64,000 nt of DNA from assembly GCA_051362555.1 (NCBI GenBank), contig CM120642.1, positions 11,532,001 to 11,596,000 of the forward strand, read 5' to 3'. The first letter of the stretch is position 1; each line of letters opens with the position of its first letter. The stretch comes from Lingula anatina (lineage: Eukaryota; Animalia; Brachiopoda). A program made the translations under genes and the position numbers. Below are positions 1-64,000 of the stretch, in pieces. The notes beneath the pieces were generated by a model, which was not told the origin of the DNA, made no database searches, and saw nothing but the letters and a program-made list of their open reading frames with translations.

Positions 1-1560
1 CTGTAAAACAGCATCACATTGTTCAATGTGATATCACATGGTCAACATGTAACACTAGACTGTACTTGGGTGTCATATTGGCCTAAAGTGATTGCCACTA
101 ATTGGGAACTTTTAACGACTTTCAACATAACATGCAAACAAAAGCATGAAGTCACCATATCCATCAAATTGAGAGAAACTTTGAGAAAATATTTTTTTTT
201 TAGTCTAAGACATATTTTCATAATTTGTCAATATCACCATGGGCAATATTTCCATCTGTTATTTTTTTCACAAATCTCACAACATGATTATAAGAGTCGA
301 AATATATTGAGTGGCACCAAACATTTTAAGTACATGCAGTTTGCAAGGATTTACCAATGTTTATGGAAATGTATAACATTTGATCAAACTGAGCAGAAAT
401 CTTAATGTGTAGATTGCACTTTTGATATTTTTTAGCCTTTTCCATCCCACAGACTAAGTTTATAACAATCTTTCCTTTTGACTCATATCAAGAATATTGA
501 TACCTTTAACTACTAATGTCTGTATGTTCTTATGTGTCTGACTTTGTACACAGTGCATAGCATGAGGTAACAATTATGTTTCCAGTATGCGTACAATATT
601 AAGAATATAAGGTGCACTTAGACACAGAAGATAAATACATGTAACTTTTCCTCCATATAAAACTACCAGGCTAACAGATGGACCACATATTCAACCACCT
701 TTGGTTTAACAGTCTTTCTAGAAATCTGCACTACAAATCATTGAAGGCTAGTTCATTTAAACCATTCTGCCAACCAAGAAATGTTTGTAAAATCTGCATG
801 CCACTCTCAATGAAAAGAAAAATCAATGAATGTGTAATGCGAGATGTTACAAAAATTTACACATGCTTCTTGGTTTACGTCAGCTACACATCACTGTGAG
901 CAGTTTTGTGCAGAGGACAATCTCAGCAAATTGAACCATTGGTAAGTTAATTTGGTTATCTTACAATGCTCTTTAGTCAAAAGTTGCTTTGAATTTATGT
1001 TCTTGTCTAAATGCACAAGAATGTACCTATCTACTTTATATTAAATCATAAGGAAAAGTGCCCTGCACATGACACAAAATTATGCTTAAATCTTATAACT
1101 GGGGAAATAAATCCCAAAACATTCACTTCACAGTAACACAAGTTAATAAATAGGTATAGCATTACCATGCATCAAAAATAGTCCTGGAGTCTTGTATATA
1201 AGTCTCCAACAAATACTTCACTAAACCAAACATACAATCAGGGTTGTCACTTTTATACTTATTTTATGCATTGTTTTCCATTTTGATTAACCATTTGCTT
1301 AGATTCCAAGGTCTATATTCTTTTAAATAGCATGATAAACAGAATATATCACATTTTCAAATCTAAAGAGTTGGAAACATTCACAAATCACCTTCGTTAT
1401 GAATCATTTCAGATATGGGACATTAATCCTTGTTACGTATAAATTTCCATTACTAATTTCTCAAAAAAAAAAAAAAAATTCACTATGGCGTATCAACTGG
1501 CAAACATCACTGGTATACATGAGACATTGCAGAAACTGAAACCTTCATATTACCCCTTTT

Positions 1561-1598
1561 ATAATAATCATCACCATAATAATAATAATAATAATAAT

Positions 1599-1630
<32 letters not shown>
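1561..1630. repeat. (AAT)n microsatellite in the probable USP46 3' UTR
   Basis: Direct reading. Other simple repeats: (AAAT)n near 6620-6660 and 24733-24762, (CT)n near 20778-20807, (TATG)n near 31450-31485, (AAT)n near 58756-58783. Confidence 0.9.
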
Positions 1631-1631
<1 letters not shown>

Positions 1632-2093
1632 TTAATTGTATTAATTTTAGCAGGCTCGGAAGAGCTTTGTGTTAGGTGGTCATTTAAAAACAAATAGATA
1701 TTTCATGTGAACATTTTCAGAAAAACCTTTAACAAAACTTTTTGCCTTACAACAAATTTCTTAAATAAATACTGTTTAGTATCACCATTGAAAGTGATAT
1801 AAGATTATAATGTGATACACCTTGATAATAGAGATAATTGCCACAGTCTATTCATTTTAAAGTTTTATCTTAGTAAATCACAATTTCAATGAAGAAATAA
1901 TGTGATAAACCTCATATTTAAATAGCTATCACTGATTTTAGCGTTTGGTTCAAGTTTTTACAGCATTTACAGTGAAATATCATAATGGTTACATCCCCCT
2001 TCAATAAAATAACTTCCACAATATTAGGAAAACACTATGTATATGAACTCTTCTACTTAAAATATCACAAGCTATTCTTCCCCCTTCTTTTCT

Positions 2094-5000
2094 TCATTCT
2101 CTCGATTGATAAAATAATATGTATCCAGACTCTGAATTCTTCTGAAGGTCTGATGTCAAGCCATAGAAATCTTCTATTGCAGAGGCATCTATTTTCTGAA
2201 AGGAAAATAATAATCAAATATATAATATGTCATTATGTGCATTTGTGTATGACTTGATATAAGTGAGAAGTGTGACGATGTAGATAAAAAAATAGAGAAC
2301 TTTTCCGTGATCAGATTAACTGAATCCAGGACATATGTGAAACCTAAAGCTCTTTTCATTGATTGAAAGTCAAATAATATCTTATTTGAGCTAAATGATT
2401 GCAAAAATTAGCTAGTATTTTACTACATTTTACAGCATAAAATATTCTACTGTTTATCTAGTGTTTTTCATGTCTTTATATATAAGTAATCTATCAATAT
2501 AACTAAAATGCAAATTTTAGCTTACATCTACAATATCGTCATCAAAGAGCAGCCAAAAGCCATGACTCTTTACAATGCTGATATAATGGCCTCGGTTTGG
2601 TCCACTCCCACAATGCACTACGACAGCTATCAGGTCGTACATCCTATCTGGATTGTAGGCATCATCTGACTGAAATATCAAATAAACTATGAATGACAAT
2701 TGATGACTGGAAGTTATCTCAAAGTTCTCTGTCTCTCTCCTGACTTTTCACATCAACAAAGCAGTAATTCATAGTAATTGTTTCCTTGAAAATATGAATT
2801 TAATGTGAAATTTTGCTAAGGCATAGATTTGTTTAGAAATGTAAATAAATGCTGTTCAAAAAACAATTTGCTTTAAAAGTGATCATCTTATGTAATTGAC
2901 GAGTTATTTGACAATGTTAAACATCATGCCAAAAATAATTTAAAAAGTGTTTGACTTACAGTGTTAAAGAGTCGTAACTCTAAAGGAAACACAACTCGAT
3001 ATGACAACTTGGTATATCTATTCAACTGCTCCATGTACTTAAAACGCTTTAAATGTAAAGCTAGAATCTGGGGTAACTTTTTCACTCGCATCCTGAAAAG
3101 ATGAGATAATTGCAGCTTCACTAATAGTATAATTTTCAATGTTTCATATGGAAAATAAGCCACGATATAAAATTAAGAAGAGTTACAGAAATCTACTTAA
3201 TGTTTTGCTAAAGAATAGAGTACTTGTGATTGATACTTAACAACATAAGCATAAACAAATCAGTAAAATTGTGAATTGAGGCCTCTTTTGGGCTAAAATA
3301 ATGAAATTAGTTTCAAACAAATAAGTGCTTATGTTACCTCTTTTGAGCCTCCTGCTTACTGCAGCAGACTTCACAGTAGTATTTGTGCTCACTACACAGG
3401 GTCTCTGTGTTACTGAACTCTCTCAGACAGTGAGTTATGGACGTGTTCTGTTCTACATCTACGGACAGGTCCAGGAAGTCTTCATCTTTACTGCTTACCT
3501 AGGGGTAAAAATATGTAGAAGCCATTAGCTATACCTAAACCAATGTTTTCTAGGGGTGATCCAACTCTTTGAAATGCCAAATTAAACTTAGCCCAGCATG
3601 AAAACAGCATCTTCCCCATTTAAATTAAGACAGTTTTTATACGCATACCTAAAACAAATATCAAGTTTGGGGAGTTTTTCAGAAATTAGAACAAGGTAGA
3701 AAGACTCAAAATAATTCAGATGTGACATGTTGTATACTCACTGTCTCACAGTTAAGACATCTGGTTTCATTGGTTAGTGTCCCCTGAAAGATGTCGTGGA
3801 CCCAGGTTGGTTCAGGCTTGCCATTACACTGATGGTTGGGGTCCACTGGACCATTTTTAGGTTTGGTGCCTTGCTTGTCAGCTGAAGGAAAAAAAATAGA
3901 CTGATGAGATATCTCTAACAATTGTGCAAGCAACGTTTGCCCAACATTCAAAATAATCATATTCAGATAATTGTTTAAAGAAAATGTATATTTCAAAATA
4001 TTTTAGCTCAAAAAAGAAACTATGACAAAAGCAAAGGAATTCACATTTTCTTTGAAATATACTTACTGTACATGCAATGGACAATATATGATTTTCTACA
4101 CAAGGTCTTGAATTAATCAATAATTAAAATTACCTTGAAGCAAGTCAGCTATTGTATTCAGCAAGTAATTGAGAAACTCGTGAGCATCCTGTTGCATATA
4201 ATTGTCAAACACCTCTGAAAAATAAAGAAATATCCCAGTCAGGGAAAATCAGAGTATCATAACTATTATATTACTCTCATAAAAATATAAAACATGCTTT
4301 TTGATTTTATTTCATTTTTGCAAAGCTTTAACCTAGTTCAAAATGTGTTGTCAATTATCAGCAACTTCTTATAGAGGAGGAGATTAAATTTTTAAATTAA
4401 GCCACACAATGGGCATTTGATCTTTATATAGCAAAAAAACTTTTCTAGATATTTCTGAATCAGCAATTCGTATCTGCTCACCAATGATTATTTTGTACAA
4501 AATCATTAACCAAATAAAATTATTATCTATTACCCTGTTTTTGAGTTTTATGTTTACAAAATTTTCAGCTATTCTGTTAATGGACAAGGAAGCACAGCCT
4601 GGTGAAATATTGTTGTGACAGTGACACAAAAATTAGATAAAGAGAAGTCCAATTTTTTAATAATTTCTCAATAGTTACTTAACCATTACAGCTTGTGTAC
4701 TCACCATTCTCCTTACGTAGCCTTTGTATAAACTTCTTTGGTGCAATGGTTCCCACCTTTTTCTTCTGTGTTGCAATGCTGTAGAAGAGATCTCCCAGAC
4801 ATGTCAAGAGGCTCTCTTTCTTCTGGTTCTTTTGTTGTTGTTTATAATGGAGCACCCTTTCCCGGAATGGTCGGCAAAAATACAGGGCTTGTAGCACCGA
4901 GTTGCAATAGCAAGTATTGCCAAACTGGAAAAACAATAAATTTTGGTTCAATAAGTAAATATATAAACATAATCATACTTCAATATAATCTCTGCTTATG

Positions 5001-6621
5001 ATGCCATAAGGATTGCTGTAGTAATAAATCTTGAAAAACTCAGGACATATTTTTGGGCTTTGCTCGCTGATAGCAACAAATATTTGCAGATAAATGAAAA
5101 TGTTTTTCATGTAAATGCTAACTTGCAACCCTAAGAGGCTGGATGGCATGACAGACTATTCCATGTTTTAAAGTGGCAAAATAACTGACAAAATCTGATA
5201 CATAATTGTAAAATTAGCAAATTTTAAAACACAAATACACAATACCATCAAAAGTAGAAATAAATGCAGATAAAAAAGATAACAGATCTGTACAATGCTA
5301 AGGCAAACAACTGGTCAGAAAAAAATGTGGATCTTGAAGTTAAAAAAAAAAAGATAATTACAAAAGAACTATTTATAAAGAAATACAGTATGGAAAAATT
5401 TTTTGAAGCAGTGCTGTTTTCACATTTTTGTTGATATGCAACAATATAGAACAAAAGCACCATAGACAATCAGCACATAAATCATAGTCTACAAGGCTGT
5501 CGTAACTTGATTAGACTATCTAATGGCAACACTGCCTTCCAATAAGATGAAGGGCTATTATGCATTCCCTATATACTTCCAGAATAGACCTAAACACAAT
5601 TTAATGTGAACGGAGCAGGCAACAGCATGTTTGGTCCATTTTGGCATTTCAGTTTCTGTACGAGTACATCTGCAATGAATTTTAGTCAAACGTTTCTTTT
5701 TTGACGGAACTGTGGAAACAATACCAAGAAGAATTGTTCCTTTTTTTTCCCCGTTCGTTTTGTATTTAGCCAAAATGCTATTAATTGACTAATTTACATT
5801 TCACACACTAATACTGAGTCTTCATTGCATTCACATTTTATATCTTCATATATAATCATAAAAATCTGATGGTATTCAAGAAATCTTCCTTTTACCTTCC
5901 AGCTGGTGACAAAAACAAATAAATCTCATCATTCATCATACAATAACCTAATTTCTACCAATAATAAGTCACAGGAGTTAATTTCTTGTGGTCTTTATTG
6001 AATTTTCCAATATAAGTAGGATAAAGTGAACGGATGCATTCCTTGGCAAGGCAGTAGATGTGTATCATTTAAGCTTTTCTGTACTTTATGAATAATTAAC
6101 TGTTGCAGAAAGTTTATTTATAACCAGTGTATAGATAAATGTTGCAGGAAGTCAAAGTCAAGCAGAAAATGAAGGTTTACACACCATAATAATACATTTG
6201 CAATCACAAATAAGTTTGGCCTTTAGTTGACAAATTCTCTACAATTAATTTTTTCTTTGGCCTGGCACAATTATAACCATATATTTTTGCTTATTATAGA
6301 CTTGAGCTAATTTGCTGCTGGTTCATACCCATTAACTTCTCATTCTATGACTGAATGCCTAAAAACCAAATGCAGGGACTTTCTATTATAAGCAAAAAAA
6401 AAAAAAAAAAAAAAAAGCCAATAATTGGATTGTTGGAATGGTGTTTTCCTTTTCAAACTGCAAATATCCACAGTATTTTAAACATTAGCAAGAAGGGCAC
6501 CTATCACCTAATGTTCTTTTCACCATATATTCACTTCATTACTAAACATTGACAGCAACTGATGGACAAAATGAACTACCGCATCAATAAAACAGCTACA
6601 CCTATCAAATGGTAAACATAA

Positions 6622-6660
<39 letters not shown>

Positions 6661-9600
6661 CCAAGCATCATTTATGTCTGTAAAGTACTGCCCTAAGGAA
6701 ATAACTGCTTCATTAACTAAAAGGTATGATATTACTCTGTAATTTGGCAAGCATAATGACTGAAGTTCTGTGCAATGCCAAACAAATATATACTATAATT
6801 ACCAATCTTTTACATGGGCAAAAATGTTTAAACTTTTAAATGCATAATTTTTATAATCAAGAAAGTTGTATTTCTGTATAGCATTTGTGGTGCTTTTGTA
6901 ATATAGAATAGAACTACAGAGCAGCCTTTTTTAAATATTGTTGCTACCACTCAATAGGAATGTTATAATTTTAAGAAATTATGACTTACAAAATACAGTA
7001 TCTGTAAAATTCACAATTTTCCCCCTTGAAAAGATCAAATAATCACCATATATTCCAAAACAAATTTCATTTCAGACTTGAAGTCAAAGTTCTTCAAAAC
7101 TGAACAGAATTTTCAGCCATGAAATATTTGGCAAATAATGCATAATATTTTATCAAATCATTGGCAATAAATTAATTTCTTAGATCACATTTTTTCTTTT
7201 GTTTCAAACTTGAAGGTTTTACATCAATTGCAGACTGAAGAAGATGTCATATTGACAAATACTGAAGTGTCTAAAAAATAGTAAGTTTATTACAAAAGAA
7301 AACCTGTGGTCTTGTACAACCTGGCAAATTTATTTCAAAAGCAATTTATTATTTCATAGCGAGCCTGTCTTAATTTCTCAGGGCTAAACAATGTCTCAGG
7401 CAACTTAAAATGAATTCCCATATATACAACTAAAACCTGAACGAACCCTTCAAACTCAACTCAACTGATTACCAATCACTCTCCCGATCAATACTTGCAT
7501 GGACTATGCTTCAGGAGAAGATGCCTTTCTATGACTAGTTAAGACTTGGCTGAACCATTTTTGTATAAAAGCTTTTCTACTCATTTCTGTATGTCAATCT
7601 CAATTACTTTCCATCTGTTTTGCAGTGGCATTTCTCAGTACATGGTTTGATGCAGTGCAAATCAGCTTCTGTACAAGAAACCACAGTAAAAATTGTGCTC
7701 ATTATATAACGGAGTTTCAACTGATTGCTCAATCAACCACAAATTACATCCACTATGTACTCCATCACTATTCATGTACAATGTGGTAGATCAAAATGTT
7801 TAACAATGTGTGATAGTATACTGCAGGTTTAAATACAAAGTTTTTTTTTCTTTTGTTTTTATCATCTTCTTCAAGATACTAAAACTTTTGGATAACAGGT
7901 AAAAAATATATACTATAAAGTGAGAAAACCATATTTCAAAATAATTTGAAAATGCTTATGTAAAACTAGTATGTAAATATTTTAATGGCTTAATCATTGT
8001 CAACTCTAGCTTAATATTTTCTTGTTGCAAGAGAGTTTAGCTTAATAGTTCAAATGCAACGGAATAAAGCTGACATATCCTAACATGTTACGTGCTACCC
8101 CAATACATCTGCTTGGAATATTATTCTTCCATTTCAAATCATCAAAGAAATTAAAATTATAAATCACAAATAAATTGCAAACTGGCAAATTAGGTCAATT
8201 TTTCCTCCTTATTTCCTCCAATTATTTGTAGTTTCATTTTATGTCTAGTGCTTTTTTTTTTCAACTGGTTTTTCAACTATACATTTTACTAGACATATCA
8301 CCTTGAAAATCCTCATTGTTATGGTATCGATAGCATCTCCATTTCTTCTCAGGACAAAAAAATTGTCTGAGTGACTAAAGGAAGATTTAAGAAACAAATG
8401 CACAAACTGGCAGAAAGTTTAGACAACAGCATCAACAGATTTAACTGATAAATATATATATATATTATAAAATTAGATTTACAAATACTTACATTGACTA
8501 GTCCAAAGTAGTGTTCATTAATTGGGAATTGGTCTGTTCCAATCTCCTTTTCTAGCTGAGATGCATTTGCACCCTGAAAATGACAATATTATATTTTAAT
8601 TTATACAACCAACATCAGCCATTTTGTGTTCTCCAAGATAAACGTCCCTTTAATTAAAATCCTTAATTGCAGAAAATACAGTACATTTAATTTGGTCATA
8701 AGATCAGAAGCAACAAAAGCTAGCAAAAAGTGCCAAAAGATATTGGGTTGGCTCATGTGTATATATAATACACAAAATAATTAGGGATTAATTCTACCAC
8801 ACACGAGCACTGGAGTAATAGGTACATCGGAATGCACTAAAGGCAGCACTGGCCCATATGTGACCAGTCCATTGAGGCACCCCCTTTGACAACCTATTCA
8901 AAAATCTCCATTCTCCATCTAAATTTTTATACTATGTGAAAGTACGAAAGTACAGAACTTTTGGGATCTTATGCAACAAATCCCTTGAAAGGCGAAATAT
9001 TTGTAAGGTGATAAAAATGCACTCAGAGATCAGAGCTTTCTGGCTGAAATGTAAGGACATATTTGCCCTAATATGGCTCTGTAAAAAGTGCGATATTTCT
9101 TTTAACTTTAGAGATAGTTTTAAAAATCCAAAAGTATAACATTTTGGCCCTTGAATAGAAAACACTCCATTTTAGTTGTATTGGCTATGCCTGGAAAAAA
9201 ATATGACTGAAGACATAAATAATTTGTCATATTTCTATAATTTTGCTTTGGTCTGACAGATTCTGTTTTAGTCTGCCGGATTTTCATGCTTGTCTGACAG
9301 ATTTTCTAGACTTTTGTAAAGTCTGTCTTTTAAAATATATTTCTTATTCTGACTTTTTCCGATACACCTATAAGAGAAAATATTTTCATATGACAAAGAG
9401 TTAAACTCAACTCTACCAAACTATTCAAGAAAAAGGCTGTCTGCTTTTTGAAAGATTGGAACTAATCAAATATTGAAAGACTGAATGGTACAGTTGAGCT
9501 ATATACATATTTTACTTGTAAAGAAATACACAGCCAGACAAGCTAACTTTAGATCGTCAAATATATGTGAAATTACTCACATAATACTTTTTATCATATT

Positions 9601-10034
9601 ATAAAAAGCGAAATCCCACAGGGTTTTTAAATGATAAGTCTGACACTGAAAGGCCTATTTAAATGTTAACGTCATCAACATAACTGGAAATTATTTACGG
9701 AGGAAACATGATTAAGCAATATATGCCACTTTCAAATTCACATCACAAAGCCAATCCAAATACAATGGCAAAGACTAATAAATTTATCAGGACATTCAGA
9801 CTGTCTTCAGGCCGGGGCGTACGATGTATGCAGGTGCGAGTTAGGTGTCAAAATTTCGGCTACTGGACCCCAAATAAGATTATGATCATTTCCATTAAAT
9901 GTGCTTGAAATTTCAACTTATTATATTGACATTTTTGAAAGATCCGAGCTCTACAGAATGCACTACAGCAAATGTTTGTTTAAGTGTTCAGAGCTGAGAT
10001 ATCTTACCATTTTAACGCAGAAATCGGCGATCAT
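2094..10034 (-). CDS. USP46: Ubiquitin carboxyl-terminal hydrolase USP12/USP46 orthologue, 9 coding exons, about 362 aa
   Basis: Exons (minus): 10034-10008, 8573-8493, 4924-4705, 4214-4134, 3881-3742, 3498-3338, 3092-2960, 2669-2526, 2195-2094; all GT-AG and phase-compatible. [28 protein letters not shown], Cys box [21 protein letters not shown], His box [12 protein letters not shown]-terminal [10 protein letters not shown]. The start could be 10034 or 10010. One invertebrate gene is co-orthologous to USP12 and USP46. Confidence 0.96.
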
Positions 10035-10050
10035 CCTCGCACTTCAACAT

Positions 10051-10265
10051 CCGCCATATTCCTTCCGCAGTAAACATTTGGATCATGGGAAATATAACCT
10101 TTTATATATCTAACTTTTTGTATACTATATTTAAAAGAACTTGAAAATTCTACTATTCTTAACGCTAAATTATGTCTCTCATTACCAATAAAGCAGATTA
10201 ACTTGAAAAATTAGATTCTCGTGCTCATGTCACGTGATCGCCCTCTTACCCGTAGCAGCCATATT
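10051..10265. promoter_or_regulatory. Bidirectional promoter USP46/RPL21 with YY1-like motifs, an E-box and a TCT/TOP-like RPL21 start
   Basis: CCGCCATATT (YY1-type) at 10051-10060; GTCACGTGAT E-box at 10229-10238; pyrimidine start CCCTCTTACC at 10241-10250 followed by GCCATATT|GTGAGT, giving a roughly 23-nt non-coding RPL21 exon 1 (about 10243-10265) that splices to the acceptor at 10868. Confidence 0.65.
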
Positions 10266-10876
10266 GTGAGTGGTGCATGTGTCTTTCGCCTCAAATTATT
10301 CTTCTTTACGCTGCCCAATCGCCCTTAATAACTAACAATAAATTAAGACATGTTAACAAGAAACATAAGTTTACTTTGGAAACGAAAGTTAAAGTTTCTG
10401 ATGGTATATTTTCTCTTCACGTGTTGGCATACATTCAACGTGTAACAGAGTGATGGAGAAATGTGATTCAACTGGGAATGTGGATATACGCCGGCTGTGC
10501 AATAGCTGAGCATTGTGATGTACCTGGGCTGTATAAGGCGATACAATTTGAAGGCGAACATGACAGTTGTATTTAACATATCGTAAACGTCAAAAATACG
10601 TAATAAAATAATGTGTGAATCAATGATTGCGATGTGCGGGTTTTGCAAAGAATGGATAAAACATTACCTGAACGAAGAATGTTAATTATCCATATCATTA
10701 ATATAATATGTTTTGTTTATAAGTTGTATGAACCTAGACATTTCTTTCTCCAACATTGCACTCTGGCTGTATTATTTTATAAGATGTACATCATAAATAA
10801 CTAGTAGTGGGTCTGTTTTCTAAAGGTTAAATGCACCTGTTTCTGTACTTGCCAAATTTTCCCTTCAGGTGTCATC

Positions 10877-12706
10877 ATGACGAACACAAAAGGCATACGT
10901 CGTGGCACCCGCTACATGTTTTCGCGGAAATTCCGCACAAAGGGTGCCATTCCCTTGTCAACATACTTCAAAACCTATAGACGTGGAGATATTGTTGACA
11001 TCAAAGTAGGTTCTTTTCTCAAATTTTCTTTTTTTTTTTGTGGAAGTATCATGTTATTGTCCATTTGCATTTAATTTTCTTCACTGGCCAAATTAGCAAA
11101 TGTAATAAAAGGCCAGGTATAGATTTTTCAACGTATGAACAACAATTAAATTAATTTACAATGTGTGTTAATTGTAATTACCTTTTCATTTCATTTTTGT
11201 AGGGAAATGGTGCCATTCAGAAGGGTATGCCACACAAGATATACCATGGCAAGACTGGTCGTGTTTATAACGTGACTCCCCATGCTGTGGGTATCATTGT
11301 CAACAAGAGAGTCAGGTAATTAAAACACATGAAATCTTGGTGGATTGAAGTCGATTTAAAGGGCCACTCCCATGGATTTCCCCACCAAAATGAATTTTTT
11401 AATGTTCTCTCCATGTGTTTGAAAACCCCCCACAGTCATATCCATGTCCTGTAAAGCCTCTTACATTTCCAAACTCAGACTTGAAAGATAATAAAACCCT
11501 ATAGATAAAATTTAATCTGAAGCGTACCTTGTGACATCATTATCTCAGCCTCCTTGGGTAGCCATTGCCAGCAGGCAATGCCTGTATTATACATGGCACA
11601 GGGCTGCCACACAAAACACCCCTCCATTTTTGTGTGTGAAAATGAGGCAATGTGCATGATGGCAGATGCCGCTACTTTGACTGGTCAGTCATTTTAAACT
11701 AAAGTATTAAATGAAAAATGGAATAGAACATTGAATCCAAGTGCAGGGAGAGGTCGAGCAATAAGTATTGAGTAGGAAAAAATTGCTCTTTACCCCAGGA
11801 AAATGCATTTTGGTGGGCAAATCCTGTGGGGTGGCCCTTTTACATGAAAGTACACTGATATTTCATCCAGTTTGGGAAAGAAAAATGTTTTCAGGTGTAT
11901 TACTACAAAAAATGCATAGAATTAAGAATTGAAAAAATTTTATATATTTTAGAATAATATAATTTTCAGCAATTGATGAGGGAAGGTTTGGTTCCTTTGG
12001 TTATAAAATTGACACCAATTTGCTGTATTTCTGCTTTCAGAGGCCGCATTATTGCCAAGCGCATCAATGTGAGAATTGAGCACATCAGACACTCTGCATG
12101 CCGTGTTGACTTCTTGAACAGAGTACATGAGAATGAAAAAATAAAAAATGAGGCTAAGGAGAAAGGAGAGGCACCTCCCCACTGTAAAAGACAGGTACAG
12201 TAGTGTAAAAATAAAAATAATGGCAATAACTTTTTCTTAATGCAAATTTGATAAACTCCTCTGAGGTAAAATGGTAAAGAATATAGCAGGAATGAGATTT
12301 TTTTTCCAATGTTTGAAAGATTTCTTTTTGAAATTTGAAATCTTATTGCATATTTTCAGACTGTTAGACAAAATTGTAATTAATATCTTGAATAAGTCTG
12401 TTTAGTACCTTCTCCAGAGTTTTATTATAATTACTTATTAAGATAGAATATTGGAAATGTCATCATGTTACAGGTAAATGAAGTTCATGCAACAGTGTCA
12501 TGTTCTCTAGTTTTGTATCAAGTTGTCGGACCAAATCACACAGGAGGTTGATATAAATGTTATCTGTTGGTTTTCATTTCCCCAGAAGTCTTAGTATATG
12601 TTTGTATTCATTCCAGCCTAAGAAGCCAAGAGAAGCTCACACAGTCAGGACCAGATACAACAAGCCACAAACCATTCAGCCCATCCCATACGAGTTTATT
12701 GCATAA
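10877..12706 (+). CDS. RPL21: 60S ribosomal protein L21 (eL21), 4 coding exons, 161 aa
   Basis: Exons 10877-11005, 11203-11315, 12041-12194, 12617-12706. [20 protein letters not shown]...[18 protein letters not shown]...[13 protein letters not shown]...[14 protein letters not shown] overlaps the stop codon. Confidence 0.98.
11360..11838. mobile_element. Non-autonomous TIR element (MITE) with Kolobok-like ends in an RPL21 intron
   Basis: About 35-bp imperfect TIRs AGGGCCACTCCCATGGATTTCCCCACCAAAATG / CATTTTGGTGGGCAAATCCTGTGGGGTGGCCCT; flanked by TTAA (left) and TTTA (right). Confidence 0.75.
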
Positions 12707-14297
12707 ATAAACATGGACATGTTGGCATTGTAGAAAAATAATAAAGAACTTTGAATATAGGAAAATGATTTTGTTGTGGTGTTTTTGTAGAGAGAATTTT
12801 CCCAATGTCAAAGTTTCTTATGGTTTGCTGTGTGAAGTTTTAAAGCAAAATACTCTAAATGAAGGGGAGAAATGAGGATTTGCTGGATTCCTGTACAATT
12901 ATAAGAAATTTGCCCATTACACAATTCACATAGGGTGTTTTTTGCTCAGTATGTAATTATCATTAAACATAAGAAGATGGCATAGATTCCCTGTTTAGCC
13001 CACATAAATCACTACTACTAGCATCCTTCATAACTCTCTTAAGGTCAACATCGTGCCAATGAATAAATGGGATCAAGCAGCCAAAAAATGCTTTAAAAAC
13101 CTTTTTCTCACTGTGTAAGGAAATGTCCAACAATACAACAGTGAGATGATAATGAGAAAATGCTGAGTAATTGTTCTCTCAAGCCAGGAGTTGCTGCATT
13201 TTCTCTGGAACTGAGACCTGCAACATATTCTCTTGAAATTATTCTCTTCAGCCAAATGAGGGGGAGGGCATTCACTACATGATTATCTTCTGCTTCCAAA
13301 ATGGGCAAATTTTATTTCTGAATTTGTGACTGGAAAAAAAAACTTGACCACGAATAAGCCAGACTTACCTTACAACTTCCACTGAAAAAAGGTTGAACCA
13401 CTTTTTTGACAGTTTGTGGTCCTGATACAGCTAAACATGTATTTCACTAGCAAATTCACATGCCAGTAAGAAATGGGACTATTTTAAATTAAATTCTGCC
13501 TACTAAACTGTCAGTTGTCTTGCAATATCTGCTGAATAGTTAATATTCTAAATGTAAGAGTTACAGCCCATTTGACAAATATCAAAATATCAACAAACTA
13601 AATGGATTTTTGACACATTTATGTAAAAAATTCATACAAACAGTGTCACATACATGCATAATTTTTCAAAATATAAATAGAGATGCTACAACTGCATACT
13701 GACATGAAAGAAAATCTTGGTAATGGTATGGTTATAATATTGTAAAACTTGATTCCCTACATCCTGATTCAGTTACATGTTCACAAGTTTAAACTGCCAA
13801 CGAGATATTAATAAATGTTCAAAATTATATTGAATTAGATATTTTCAATAAAAAATCAGTATATGGATGCAAACTACTTTTTTTACATACAGCAACTTAA
13901 ACAACATGACACGTGCATCATGTTTGACTTATCCTGGACCATAAATAATAGCATACAAAAGGAAAGTCTTATATATTACATTTTTGCATCTTTCACTCTT
14001 AGTATAAGCAGGCTAGTTCTGTTTATTTTATCAATTTGGGAAAATCCTGCTTTCACTAACAGGAGTAAAACAGAAAATGTGGAGGAATGTCAGTTAACTA
14101 AGTTGAAATAACGTTTTGAATAACAATAAAATCTATGGCATTTGAGCACAACAGTCTCCCTGCTACTTATCACGTGGTAGCTATTGTACCTCCCGTCCAC
14201 CAGTTCTCAATGCTGGACAACCACACAACTTTATATCATGCTGTTGATAAATCCTCTGTATCAGTTGCTTTAAACAGGGATTCCTTGCATTTATTGC

Positions 14298-16635
14298 CTA
14301 AAACTTGCTTGACTGATACTCTTCTGGGAATGCAAAAACATGTCTTCCATCTCCTTTAATCTTGGGCAAGGTTCCAGCATTGGGGATCACATTCCATGAC
14401 AAGGACAGTGTGACATTTTTATTGCCTCTGAAAAGAGTTTGTGGAGAATTTGTCATCTGAGTTAAAAGCAAATTAAGAAGTTGTGAACATTGTTTGCCAA
14501 TTCATTTACTTCTGCATATTTTTAAGTGCAAGGTTAAAGGGATAATAACTCTTTATTTTGGCCAAAAAATGAATTTTCCTGGAGTAAACAACAATTTTCC
14601 CATACTTACCAATGGTTAATGAATTAATTTTTACATTCAAAGTAAGTCCCTGGTTTTTTTCGAAAAAGTTTGGTTTTTTGTTAAAATCTCTTAAGAGATT
14701 ATAACAGAGTATATCCATCAATGGAGGTCACGTGGTCTGAAGACAAGTCAGATATCAGAATAATAGCTATAACTGCCGTTTTTGTGGTAAAACAATATAT
14801 TATATTTCTATGAGTTATTCACAATGCTTTTATTGTGAAATATAGATTTCATACAAAGAGTTATTATCCCTCTAAAATGATAATTCTAGTGGAGTAAGCT
14901 AAATGTGTATTAATGCAATTTCATTAACCAATTACCATGGCTCTTAATTCCATTTGAGAATTGAGTTATAGATGTGGCTGCGAAGAAATGACACTATCTA
15001 GGAAATAGGTCATTTGCCAATGCACTGTAAGAGAGGGTATATTACTTTTACATCATCAAGTTTTACATCTACCAGACCCACTCGCTCATAAAATATCATA
15101 CCAAATACTTACTTTAACCCATTACCATCATCCCAGAAATAATACTTTGTGTTCATACTCCTGTAGTCTAACACAGCATTTTCTCCTCTTTTGATTATTT
15201 TATCCCATAATACAACCTGGTTTACCTCCTAGAATAAAAAGGCCAATATTTTTATTGTATAGATTTTCATCTAGTAGCACTTCATATGTTATGTTCATCA
15301 GATTACCCATCAGATTATCCAAACTGTTCTAAAAAAGGTTGCAGGACTTAACAAAGAGACTGGAATAGGTTGCCTGTCAATTATTGAATTTCAATTTCTT
15401 TCTATCAATATCACAATTCTTTTTTTCATGCTTTTATTTAAAATCACAATGAACTTTTTGTTAATAGTTACTGAAGGTATGAGTTAAAATTTGTTCAATT
15501 CACTTACATTGCTTTTAGTCTGGTACTCAGCTGTTAAATATACAAATAGCAGCTTTACATTCCAGTTAAATATTGAGTTCAGATGTAACAAAAAGTAAAG
15601 GAGAAATACACACTCATTGTCAAACAGCTAAGTCTAAAAACAATTACTTGTATTTAAAATCGTTTGCTGTTTCTAAATGTTTTTTTTCTCAATTTTGCTA
15701 ATTTTAGTCTGTCATTAAAACGATACATTTCTAACATGGATGTTATTGACAGAAGAAAAATCTATAAAAAAGGAAATAAAAGGATATCTGCTTGCAGGTC
15801 AAAGGTTATGAAACCCAAGTCATTCTTCTCCCTAGAGGCACTATAGTCTGGTACATTCTTCCTGAAAAGAAACAAAAGTACTCTAAACTTAAGGTTTACA
15901 TTATATAATTTTAAAAGTTCCTTTTAATACATAATTGAGCAATCATTTCCAATCTAGTCATTTTCTTTATCTACAAACTGAAGCAAATTTCATCTGTAGC
16001 TCTGATATTTACATCACATGTTAGCTACATGTATACAATATTTAGGTACACAAGTACAGAGTAGCATTTGAGTGAGGGAATATGGGGGGGGGGGGGAGGG
16101 AGGAATTTACTGCAGTATGAACCATTAATTCTCCTTACCACAGGTTAAGCCTCATATCACACTGTGCATTCAATATTTATCGACATCATGCAAATCACTT
16201 GGATTGTGTTTTTCTGTCAAAATTGCATAAACAAGTATTAACTAAAAAAATTTTGTACAGAAGTCATAACCCAGTACTGCTGATACACTATTTTGTTCAG
16301 CACACAGCTATTAACAATTTATTTATTGATGAATAAAATCTCCAAAATGACCCAAAGATGTCGTGGCAATTTCAAAGACATGCTTGTTAAAACAGTTCGT
16401 TAAACTGCAAAGATCATTTTCAATCGACTTCTCACAAATCTCAGGCACACGTCATCGTAAACATATGGCCATCAAAAGCCATCACAACTTACACTATGAG
16501 TTTAGCTGTGTTCATCGTCACTGGTGCCAAATGATCATTGAAAGCTGTTGTCAGAAAACAGCCAAACGTTAGAGCGGCCATTACACTCAATGTGAAGGCG
16601 AAAATAGTGTTCGCCCGCGATAAAAACGTGTTCAT
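14298..16635 (-). CDS. SPCS3: Signal peptidase complex subunit 3 (SPC22/23), 5 exons, 179 aa
   Basis: Exons 16635-16493, 15861-15788, 15584-15508, 15228-15113, 14427-14298. [32 protein letters not shown]...[22 protein letters not shown]...[10 protein letters not shown]...[29 protein letters not shown]. Missed by the ORF track because the exons are short. Confidence 0.97.
14538..14871. mobile_element. About 335-bp TTAA-flanked MITE (Kolobok-like), copy 1, in SPCS3 intron 4
   Basis: TIR AGGGATAATAACTCT...AGAGTTATTATCCCT; TTAA/CTAA flanks; highly similar copy at 51739-52075. Confidence 0.85.
15585..15787 (-). other. U12-type (minor spliceosome) AT-AC intron in SPCS3
   Basis: Donor ATATCCTTT, branch-like TCCTTTAC about 10 nt before acceptor TAC; removing it restores the conserved in-frame LQA-D-LNSIF. 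Confidence 0.95.
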
Positions 16636-16762
16636 CTTGGATCACCGGCTTCTCCTATCCTCCATTCATTTACAACGAGAATACCGCAAATCCACGTGTA
16701 GTAAATATATTATTGGTCGTGGAGTCAGGTGGTCTATCATGTGACAAATCACGAGAATCAAA
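16636..16762. promoter_or_regulatory. 127-bp bidirectional promoter between the SPCS3 and PRCP start codons
   Basis: Divergent ATGs at 16635 and 16763; CACGTG near 16693, TCATGTGAC near 16737, ATTGG (reverse CCAAT) near 16712, AAAATGGCG over the PRCP ATG. Confidence 0.7.
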
Positions 16763-19700
16763 ATGGCGCTGCCCGTTGGCAAGAAAATGCTGCTCGCTGT
16801 TTTAACACTGTGTGCTTTAGTTTTTGATAGTGCAAATGGCATAGGATTTCATCGCAGTAACTTGTATTCGCGTACTAAGAGTATTTTGTCACCAGGCACT
16901 TACAGGACTTTGTACATAAAGACAAAGGTACATAATTGTTACGTTGATTACGCTGTTATATGCCGCTTACGGCTGCAAGAATTGCAACGATTACAGTAGC
17001 ATTTTCTATATTTTGTTTTTGATTCTTTTGTATATGATAAGCGAAAACCAGAAGTTGGAGGACTGCTGTTACAACTGCTGACCAAAATTTTAGTTTTGGA
17101 AGTGAAGTTGGTGACTGTGCAAATATGTATCTGTATTTTTAAAAAAGTTTATTATGTTTTACTACACTAGTAGTTCGTTTATGTTGGCTTATCTAGCAGC
17201 TTATATTTTCAGGTTGATCACTTCAGTTTCACCAATGATGACACATACATGATGAGATACCTGGTGGCAGATCAGTTTTGGGACCAGAAGGGTGGGCCCA
17301 TCTTCTTCTACACAGGAAACGAGGGAGACATCACCTGGTTCTGCAATAACACAGTGAGTTCCAGGGCAATTGCCTATTTTAGATGTTTTATTACAGGGTT
17401 TTTGATGTTAATGTTAATATATATAATATTTTTGTGAAGATATGTACATAGAAGCAATCAGGTTTTAAAATCTGGATTTGCAGCTTTGCGTATGTAATGA
17501 TGTAATGGAATATTGTTGTTCTTCAGGGCTTTATGTGGGACATTGCTCCAAAGTTTAAAGCAATGCTTGTGTTTGCAGAGCACAGATATTATGGAACCTC
17601 AATGCCATATGGCGCAGAATCCTATAAGGTAGGGTAACTAGCACCGAATGTTATTTATAAACTTACAATAAATTGTTTAAGCCAAATATCCATCTTTCTA
17701 TCCACCCCTCATCCGTCTATCCATCCTTTCATATTATTGCTACTTTTTAGCGTTATTTATTATGCGCACAGATTTAATTTTATTTACCCAGGATGTTCAG
17801 CACCTAGGATATCTTACCTCTGAACAAGCATTAGCAGACTATGCATTACTCATCAATCACATGAAGTCCACCATACCTGGAGCAGAGAATAGCCCAGTGG
17901 TGGCATTTGGAGGCTCATATGGGGGCATGCTGGCAGCATGGTTCAGGATGAAGTATCCAAGTGTTGTTGTAGGGTAGGTTGTTTATTGTGGGGTTTTTAC
18001 AGCTTGTACTGAGGTATGGCACTGGTCATTGATTTCTTAAATATTTTAGAAAAATATTTTGACTTAAAGGTATCAAGAGATAAGAAAAATCACATTGTAG
18101 TTAGTCATGCATCATTCATACAACTTTATATTATGATGTTTCAGGATTGTGCAACTTTATTGTCCTAGTAGCCTGTTTTTCAGACTCTGATTAATTTTCT
18201 AAATCTTTTTCTGGTTTCAAGTAAGTGAATGCCCAAAAATAGATGTGTTCTTTTCTCAGAATGATATATGATAACTTTTCGTAAGTTGAAAAAATTCAAC
18301 CTCCCTTCATATTTTCACACTTGCATTATTGCTACAAAATATCATCCCATATGCCATAGGATTTCCTTTCTTTATTCCTTTTGTGTTAAAACTTCTTCAG
18401 TGCTCTAGCTGCTTCTGCACCCATATGGCAGTTTCCTGGTGAGACGCCTTGTGAAGTTTTTTACCAGATTGTATCCAAGGACTATGCTATGTCCGGTCCA
18501 GGCTGTGCAGATACCATCAGGGCTTCTTGGAAGGCAATTACAAATCTTGGCCAGACAGGTAAGTCAGAGTTGGACATATTCTTTCATTATTGTACCACCA
18601 GCATTAGCGCTGGCGGTACACATGGTTTTAGTCCCGTCCGGATCGTTCCGCCGGCTCTGCCAGCTCCTGCGGCTCCGCCGGACGGCTACCGTTACCGCTT
18701 CTCCTCCTAGACGGTAATGGCCTCCGTACCCATCTCTTGGATTTAGGTCACCTATAATCTCAACTCGTTCCACGTAAAATTTGGGCTTTGTCGGTATTGG
18801 GGTCTAGGTGTGGCACTCATTGCAATGCACCCTTGTCTAAAAATGGCAAAATTAAATGCTAATTATCTACCCTACGGAAGGAATTATGGGAAAAATTTCT
18901 ACAGACGGCTTTCCAAAAGTCATATGTGTAGATTTCAAATGTACCCTTGGATTTGACCTTTGACCTTTATTTCAAGGTCAAACGGGCCAAAATTTTCAAA
19001 AAAACGAATTTTTTTATGAAAAAAAAATTATTTGCCCTGTTATTCAGACACCACACAGACTTAACCAATAATATTATTGGAAAGTGTTACCCTTCAGGTC
19101 ATCTTTCATCTCCATGAATTTGGGGTCAATCGGTGCATTTTCATGGGAGTAGCGGCCATAAGATACCTAAACTGAAAACTGTCTCTAATTCGGGAACCGT
19201 TAATGCTAGAGACCCATTCTTTTTTGCATTTTGTAGAGCATGTAAAGCCCAACACTGGAGGTGGTCTCCGTTTTTTGTATTCCATACGGTTTTCGAGTTA
19301 CGCTATATCAAAAAGTACATATTGGTGGTGAAAGCAAAATGTGCAGTACGGTAATGGATAATAAATTTTGAACTCCAGAAAAATAAAACATAAGGCTTGG
19401 CGAGGCAGACAACTTGTGGTCAAAAATGACATTATTTCAGCAAATTTGAACACCTGGAACTTCAGAGCACCTCCCATTTCAGAATTTTGACCAAAATGAC
19501 CTTTTCTTTATTTTAATTAATTTTTTCTGTACGAAATTTATGGCACATTATTGTAACTCCAAAATTATAACATTTAGTCCCTTATATCTCCAAAACTGGC
19601 AGAGATAGGTCCATAGTTACTATTGAAAGTGAATAGGAAATCATATACTGGTAATCTAAATGTGACCTTGAAATTGACCTTTGACCTACTTTTTACCATG

Positions 19701-20773
19701 AACTTAACATTGCAAATATTGGTTCCCTTTTATTTCTAAAACTGGCAAAATACGCCCATAGTAACTATTGAACTTGAATAGAAGTCATTAGAGGCAATCT
19801 AAGTGTGACCTTGAAAATGACCTTTGGCCTACTTTTCATCATGAATTGAAGTTTACAAATTTTGTTCCCTTTTATCTCCAAAACTAGCAGAGATAGGTCC
19901 ATAGTTATTATTGAACTTGAATAGGAAGTCATATACTGGCAATCTAAATGTGACCTTGAAATTGACCTTTGACCTACTTTTCATAATGAATTGAACTTTG
20001 CAAATTTTGTTCCTTTTTATCTCCAAAACTGGCAGAGATAGATCCATAGTTACTATTGAACTTGAATAGGAAGTCATTAGAGTCAATTTACTGTGACCTT
20101 AAAATTGACTTTTGACCTACTTTTTACCATGAACTTAACATTGCAAATTTTGGTTCCCTTTTATCTCCAAAACTGGCATAAATATGCCTATAGTAACTAT
20201 TGAAATTGAATAGAAGTCATTAGAGGCAATCTAAGTGTGACCTTGAAATTGACCTTTGGCCTACTTTTCATCATGAATTGAAGTTTACAAATTTTGGTTC
20301 TCTTTTATCTCTAAAACTGGCAGAGATAGGTCCATAGTTGCTATTGAACTTGAATAGGAAGTCATATACTGGAAATTTACTGTGACCTTGAAATTGACCT
20401 TTGACCTACCTTACTATGAACTGAACTTTGATTGTACCATTTTTAGTTATATATATTTTTTTGCATATTTTGAGAATTCTTATTGATTGCATTTTTTACA
20501 GCTTGTCAAGCACAAGACTGGTGGTGGTGTCCCTTTTTTGTGTGTGTGGGGGTCTATACGATCGCGCTTACCCCAGCTGGTGGTACAATATTCGGAGGCG
20601 GTATCGCCTCTCTGATCCTCTAGTATGTATGTAGTTTATTTGAAAATGATTCAAAAGATGTTTTTTTTTTCCTTAGCCAATTTTCTGATGATCGAGTCCG
20701 TAAATGAAAAAATTATACAATCATGGTATAAACTTAGTTGATTTTGCTTGGCTTATTTTGCACACATACATAT

Positions 20774-20811
<38 letters not shown>

Positions 20812-23016
20812 GCTAATATTTTTTTAACAACTTTTTCACTTTCTCACTTTCTTTTTTACTAAAATATTAGCCGATGAGGTTGAATTTATAATTTTTTTTT
20901 CTCAGATGCTGGAAGAAAGACCCTCAGTGAGACATTCCACCTATGTAAGCCACTTAAGACCACAGCCGATGTGAATGCCATGAAAGCTTGGCTGTCAGAG
21001 ACCTGGGGAAACCTGGCTATGGTGGACTACCCTTACCAAGCTAGTTTTCTCGAACCATTGCCAGCTTGGCCTATCAAGGTATCGTATAAAATCATTAGGT
21101 TGAAATATCTGTTCCATTTCATACCTCAAAAAAAAAAAAAAAAAAAAAAAAAAGGAAAGAAAAAATTGGTGTTAAGGTTGGTGTTGAGATGCAAGGATTT
21201 GTTGAATTATTGTAGATTTTTCAGTGTCTGCTGTATTCTCCAGAACTAGGGAATTGACTGCAGTTTTTCTAATTTGTTCAAGTAATTTTTTTTATTAATC
21301 TTTAAAAAGTCTATTCATGCCATTTCTTATACATTTCTTACTTCTCAATTTGATTATTCTTTTCATTCAGGTTGCTTGCAGTCATTTAGTTAATCTTACC
21401 AAGTCCTCAGATCTTCATCTTCTCTCAGGTATTTCAACAGCAGTAGGAGTGTACTATAACTACACAGGGCAGGCTAAGTGCTTCAATATCTCACAGCAAG
21501 GAACTGCTGACCTGGGAGATCAGGGCTGGAACTTCCAGGTAAGAAATTTGTAAGTAAACAGAAAAAAAACAGATATTCAGTCCTTTTTCTCAAAATAAAA
21601 CATCCACGACTTCCCTCTAACATCACCCCATATGTTTTGGAGCACTGCCACTGACTGTTGAGAGAGAGCACAGTTGTGACCAAGTGTGCTCTCTCTAACA
21701 CCATATTAGCTATTGATAACAACAAAGCATTGCTGATATAGAATTGGGTTTCCAGTAGACTGCAAATCTCTGGGTAATCTTATAGACAATCTGTATTTTA
21801 GACTACTATGTTACTACATTAATGTTGATGTCTAAAATAGATGTGGCATTTTTTTTTTTTTTTGCTCTATTTCAGCCCTGTCTGGTGGTCTCTGTCAAAA
21901 TTATTCATGCAGATTAGTAGTTTCAACAGGCAGTGAAGAATTTTCTGATATCATTATTCCTTATGTCCTTTTTCCTCTGCACCGAGACTAAGTGCAGGAA
22001 GCAAAGAAATATAACATAAGCCTACACACAACTTCTACCTTCCTGATATGCCAAATACTTTTTACTTATATTACCAAGACACTGATGTATTGACAAGCTG
22101 TTGCAGAACAACACGTGCCCATTCTTACACATGAGGGTAATTTTAAGGCTGCACATATAACTTCCATCCTTGGGCATATTTCCTATATATTTCAGACTTT
22201 ATATATTTCAGGCTTGCTCTGAGATGGTGATGCCATTGTGTACTGATGGTGTACATGACATGTTTGAGCCTCAGCCCTGGGACTTTAATGCCTTTGCCAA
22301 GGGCTGTAAAAAACAGTTTGGTGTGGTGCCAAGGCCCCAATGGATAAAGACCCAGTATGGAGGAAAGAATATTACTAGCGCTTCCAATATCATTTTCAGG
22401 TAAACGTTAGTACTTCAAAGTCTTACATATTTTTGAACTTTCGATTTTATCTCCCAGTTGAATGATTTTGCACAAGTACATTTAAAGATTGTAATAGAAT
22501 TTTGAATTTAAGTAACTGTAAAAAATGGGATTTTATCTAAGGTGTCATCTAATCATTTAATTATCAAGTTTAAGTTTATACACGTTTATTACATCGACAA
22601 ATTTTAAATCTGTTTCTGTACTTAAAGTGACACAATGTTACATGACTGACATACATTGTTGAGTTTAAAAAATTGTGTATACTTTCATTTCAACTGAATG
22701 TCTGGCAGTCTTCACCCTATTAAAATGTTAGATAGATTAAATGTGCAGAGTAATATTGATATCTGTATACATGCCATTCCCTCTTTTTCACACCTGTTCA
22801 CTTTTTGTTCACGATTTGCTTCACAGCAATGGTCGATTAGACCCATGGTCAGGTGGGGGTGTCACAACGTCCCTCTCAGACTCCCTCATAGCCATCATCA
22901 TAGAGGAGGGGGCTCACCATCTGGACCTCAGGGGAAGCAATCCTCAGGACCCTCAGTCAGTCATAAAGGCCAGGCGACAGGAGATGGGCATTATTAAGAA
23001 GTGGGTGCAAGGGTGA
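16763..23016 (+). CDS. PRCP: Lysosomal Pro-X carboxypeptidase (peptidase S28), 9 exons
   Basis: Exons 16763-16927, 17213-17353, 17527-17628, 17792-17973, 18401-18558, 20906-21078, 21371-21538, 22212-22399, 22827-23016. Signal peptide; [26 protein letters not shown], catalytic [25 protein letters not shown]. Confidence 0.96.
18589..20624 (+). mobile_element. Helentron-associated (HINE/DINE-1-like) non-autonomous element with an internal 144-bp tandem array, PRCP intron 5
   Basis: 5' palindrome GTACCACCAGC..GCTGGCGGTAC, GC-rich short repeats, about six 144-bp units (about 19580-20430), 3' subTIR GCTGGTGGTACA, hairpin GAGGCG-gtat-CGCCTC, end CTAGT. Second copy starts near 62387. Confidence 0.8.
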
Positions 23017-24823
23017 TGCACTACATGTACAAGTACATCCTAGATGCCATAAAAATTGATTTGTTTCAATTAATGTGCCAAAATGGTTGTATTTGAGAAG
23101 TCATTGCATGCAGGATTTTGCTGGTGGACTTGCATTGAGTCAGACCAGGAAAACTAAGTTTTAGTCACTACAGCTGATTCATTCATAGAAACAAAATCTG
23201 CACATTTTTTACTGTAATTGATATGGGAAGTTAATCTTGTGGTTATGTAACTTTACAACTTAGTCACAAGAGCAGATACTCATAGAGCAGTCTTGATTTA
23301 ACATAAGTTTTAGTTTTTTGTAGACATTCTGTCATATACTTTCCATGACCATTTTAAACAGCTGATACATTGCTCAGTATGTTAAAGTATAACAGATTGA
23401 ACAGCATTTTTTTTTTTTTTGTAATATTTTGAGAGCAAAAAGGTAGAATAACCAATATGAATTCTTAACATTTCATAAAAGAATGTGGAAGAGCCCAATG
23501 AATACTTATGTACTTATTGGTGATTTTTTCTAACCAAACAAATACAGAGTTTCAAGGTTTTACACTCTATACTCAATATTACATAATCATTGTTACACAT
23601 TCATTGTTGGATTAAGCACATTATTTGTATTGTTCTTTTAAAGAGTATTAAAATACTCTGTATTTTATATCAAACTATGCAAAATGAAAGAGTGATCTGT
23701 GTGCATGTCTTTCAATTGTCCAACACAAAAGTAGGTCTATAATACTTAATGATTAAGTAAGGCAATTGCCTTGTTGCTGAGCAACAAAGTCTAAGTATCA
23801 ATAAATCTAATTTTTCCATATTAAAATAAATATTTATCATGCAATATCATTCTAATAAAAATAAGTTGAAATTCTTCGTTGTTATTATATTATTCAACAA
23901 AGGTAGATCCAGGCATAATTGTGTTGAATACCTAACACATTTTGAATAATTGTCAAGTCAAAACTGTTAACAACACTCCAAATGACAAGATGTAAAAATG
24001 TGCCTTGTAATCAATTGATAATAATGTATATTTTAGTTGTTATCACTTGATGTAACAAAAACAAAAGCATTGAATCAAACAACTAATAGGAGGAATGCAT
24101 ATTCATTGTATTAACAGAAAAGTATTTATACTGCATAGTATGTTGATTCCCACTACATGTACCACCAAAATGACTATACTAAATCAAAGGTAAACAAATG
24201 TAACAATGACACAGCACTATCCTAGGCATTTGACACTTTGAAGAAAAACGTGGATATTTCAAGACCTGTAATATAAAGAGCACAATGTGTAAGCACTGAC
24301 ATTACTTCTACTATTATAAAAATAATTATTGCACTTAAACCACAAGTCAATGCAATTTAATCACAAACTTTTTACAATTTAAGGGATTTTTTTATTGGGT
24401 GCAGTCCTACATGTAAATATACTAACATCATCAGGAATGAGATACATTATCATTTTATTTCCACTAAAACATCCCATAAATAACAATCTCAGCTGTTATC
24501 ACAGAACAATGACACTAAACTTTAACTGGTATATATCTAAAAAAACATATCTCAAATATGTTAAAATAACTTAAAATATTAAACTGACAAATGCCTCAAA
24601 TAGCACATATCTTAAATATGATAAAAGAATTTACTTTATGCCATTATATGTATATCAAGTTGACACAGGCTTTTAGTAAAAGGGGGCCCAGAGTAGCAAA
24701 ACATCTTCCACTGTATCTATGAATAGCATTTGAAATAAATAAATAAATAAATAAATAAATAAAGTCCCTGGATCCAATTCTGATTGTACATAGGATTTGT
24801 TTAACTGCATGCAAAAAAAGGTG

Positions 24824-27800
24824 TCATTTTGGTCCATCAGGTGGAGGAGGACGAGGTGGCTTTTTTAATTCCGACATTGTGACAGTATGTGTGCCATTCT
24901 CTTTAGCAACCTTGGCTGTTTTGTAATCTTCTAAAACAGCCTTTCCAGTATCTTTGGCAGCTCTCTTGGCTATTGCTTTGATGCCCATTTCCTTGACATT
25001 GTATCCAGTCATGACAATGTGGCCTGCTGTGTACAAAGAATGCTCTGTGGCACTGCCAACTTGCTCACCATATCTAAAATTATCACAGTCAATTCATTAA
25101 AAATACTTATAAAAAGCTAGTTTTTTGTTGTTTTCACATGCCTAGATGTTTATTTGTGATGACTGTAAATTTTTGGAAGTTTGTGTAACTGACTTTGACA
25201 CATATTTATTGAAGGTCGATTGCATACAAAAAACAGAAAATATAATTTTGGTCAGAGACTGATGCTATTTAAATGTATACCAAGAAAGCATATAAGAGCA
25301 AATACTGAAAAGACTGACAAGTAAACTTACTTGTGCTGAACAACATCGACTGTCTGTGTAGCAATGCTTTTTCCAAGAGCTTTGGCTGCAACTTCTAATC
25401 CATTGTACACTGTTCCTAAACCTAAATATAAAGAGTTATTTAAAGATAACGTGTAGCTTACTTTAACAGTTTTCAGCAAACTCAAAGAAATGACACTAAC
25501 TTAAAAAAAAAACTTCACTTCTTCCTACCTAAAAGCTCAACAGATGTGAGAGACTGAAGCAGAAACCCAATAATTCTTACTTTACATAAAGTAAAAATAA
25601 CGACTACTCTTGGACACTAAATTAGTGTACTGCCAAACACCAGCTAATCAGTGACACATAATCCAATTTTCATTCAAACTTGCCTTTTAAGCCCCCTCCT
25701 GCCACTTCAAGCACATCGTCAATCTTCGATCTTCCCTCCTGGTCACTATCCTTTAACTCCTTGGGTAACAGTCGGGTGCCATGTTTCTTTATGTGTGGTG
25801 CCAGCTGTCGGCCTAACAACATGGTGGCCTCACCAAGTTTATTCACTGTAAATGACAATATGGAATTGTCTTTACATGTGATGTTTAATGACTCAAAATG
25901 GCAAAATTAGGATGGCAATAAATTCGCTTTTAAATCTCATACAAATTTTACACTTTTAAATCTTATATAAATTTAACTTTGTCAGTCTTAGCCAGAATAC
26001 ATAGCCATTTTGTTTATAATATCCTAAAAGATAATAAAAAACTAAACACAATGATTGAAATTGTTTAAGCCATAACTCAATACTGATATCAATATTCACT
26101 TTGAAGATTTTCTTATCAAAAAACACATCTTAAGCATATACCAGTCTATCAGCATTCCATGACACTCACCAAGAAATCCACTGACTTTGACAGCCACCCC
26201 AGTCCCTTTCCTGGCATACACCAACCCTTTTTGTACACGGGGATCTACATTTGGTTGTTGTTCTTCTGGTTTCAAATGCTCCTTCATCTTGACTGCACCC
26301 ATCTTCAGAAGTTCTCCCCCTTTCTCTGAAGCTTTTCCTAACCCCCAGGACACCCATTCTGCAGCTGCAACATTTCAATGTTTCTTAAAAGAAGCCCTTT
26401 CAGTGAAACCAAACACAAAGCTTTTTGAGTGATAACCATTGAATGATTTAAATGTACTTGATAAAAATATTTAAATCTGGCAATTTTAACATATTTTTTA
26501 ATGACATTTAGAACTGACAGCTGAGGAAGAAAAAAACAGTAAAACAAGGAGTCTCACAAGTTTGCATTAACTGACCAAAAACTTGAATTAAAATTACATT
26601 TGATGAAATAAACCAGCTGGAATAAACACCTTAATATACAATTATTCTGAATAAATGGGAAATGTGAAGTTGATTGTCAGTGAAAAGTAATGACATTAAC
26701 CTTAAGCCCCTAGTTTTTGAAATGAACTCGTGTATGCTGGGACAAGTAATGTATTATGGGAAGTTTCAAGGCATTACATATTTTTTTTTACTCAAAGTGT
26801 CTACCATAATACATCAATTAACACTGACAATATTTTTCTGTTATTGTGAATGGATGGAATTACCTGTGACCAGTCCTCTAGATATTTTTGCACTTGTTCT
26901 GTCTTCCTCAATTATTCCTGGCTCCCTAGGGGCCTCACTAGGGGGCTCTGGTCTCTCAGTGGGAAGGGGCTCCTCTTGCAAGGCAGTCAGGGAGTGGAGA
27001 ATCCCTTCAAAATTTTCCCTCTCTGAGGTTGGCAAGTCTGGGGGCAACATTAGTCCTACAGCTGATCCTGAAAACAAAACAGACTACAGCAATATTCACA
27101 GTCCCATTAATGACATACACCAATTGTTCAATATTACATTCTTCTTGGAATTCAAGCCAGGTTCAGGCCCATAGGTTTCTCTCCTATTTCTTTTCATAAT
27201 TTCATGAAAGTTCCCTTAGTAAAAATGACATATAAATATATTAAAGTTTGGAACATTCATCATATTTTTATTAATACTAAAAAATCATTGAAAAATAAAA
27301 CACTTGTACCTACCCTCTTGAGCTGAGAGAACATCTGGAAACATATATGCCCCGTTCCTGGCATGAAGAACTGGGGATCTCCCTGGCTGAAGAGGGTACA
27401 CCCAATCTCCCACCTTAAGGAAACCCTCAGGACGGGGTATGCTGCTTGCACCTTGGGGCTCCTGTTCTTTAAACTTAAATATATGTAAGGCTGCTGGGTA
27501 GGAGGGGGCACTGACATAACCCTGGGGAGTTATCCAGTATATTTGAACACCCTCTGGAATTGAGTATACAGCTTCAGCATTGGTTTCCAGTGATGGTTCA
27601 CCATTTTCATTTGCCATTATACTATCACCAAGAGCCTCAAATTCATCCTGAGAAGCACCAAACATGGAAGCTTGGTAAGATGGGGGTGGGTCATCTATAG
27701 CCATGGCCACAGCCTCATCCTCTTTCAAAGCTTCAATCCTACTGTTTATCTGAATCTTTGTTTTTTCCATTTTTTGTTTCAGCTGTTTGACATCTTCAAA

Positions 27801-28255
27801 CTCATCTCCAGTTCCATCACACTGTATGGACAGTGCCCTGTCCAAATACTGGCAGCCCCGGGTGTACAGCTGTAAAGCCTGGTCTTTTTGTCCTTGTTCA
27901 TCATATGTAAGTGCTTTGTTGATTTGTTGAAATGCTTCATTGTGGTATCTGTAACAATGAAATACTTGATAAAGGGTTCAAAGATAAAATAAGTTAAAGA
28001 TGTTCATTTCCTTTAAGCTTAGTTGTCCCATTTCTTTTGAGGCTTGACATTCAAAAATCCTAACAACAATAAACATAAGTTAACGCCTTAAAACAACAAA
28101 ATGACACAGAGATGACGGTTTTACTTTAAAGTTAATTTAGGGAGCCTGCCATACCGTTTCACTTTCTTTATCTTCTCCTGTACCAGAGCAACAGTGGTCT
28201 GAGGTGCCATAGGAGGGGGCCTAGGAGGGCGGGATCTTCCTGGGGTACACTCCAT
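24824..28255 (-). CDS. SPART: Spartin (SPG20): MIT domain, PPxY motif, senescence domain; 7 coding exons
   Basis: Exons 28255-28155, 27948-27314, 27067-26864, 26364-26170, 25845-25684, 25421-25331, 25073-24824. MIT helices (HNEAFQQINKALTYDEQG), PPPSY, FLKVGDWVYPL, GAYMFPD, LAPHIKKHG, GIKAIAKRAAKDTGKAVL. Probable non-coding exon ending at a donor near 28657. Confidence 0.94.
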
Positions 28256-29098
28256 CTGAGATATTTCAAAGTTCTAGTCAGACATTGCTTTCAAACCATG
28301 CACTGAAAATAACGTTTGACATTAATACATGTAGACTACGTACACGTAACGTTATGTCTCATTTGACACATGTTGATCGAAGCCAATAACGTTAAACAGA
28401 TATTTGTGAAAAAGTGCTAAGAATAGTCAGATTATTCTACTAATGTTAGTAACTTGCTCGTTAAAATCTCCTGTTAAATAAATTCTCAGTTAGATTCTGA
28501 AGATGCTTAACCCATTACAACGTTAACTGCGCCGTTTCATTCTGTTAAAACGGAAAAGGAAAATAACGTTAGCCTTAACGTTGATCAAACTTTTCAAAGA
28601 TAATGTTATTTAGTCTAAGCACGAAAAGCAACTCATTTTAACGACAAAGGTATTACCTTTTCAATCCAGTCTCAACATATGCTTATCTTTAAGTAGAAGA
28701 AGTACACATTAAGGAGTGAGCCAAGGTCTTCATGCGATTACTCATGTCACTTTGGCAATCAGAGCCATTGGCGGATGTAGCTTATCTTGGGTTCATACGA
28801 AATAAAGCGTAATTGGATATCATTTTCCCTGCAAAATACTAGTTGCAAAATACTTATAAAATATATATCTTGTCAGAAACCATGTGCATTTTGTTTATTT
28901 ATGTAAAACTTCATATATTGTCTACTATGATAAAATACGTGCAATAATAATGGACTAAAATATCCGGGATAATTCTTATCATAGTTTTGCTCAAAACATA
29001 AAACTTGTGACTCTGTGGCACTTGTAAATAAAAAGTTATAAATCAAGGGGAAGATGTGATCTACCAGCATTTACTGATAGCTTGACTACGGGTCTTAA

Positions 29099-34630
<5,532 letters not shown>

Positions 34631-37153
34631 TTATTTTTATAGTTTAATATTTATTAAATTTCAGTTTACAAAACACGAAAAGTGCCAGAAACTCGTAAAC
34701 ACATGGATACACGGATAGCCTTTTTGATTACATTTGAATTTAATTTGAAATTGCATCTTGTTAAGGTATCTACCCACTCCAAAATACAGTCGTGAAAAAA
34801 AAAGATTAAGACAACGGTTACGCAAAATAAATAAAGCTATGTTACGGCTTCCTGTTAACAACCTCTTGTGCATTTTGTGATGAATTTCATGTGGCGCATA
34901 TACACGAACAAAAGAACATCCATGCACATAATAAACTGGATTAAGTAATTGAATAAACCACTTTGCTCTGTTTAATTGGAACATGCCTACTTGTTATCTC
35001 CGGTCACCAGTGTAGAAGACTACGTGTCTGCATGGTCTTTGCCTCACGGCCTTTTTCCGTCGTTCAACTTGATTAGCTTGGGTTTATTTCAATTGTATTA
35101 ATGGCGTTTGTTACTTAACTGCATCCAAAGAAATCATCAGCCAAATGCAAAATGAACGTAGAGCGGTCACAGAGTTTATCATGTCGCCAAAGTCTTCCAC
35201 GTTCTTGAATTATAAATTGTTTTGCTTGAATTACCTGTGATGAGGTTAAAATGCAGTATGATCTAGAAACTAAAGATAATCGATAATTTTTACAGAAGTT
35301 TTATATTTCTTAAGGATTTAAATTTCACTTTGCTCTGTTCTGTATTTGCTATAACAGTGTGCAATCGGAATTGCGTTAGCCTCGTGCGTATTGTGATAGA
35401 TTCAGCCTTGCACGTAAAGCATTAATTAGTTTATGTGAATAAGCATTTTCCACCTTTTGGATTTTGACAATCGGTGTAGAAATTGGCGTGTGAGTTGAAT
35501 CTGCAAGTCACGGTATTTTTTTTTTCAACTTTTAAGTCAATTAGTTTGGAATTTAAAAACTCTAAACGGTATTGGTCATTCAAATGCATTTAAAGATACA
35601 CCGTTCCAAGTGGCTGCATACAGTTTCTTGAGTTTATCGTGCCGCAATATAATAATGCCGGTCTGAAACTCAAGTCTGGTTTTTAAAAGTAACATTTTTG
35701 TGTAACTTTTATGCATGCTTAAGAAACATTACTTCGATTCATTAGAGTAATTACTTCCACTTTGTGTTATCTTGGACGGAACGTTATAGATTCCAGCCTT
35801 TGGCTGTCTCTATCGGTGAGAAACATGCTCTCTTCGCGTCACAGCCTCTTTCAGTCTTTAAAAATCAATTAGGTTGACTGGCGTTTTTAAAGGATATCAA
35901 TGGAATTCTTAATTCACAGGATACTGATGGCACCACTGACTGACATTAATTCGAAAACACCACTATAACATTATAATGTGAAACGTTTAACTGTGTCCCT
36001 TTCATTACATTAAAAAAAATTATACTGCGATATTGAACTTGTTATCTCTCTCACACGCGCGCGCGGACGCCTACATTCTCTCATTTTGTGGAATGTCTCT
36101 GTTATCGCTTGTTTCAAAACCATACTGGTGACGCATTTTCGGGTTGAGGATTTTCATTTTAACCAGCTGGGAAGCTATCTTACAATCTCAACGGTACATA
36201 GAAGTTTAAATTTATCCCTACAACATTTCTTCGTTTCCAAAAATATTTAATGGGTTATTTTCTTTGATGGGCTAGCATCCGCACTGAGGAAAATAGCAGT
36301 CGGGTGCAGAGCACGGGTGGAACGCACGCTTACTAAGGCATACGAATGGCGATTTTATTAAATTTGTTAAAAATAATAATTTACCAATTTGATCGGACTT
36401 TTTTGCATTATAATAGACAAGGGTGGTTTTTAAAAGTCGTTTTGTGTTGAGTTTATATTTATATTCCGATCAAAGTGTCAGCCGAGTGAATTAAGTGCCA
36501 CTTGCACCTGTGCTGGTGGTACTCTGAATGTCAGTATCTGGTGACGAATTTCTTTCGTCTTCGTATACTGGCCTCGCAAACTTCCAAATTGATTTTTCCA
36601 CAGTTCCTTTCTCCTTACTTTTTACCCACCATGGCATGCGTCTGTTGCTCTACTGCTTCAAGTCGGATACAACTTAAACAATCCAAAACTACAGCGTTCA
36701 CCTGAATAGCTCCTATGGCGCCTCCCCTTTGATGACATGGGCGGGTCTAAGCAACAAGCTCCCTCGCAGTTATCCAATAAACAAATAACTAGAAAGTTAT
36801 AAGAAATGGTTCATTTTTAAACACACAAACAAACAATAAAATTAACAAACGAAGCCCTGACTGACATTATCTAGATCTGTATTACAATTTTGCACATTCT
36901 GTAATGGAACATGCTTTCAAGAACAAAAGTGATCAAGCATTTAAGAGATAATCCCCGATCTATGTCCTTATATCATTGGAAACCTTGCAAAGGAGCAGCG
37001 GTCAATTACACCAGCTGAATGACCTCACCCTTTGCACTTACGGTGACGCATGTTATAAACGAGATGCGCTGCTGGACAAGCGTCACAAAGTTGCAGTTAG
37101 TGAATATCAAACATATCCAAATTGTTTTCGCCAACGGTTGTGCCTCCATCACA

Positions 37154-40100
37154 ATGAGCTCATCAAGCATTAACATGCTTGTGCTCTTTCTTCTCTGGAC
37201 TGCAGCGTTCGGACAACAGAACCACACAACAAAGAGTCAGTCTAAAGAAACAGCGAAAACAACTGTCAGCATCCGTCAGTCTACACAATGCGTCAGAGGG
37301 AAACTATGTAACACGACGGTTTCAACTGCCCAGGAGTCACCGACCTATACCAGTAACGAGAAAGAAGCGGGCAATGAAGTGTTACCGACTAAACAAGGCG
37401 TGAAAAGTGATATACCGTCGTTCTTTAAGAACACAATCCCAACTATCTATCCCCCTTTGCAGAACGTCCGCCGGAACGTCGCCAAGAGATCGGTGACTAC
37501 GCAGACTACGCCCTCTCCATTGAATACAACTGATCGTCCATGGGGCATTACAGGCAACCGTACAATGAACAATCACATTTGCGCAGCAGTGTCGAATGAA
37601 ATGTCTGTCAGTGTGCAGGCGCTGTGTCATTGTGACGAGCTCTGCAATCTGTTTCGAGATTGCTGCGAACCGCTCCATTCCTGTGGGAATAACTCAGTAC
37701 CCCAAGGACAAGCAATACAGAAGTCTGCTCTGAAAGATAACATAGATTGCGTATTGCAGTCTACAACCACCCTGAACGGAATTGAAAGTGGGTATTTTTG
37801 GATGATAACTTCTTGCCCAAGTAATTGGTTGAGCAGCACCGAGCGTAACTTTTGTGAAAATGCTACCGAAACCAATGACATTGACAGTTTGCTGCCAGTC
37901 TCAGATCCAGACACAAAACTGACTTATCAAAACAAATTCTGTGCAACCTGCCACGGTTCGACGAACCACCTCAAGTGGACGCCTTTATTCACCTGCCGAT
38001 TAACTTGGGGAGACAGCACGGAGCTCTATCTTAACTCATCTAGCATTGATGATATATTGATCCACATCAAGTCAGATCCGGGCTGCATGATTTTCTATGT
38101 TCCACCACCGTCAGTTCCCGGAAGGCAATGTGTTCCGAACGGAGAAAGTCCAGTTACGTCAATTTTGTGGAACACCGGTAGATTATGTAAACGAGACGCT
38201 GATCCAATACACAAAGAGATGTGTTCTGCAGGGCCACTCTCGCTAGTCTACATAAAGAGAGGGTCGCACGGAGCTGAACTGTATGGCAGGAACATATATT
38301 GTTGGCTTTGTCTCTACAGTTTAGGTTCACCACCAATTGTACAAGCGTGCTCTACTCCACGTAAGATGTACATCTTTTTTATATGTTTTTTCTTTTGTTC
38401 TAAAAGAGGACAGATCTTTTTAACTGTGAATTAATAATTAGTTACACGCGGTTTCCTAGAATATATTCATTTCATTGGTATCAGGTAAGAGATCCTGTGC
38501 GACTGGGTAGTCAGGTGCTCCGGTTTCTGTGGTCAATGGCTTACACCCCATTTCCATAGAATTTTAGATCGATCTATCCCTGTGGGGAGTTTCACTAGAT
38601 TACTGTCAGCTTGGCCGGCTTAAGCGTCTGTCCCGCCTACTAAAAGCTGTAAGGGGGTTATTAACTATGGTGCCCGCACGGCTGACTGCAATTTAGCGTG
38701 AACCCCCAGGGAGTTAGGTCGATCTAAAACTTAATCTTTAGATCGATCTAAATCTCTGGGAAAGCACCCTTAAATAATATTTAATATTTTTAGAAGTTTT
38801 TTAGATGTCTATTAATATATGTCTTTGGTGTTACACAAAATACCATTCTAACCATTCCAACGTGGTTCTGTTTTCGTGCAAAAGATCAACCAAATTGAGT
38901 CTTAGTCTAGTTCTAAAGAAAAAGAAAATAAAAAAAATCGCCATGGTTGTAGACCTGGCCTCCGTGCCGCTGTGAAATTTTGATCTTGTATTTTTGTACA
39001 ACTAATTTAATGTATATGTTGCAAATACTGAATAGTAATAAATGCTGCAAATATTACATAATAAATCATATTAAACCATACTAAATCCAATCTTTGTTAA
39101 CAATCAATAAGTCTTGCTTACTGCACAATTCGATACTATGAAATAGAACTTTTCATCGATTAAGTACTAATAATAGATTATTTAAAATTATTTTTCATTC
39201 ATGTAGCCTCAGGAAAGAGGACGTTTGCTCCAGTAGGGTTCACAATGATGCTTGATCCTTCAAAGATATACGCCAAACAATGCCTACCAAAAACCATGGT
39301 AAGTCTTGTAACAGGAACAGATATTCCCGTTAGTAATACAAATACGTGGTAAACTAAAATTATTCTGGCGATTTCCATTTTGATGACCATAGTCAATCAC
39401 GCAATGGGATGAAATTCCGACTTTTGTTCAGTAAATTTCGAAAGAAAGTACCAACTATAACATGAAATAATATAAAATATATTTCCGGAGTGGACAACTA
39501 TCTCTCAAATAATTTGAACATTTTTCTGATTTCAAACAAAACAGTGACAACCTAACACAGATTTAAAACTTTAATATGCCAAAATAATAGGATTTTTGAA
39601 ATCGCTTCTATGTGAAAATAGATTTCATTGCAAATCCATTCCATTCCAGTCGGCATGCAGTACGGAAAATGAACGCTGTCTCTCCCCGGCACTAGCCCTT
39701 CTCAACGTAGGTTACCAATTGCAAATGGCGCTAACTCACAGTGGTTCTTTGAACATTTCTGGAGACATGCTTGGTGTTTGCAGGGTGTTCCGTAACTACT
39801 TGAGTTATTTTTTTCATACATCCAGTAACATTGCTTGGATGTTTAAAAATGAATGGGTACTGCAACCGCGCGGAGCATGTTCCAAACCCACTGTGGATCA
39901 GATGAAGATGGCGCCATATTCCAATGTTGTGGTGATTATGCACCGCATTCTTGTACTGCAAAAACAGATCAGCTGGTATTATGATGGGGTCAGAATGTTG
40001 GAAACATTGAAGAATCGCATCAACGATATCCTGCACGCGAAGAAAGCAACCGTGCCATACAATGGTGTCGAGTTCAATGTTAGAGTAATCCTGGATGACA

Positions 40101-40273
40101 CAGTGCCTTGTGGTAGTAATGAGGGATCAAGCAAGGTTGAGCCACCCCTACCAGATAAGACCGCTGGAAATAGTGGAAATCCCCGCAGCTATACCCGTTG
40201 GATGGCATTCACAGTCATTTGGTTCACGTGGCCGGTTTTCGTCCACATTATCATATGTGAGCTTATAAGCTAA
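37154..40273 (+). CDS. Uncharacterised secreted or GPI-anchored Cys-rich protein with a somatomedin-B-like domain, about 640 aa, 3 coding exons
   Basis: Exons 37154 (or 37175)-38360, 39207-39298, 39650-40273 (phases 1 and 0, canonical sites). Signal peptide MLVLFLLWTAAFG, S/T-rich region, basic site RRNVAKR, SMB-like CHCDELCNLFRDCC, WMITSCP, LPVSD...TYQNKFCATCHG, hydrophobic C-terminus after AGNSG. Confidence 0.8.
38544..38769. mobile_element. About 200-bp Tourist/PIF-Harbinger-like MITE, family A
   Basis: TTA on both flanks; imperfect TIRs (CCATTTCCATAGA / TCTCTGGGAAAG); repeated TAGATCGATCTA; inverted copies at 54614-54828 and 63386-63582. Confidence 0.75.
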
Positions 40274-41055
40274 ATGAACGGTGTGCCCCGACAGAACGCT
40301 TTATCGGTAACCAGGAGCGAAGCACATGTACATTTCCGATGTACGTTTCCGATCTGAGTTTTGAATATGGTTTCGTTTTGCATCATGTCATTATTTTTAG
40401 AGATAGAATAAATCCAAATTCTCAAAAGTTCGATAAACTTGTTGCCATCATACTATTATGTTATTTTATGAACAAAAACTAGTAAGATTTACTCAGAGTC
40501 TATCTCAGGACCCGGAGATAAGTGAACTACAATCCATTACCTGTTACCCTAGGTTCTAGATTCCGTTATTGCCAGCTCGATCTTGATTTCATATATAATC
40601 CATATCAACAATACCTAGTAAAAGCGAATCCATCACAAGGTATATATTTAACAAGCTAGCTTTTACGTTGCTCTGACACTCAGGGTATTACCTGTACATT
40701 TCCACCACATATGTTAATAAAGTTTTGAAAAAGACAATGTAATTTTACAACATAAGCCAAATATATAGTTAATACCCTGCATATGAAAAAAGAACGAAAC
40801 TTTTTAACCAAACATTAGAAAAAGCTCACATAAAAACCAAAAATACATATGTAAAAGGAAATAATGCTAAATGCGAAGTAAACTTGACTCAATAAAATTG
40901 CTTCAGTTGCAGTTGCAAAATTTTGTCACCGTGATAAGAAAAATGACTGGCTTCCATTAAAAAAAAAACAATAACAAAGTTTGAAGAAAATATTAGAGCA
41001 AAGGTAGACTTCATATAAGAGAATTAACTTATATCACCATCATCCCCTTTTCTTC

Positions 41056-44000
41056 TTATGTAACAAACAGACCGCCGCATATCACGAATACCATGAATTC
41101 CACCCGAACTCTCACACGAATCGCATTCGCTTTTTTGGCGGGCACTGTAGAGCCCGCAGTAGTAGTATTAAAAGCCGTTTGCGTGTAGCTATTGTCATTT
41201 TCTTGGGACACCAACGTACTGGCCACATCTGTCCCCTCGCCAGAATCCGACACACATTCCCAGGAAAAATCTAACGCACACAGGGCAGTGGACCCAGCTG
41301 GAGAATTTCTTGCGCATTCACTTTTTGTTGCAAACTCTTTAATCTCTTTCGTCACTGGATTTCTCTTGGTACAGCATGAGCATGGATCACATCTGGAGAT
41401 AAAATTATGAACGGGGACTATGTAAACAGAAACGAAAAAAAAAACAAGGCAGCAAAGCTGTCAAATGTACAGACAAAAAACAGAAAAAAAAGATGCAAAA
41501 TAGGTCATTTTGTTAATTTTGATGCAATAATATATGCTTATAATAGCACAGTCAGTCAACACTGATTTTTAATCATGCACAACAGCTAACATGGTCAATA
41601 ACAGGAGCAGATCCAGAGATATTTTCTGACAGTATTCCAAAGTATCTTTGTTGATCCATCCTCCATTTTGATGGTCTTCCAACAGAAACCCGTAAATATA
41701 AACTTTAAAATCTGACTGTCTTCCAGGAGACCCAGAAAATGGTCTCAATCCACCCCTTCAATAAGATTACAGTTTCAGGACCATGAGAGTTAAAGTTCAC
41801 ATGATGAAAGTCCCAATATATGAAAAATGATGACAGTGCATAAAATAATATTATAGCCTGTTTAAAGACATAAATACCAATACAACTGCTTATGTGGAAA
41901 TACTGAAAATGTGCAGAGCCTCAGGTGGATGGGAGTTAAAAATCACATCTAAAAAATGCCAGTGTTGGAGAAAAAATTAAAAAGAAAACAACAAAAATAT
42001 AATTCCAATGAAGCTGCTATTCACTGCTTCCTTATTATGGACACTATGTTATCTAGCAGAGAGCTTAACCTTTGGGAGTTTACAGGGAAATATCAACAAG
42101 TGTGCTTTATGAAATTTCATTTAATGGCCGCTTAATTAGGCAAATGAGTTTATAGCACTGAAATTAGCCTAGTGAATACCCAAGGGGAATTTACAGACTG
42201 ACCACACAAATTTGTCTATCAAAGGTCTTCAGGCCCATAAGTCACACCTTAAGAAAAGCAGAAAACAATAATGTACAAAATAAAACAGGAGACTGCCAAT
42301 TCTGATGCAATAATACATTATGTTTAACTGCACAGTCAACATCAAATTTTAATTATGCACAACGTACAGGTAACACTGATGAAAGTAAAAGCATAAGGCT
42401 ACAGGCCCATCAGAGTTCAAGTTTACAATTAGAAAGTGCCAGAGTGAGAAAAATGAAAATTTCACAAAAAATTCATAAATTTAATAAAAATGATAATCCA
42501 ATAGAGCTGGTTCTCTAATATGAACTGTATGTCAATCCTAAGAATCATTTTTGTAAGAATATTTAAAAAAATAGAAAGTAACACTTTACTTTACATAATA
42601 TTAATGGTGGCAGAGCACAAAGTAGGTTTTTTGTCAATTTTGATGCAACATTACATAATGATTAACTAATTAAATACCACCAATTTTAAAATATCTACTA
42701 TTAAAAACATGGACATTAAGAAAATTTGATTACCACTGGGCTTCATGCCCAAGGGAGCTCTAAGTCCCACATTGAAAATTGCAACATGTGAAAGATAAAA
42801 ATTTTCACAAAAAACCTGTATTACTTCCAAATAATTAACTTATGAGACAATTTTTCAACTGAAGCTGTATTTCAGTCATATGTTTCTTTCCTGTAAGTGT
42901 GAGAAGAGCAAGTGACATGGTTTTCCTTTCACCGCCACTAGGGAGGCAGTGCCCAGAATAGGGTTTTGTTCAATTTTTATGCAATATTACACAATGCTTA
43001 ACAGCATAATAACCATAAATTTTTTAATAATAAAATAAAAGTATCATGGATATTCAGAAAATGTGACTAGCCTATAGAGTTCAGAGTCATACTTTGAAAA
43101 TCCCAAAATGTAAACAAGAGAAAACTGTATTGAAAGAGTTTATTTCCATTTTCAACACCTTTTTTACATAAAGCAAAATATGATCAATCAAAAATATGTT
43201 GTCAAAGCAAAAATATCAATAGAACAATTATAAATGTCCAACTTGCTCCATTCTGAAATTCTGAACATAGTGAATGGTTGAATCTGACAAACTGTAAAGA
43301 TATGTTTTTTTTTCCATTTTTGACACTTATTAAACAATACACAATATCAGGTTTACCATCATTTTTTTATAATCAACTAACAATGTTGTTAAGATGCAGA
43401 AAATGTCAAAAGAACAACTTAACATATCTAATTAGTTCAAAAATGAGACTGTTAGCATGACTGAGAATTAAATTTGAGGAAAAAAACAATTATATACAAA
43501 AAAAGGCATAACTTCACCAAAACTTTACTGATCAAGCTTATTTTCAAAACTTAATCTGTATTTCAGTAACACTGATCACTACTGTGAATTTCAAGACAAT
43601 TGGCCAATCGATTTTCCTTAAAATGTGTTATAGGTGTTGCAAATATGCTGAAAAAAAGTGAAAAAACAGCAAAACTTTTATAAAAATGCTCTGATCATGC
43701 CAATGTTTGAACTTGACTTGCGTATTATAGATATTCATCAGTTCTGTAAGTTTCAAGCCAAAAAGTAAAGCGGTTTTTCAAATATTGTGTTATCGGTGTT
43801 GCATAAATGCTGAAAAAAGTGAAAAAAACTGCATAACTTCAATATAAATGGCCTGATCATGCTGATTTTCGAACTTGACCTGCGTATTAAGAATATTTAT
43901 CAGTTCTGTAAGTTTCAAGCCAAAAGGTAAAACGGTTTTTCAAATATTGTGTTATTGGTGTTGCATAAATGTTGAAAAAAGTGAAAAAACTGCATTACTT

Positions 44001-47000
44001 CCATATTAAAGGCCCCATCATGCTGATATTCGAACTTGACCTGTGTATTATGAATATTCATCAGTTCTGTAAGTTTCAAGCCAAAAGGTAAAACGGTTTT
44101 CCACTTATTGTGTTATCGGTGCTACATAAATGCTGAAAAAAGTGAAAAAACAGCATAAATTCCCCAAAAATGGCCCGATCATGCTGATTTTCGAACTTGA
44201 CCTGCTTATTATGAATATTCATCAGTTCTGTAAGTTTCAAGCCAAAAGAAAAAACGGTTTTCCACTTATCGTGTTATCGGTAAAAGGCCACGGCGACGGC
44301 GACGACGGCAACGACAGCGACGACGGCAACGACGGCGACGGCGACGACAGACGCAGGTGATGGCTATATGTACAGACACATCTGTGTCTGTACATAAAAA
44401 CAAGCAAATAGAACAGGTGAGAATATTGACGCACTGCACGTATGGAAAGTTGGAAAGATTAAAAATGAAGGGACAACAGCAAGCAAACTGAAAGCAAAGT
44501 GGCGATTTTTTTAAACCTTTGGTCATTATATGCAAAAATACGGTGTACGTCATGGTGAAAAACCCAAACAAATGAAATATACAGATGACAAACGGGACAT
44601 AAAACAGTAATGAGAGAAGAAAATTAATAAAATTTTAAATAAATAAACTGAAAAAAATTTATTCAAGAAAAGAAGCTGAAGCGATCAATATTCACTTCAC
44701 AGTGTATGTCAATCTCCCGTTGCCTTACATATAATGGTTTTTATGATTTAAAGAAAAAGAAAACAAATTCAGGAATAACTTAAATTTCTATTTCATGTGT
44801 TTCTCATTACAAGCAGAAAAAAATCTAATACGATGTGAAAAAAGTAACATACAACAATGTTTTTTAATCAAACATCGATAAATTGCAATGAATTCACTAA
44901 CTAATCGATTTGCAAGAGAAATATCTAAACACTCTCATGCATGTGTATATTTTTGGCCACCAGGAATTAAATAATTTTTTAAGTTTATCTATGTTTGGAA
45001 TGTACTTACTGGTTTGTCAAATGATTGCAATAATTTCCGTCTGGGCAGCTGGAGTTCCCTGGGTTACACGGTGCCTCCCGCTAAAATTACGATACAGGGA
45101 ATCAATATGGTCCGTTCCACTAGTGTTAAATTTGTTTTACAAAAATTACCATTTTTTTTACGAAATCAGTGATACATTGGCTGGCATTATGTTCTCTCAA
45201 TCTAATATTAAAAGTAAAGAATAATGGCGCATTACACATGGCTATCTCAGGTACAAATGAAATAAAAGTCAAAATTATACAAAGCGCAACATAAGAGAAA
45301 AAATCAGACAAAAGTACGACTGTATGACTTTTTGATACAGACGTTTTTGATGCGCTTTAATGATCATAATAAATTAGACACTATTTGTCTAAAATTGAAC
45401 AGGTATAAAATGATGTGAGTATATAAATTTACATCACTACTTCTACATTACTGTGAAAATATACCTTCAGTCTTATTCGGCTCTTCTGATAGTCTTCCCA
45501 CCCGGACACATGCAAGGAATCTCTCACTACCATATACGTAAAGCAAAAGTAAATGAAAGCCAACCTAAGACACATGCTGTACGGAGAATAAAAACAGAAA
45601 AAGACAAAGATACGGGAAACATTAACCAAAAAAGTTCCATTGTGAGTGGGTCTATATAAGTAGGTCTGTATACGTGACGTATACAGTCAATTAATATAAA
45701 ATAAACATAAAATTGGAAAATTAACATAAAATTAGAACTATAACAGCCAATAAACATAAATTTGGAACAAAGCTACAAAATATTGCTAGATACAACATAG
45801 ATCATGCACATGATGCATCTACTTTACAATACATGCAGATAACACATCAGACAGGAAACCTCAACTGCTGCAGGGTAGTTACACATTTACCCCACCCACC
45901 TCTCGAGCAACTTAATACCTCAAATATCAAACACATAGCACGGGAGTATTTAGCGTTAAAAAGGGTTTTGTAGATGGTTGGAATAATACCTCTTTAACCG
46001 CATGACAATATATCATGTTGAAAAAGACGTCTTGCTGAACGAGTTCAGCTGGCCAAATGACTGGGGTTATTTTTTTTTTCTAAAATCGCCACTCGGATAT
46101 CTGAATAAAGTAAGGAATCAGGACCGCCCTTTGCAGAGCATACATATAAAGCATTTTGGACAGACGGCTGTTTCAACATGCTACCCAGTACAGTCACAAT
46201 TTGATAACAGTCAAATATCATACACGTACCTTTTGTGACCACAGTGTTATTAAATTCTATTCTACTCTCATCAACTTGTTCAGACAAGGAGCGCCCTTTG
46301 GATGACTGTGAGTCCACAGGATGACTAAATACCTAAAATGCAAACACATTTGTCATTTAAAAATTTGGCCTTGGCTTTAATTCTTTGTAAAATTATACTG
46401 AATATCCCTAACAGCTTATACTGCACGATTTTCCTAAGATCGATTTTTGGCATATATATATACAGACTTGACATTTAATATGGAATATTTCAGTTTCGAA
46501 GGTATACCTAGGTAAAAATACGTTCTTTTTTAAAAAAAACTCCGATTTCATATAAGATTTGTGAATGTAAAAGTATGCAGTCATGTGTGTCACTACCAAT
46601 TAACTGACTTTCATGCATGTTGCGCTGCTACACTGTGTAATTTGAAGTGATTTAATTGGATAGTGTTCCTTTGGGCTGATCAAAGCTTGGCTTAGGCAAA
46701 GCTTGGTTCTGTCAAAAAAGTATCCATATTTCAGCAACTACTGCATAGAAAAATTTGAAATTTTGCATGCAAGCGGCCAATTTTGCAGTGCGTAAGATGA
46801 GTCAAGAAGTGCATTACAAATTTGTTAATCTAAGGCAGAATGGCGCGAAAAAGACAGACATCACCAGACAGATCATAGCGCCAAACGGAACGGTCCCCAC
46901 AGTTTTATAGAGTAATGCCCAGACTGATGTACCTACACAGAGGTGACCCCCAATGTATCAACATTTTACCTACAGGGTACAAGACCCACTGTCTTTCGGG

Positions 47001-48121
47001 ATACGCTGCTGCAACTAAACAAAAAACACTTAGCCCGTTCAGAACGAGGGATAAATTGCCACTAAAATGCGTTTTTCAAAGCCCTTAGCGAACACCAAAC
47101 TGGTTTTAGCAGGTAAGAACACCTAATGACCTCCGAGGTACCCACTGTATACAGCAAAACATCGTCGTCTGTTTCTCTAATGAATTGGGGGTCATGAACG
47201 ATTCTGGGTAGAACACTGAAACTGCGTGGCTTTCTTTATTGAGGTCAGATTTCACCTGTAACGCCCAATTAGTCAAAACAGAGTTTACAGATATCCAGAA
47301 GAGGCCTACGACGAAGCATATGCCGGGTCTTAAATGACAAGGGTGATTGACAGCGTCAGTATTTGGAGTAGATTCCACATTGGTGCCAAAACACCAATGG
47401 TAGTCATCGACGAAAACCTGAACCAGATCAAATAAAGGGATGATCTCGGAACCACTTGACTATCATTTGATAGGGGGCACCTTAGGAACAATTCTAGGTT
47501 GTACGATGAGGTTGCAGGTTCACACAGAGCACTTTTAATAGCAGATAACTTACAGAACCAAGGGGATGAGCAGCTACCCTGGTCATCAAAATCGCCACAT
47601 TTGAACCACATAGACAATATTTCGGTAGACCATTACTCACCAATCAACTGCCTACATGTCCTACAACAAAACTGGACCAGATTGGACAATTTCAGACCGA
47701 TGCCTAGAATGCTATTCCAGATTGAACTCTAAAAACCTACCCTCAAGAAATGCCTTGCCGCTTGAGAGCGCTGGCAACAGCCACGAAGAGGCCAGGCGTA
47801 ACAACGACCATTACTGTGACTAGCAACTGACATGAGGGTCTTTTGTGGAGCGTATTACCCTTTTACGGACGATAATTTGGAAAATATGGAGATCCAAAAT
47901 ATCTCTTTTAATGGGAGTCGTATGACATAGAATAGGCAATGTGTTTTTGTTTGTTTCTCTGGCGAATTCCATTAATGAACTGATGTCACAATGACATCAA
48001 ATAGATAATTTAAAGTTATTAAAACACGATTTAAATCCTTATTTTCATTTATCAGTCCGCAAAATAGGAAAAAACTGATACAAAATTATTTCGAAAAAAA
48101 TATTCCATATTAAATGTCAAG

Positions 48122-48200
<79 letters not shown>

Positions 48201-48642
48201 GGCCGCAGCCTGAGCAAAATGCCAGGGGGGACAGTAAGCGGACACGAGGGGGCACGAGGGGATGTCCCCCTCCCACGGTGTGGAAAATTTTTAAAAACTG
48301 TATGTATAATACTGGATTCTGGTGCATTTTAACTGTTATTTATTGCTCAATCAGAAGTCAGAAATTGTGGGTTCATTTTGCCTGGGGGATAGCTCCCTAA
48401 GGGAGGGTGAGCTTTGCGGTATGAACTGAGTTGGCTAAAAACAGTACACCTTTCTAAACAGATTGTTGAATGATTGTCTAGTGGCCATGAGTGCATTTTC
48501 TCACAGAATTGAAAGCAACTTTGCAATTATTTTTTTTAACCTTTGCTATTATTATTTTTTTTGCACCTCAAATCCCGGGGGGGGGGGGGGGCAGCTGCCC
48601 CCCCCCTGCCCCCCCTCCCCCCCCCCCCCGGAGGCTACGGCC

Positions 48643-48710
<68 letters not shown>

Positions 48711-49112
48711 CAAATATTTCTTTAAAAAAATTAAAAATCCAGGGGATTTTTCTGACCCTGGCCTGGGCATAGGTCTGTGCAGTAGAAATAATATACAAAC
48801 ATTTGTCTAACATCTGCGTTGGAAATAGATTTAAACAAAACTAATTGAATTCTAGAGGAGGTGACGACTTTGCAAAAAGATAGCAAGACACTTTATTGTC
48901 GAACATGTTTTTTTTTTGCTGAAACGGGTCATAGCCCTGTTTGCTAATAGGGGTGAGGTCGATATCATTCTACTTTGTAGGCGAAACCTCAGACACCTGT
49001 CGCATACTCCAAACCCTTGATTATTTAATACATGTCAAAGTTATACTTAAAGAAAGCAACTTACCAACAACAAAGAACAAATTGCGACTAGCATTAAAAG
49101 TTGACTCGCCAT
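41056..49112 (-). CDS. Uncharacterised TNFR-like single Cys-rich-domain protein with a GPI-type tail, paralogue A (206 aa, 5 exons)
   Basis: Exons 49112-49065, 46332-46230, 45526-45465, 45080-45010, 41392-41056 (intron phases 0,1,0,2; all GT-AG). MASQLLMLVAICSLLLVFS-HPVDSQ...SRIRLKR-EAPCNPGNSSCPDGNYCNHLTNQCDPCSCCTKRNPVTKEIKEFATKSECARNSPAGSTALCALDFSWEC...S/T stalk...KANAIRVRVRVEFMVFVICGGLFVT*. The gene model is well supported; the TNFR call is inference from Cys spacing. Confidence 0.78.
41443..44397 (-). mobile_element. HINE-like element (second family) in the last intron of paralogue A, with a 162-bp satellite array
   Basis: Palindrome TATGTACAGACACA-tc-TGTGTCTGTACATA at 44367-44396, (GACGGC/GAC)n microsatellite at 44290-44350, about five 162-bp units (about 43480-44281), matching subTIR ATGTACAGACA at 41465-41475 and terminal hairpin GGCAGC-aaa-GCTGTC at 41448-41462. 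Confidence 0.8.
41602..41758. mobile_element. Diverged MITE family X copy nested in the HINE
   Basis: Colinear with 29485-29648; AATAA on both flanks. Confidence 0.7.
46631..47830 (+). pseudogene. Degenerate Tc1/mariner transposase relic
   Basis: Broken frames give IVNLRQNGAKKTDITRQI (HTH-like), VCFSNE (FSDE-like), GAKTPMVVIDENLNQIK*RDDL, and GSHRA...LPWSSKSPHLNHIDNI (Tc1 WPSxSPDLNPIEN motif). Boundaries approximate. Confidence 0.8.
48126..48704. repeat. (TA)n microsatellite split by a 448-bp TIR element (48198-48645)
   Basis: TA arrays at 48126-48197 and 48646-48704; element ends CAGGGCCGCAGCC / GGCTACGGCCCTG resemble family Y ends; G/C homopolymer palindrome at about 48575-48630. Confidence 0.85.
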
Positions 49113-49184
49113 TTTCTCTGCCTTGTGTAAAGTGGTAAATAGGACATTCAATGACGCTGAAAAAACCCCCACTTGAGAGTAGGC

Positions 49185-49205
49185 TATTTATAGTGGGGAT
49201 TTTCC
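49185..49205 (-). promoter_or_regulatory. TATA box with an adjacent consensus NF-kB site upstream of paralogue A
   Basis: TATAAATA (minus) at 49192-49185; GGGGATTTTCC at 49195-49205 matches GGGRNNYYCC; about 75 bp upstream of the ATG at 49112; (TG)n tract at 49216-49249. Confidence 0.65.
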
Positions 49206-51287
49206 ATTGTTTTTAGTGTGTGTGTGAGTGTGTGTGTGTGTGTGTGTGTCGTTCATGAGACAACAATTCTGCAACTGGCTAGCGCGTATAGTTTGATCTA
49301 TACTTATGCATTACTAATTCCCGATCAAACTTGATATTGATTTCAGACAATCTGACACTACATTTAGCCTTGGCCGAATAAGACTGTGTATGTTAGAATG
49401 TTTGAGCGTGTTCTAAAACAATTACATACGCTGCTTATATGTTCATGTTCATACGTTGCAAAAAGAGTGATATCACGCTCAAAGTAATGCGAAGAATCGA
49501 TTCTATATACAATACTCAGGGCACTTATACGGATCTCTTTACGTTAGCATTCTTAGTCAAGCAGTGACGCGTTGTTGGGTTATGCAACAACTTGTTTCGG
49601 CTGCTCTATTTGTACTGCCTGTACATTTATAAGAGCTTTGCACCAAGTTGTATCTATTTTTTCACCTTTACTTCACATTTTAATTGACATACAAGCTTAA
49701 TAATGATTTAGATTTTTCGTGCTTTTAGTATTCACTGAGAAAAATATATAATGTTGCAACATGCGAATGGAAAATATTTTGTAATCACGCAAAGACAATG
49801 GAAAAGAAAACAAGTAAATGCGTGATCAGTACGGAGAAATTGAGTATAAATATTTGTGAAGTTGTATGAAGCGAGAGTCGGTGAATAACCATTCGAAAGC
49901 TCCAAACTGCTGTCGTCATTTCTCACTATAACAATAAACGTACAAGATGCTTTATCGATAAATTCTATTAACATAGTTATTCGGTGCATAACCTCAAATC
50001 ACCTTGGTTAATTTTAATTTGAAACTGCATTTTGTAGTGCAAAAGTTAAATACTGTTTGTTGCTTCTTGGATTCATAATAGTTAGTTTCTTGTCATATGT
50101 ATTTTATAATAATAATGGTCCTAACAGTGTTTATTCTGCTACCTAAAGTTGGATTGTACATGTACTACTGCTATAAGAAAAGTGATAAAAACAACTAATA
50201 CATTATAAGATTACCAACATAAAAATTAATAAAGAAAATCAGTGGTTCAAATATTATATCATTCAAATTCTCTAATTAGTTTCAAAGCAACAGAAAATTT
50301 TGAGTGTCTTATGGATAAAAGCATTTGCAGAAATAACTATTTTGGTACAAGTATTCAGCGTGCCTTCGAGTTTAAGTATGTTTACTTATTTTCGGTAAGT
50401 AAATTGTTGTGCATTTCTCCAACAATACATCATTTGTTTTAAAAGTCCAATATGTTTTACAAAGACTGTAATTACTGTTTAATAAATAAATAAACATTAA
50501 TTACAAAGAAGCTTGTTTTTATTTTTCTGTCAATAATACAATAGCCACCAGTTGTAATGGGTTAAAAAATGCTAACTGCTCCAACGTAAATTGACAACCA
50601 CATAGGTAATCTTATACATTACAGGTCCCAGAGATAAGCTTGCTTCTTAGAAACAAATGTGCGCATCCTAATCACTTCTTAAAAGCGAAGCCCTGCATGT
50701 GTGCGTACACGTGTCTGTCCAAATTGCTGGGCAAAATGTTATTTCCTTGACAATGCCGTCCATGGTTTCACAGTAATAATGGCGTATGCCAATATACAGG
50801 ATGGTCATCGATATTCTAACAATCAAGATTGGCATCAATGTTTAAACTACGATCATTTTACAAACCAACTGGACTTGTCTCTGACTTAGGCTTTTTCCGA
50901 AAAGTAAATTAAAACATGCTATATATGAAATTTAGTAAATTTAGCTTTGCTTAAAAAAAATAGGCGAGATTTTAGATTTTAGATTTTCCAACAAAAAATT
51001 CTCGCCAAAAAGTGCAAACGACACTGACTTTAGCTAGGCTTAATCTTGGATATTGGTGGAACCCCTTACCAAAGTGCACTTTGTTGATTTGAAGGAATTC
51101 CACCAATGTTTAAAAAACTCTAATTTAAGTCAGTGCTGTCAACATATTATCTTATCAATTATCACTTATGACAGAGTGAAACACACACTGCCAGGATACC
51201 AGAATGAAAACAAATCCTACACCGCTTAATTTTGATAATAATACGAGAAAGTTACTATTTCCTGGAGCCCACCTAACAATGCTAAAA

Positions 51288-51447
51288 CAGGCCCGTAGCC
51301 AGCTATTTGAAAGGGGGGGGGTTCTTTTTCTGAAAAAGTGGACCTTTTACCATATAATCCCCATGTACCTAGGTCAAATTTTACCCAGAGTGGACCTTTT
51401 TCCGGCCAAAAGGGGGGTTCTTTCGAACCCCCCTGGCTACGGGCCTG
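51288..51447. mobile_element. MITE family Y copy
   Basis: Same TIRs as 31491; TAAAA 5-bp TSD. Confidence 0.85.
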
Positions 51448-51738
51448 TAAAATCTAATAAGCTTCAAATGCATTTCATGGCATTTATAAAAGGTGTAAAC
51501 AATAAAAGCAAGTTTGGATAGATACGAGAAAGCTACTAGTTCCTGAGACCCACCAAAAAATAAATAAAACCTAATTAGCTTTAAATGCACTTCACTGCAT
51601 ATATAAAAGGTGTTACAGAAATACAAACATAAGCTTGAAATGCATACATTGTAATACAGCTATCAGCTTTTCTTTCTTAGTGGACATCTTAACTTCAAGT
51701 ATAAAAATTGATGTTACATACATTTATACCAAACTTAA

Positions 51739-52075
51739 AGCAATAATAACTCTTCGTTTCGGCCAAAAAATGAATTTTCCTGGAGTAAACAACAATTTTC
51801 CCATACTTACCAATGGTTAATGAATCCATTTTTACATTCAAAGTTAGTCCCTGGTTTTTTTCTAAAAAGTTTGGTTTTTTGTTAAAATCTCTTAAGAGAT
51901 TTTAACAGAGTATAGACATCAATGGAGGTCACGTGGTCTAAAGACAAGTTCAAATATCAGAATAAAAGCTATAACTGCTGTTTTTCTGGTAAAACAGAAT
52001 ATATTGTATTTCTATGAGTTATTCACAAGGTTTTTATTGTGAAATATAGATCTCATACGAAGAGTTATTATCCCT
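51739..52075. mobile_element. About 335-bp Kolobok-like MITE, copy 2
   Basis: Colinear with 14538-14871; TTAA on both flanks. Confidence 0.85.
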
Positions 52076-52262
52076 TTAATTCTTATAAGACATACCAAGT
52101 ACTGTAAATATGTATTTGAAATATATAAAAAAAGGATTATAAATGTAGCCAATGGCAAGTGAAGAACTAGTCTACATATTCTAAATGCAAAAGCCTTGTG
52201 GATATAACTGAAAGAAATGCTATTAACTAAACCCCACAACCACCATTAAATGTTCTGATTAC

Positions 52263-55200
52263 TCAAAAAACGTTGTAACAGATTACAACAAAGACCAATC
52301 TTAAAAGTGCATTGACGGGTGTGTATTTCAGGTTAGAAGAGGACGATTTTGGTGGCTTTTTATCTCTTCGAATCTGATCCCTATCCGTCACTTTGGACCG
52401 AGTGGTTTCCTTGAAACCCGTATTGTATGGCTTAGTGGTATCATTCTGTACTCTGGTGTCACAGACCCAGGAGAAATCTTGTGAACAGGCGAAATCAGCA
52501 CGCGTTTGGGAGTTACTTGTACATTCCGTGAGGGGAGTTAGTTTCCTTGTTTTGGTTTTGTCATGGCGGCTCACAACATTACAACAAGAACATCTGAGGC
52601 ACCTGAAATGGAATAATTATTATTCCAGTGATTTTAATCACTTATAATTAAAATTAAGTTAAAACATTTTCTTGTGAGAACAAGACAGACTGCTAGCACA
52701 GGAGTTTTTTAACTGTTGTACTGATATTGACCTCAAATTGAAAATTAAGGCTTACCTATTTTTCTTTTCAGAAAAGTATTCATGGGCCCCACATTTCTGA
52801 AACAAAAAATATGTGAATGTGCATTATAGTTCATCACAGCAGAAACAACATGTTGTGGTTTTATATTCTTTTGTACATTACAACAAGCATTGAACTGAGT
52901 CACAGTCAGTATGAGGAAATTTTCTCTCTTTATATGAAACTTCTGTAAAGATTTTTTGATAAGGTCAATGTATAGTTTATGGACTAATCAAGCAGAAATC
53001 ATTTAAACATTATTAATATATGTATAAAATACCTTTTCTCAAAAATATGTTAGCACACAAAAAGCAGAATAAGGGAAAAAAACCAAACAATCTTTATTTT
53101 AGTGTGCATTCACAATGAACCAACAATAAATAAAATAAATGAATGAATGAATGAATGAATAAACAAATTTATAACTAAATAAAGTAGGAAAGAAAGAATA
53201 AAGAAAAAAGGAGGTCCAACACTACCCATGCATGGAACAATTCTTACATAACCATTGCCTATAATCATGTTCACCAGATAATTCTGAACTTGTCACGATT
53301 CCTGAATCCCACATGCAAATACAATATTGGCTTTCGCCCAACTCCACTTTTATTTTTTTGAGGCAAGTTAACACAGTTAATTATAAATAAAAAAAATATC
53401 TTTACACTCACATGCAGAAGATAATATCAAACTACTTTTTTACTATCTAAATCTTACCATCAACAGGCCTTCAGCTTCTGGTAATGTATCCCATTTCCTT
53501 TGTGATAGAGTTAAAAGTTATCATTTTTTAAACGCAAAACAGATTTGATTTTTTTCTTTCAGTTAACCTTTAAGTTATTGAAATACTTTTTTTGACAATC
53601 ATTTTATCTTACCTTATTAATGCCATCTGCCAAAAGCTCATTCTTAGGGGCATTAGAATCTCTGTTCCAATCTGTGTTCAAATGAACAATAATATAAGGA
53701 AAATGCATGCAGTTAGCAATAAAAGACCGCATTCACAACGAGTTGAGCCATGGCTCTACAAAGTCACGAACTAAATATGGCAGACATACATGAAAGGAAA
53801 ACCACCTAATCTTTTAATAGTCTTTAATAGGGGGTACAGTCATTAAATCTCGGCTCCATTGGGACGACACATGGAGAGGCGGGTGAAAGGCGGAAGACTA
53901 TTAAAAGATTAGGCAGTTTTCCTTTCATGTGTTTCCGCCATATTTAGTTCGTGACTTTGTAGAGCCATGGCTCAACTCATTGTGAATGCGGTCAAAGTAA
54001 TATAAATAATACAACATGTGATGTATAATAAAACCTACAATAGGGAACAAGCAAAATAAATCGATTGGAATACAAAATTAATAAATACAAAATAAAAAAG
54101 TTAACAGTACACATACTTGTAACAGGCCCGTAGCCAGCAATTTCAAAAGGAGGGTTCTTTTTCTGAAAAAGTGGACCTTTTCCCATAAAAACTTCATGTA
54201 CCTAGATCAAATTTTACCCAGAGTGGACCTTTTCCCAGCAAAAGGGGCGGTTCTTTATAACCCCCCGAACCCCCCCTGGCTACGGGCCTGTGTAATTATG
54301 TCCTGGTATGATGAGGTAATTTTTGTGGTGGGTAAGGGAAGGGGTAACATCAACAGGGAAATACAAAACATTGTACAAAACAACAGCATGTCTAACTGCA
54401 CATATATCTTACCTGGGTACTTCATGTACATGTAACTAAGCACAGAGTTCTGGTTTCTAGTTGCGTTCCTAGGGAGATAATGGCCATGTCTATGCAGGTG
54501 GTTGGGGCTACTGGGATTTCCATTTACCTACAAAGATATTGATAGAAGCTACTATATCCACTGCACTAAATATGAATTTTAATTTAGCAACATGATGTTG
54601 ACTTGTACTGTAACACCCCATTTCCATAGATTAGATCGACCTACTTTAGATCGACCTAACTCCCTGGGGGTTCACGCTAAATAGCTGTCAGCCGGGCGGA
54701 CACGAAAGTTAATTACCCCCTTACAGCTTGTAGTAGGCGGGACGGACATTTAAGTTGGCTTATCTGAAAGTAATCTAGTGAGACTCCCCGCGGGGATAGA
54801 TTGATCTAAAATCTATGGAAATAGAGCCTTAGGTAGCATTCACAACGAGTTGAGCCAGGCTTTACAAATCCTGTGGACTAAATATGGCGGACGTACATGA
54901 AAGAAAAACCGCCTAATCTTTTAATAGTCTCTCCGCCTCTCACACGCCTCCCATGTGTCGTCCCAATGGAGCCAAGATTTAATGACTGTCCCCCCGCAGG
55001 GACGATGTTGGGGAGGCGTGTGAGAGGCGGAGAGACTATTAAAAGATTAGGTGGTTTTTCTTTCATGTACGTCCGCCATATTTAGTCCCCATGATTTGTA
55101 AAATCTGGCTCAACTCGTTGTGAATGCGCTCTTAGTTATTGATTGTCTAAAGGCACAAAGTCACAGTAACTATCACAGTAGCATTATAAAATCATATGAA

Positions 55201-56500
55201 TACACACATAAGACCAAAATGACACTGTGATGAATATTTCAAAAGAACTCAATGGTGTTAAAATGACATGAGTTATAACCACTTTTTTGCATTTAAGGGG
55301 ATCAATAGGTTGGATTTTTTTTCCATACCCGCTTAGATAATGAGGATATAAATATTGTCATGCCATGAGATAATTCTATTGCATCAAAACTGGAGATAGA
55401 ATTTCTAACACTAGCTGATATATAATAGCAGCTTTTTTTTTTTTTTTTTTTTTTTTGAGGGGGGGGGGGGGAGAACTAGTATCAATTTCAAACAGATCCC
55501 CCTCACTTGTACAGCTATCAATACCTTTTTAACAGCTTTTTAATAAGTGCTTACAGAAAATAACTATCCAATGTCAAGAATTAATTTTCTTGTGTTTTAT
55601 AAGTGCTGAGCCAACACAATGTCTTTGTTAAACGAACAAAGATATTCATTATAGAGGCTCATTTCTCCTTTCAAAAATATCAAAAATGCTAGCACCAGTC
55701 CACACCCTTGTCGTCAACTATGCAGAAATGAATGGGTGGTGAAAAGGGAACAAGGGGGTGTTTTGTGCTTTAAAAACGTATATTCTCATGGCAATAAGAT
55801 TAAGGTAAGTTATTTCCCGTAGAAGAAATGGGGCAAGCTGCTTTGCCTTTATATAATTATCGTATCGAATTCCCTGCCATGTGTGCCTACACCACGTCTA
55901 ATACGTGTAATAATTTTCAAATCTGAGTACACATTGCTCACTACAGGAGTCCTCATCAAACAAATCCAATTAATTCAGTAAGACTATACACGTGCCACTT
56001 TTAATGGTTTTCAAATCAAAATTCTTTGTGTACACTTTGAATCTGAAAAAAATCTCTTAACTGTTGAATTATTTAAGTTGGGAATGTATACTGCGCTGTC
56101 ATATCTTTTCAGTTTCAGTGTAACACAGTGCCATTGATTGCTATATTTAGAAAACGGTGATTTTATAACGTTAACCATTGGGTGGGGCTTTTTTTCCTTA
56201 CAGTCCCTCTTCATTAATAATTACTAATTCATACTTTTTCATTGTAGATCTACAATCAATGTGCCTGTATTATTTATACAATATAGGCCTACATTAACAA
56301 AAAATGACCCGGTCCTACTGGTGTAGATAACCATATAATTATCTGTCTTTTCTAAAGAGAAGCAAATCACTGGAAAATCTCCCTTGTCTTTTAAACGAAC
56401 TGAAACGAAACGAAATTTAAACGAGCTTTATCTAAGTACTACATACATATAGTCTTACCCACTGTAAAATGATGGCTAAGGAAATTACAGACACTATCAT
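52263..56500 (-). CDS. Uncharacterised TNFR-like single Cys-rich-domain protein with a GPI-type tail, paralogue B (185 aa, 5 exons)
   Basis: Exons 56500-56459, 54527-54413, 53477-53458 (20-nt microexon), 52796-52756, 52602-52263; phases 0,1,0,2 as in paralogue A. MIVSVISLAIILQWVNG-NPSSPNHLH...LMKCGAHEYFSEKKNRCLRCSCCNVVSRHDKTKTRKLTPLTECTSNSQTRADFACSQDFSWVC...KSSSSNLKYTPVNALLRLVFVVICYNVF*. Confidence 0.75.
53725..53993. mobile_element. Fold-back palindromic MITE, family B, copy 1
   Basis: About 98-bp nearly perfect inverted arms starting GACCGCATTCACAAC; AAA 3-bp flanks; homologous to 54832-55131. Confidence 0.8.
54123..54290. mobile_element. MITE family Y copy
   Basis: Same TIRs; TGTAA 5-bp TSD. 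Confidence 0.85.
54614..54828. mobile_element. MITE family A copy
   Basis: Reverse-complement match to 38544-38769; TAA/TTA flanks. Confidence 0.75.
54832..55131. mobile_element. Fold-back palindromic MITE, family B, copy 2
   Basis: About 130-bp inverted arms around a roughly 35-nt loop; TTA on both flanks; produces mirror-image spurious ORFs at 54878-55066 and 54897-55085. Confidence 0.85.
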
Positions 56501-56815
56501 CTTTGCCACCCACGATATCCTCGTGTTAAAGATAAAGAGAGGGAGATTTTTCAGTGAATATCCGAACTAAAAATAGTACTTCCGCTAAGCCAGGGTCAGT
56601 TCCGTTATTTGTGATCAACAGGTATGTCTGTCTTTATTTCCTCCAAAACATAAAGATAAGATCATGATATATGGAACATGCAAACAACAAGTCTAAACAC
56701 CTCTTTCAGACACAGAGAAGAGGAAAGTTCATTTTGAGTTGGTGGATTTTAGGATTGAAGCCTGAAGCTGACAGGTTATATACTGTATAAAACTGCAACG
56801 AATACGAGGAGGCTG

Positions 56816-59800
56816 ATGATGGAACGATTGGTGTGGCTCCTGTTGTTTTTAAGTGTCATATTCAGCCAGGCTGTCAACACTGTGGACGTCGATCCAAACG
56901 GTTATGTAGTATACTGTCCTTGTATGGGTACGTATTAGTACTGGGAAAATATGCTAGAATGATCGCCACAGGCAGATGCATGTACGCTGTTCTCCCACCA
57001 TGACATCAATGTCGGTTGAAATTGAAATCTCGTATCTGTTACTAGTGTCATGTCGTTAACAGTTCTGAAATAATGACCATCGTCATTATTAGGAAAATGG
57101 CCTTAGTAATTGTGTCTCTTCAATCTTCAGTTTATTGTATTTCTGCTTTGCTTTGCAGTGCATGTTCATATACAAATTATGGGGTTACCTAATGAGCCAC
57201 GTTTACTTAACCAGTGGGCTATACATGTATACAGTTCATACATGTATATATGGCAAATTGTCTTTCTCTCTCCCTCTCTCTCTCTCTCTGTTTGTAATGA
57301 GGAAGGGGGGTGATATCATTTACATCATATACTTAAAAATGTAGTTATAATGCTCTTAAAGGGGGACTGCTCATTCAGATTTCAATTTATAGGTCGCTTT
57401 GGGAATCAGGCAGATCACTTTCTCGGATCTCTGTCATTTGCTCATGGCTTGAACAGAACCCTGGTGCTTCCCCCTTGGGTAGAGTACAGGACAGGAGAAA
57501 GGAATTCTGTAAGTTTTAATATATCCTAGCTGTGATTTAATTGTCTGATTATTCAGTTTAAACACACTCCCATTCCTAGCCGTTATCATCTTACACAATG
57601 CTTGGATGAATAAAATGTTTTATTCATCTAAGCACAATGCATGTATTGTCAGACTCATTCAGAAGTAATTGTGTTAAAAATATCAAAAATATCCCCCAAC
57701 TTATTGTCAGTTATATTATGCAGTTGCCGATCTTTGTAATGCTCTCCTGAAATTCAATTAAATTGCAAGCTCAGCGATGCGGGATTCATCTAGAAACAAA
57801 CAAATGAGGGTCCTCTGCCTGTTCTGGAGGTTTTTAAATGAATACCCCGTATTTCAATATTTTTGTTTCCTCAGGTCCAAGTGCCCTTTGACACATATTT
57901 CCAAGTAGCTCCTCTACAAGACTACCACCGTGTTATGACAATGGAGAAGTTTATGAAGGAACTGGCACCTGTAATTTGGCCACCAGGAAAAAGAACAGGT
58001 GACTTAAGCTTCTATCACATTAGTGTCCTTTTTTCATGGTAGTATCTATTGGGGATGAGCACAAGTTTAGCTTTCCAGGTGTGAATAAACCAATGGTATA
58101 AAGGTTTAAGACATTGTCCAACTTTTTATTTTACATCTGTGTTTATTTTGGTGTCGGACATTGCAATTTAAAAAAGAAAAGCCACCTGTAAATCATCGAA
58201 TAAAAACCACATCTATGATCTTATCACATTCTTTTATTATACTCAACTTTCATGTTGTTTAAAATTAGACCTCTTTCTTTCAGCCTTCTGCTACATGGCC
58301 AGGCCAGGTTCTACCTCGGAGGGTTGCAATGCTAAAGATGGCAATCCTTTTGGACCTTTCTGGAATACTTTCAATGTCGACTTTGATTCATCAGAGTTCT
58401 ATGGTCCACTGTATTATGATTCACATCGCACGTCAACTGCCAAAGCATGGCATAAAAAGTACGCATTTGTTAATCTTGAGATTTATAACAGTTAAAACCA
58501 CTTTTTCAAGAACCTCTTTCTTAGCACACTGGTGTTTTTGGTCACTATAGAATTTAATTGAGGTGATTCTGAAATGCACCTGTTGTGTGTACATGTGTGT
58601 ACATTTACATGCATTTAAATGACAATGTATATGTATTACTGTGGATTTTTTTTTTTTTTTTTTAAACATCTTTATTCTCAAGAGGGTTACATATTGATAC
58701 AGTATAAATAAAGGTGGCAATTCGCCTAGGCATTATATGCTCACCTTTGAAATTTAATAATAATAATAATAATAATAATAATATTCAAGAAAAAGACGGT
58801 GACGAGGACATGAATGGCATTAGAGGGGAGTGAGGGACAGGGCATGGGGGAAAGGTAATTATGGGGGGGGCAATGGGCCATCAGGAGAGAGTGGTAGGCG
58901 CCAGAACAGAAATGGAAGAAGATTCAGACATTTTTGATTAAGAAATCTGACACTATTTCGAAAATCTTGTCGTTTTGTCCAGATGTTAGTGTTTTATGGC
59001 CATGTAGGAAGAGGGATATCTTATCTAGTTGGGTTCTGAAATATGCATAAGTTACACCAAGTATATCTTCAACAGATTCGTAGAGATCACGATATTTCCT
59101 CTGTTTCAGTGGGCATTGAAAGAAAAAATGTCGGATAGTTTCGGGTTTCCCACATAAACAGTTGGGAGAAGCCATAGCTGTCCAGTTGTGGTCATATAGT
59201 TGGGCTCTAAATAACAAATCGACTCGGGCCTTATTTAGGATTTTTTCATTTTGTCTCGGAAGCTTCAGATGGGTAGTGGACATTGTTGCTGGGAAGGTTT
59301 CATTTCTAAGGTTATACTTAAGGGAGGATGCAGAAGGAAGATTTTTTTGAGTGGTGTTTAGTTCATCCCAGCTTGTCATCAAAAAGTGTTCGGGACCTTT
59401 GTATGTGAATTTAGAGGGAATTATGTAGTCTCGTTTAGATGTTGTCCGTAGAGGTAGCATGTATTTATTTCTAAACGGAATGAAATAGGTAGAGACATAG
59501 GAAGGTGCTAGTTGATTGTGGATATTGAACATGATTTTTTTCGCGTGGTTTCTTCGACGTTCCTCTAGTGAAACCCAGTTCAGCTGTTTCAGTACTTTGC
59601 AGCGATTTGAGCCAGGAAGGGCCCCCAGTATATTAAGGCCAGCTTGATACTGGAGGGAGGATAGCTTTGATAGGTTATGTAGAGACGCGGTGCTATAGAG
59701 AACATCGCAATAATCAAGCAAAGGAGAAATGTACGCATTGTAAAGTATGTTAAGATGCTTAGATCGTAAAGTTTTAGAAAGCGATTTTAAAGGATTTAGT

Positions 59801-61762
59801 GCACTTTGGGCCTTGCTTAAAGTATATGTAATATGCTCGGAACAGTCAAGTTTATGATCAAGAATAAACCCAAGGTGTTTGTGGTATTTTTTCTGTGTTA
59901 TAGCCGTGTTGCATAGAATAAGTGGACTGTACTTTTCTACATTTTCTTTTTTCGTAGTAAAAATCACTTCATTGCACTTTTTTGGTTTAAAAAATAATTT
60001 CCACTTCACTGACCATGCTTCAAGGTATGAGATATCAGACTGGAGAATGTCATGAGCTCTCCTGTTGTCCGGGGTAGACGGGAGAAAAATCGAAGTATCA
60101 TCAGCATATATGAAGCAGTGCGAGATAAGACCATCAGGTAGGTCGTTTATATACAGAAGAAATAGAAGCGGGCCGAGTATACTTCCTTGCGGAACACTGG
60201 TATTGATGTAGTTTGTCTCGGAGACCTTTGAAAGGGTACCGTTTATGCGCACTCTGATTTTCCTATTGTTCAGATAAGAGGCCAAGAGAGAGTGCAGTTT
60301 ACCTCTAAAACCATAGGATATAAGTTTCAGCAATAAGAGACTGTGAGGTACGCTGTCAAATGCAGCAGCAAAATCGAGGAAAATACCTCTAGTATCAAGA
60401 CCATTTCTGAAATTGTCCCTAATCAGATTATCAATCGAAAGCAATTGATATTCTGTGCTGTGTCCACTCAGGAAACCCGATTGTCTGTCATAGAGAAGTT
60501 TATTGTCCATAACATGCCTAATCATTCTCGTATATATGATCCGCTCTAGGACCTTAGATATAACGCTTAACAATGAGATAGGTCTATAGTTTTCTACGTC
60601 AGTTTTGCTGCCTTTCTTGTGCACTGGGCATATATATGCCTCTTTCCATATGTCTGGAAAGACGCCGGTTTGTAGTATCAAGTTAAAGAGGGTGCATAGC
60701 GGATAAGCAATGGATACACTGCATAATTTTAACATTCTTACTGTTATACCGTCTGGTCCGTTAGCCTTGGATGAGTCCAGGCTATTTATTATACAGCTTA
60801 TTTCTTCGGGTGTTGTGTCGAGATCGGTTAAAATAACATCTGTTCTTTGTGGGAAAGTGATATTTGTATCACAGTTTTGATTATCAGAATGGTAGCTTTT
60901 GCCAAAGTGATTTAGGAAGACCTCAGCTTTTTCTTCGTCAGAATTAGCAACATTACCGGTATTTACATTTCCAATCACCGGAATTGACCGATTGAATTTA
61001 TTACCCAGAAGTTTTTTCAATGTTGGCCAATAGTGTTTCTTACTATCTGTTTTAGCTTCAAGTGCTTCGATTAGGCTTTTATAATAAGAGTCTTTAGTTT
61101 CAGATATTAACTGCTTCACCAGGTTACTTTGGGCAACATAGCTGGCGATGTTTACTTGCAACGGGTTCAGTTTTACACGTTGGTACAATTTTCTCTTTCT
61201 ATTTAATTCATGTGTAATTTTGTCATTGTACCATGGGTTCTCATTTCCACGTACTTTACTATGTTTTCTTGGGATATGTTTTTCAAATATGGACATAAGC
61301 GTATCGATAAATTTTTTAGTCAGCAGGTGGACATCGGACTCGAGTTTAAACATGCCGTCCCAGTCGAACTGGGTTATTTCGGTTTTTAGTCCTTCTGGCA
61401 AACTACACTCCAAAACACAAAATTACTGTGGATGGATGTGTGGTATTGATTTTGTTGTTAATTTTGAATGTAATCCGAAATGCCAAGCTATTTTTCTAAT
61501 GTATTTTTAATTACAATGTATCCACAATGTTCCAATGTGATGATAACTGTATCATTTGTTCCTTAGGTATCCAGTAAGCAGGTACCCTGTATTAGCCTTC
61601 ACAGGTGCCCCAGCCTCTTTTCCTGTCAACAAGGAAGATGTCTACCTTCATAAGTACTTGAAATGGTCCAAAGGTATACAGAGTAAAGCAGATGAATTCA
61701 TTAAGAAAAATATTGGCACAGATTCCTTTCTTGGGATTCATTTGAGAAATGGTGTTGACTGG
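56816..61762 (+). CDS. POFUT1: GDP-fucose protein O-fucosyltransferase 1, first five coding exons (continues beyond the window)
   Basis: Exons 56816-56927, 57393-57508, 57875-57998, 58284-58458, 61567-61762. Signal peptide, [74 protein letters not shown]. Confidence 0.96.
58646..61421 (-). mobile_element. 5'-truncated non-LTR retrotransposon (CR1/L2-group LINE) in POFUT1 intron 4
   Basis: TSD ATTACTGTGGA at 58635-58645 and 61422-61432; poly(A) tail (T18 on +) at 58646-58663 with a nearby AATAAA; open RT frame 61413-58924. Confidence 0.93.
58924..61413 (-). CDS. LINE ORF2 fragment: reverse transcriptase plus C-terminal CCHC-like motif; no endonuclease domain (truncated)
   Basis: 829 uninterrupted codons; [74 protein letters not shown]. 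Confidence 0.93.
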   Translation of the reverse strand: MECSLPEGLKTEITQFDWDGMFKLESDVHLLTKKFIDTLMSIFEKHIPRKHSKVRGNENPWYNDKITHELNRKRKLYQRVKLNPLQVNIASYVAQSNLVKQLISETKDSYYKSLIEALEAKTDSKKHYWPTLKKLLGNKFNRSIPVIGNVNTGNVANSDEEKAEVFLNHFGKSYHSDNQNCDTNITFPQRTDVILTDLDTTPEEISCIINSLDSSKANGPDGITVRMLKLCSVSIAYPLCTLFNLILQTGVFPDIWKEAYICPVHKKGSKTDVENYRPISLLSVISKVLERIIYTRMIRHVMDNKLLYDRQSGFLSGHSTEYQLLSIDNLIRDNFRNGLDTRGIFLDFAAAFDSVPHSLLLLKLISYGFRGKLHSLLASYLNNRKIRVRINGTLSKVSETNYINTSVPQGSILGPLLFLLYINDLPDGLISHCFIYADDTSIFLPSTPDNRRAHDILQSDISYLEAWSVKWKLFFKPKKCNEVIFTTKKENVEKYSPLILCNTAITQKKYHKHLGFILDHKLDCSEHITYTLSKAQSALNPLKSLSKTLRSKHLNILYNAYISPLLDYCDVLYSTASLHNLSKLSSLQYQAGLNILGALPGSNRCKVLKQLNWVSLEERRRNHAKKIMFNIHNQLAPSYVSTYFIPFRNKYMLPLRTTSKRDYIIPSKFTYKGPEHFLMTSWDELNTTQKNLPSASSLKYNLRNETFPATMSTTHLKLPRQNEKILNKARVDLLFRAQLYDHNWTAMASPNCLCGKPETIRHFFFQCPLKQRKYRDLYESVEDILGVTYAYFRTQLDKISLFLHGHKTLTSGQNDKIFEIVSDFLIKNV

Positions 61763-62102
61763 GTGAGTTGGGGTATACTGAGTGAGTTCTGTCTGGCTGT
61801 GTTCACAGCTGGACTAATTCAGACCAGAAATATCTAATTGCTTTATATGCATTTATTTGTAAGACGTGCTAGGATGCTGAAACAAACTTGCTTGTTTGCT
61901 TATTTTGGGAGTGGTGGCATTGTTTATGTCATTTTGTTGTCAGAATGAATTAGTAGTAAGCACATTTTGATCAGTATGCTTTTACAGTTATCCTTACAAG
62001 CTGATTCCTTTTTCCTTTTCCTTTAAAGAAAGCTCTTCAGAATACTTCAAAGCACTTTTCCTAAGTATTGATTTGTTATTTCATGGAATTCCATAGATAT
62101 AA

Positions 62103-62270
62103 CAGGGGCATATCCAGAGCTATTTTTCTGACAGTCTTCCAAATTATCTTTGTTGATCCATCCTCCATTGTGACCATCTTCCGACAGAAAACATTAGATA
62201 CCCGTCAATGTAAACTTGAAAATCTGACAGTCTTCCGGAACACTCAGAAGATGGGCTAAATCCGCCCCTG
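62103..62270. mobile_element. MITE family X copy
   Basis: Colinear with 29485-29648; TSD not preserved. Confidence 0.75.
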
Positions 62271-62386
62271 TACCTGGGCATGATGATATATAAAGAAGAA
62301 ACAGTAGGGGTTTCCCAAATGAAAAGACATTTTTTCAAATCAAAATAAATTTTATTGGCAAGTTTTAATCACTCTCTAATGATTAT

Positions 62387-63850
62387 TAGTACCACCAGCG
62401 TATACGCTGGCGGTACTCATGGTTTTAGTCCCGGCCCGTCTCGTACAGCTCCGCCGGCTCCTGCGGCTCCGCCGGCTCCGCAGTCGGGCGCCGGAAACAA
62501 GTCACCGTTACCGCTTCTCCTCCTAGACCGCAAGGACCTGTGTCCCCATCTCTTGGATTTAGGTAACATATAATCTCAACTTGAACCCCCTGGTATTTTT
62601 GTCTCAGTTGGTGCATTGGTCTGGGTGTGATGCTCACTGAAATGCACCCTTGTCAAAATTTTTGAAAATTTGATGCTAAATATCTCCCAAACTGAAGGAA
62701 TTATGGAAAAAGTTACTATAGAGGTCTGACCAAAAGTCATATATGGAGTTTCCAAATATGCCCTTGGATTTGACATTTGACCTTTATTTCAAGGTCAAAC
62801 AGGCCAAAATTTTCTAAAAATGGGAATTTTCTGCAAAAAAAGAATTGTTTGTGCCAATTTTCAGAAACTACATAGACCTAAGCTTTCATATTACAGTGAG
62901 GGCTACTATTTAGGGACTCCCTTCATCTTCGTGGGTTTGGGGTCAATCGGTGCATTTTCACGGGAGAAGCAGTCATTTGATGCCGAAACTAAAAACTCTG
63001 TAATTGTGGAACTGTTTACACTAGAGACGTCTTGTTTTTTGCATGAAGTACAGCTTGTCAAGCACAATACTGGAGGTGGTGTCCATTTTTTTATTTTCCA
63101 TACGGTTTAGGAGTTGCACTTTATTAAATAGTACAACAATGCAATATTCAGTAGTTAACATAAAATGAAAAAATACTCCCAAAATTAGCAGAGATACACC
63201 CATAGAATTTGAATAGGAAGTCATTAACTAGCAATCTAACTGTGACCTTGATATTGACCTTTGACCTACTTTTCATGATGAACTTCACTTTGCAAGTTTT
63301 CTGGTCCTTATATCATCAAAACTAGCAGAGATACACCCATAGTTACCATTGAACTTGAATAGGAAGTGATATACTGACAATCTTAGAGCACATTCCCATA
63401 GATTAAGATCGATCTTACTTGATCGACCTAACTCCCTGCAGTTAGCCGACCACACACAGAATTTAATTATCCCCTTACAGCTTTTAGTAGGCATGACAGG
63501 CACTTAAGCCAGCTAAGCTGACAGTAATCTAGTGAGACTCCCCATGGGGATAGATCGATCTAAAATCTGTGGAAATGGGGTCTTACTGTAACTTTGAAAT
63601 TAGCCTTTGACCTTCAAATTGATCTGTGACCTACTTTTCATAATGAACTGCACTAAAAAAAATTCCCTCCCTTATATCTCTAAAACTGGCAATAGTTGCT
63701 ATTGATCTTGCATAGAAAGTCATATACTGGGAAACTTTTACTTTGAAATTGACCTTTGACCTATTTTTCACCATGAACTGTAGTTTGCAAATTTTCCCAC
63801 CCTTATAAAATATACTGACAGAGAAATGCCCATAGTTACTATTGAACTTA
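62387..63850 (+). mobile_element. HINE-like element, same family as 18589-20624, 3' end not seen
   Basis: Same 5' palindrome GTACCACCAGCG..CGCTGGCGGTAC, shared core and 144-bp TGACCT-rich units; interrupted by a family A MITE at 63386-63582. Confidence 0.8.
63386..63582. mobile_element. MITE family A copy nested in a HINE satellite unit
   Basis: TTA on both flanks; removing it restores the unit sequence ATACTG.CAATCTTA-CTGT.AC.TTGAAATT. Confidence 0.8.
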
Positions 63851-64000
63851 ACCCAAATATAAACAAACTTTGAAATATTGTTTCCATTACAGTTAGAGAG
63901 GAAGTCCTACATTCACAATGATACTACATCCTTGTATTTGACCTTTTACTTTTTCCCACCTGATTTAAAAATATAATAATTATCTATAAAAAATGATAAC

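What the first reader, a model, noticed from the sequence alone, without database searches (positions are those of the whole stretch)
41056..56500. Tandem pair of uncharacterised GPI-type, single-CRD TNF-receptor-like genes (candidate decoy receptors)
Seen: two minus-strand 5-exon genes with identical intron phases (0,1,0,2), each giving signal peptide, pro-region, Cys-rich domain, S/T stalk and a short hydrophobic C-terminus with no cytoplasmic tail. They share C-x4-Y-x7-C-x2-C-S-C-C-x18/19-C-x11-C-x2-DFSW-x-C but are otherwise very divergent, so the duplication is old and the Cys core is constrained. Known (from memory): C-x12-C-x2-C is the first module of the short single-CRD TNFRs BCMA, TACI and Fn14; the extra Cys pair in A recalls Drosophila Grindelwald; GPI-anchored decoy TNFRs exist in mammals (DcR1). 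Inference: a lineage-specific family of ligand-sink receptors, with a second half (CC...DFSWxC) I do not recognise from any family.
Basis: partly seen in the sequence, partly recalled or inferred. Interest (0 to 1): 0.85.

Follow-up and report, generated by a model that had tools for sequence, protein, structure and literature searches.

The report
Tailless TNF-receptor-like gene pair in Lingula
Two neighbouring, transcribed genes of the brachiopod Lingula encode small cysteine-rich proteins with no cytoplasmic tail, which are likely lipid-anchored on the cell surface and likely bind a TNF-family signal without passing it on, and whose versions differ unusually between individuals.

Summary
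Two minus-strand five-exon genes (U 56500-52263, 198 aa; D 49112-41056, 206 aa) have GT-AG introns in phases 0,1,0,2, share the stated cysteine pattern and end in a short hydrophobic tail. They match unnamed NCBI models of Lingula anatina. RNA reads cover both; U's last junction is spliced in 4 of 4 runs. No relative outside Lingula was found, by searches too weak to find the paralog. TNFR kinship is supported only weakly and only for the first half of the domain: Pfam TNFR_c6 E 0.032, Atlas TACI/BCMA 0.81, and 16 of 25 listed Foldseek rows, all non-significant. The second half matches nothing. The GPI anchor is plausible but untested; TNF binding could not be tested. New here: the versions differ strongly, in D almost only in the cysteine domain (15 of 69 residues against 0 of 65 in stalk and tail), though pN/pS is not significantly above 1. 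Best reading: TNFR-derived, non-signalling surface ligand binders (0.45). 'Decoy' is a hypothesis.

The parts
56459..56500 (-). U exon 1, signal peptide (aa 1-14), phase 0
   Evidence: identical N-terminus in P0004
54413..54527 (-). U exon 2, pro-region, phase 1
   Evidence: matches P0003/P0004
53613..53671 (-). U exon 3, pro-region, phase 0
52756..52796 (-). U exon 4, first Cys and hairpin of the Cys domain, phase 2
   Evidence: junction to exon 5 in 11, 1, 41 and 20 reads of runs X1, X4, X7, X9
52263..52602 (-). U exon 5: rest of Cys domain, stalk, candidate omega site S172-S174, hydrophobic tail, stop
49065..49112 (-). D exon 1, signal peptide (aa 1-16), phase 0
   Evidence: tblastn of P0001; almost no RNA depth here in 4 runs
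46230..46332 (-). D exon 2, pro-region, phase 1
   Evidence: low depth in X6
45465..45526 (-). D exon 3, pro-region, ends in R-L-K of the furin-type site RLKR (aa 69-72), phase 0
45010..45080 (-). D exon 4, Cys hairpin with extra Cys pair C76/C89, phase 2
41056..41392 (-). D exon 5: rest of Cys domain, S/T stalk, candidate omega site A183, hydrophobic tail, stop
   Evidence: minus-strand RNA depth about 14-16 in X1 and X6, under 1 in X5 and X8

Best explanation
U and D are a tandem pair of expressed Lingula genes whose products are likely GPI-anchored surface proteins that would hold a TNF-receptor-derived cysteine domain outside the cell, bind a TNF-family ligand there and, having no cytoplasmic part, buffer or present it rather than signal. 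Shown: gene structure, transcription, signal peptide, Cys pattern, short hydrophobic end followed by a stop. Inferred: the tail is swapped for GPI at S172-S174 (U) or near A183 (D); D's pro-region is removed by furin at RLKR; the first Cys pair (C74-C87 in U, C83-C96 in D) forms the TNFR-type beta-hairpin that contacts ligand in BCMA, TACI and Grindelwald. My proposal for the second half: C3-x2-C4 and the final C-x7-C are the remaining four CRD cysteines, with a 30-residue insertion tied by one extra disulfide.
For: Pfam TNFR_c6 is the only family hit of the D domain stretch: model positions 1-27 of 39, E 0.032. The Atlas feature search of the U-type domain ranks TACI-CRD2 and BCMA clusters first (0.81, 0.78, 0.77; 7 of the ten best hits with a family share a family or clan). 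In the U-type model the best-predicted part is a hairpin (strands 8-11 and 16-25, block pLDDT 63-73), and 16 of 25 listed Foldseek rows are TNF receptors, BCMA overlaying 17-18 residues at 0.4-0.7 A. Grindelwald, BCMA and RANK also appear for D. In Grindelwald the hairpin is the main ligand contact (PMC8024323, passages). Both tails have last-13 hydropathy of 2.1-2.5, reached (1.9 or more) by 24 of 643 open frames of the window, and share a VFV-x-I-C motif. No death-domain frame among 65 downstream frames. Lingula has a signalling p75-like TNFR that such decoys could act against (10.1101/2021.12.26.474206).
Against: No TNFR match passes a threshold: Pfam 15.1 bits against a cut-off of 29.4; Atlas under 0.9, a level shuffled proteins reach a third of the time; Foldseek E 2.4 or worse; VIA-align gave no Z of 2 or more in 48,161 chains or in the 29 Foldseek chains; a profile search of PDB sequences gave 0 hits at E 10. 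The Atlas feature search with the D domain found nothing usable. The D model's top Foldseek rows were knottins. Both models are of low confidence (pLDDT 39.5 and 52.5). The U-type proteins hit FAM221 rather than TNFR_c6 in Pfam (E 0.03-0.06). The second half matched no family. My crude GPI rule passed U but not D, P0001, P0002, P0003 or P0004, and P0003 lacks the tail. High variability of the domain sits poorly with binding one conserved self ligand.
Confidence: 0.45

Rival explanations
1. They are polymorphic surface recognition proteins (of microbes, parasites, gametes or other individuals) that reuse a TNFR-like hairpin but bind a non-TNF partner, their allelic variation kept by balancing selection.
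For: D against P0002: 15 of 69 residues differ in the Cys domain, 0 of 65 in stalk and tail (Fisher p 3e-5). RNA run X1 carries 6 of its 7 D substitutions in common with P0002, and 12 of its 21 U substitutions with P0004, so the versions recur in another animal. X1 differs from the window at 11 of 141 bases in D's domain and 3 of 195 (all silent) in its stalk and tail; the published heterozygosity is 1.6% (PMC4595640, passage). No listed change removes a cysteine.
Against: pN/pS is about 1.3 (U domain), 0.7 (D domain) and 2.4 (U stalk and tail), none significantly above 1. The read tables show only the best-supported rows (594 and 549 hidden). The animals may belong to cryptic species, and no neighbouring gene was laid as a control. 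P0001 and P0002 could be paralogs with a converted 3' end.
Confidence: 0.25
2. They are precursors of a released cysteine-rich peptide with a non-TNFR fold (knottin- or Dickkopf-like), freed by furin at the front and by shedding at the back.
For: RLKR precedes D's domain and is kept in P0001 and P0002. Knottins lead the Foldseek list for the D model (best E 0.79); P0002's stretch has a Dickkopf_N hit at E 0.74.
Against: U has no R-x-K/R-R site, lacks the extra Cys pair that drives the knottin likeness, and its model shows no knottin among 25 listed rows. A conserved stalk and hydrophobic tail suit a retained surface protein.
Confidence: 0.12
3. They are decaying remnants of a TNFR-like gene under relaxed selection, with little function.
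For: pN/pS near 1; one NCBI model has lost the tail (P0003); a non-canonical 1615-base skip removing half of U exon 5 is seen in two runs.
Against: Both frames are open, all shared cysteines are kept across two genes about 21% identical and in all versions seen, and D's stalk and tail show only silent changes in X1.
Confidence: 0.1
4. The tailless form is one isoform of a signalling receptor that gains a cytoplasmic part through a further exon.
For: A usable splice donor lies right after U's stop codon, and 12 and 5 reads in X7 and X9 join the end of exon 5 back to the exon 4 acceptor; 85 and 188 joints were not shown.
Against: The donor lies after the stop; the hydrophobic stretch is only 13-16 residues; 65 downstream frames hold no death or other signalling domain; 4 of 4 NCBI models end in exon 5; X6 coverage runs on past D's stop on the same strand.
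Confidence: 0.08

Closest known systems
Single-CRD TNF receptors BCMA, TACI (CRD2), BAFF-R, Fn14
   Same: C-x12-C-x2-C start with an aromatic residue in the hairpin; top Atlas feature hits; 17-18 residue hairpin overlay in Foldseek.
   Different: They are transmembrane signalling receptors with a short helical second module and an Asp-x-Leu type hairpin tip (PMC8024323). U has no such tip, D has only N-H-L, and both have a 40-residue second half with five cysteines and no tail.
Drosophila Grindelwald
   Same: One domain; hairpin with two disulfides (X2 module; PMC8024323), as D's extra Cys pair would give; weak Foldseek row (E 3.0).
   Different: Grnd has C-x3-C-x11-C-x3-C after the hairpin, the CXXCXXXC signature (10.1101/2024.07.27.603686), a TM helix and an intracellular region; U and D have C-x2-C-S-C-C and none of the rest.
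Mammalian GPI-anchored decoy receptors DcR1/TNFRSF10C and mouse Tnfrsf23 (recalled; no paper retrieved)
   Same: CRD, stalk, GPI-type end, no tail, tandem gene arrangement.
   Different: They have several canonical CRDs and a known ligand and lie beside their signalling paralogs; no signalling TNFR gene was seen in this window. An analogy, not orthology.
NCBI models LOC106161927, LOC106169412 (U-type) and LOC106161931, LOC106169427 (D-type) of Lingula anatina
   Same: The same genes or their alleles: 5 differences in 206 residues for D against P0001; U identical to P0003 over residues 18-175.
   Different: They are annotated only as uncharacterized proteins with no Pfam domain; no paper in the library names them.

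Membership tests
TNF receptor superfamily | CRD recognised by Pfam TNFR_c6 above its cut-off | tested here: not met
   Best 15.1 bits, E 0.032, cut-off 29.4, model positions 1-27 only. The model is reported to miss Grindelwald homologs too (10.1101/2024.07.27.603686).
TNF receptor superfamily | A1/X2 beta-hairpin fold with TNFR disulfide topology | tested here: inconclusive
   Hairpin predicted and overlaid on BCMA, but E 2.4 or worse and no VIA Z of 2 or more; knottins first for D.
TNF receptor superfamily | Second module (B1, B2 or C2) with canonical spacing | tested here: not met
   C-S-C-C-x18/19-C-x11-C-x7-C; no family hit for this half; pLDDT under 50.
TNF receptor superfamily | Binds a trimeric TNF-family ligand | not testable with these tools
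Signalling TNF receptors | Transmembrane helix and cytoplasmic death-domain or TRAF-binding tail | tested here: not met
   Stop follows a 13-16 residue hydrophobic stretch; no such domain in 65 downstream frames of 40 aa or more.
Grindelwald-like receptors | CXXCXXXC signature and TM segment | tested here: not met
   Cys spacing 2-1-0 after the hairpin; definition.
GPI-anchored proteins | Signal peptide, small-residue omega site, spacer, hydrophobic C-terminus without tail | tested here: inconclusive
   Signal-like N-termini and hydrophobic ends in both; omega candidates 23-26 residues from the end; my crude rule passed only U of six sequences; no trained predictor was available.
GPI-anchored proteins | Release from the membrane by PI-PLC | not testable with these tools
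   Bench test.
Inhibitor cystine knot peptides | Knottin fold and disulfide pattern | tested here: inconclusive
   Non-significant Foldseek rows for D only; none listed for the U-type model.

The most novel reading that the evidence does not exclude
U and D form a linked, highly polymorphic two-gene recognition locus in a brachiopod: GPI-anchored TNFR-derived proteins with a so far unclassified second cysteine module, inherited as deep haplotypes, acting as the first invertebrate decoy TNF receptors or as self/non-self markers.
Probability: 0.2. Interest if true: 0.65.

Novelty: new variant of a known kind. Interest (0 to 1): 0.33.

Why it matters
The role of invertebrate TNF receptors without death domains, and their ligands, are listed as open questions (PMC4979521), and a recent survey kept only candidates with a transmembrane segment (10.1101/2024.07.27.603686), so tailless forms would be missed. 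If these proteins bind a Lingula TNF, they would show that decoy control of TNF signalling arose outside vertebrates and would add a new CRD module. If the allelic variation is selected, they are a candidate recognition locus in a phylum where I know of none. As it stands they are two unnamed genes of one genus with weak fold evidence.

Tried and rejected
No whole genome was held, so further Lingula paralogs and the species' TNF ligands could not be sought. The RNA run search gave no RNA holder listed, only runs of the same species label. Homology: word-indexed searches returned 2 of 22, 1 of 1 and 3 of 222 candidates, all Lingula. phmmer over 1.84 billion representatives returned P0002 and a 993-aa repeat protein matching only the stalk (E 4.7e-4; rejected on inspection); it did not return the U-type paralog, so its blank is weak. 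PDB sequence searches gave only chance rows. Atlas structure look-alikes were all under the bar. The wide VIA search was run only for the U-type model; for D it was not obtained. No D splice junction was among the 15 joints shown of 203; repeats in intron 4 filled the table. A GT-AG-flanked stretch near 53,460-53,500 was considered as a U exon and dropped: it does not fit the phase and is absent from P0003 and P0004. Positive selection was tested and not shown. Earlier scan findings: none. Locus names in papers: 0 hits; none in the supplement of PMC13425148. No complex prediction was run.

Full report
Observation. I rebuilt both genes from window coordinates. U has exons 56500-56459, 54527-54413, 53671-53613, 52796-52756 and 52602-52263 (198 aa). 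D has 49112-49065, 46332-46230, 45526-45465, 45080-45010 and 41392-41056 (206 aa). All 8 introns are GT-AG and the phases are 0,1,0,2 in both. The two proteins share 48 identities in 224 columns; the local score of 108 exceeds all 1000 shuffles (maximum 62). The eight shared cysteines are spaced 12-2-1-0-19/18-11-7 and D has an extra pair.

Identity. The last exons found only Lingula anatina models: D-type XP_013394464 (P0001) and XP_013404338 (P0002), U-type XP_013394460 (P0004) and XP_023931722 (P0003). One U-type and one D-type model each lie on contigs of 58,631 and 488,360 bases, which I read as two haplotypes of the same pair. All are named uncharacterized. P0001 maps onto the same five D exons. 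P0003 has a different signal peptide and lacks the hydrophobic end; this may be an allele or a model error.

Expression. Reads of other animals were laid at 88-90% likeness. U's exon 4-5 junction appears in 4 of 4 runs (11, 1, 41 and 20 reads), and the stranded run X1 places the RNA on the minus strand. The other U junctions were not among the 15 joints shown of 100. For D, exon 5 has depth of about 14-16 in X1 and X6 and under 1 in X5 and X8; X6 also has low depth at exons 2-4 and beyond the stop; no D junction was among the 15 shown of 203. So 1 of 8 junctions is confirmed by reads.

Anchor and tail. Both proteins end in 13-16 hydrophobic residues with small-residue sites 23-26 from the end (S172-S174 in U, A183 in D). 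A last-13 hydropathy of 1.9 or more occurs in 24 of 643 open frames of the window, and my crude GPI rule passed 5 of 643; it passed U but failed D and the four NCBI models. A GPI anchor is therefore plausible, not shown. A Pfam scan of 65 minus-strand frames of 40 aa or more downstream of U and D found no death domain (one chance hit); a domain split over small exons would be missed. D has a furin-type RLKR before the domain; U has none.

Is the domain a TNFR CRD? The D stretch hits TNFR_c6 at E 0.032 over model positions 1-27, that is up to the fourth cysteine, far below the cut-off; the other three stretches do not. The Atlas ranks TACI and BCMA clusters first for the U-type domain (0.81, a lead only) and gives nothing usable for D. 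The U-type model (pLDDT 52.5) has its best-predicted part in the hairpin; 16 of 25 listed Foldseek rows are TNF receptors, none better than E 3.4, and VIA-align finds nothing at Z 2. The full-length D model (pLDDT 39.5) ranks knottins first and Grindelwald, BCMA and RANK lower, all non-significant. These lines share the same cysteine signal and are not independent. They support a TNFR-type first module weakly. The second half matches nothing. By spacing alone I propose that C-x2-C and the closing C-x7-C are the usual last four CRD cysteines (canonical spacing recalled), with a long insertion held by an extra disulfide. That is inference.

Distribution. No hit outside Lingula came. The exhaustive search with D did not even return the U-type protein, so distant relatives may exist.

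Variation. D differs from P0001 at 5 of 206 residues but from P0002 at 15 of 69 in the domain and 0 of 65 in stalk and tail (p 3e-5). U differs from P0004 at 20 of 198, spread over pro-region, domain and stalk. Run X1 resembles P0004 in U and P0002 in D, while the window resembles P0003 in U and P0001 in D; this suggests two deep haplotypes and a phase switch in the older assembly (inference). From the listed read differences, pN/pS is about 1.3 in U's domain, 2.4 in U's stalk and tail and 0.7 in D's domain, against only silent changes in D's stalk and tail; none exceeds 1 significantly. The rows shown are a subset and no control gene was laid. The finding is fast change between fixed cysteines, not proven positive selection.

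Mechanism. The best reading is a secreted-pathway protein, likely GPI-anchored, whose hairpin binds a TNF trimer as Grindelwald's does (PMC8024323) but cannot signal, so it buffers or presents ligand (0.45). Rivals are a polymorphic recognition protein with another partner (0.25), a released non-TNFR peptide (0.12), a decaying remnant (0.10) and an isoform of a signalling receptor (0.08).

Literature seen. 10.1101/2021.12.26.474206: parts 1-2 of 4. 10.1101/2024.07.27.603686: parts 1, 2 and 4 of 6 and passages; its closed supplements include brachiopod Grindelwald-like entries and could list these proteins. Passages only: 10.1101/2023.12.11.571055, PMC8024323, PMC4979521, PMC4595640. Supplement search only: PMC13425148. 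Searches listed no paper describing these genes or a GPI-anchored invertebrate TNFR; I saw only their listings. A 2018 survey of Lingula immune genes, which I recall, was not listed and was not read. DcR1 and mouse Tnfrsf23 are recalled (one search found nothing).

Verdict. A real, expressed, unnamed gene pair; a likely new variant of the single-CRD TNFR type, with membership not established. Interest 0.33.

Noticed in passing
window 52263-52796: In runs X7 (12 reads) and X9 (5 reads) the end of U exon 5 is joined back to the exon 4 acceptor; a donor-like site follows the stop codon. Back-splicing or a tandem copy of exons 4-5 in those animals.
   Followed up: partly
window 50904-52518: A 1615-base skip without splice-site ends at any of nine shifts, in X7 and X9 (13 reads each); it would remove the second half of U exon 5. 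Possibly a deletion allele.
   Followed up: partly
window 37019-40273 (+): A gene tail-to-tail with D: signal-like start, T/S-rich stretch, weak somatomedin B hit (E 0.03), cysteine-rich region and hydrophobic C-terminus; another unnamed surface protein.
   Followed up: partly
window 2500-34600 and 57300-61900: Neighbours by Pfam: a UCH deubiquitinase, ribosomal L21e, peptidase S28, an MIT-domain gene, a Solute_trans_a gene and an O-fucosyltransferase. I read them as USP12/46, RPL21, PRCP, spartin, TMEM184 and POFUT1. From memory, human USP12, RPL21 and SPART lie on 13q with TROY (TNFRSF19), and PRCP on 11q near RELT; a weak synteny lead, unchecked.
   Followed up: partly
window 58927-61422 (-): An 832-codon open frame with a reverse transcriptase domain (E 7e-32), a LINE-type element inside an intron of the O-fucosyltransferase gene.
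   Followed up: no
window 43624-44353: A 161-base tandem repeat (4.1 copies) next to a short-unit microsatellite in D's fourth intron, heavily covered by strand-biased RNA reads with a sharp edge at 44013 in 4 of 4 runs; likely a transcribed interspersed repeat.
   Followed up: no
window 53720-55130: Several copies of an inverted-repeat element in U's introns draw most of the RNA reads and many opposite-strand joints; MITE-like by appearance.
   Followed up: no
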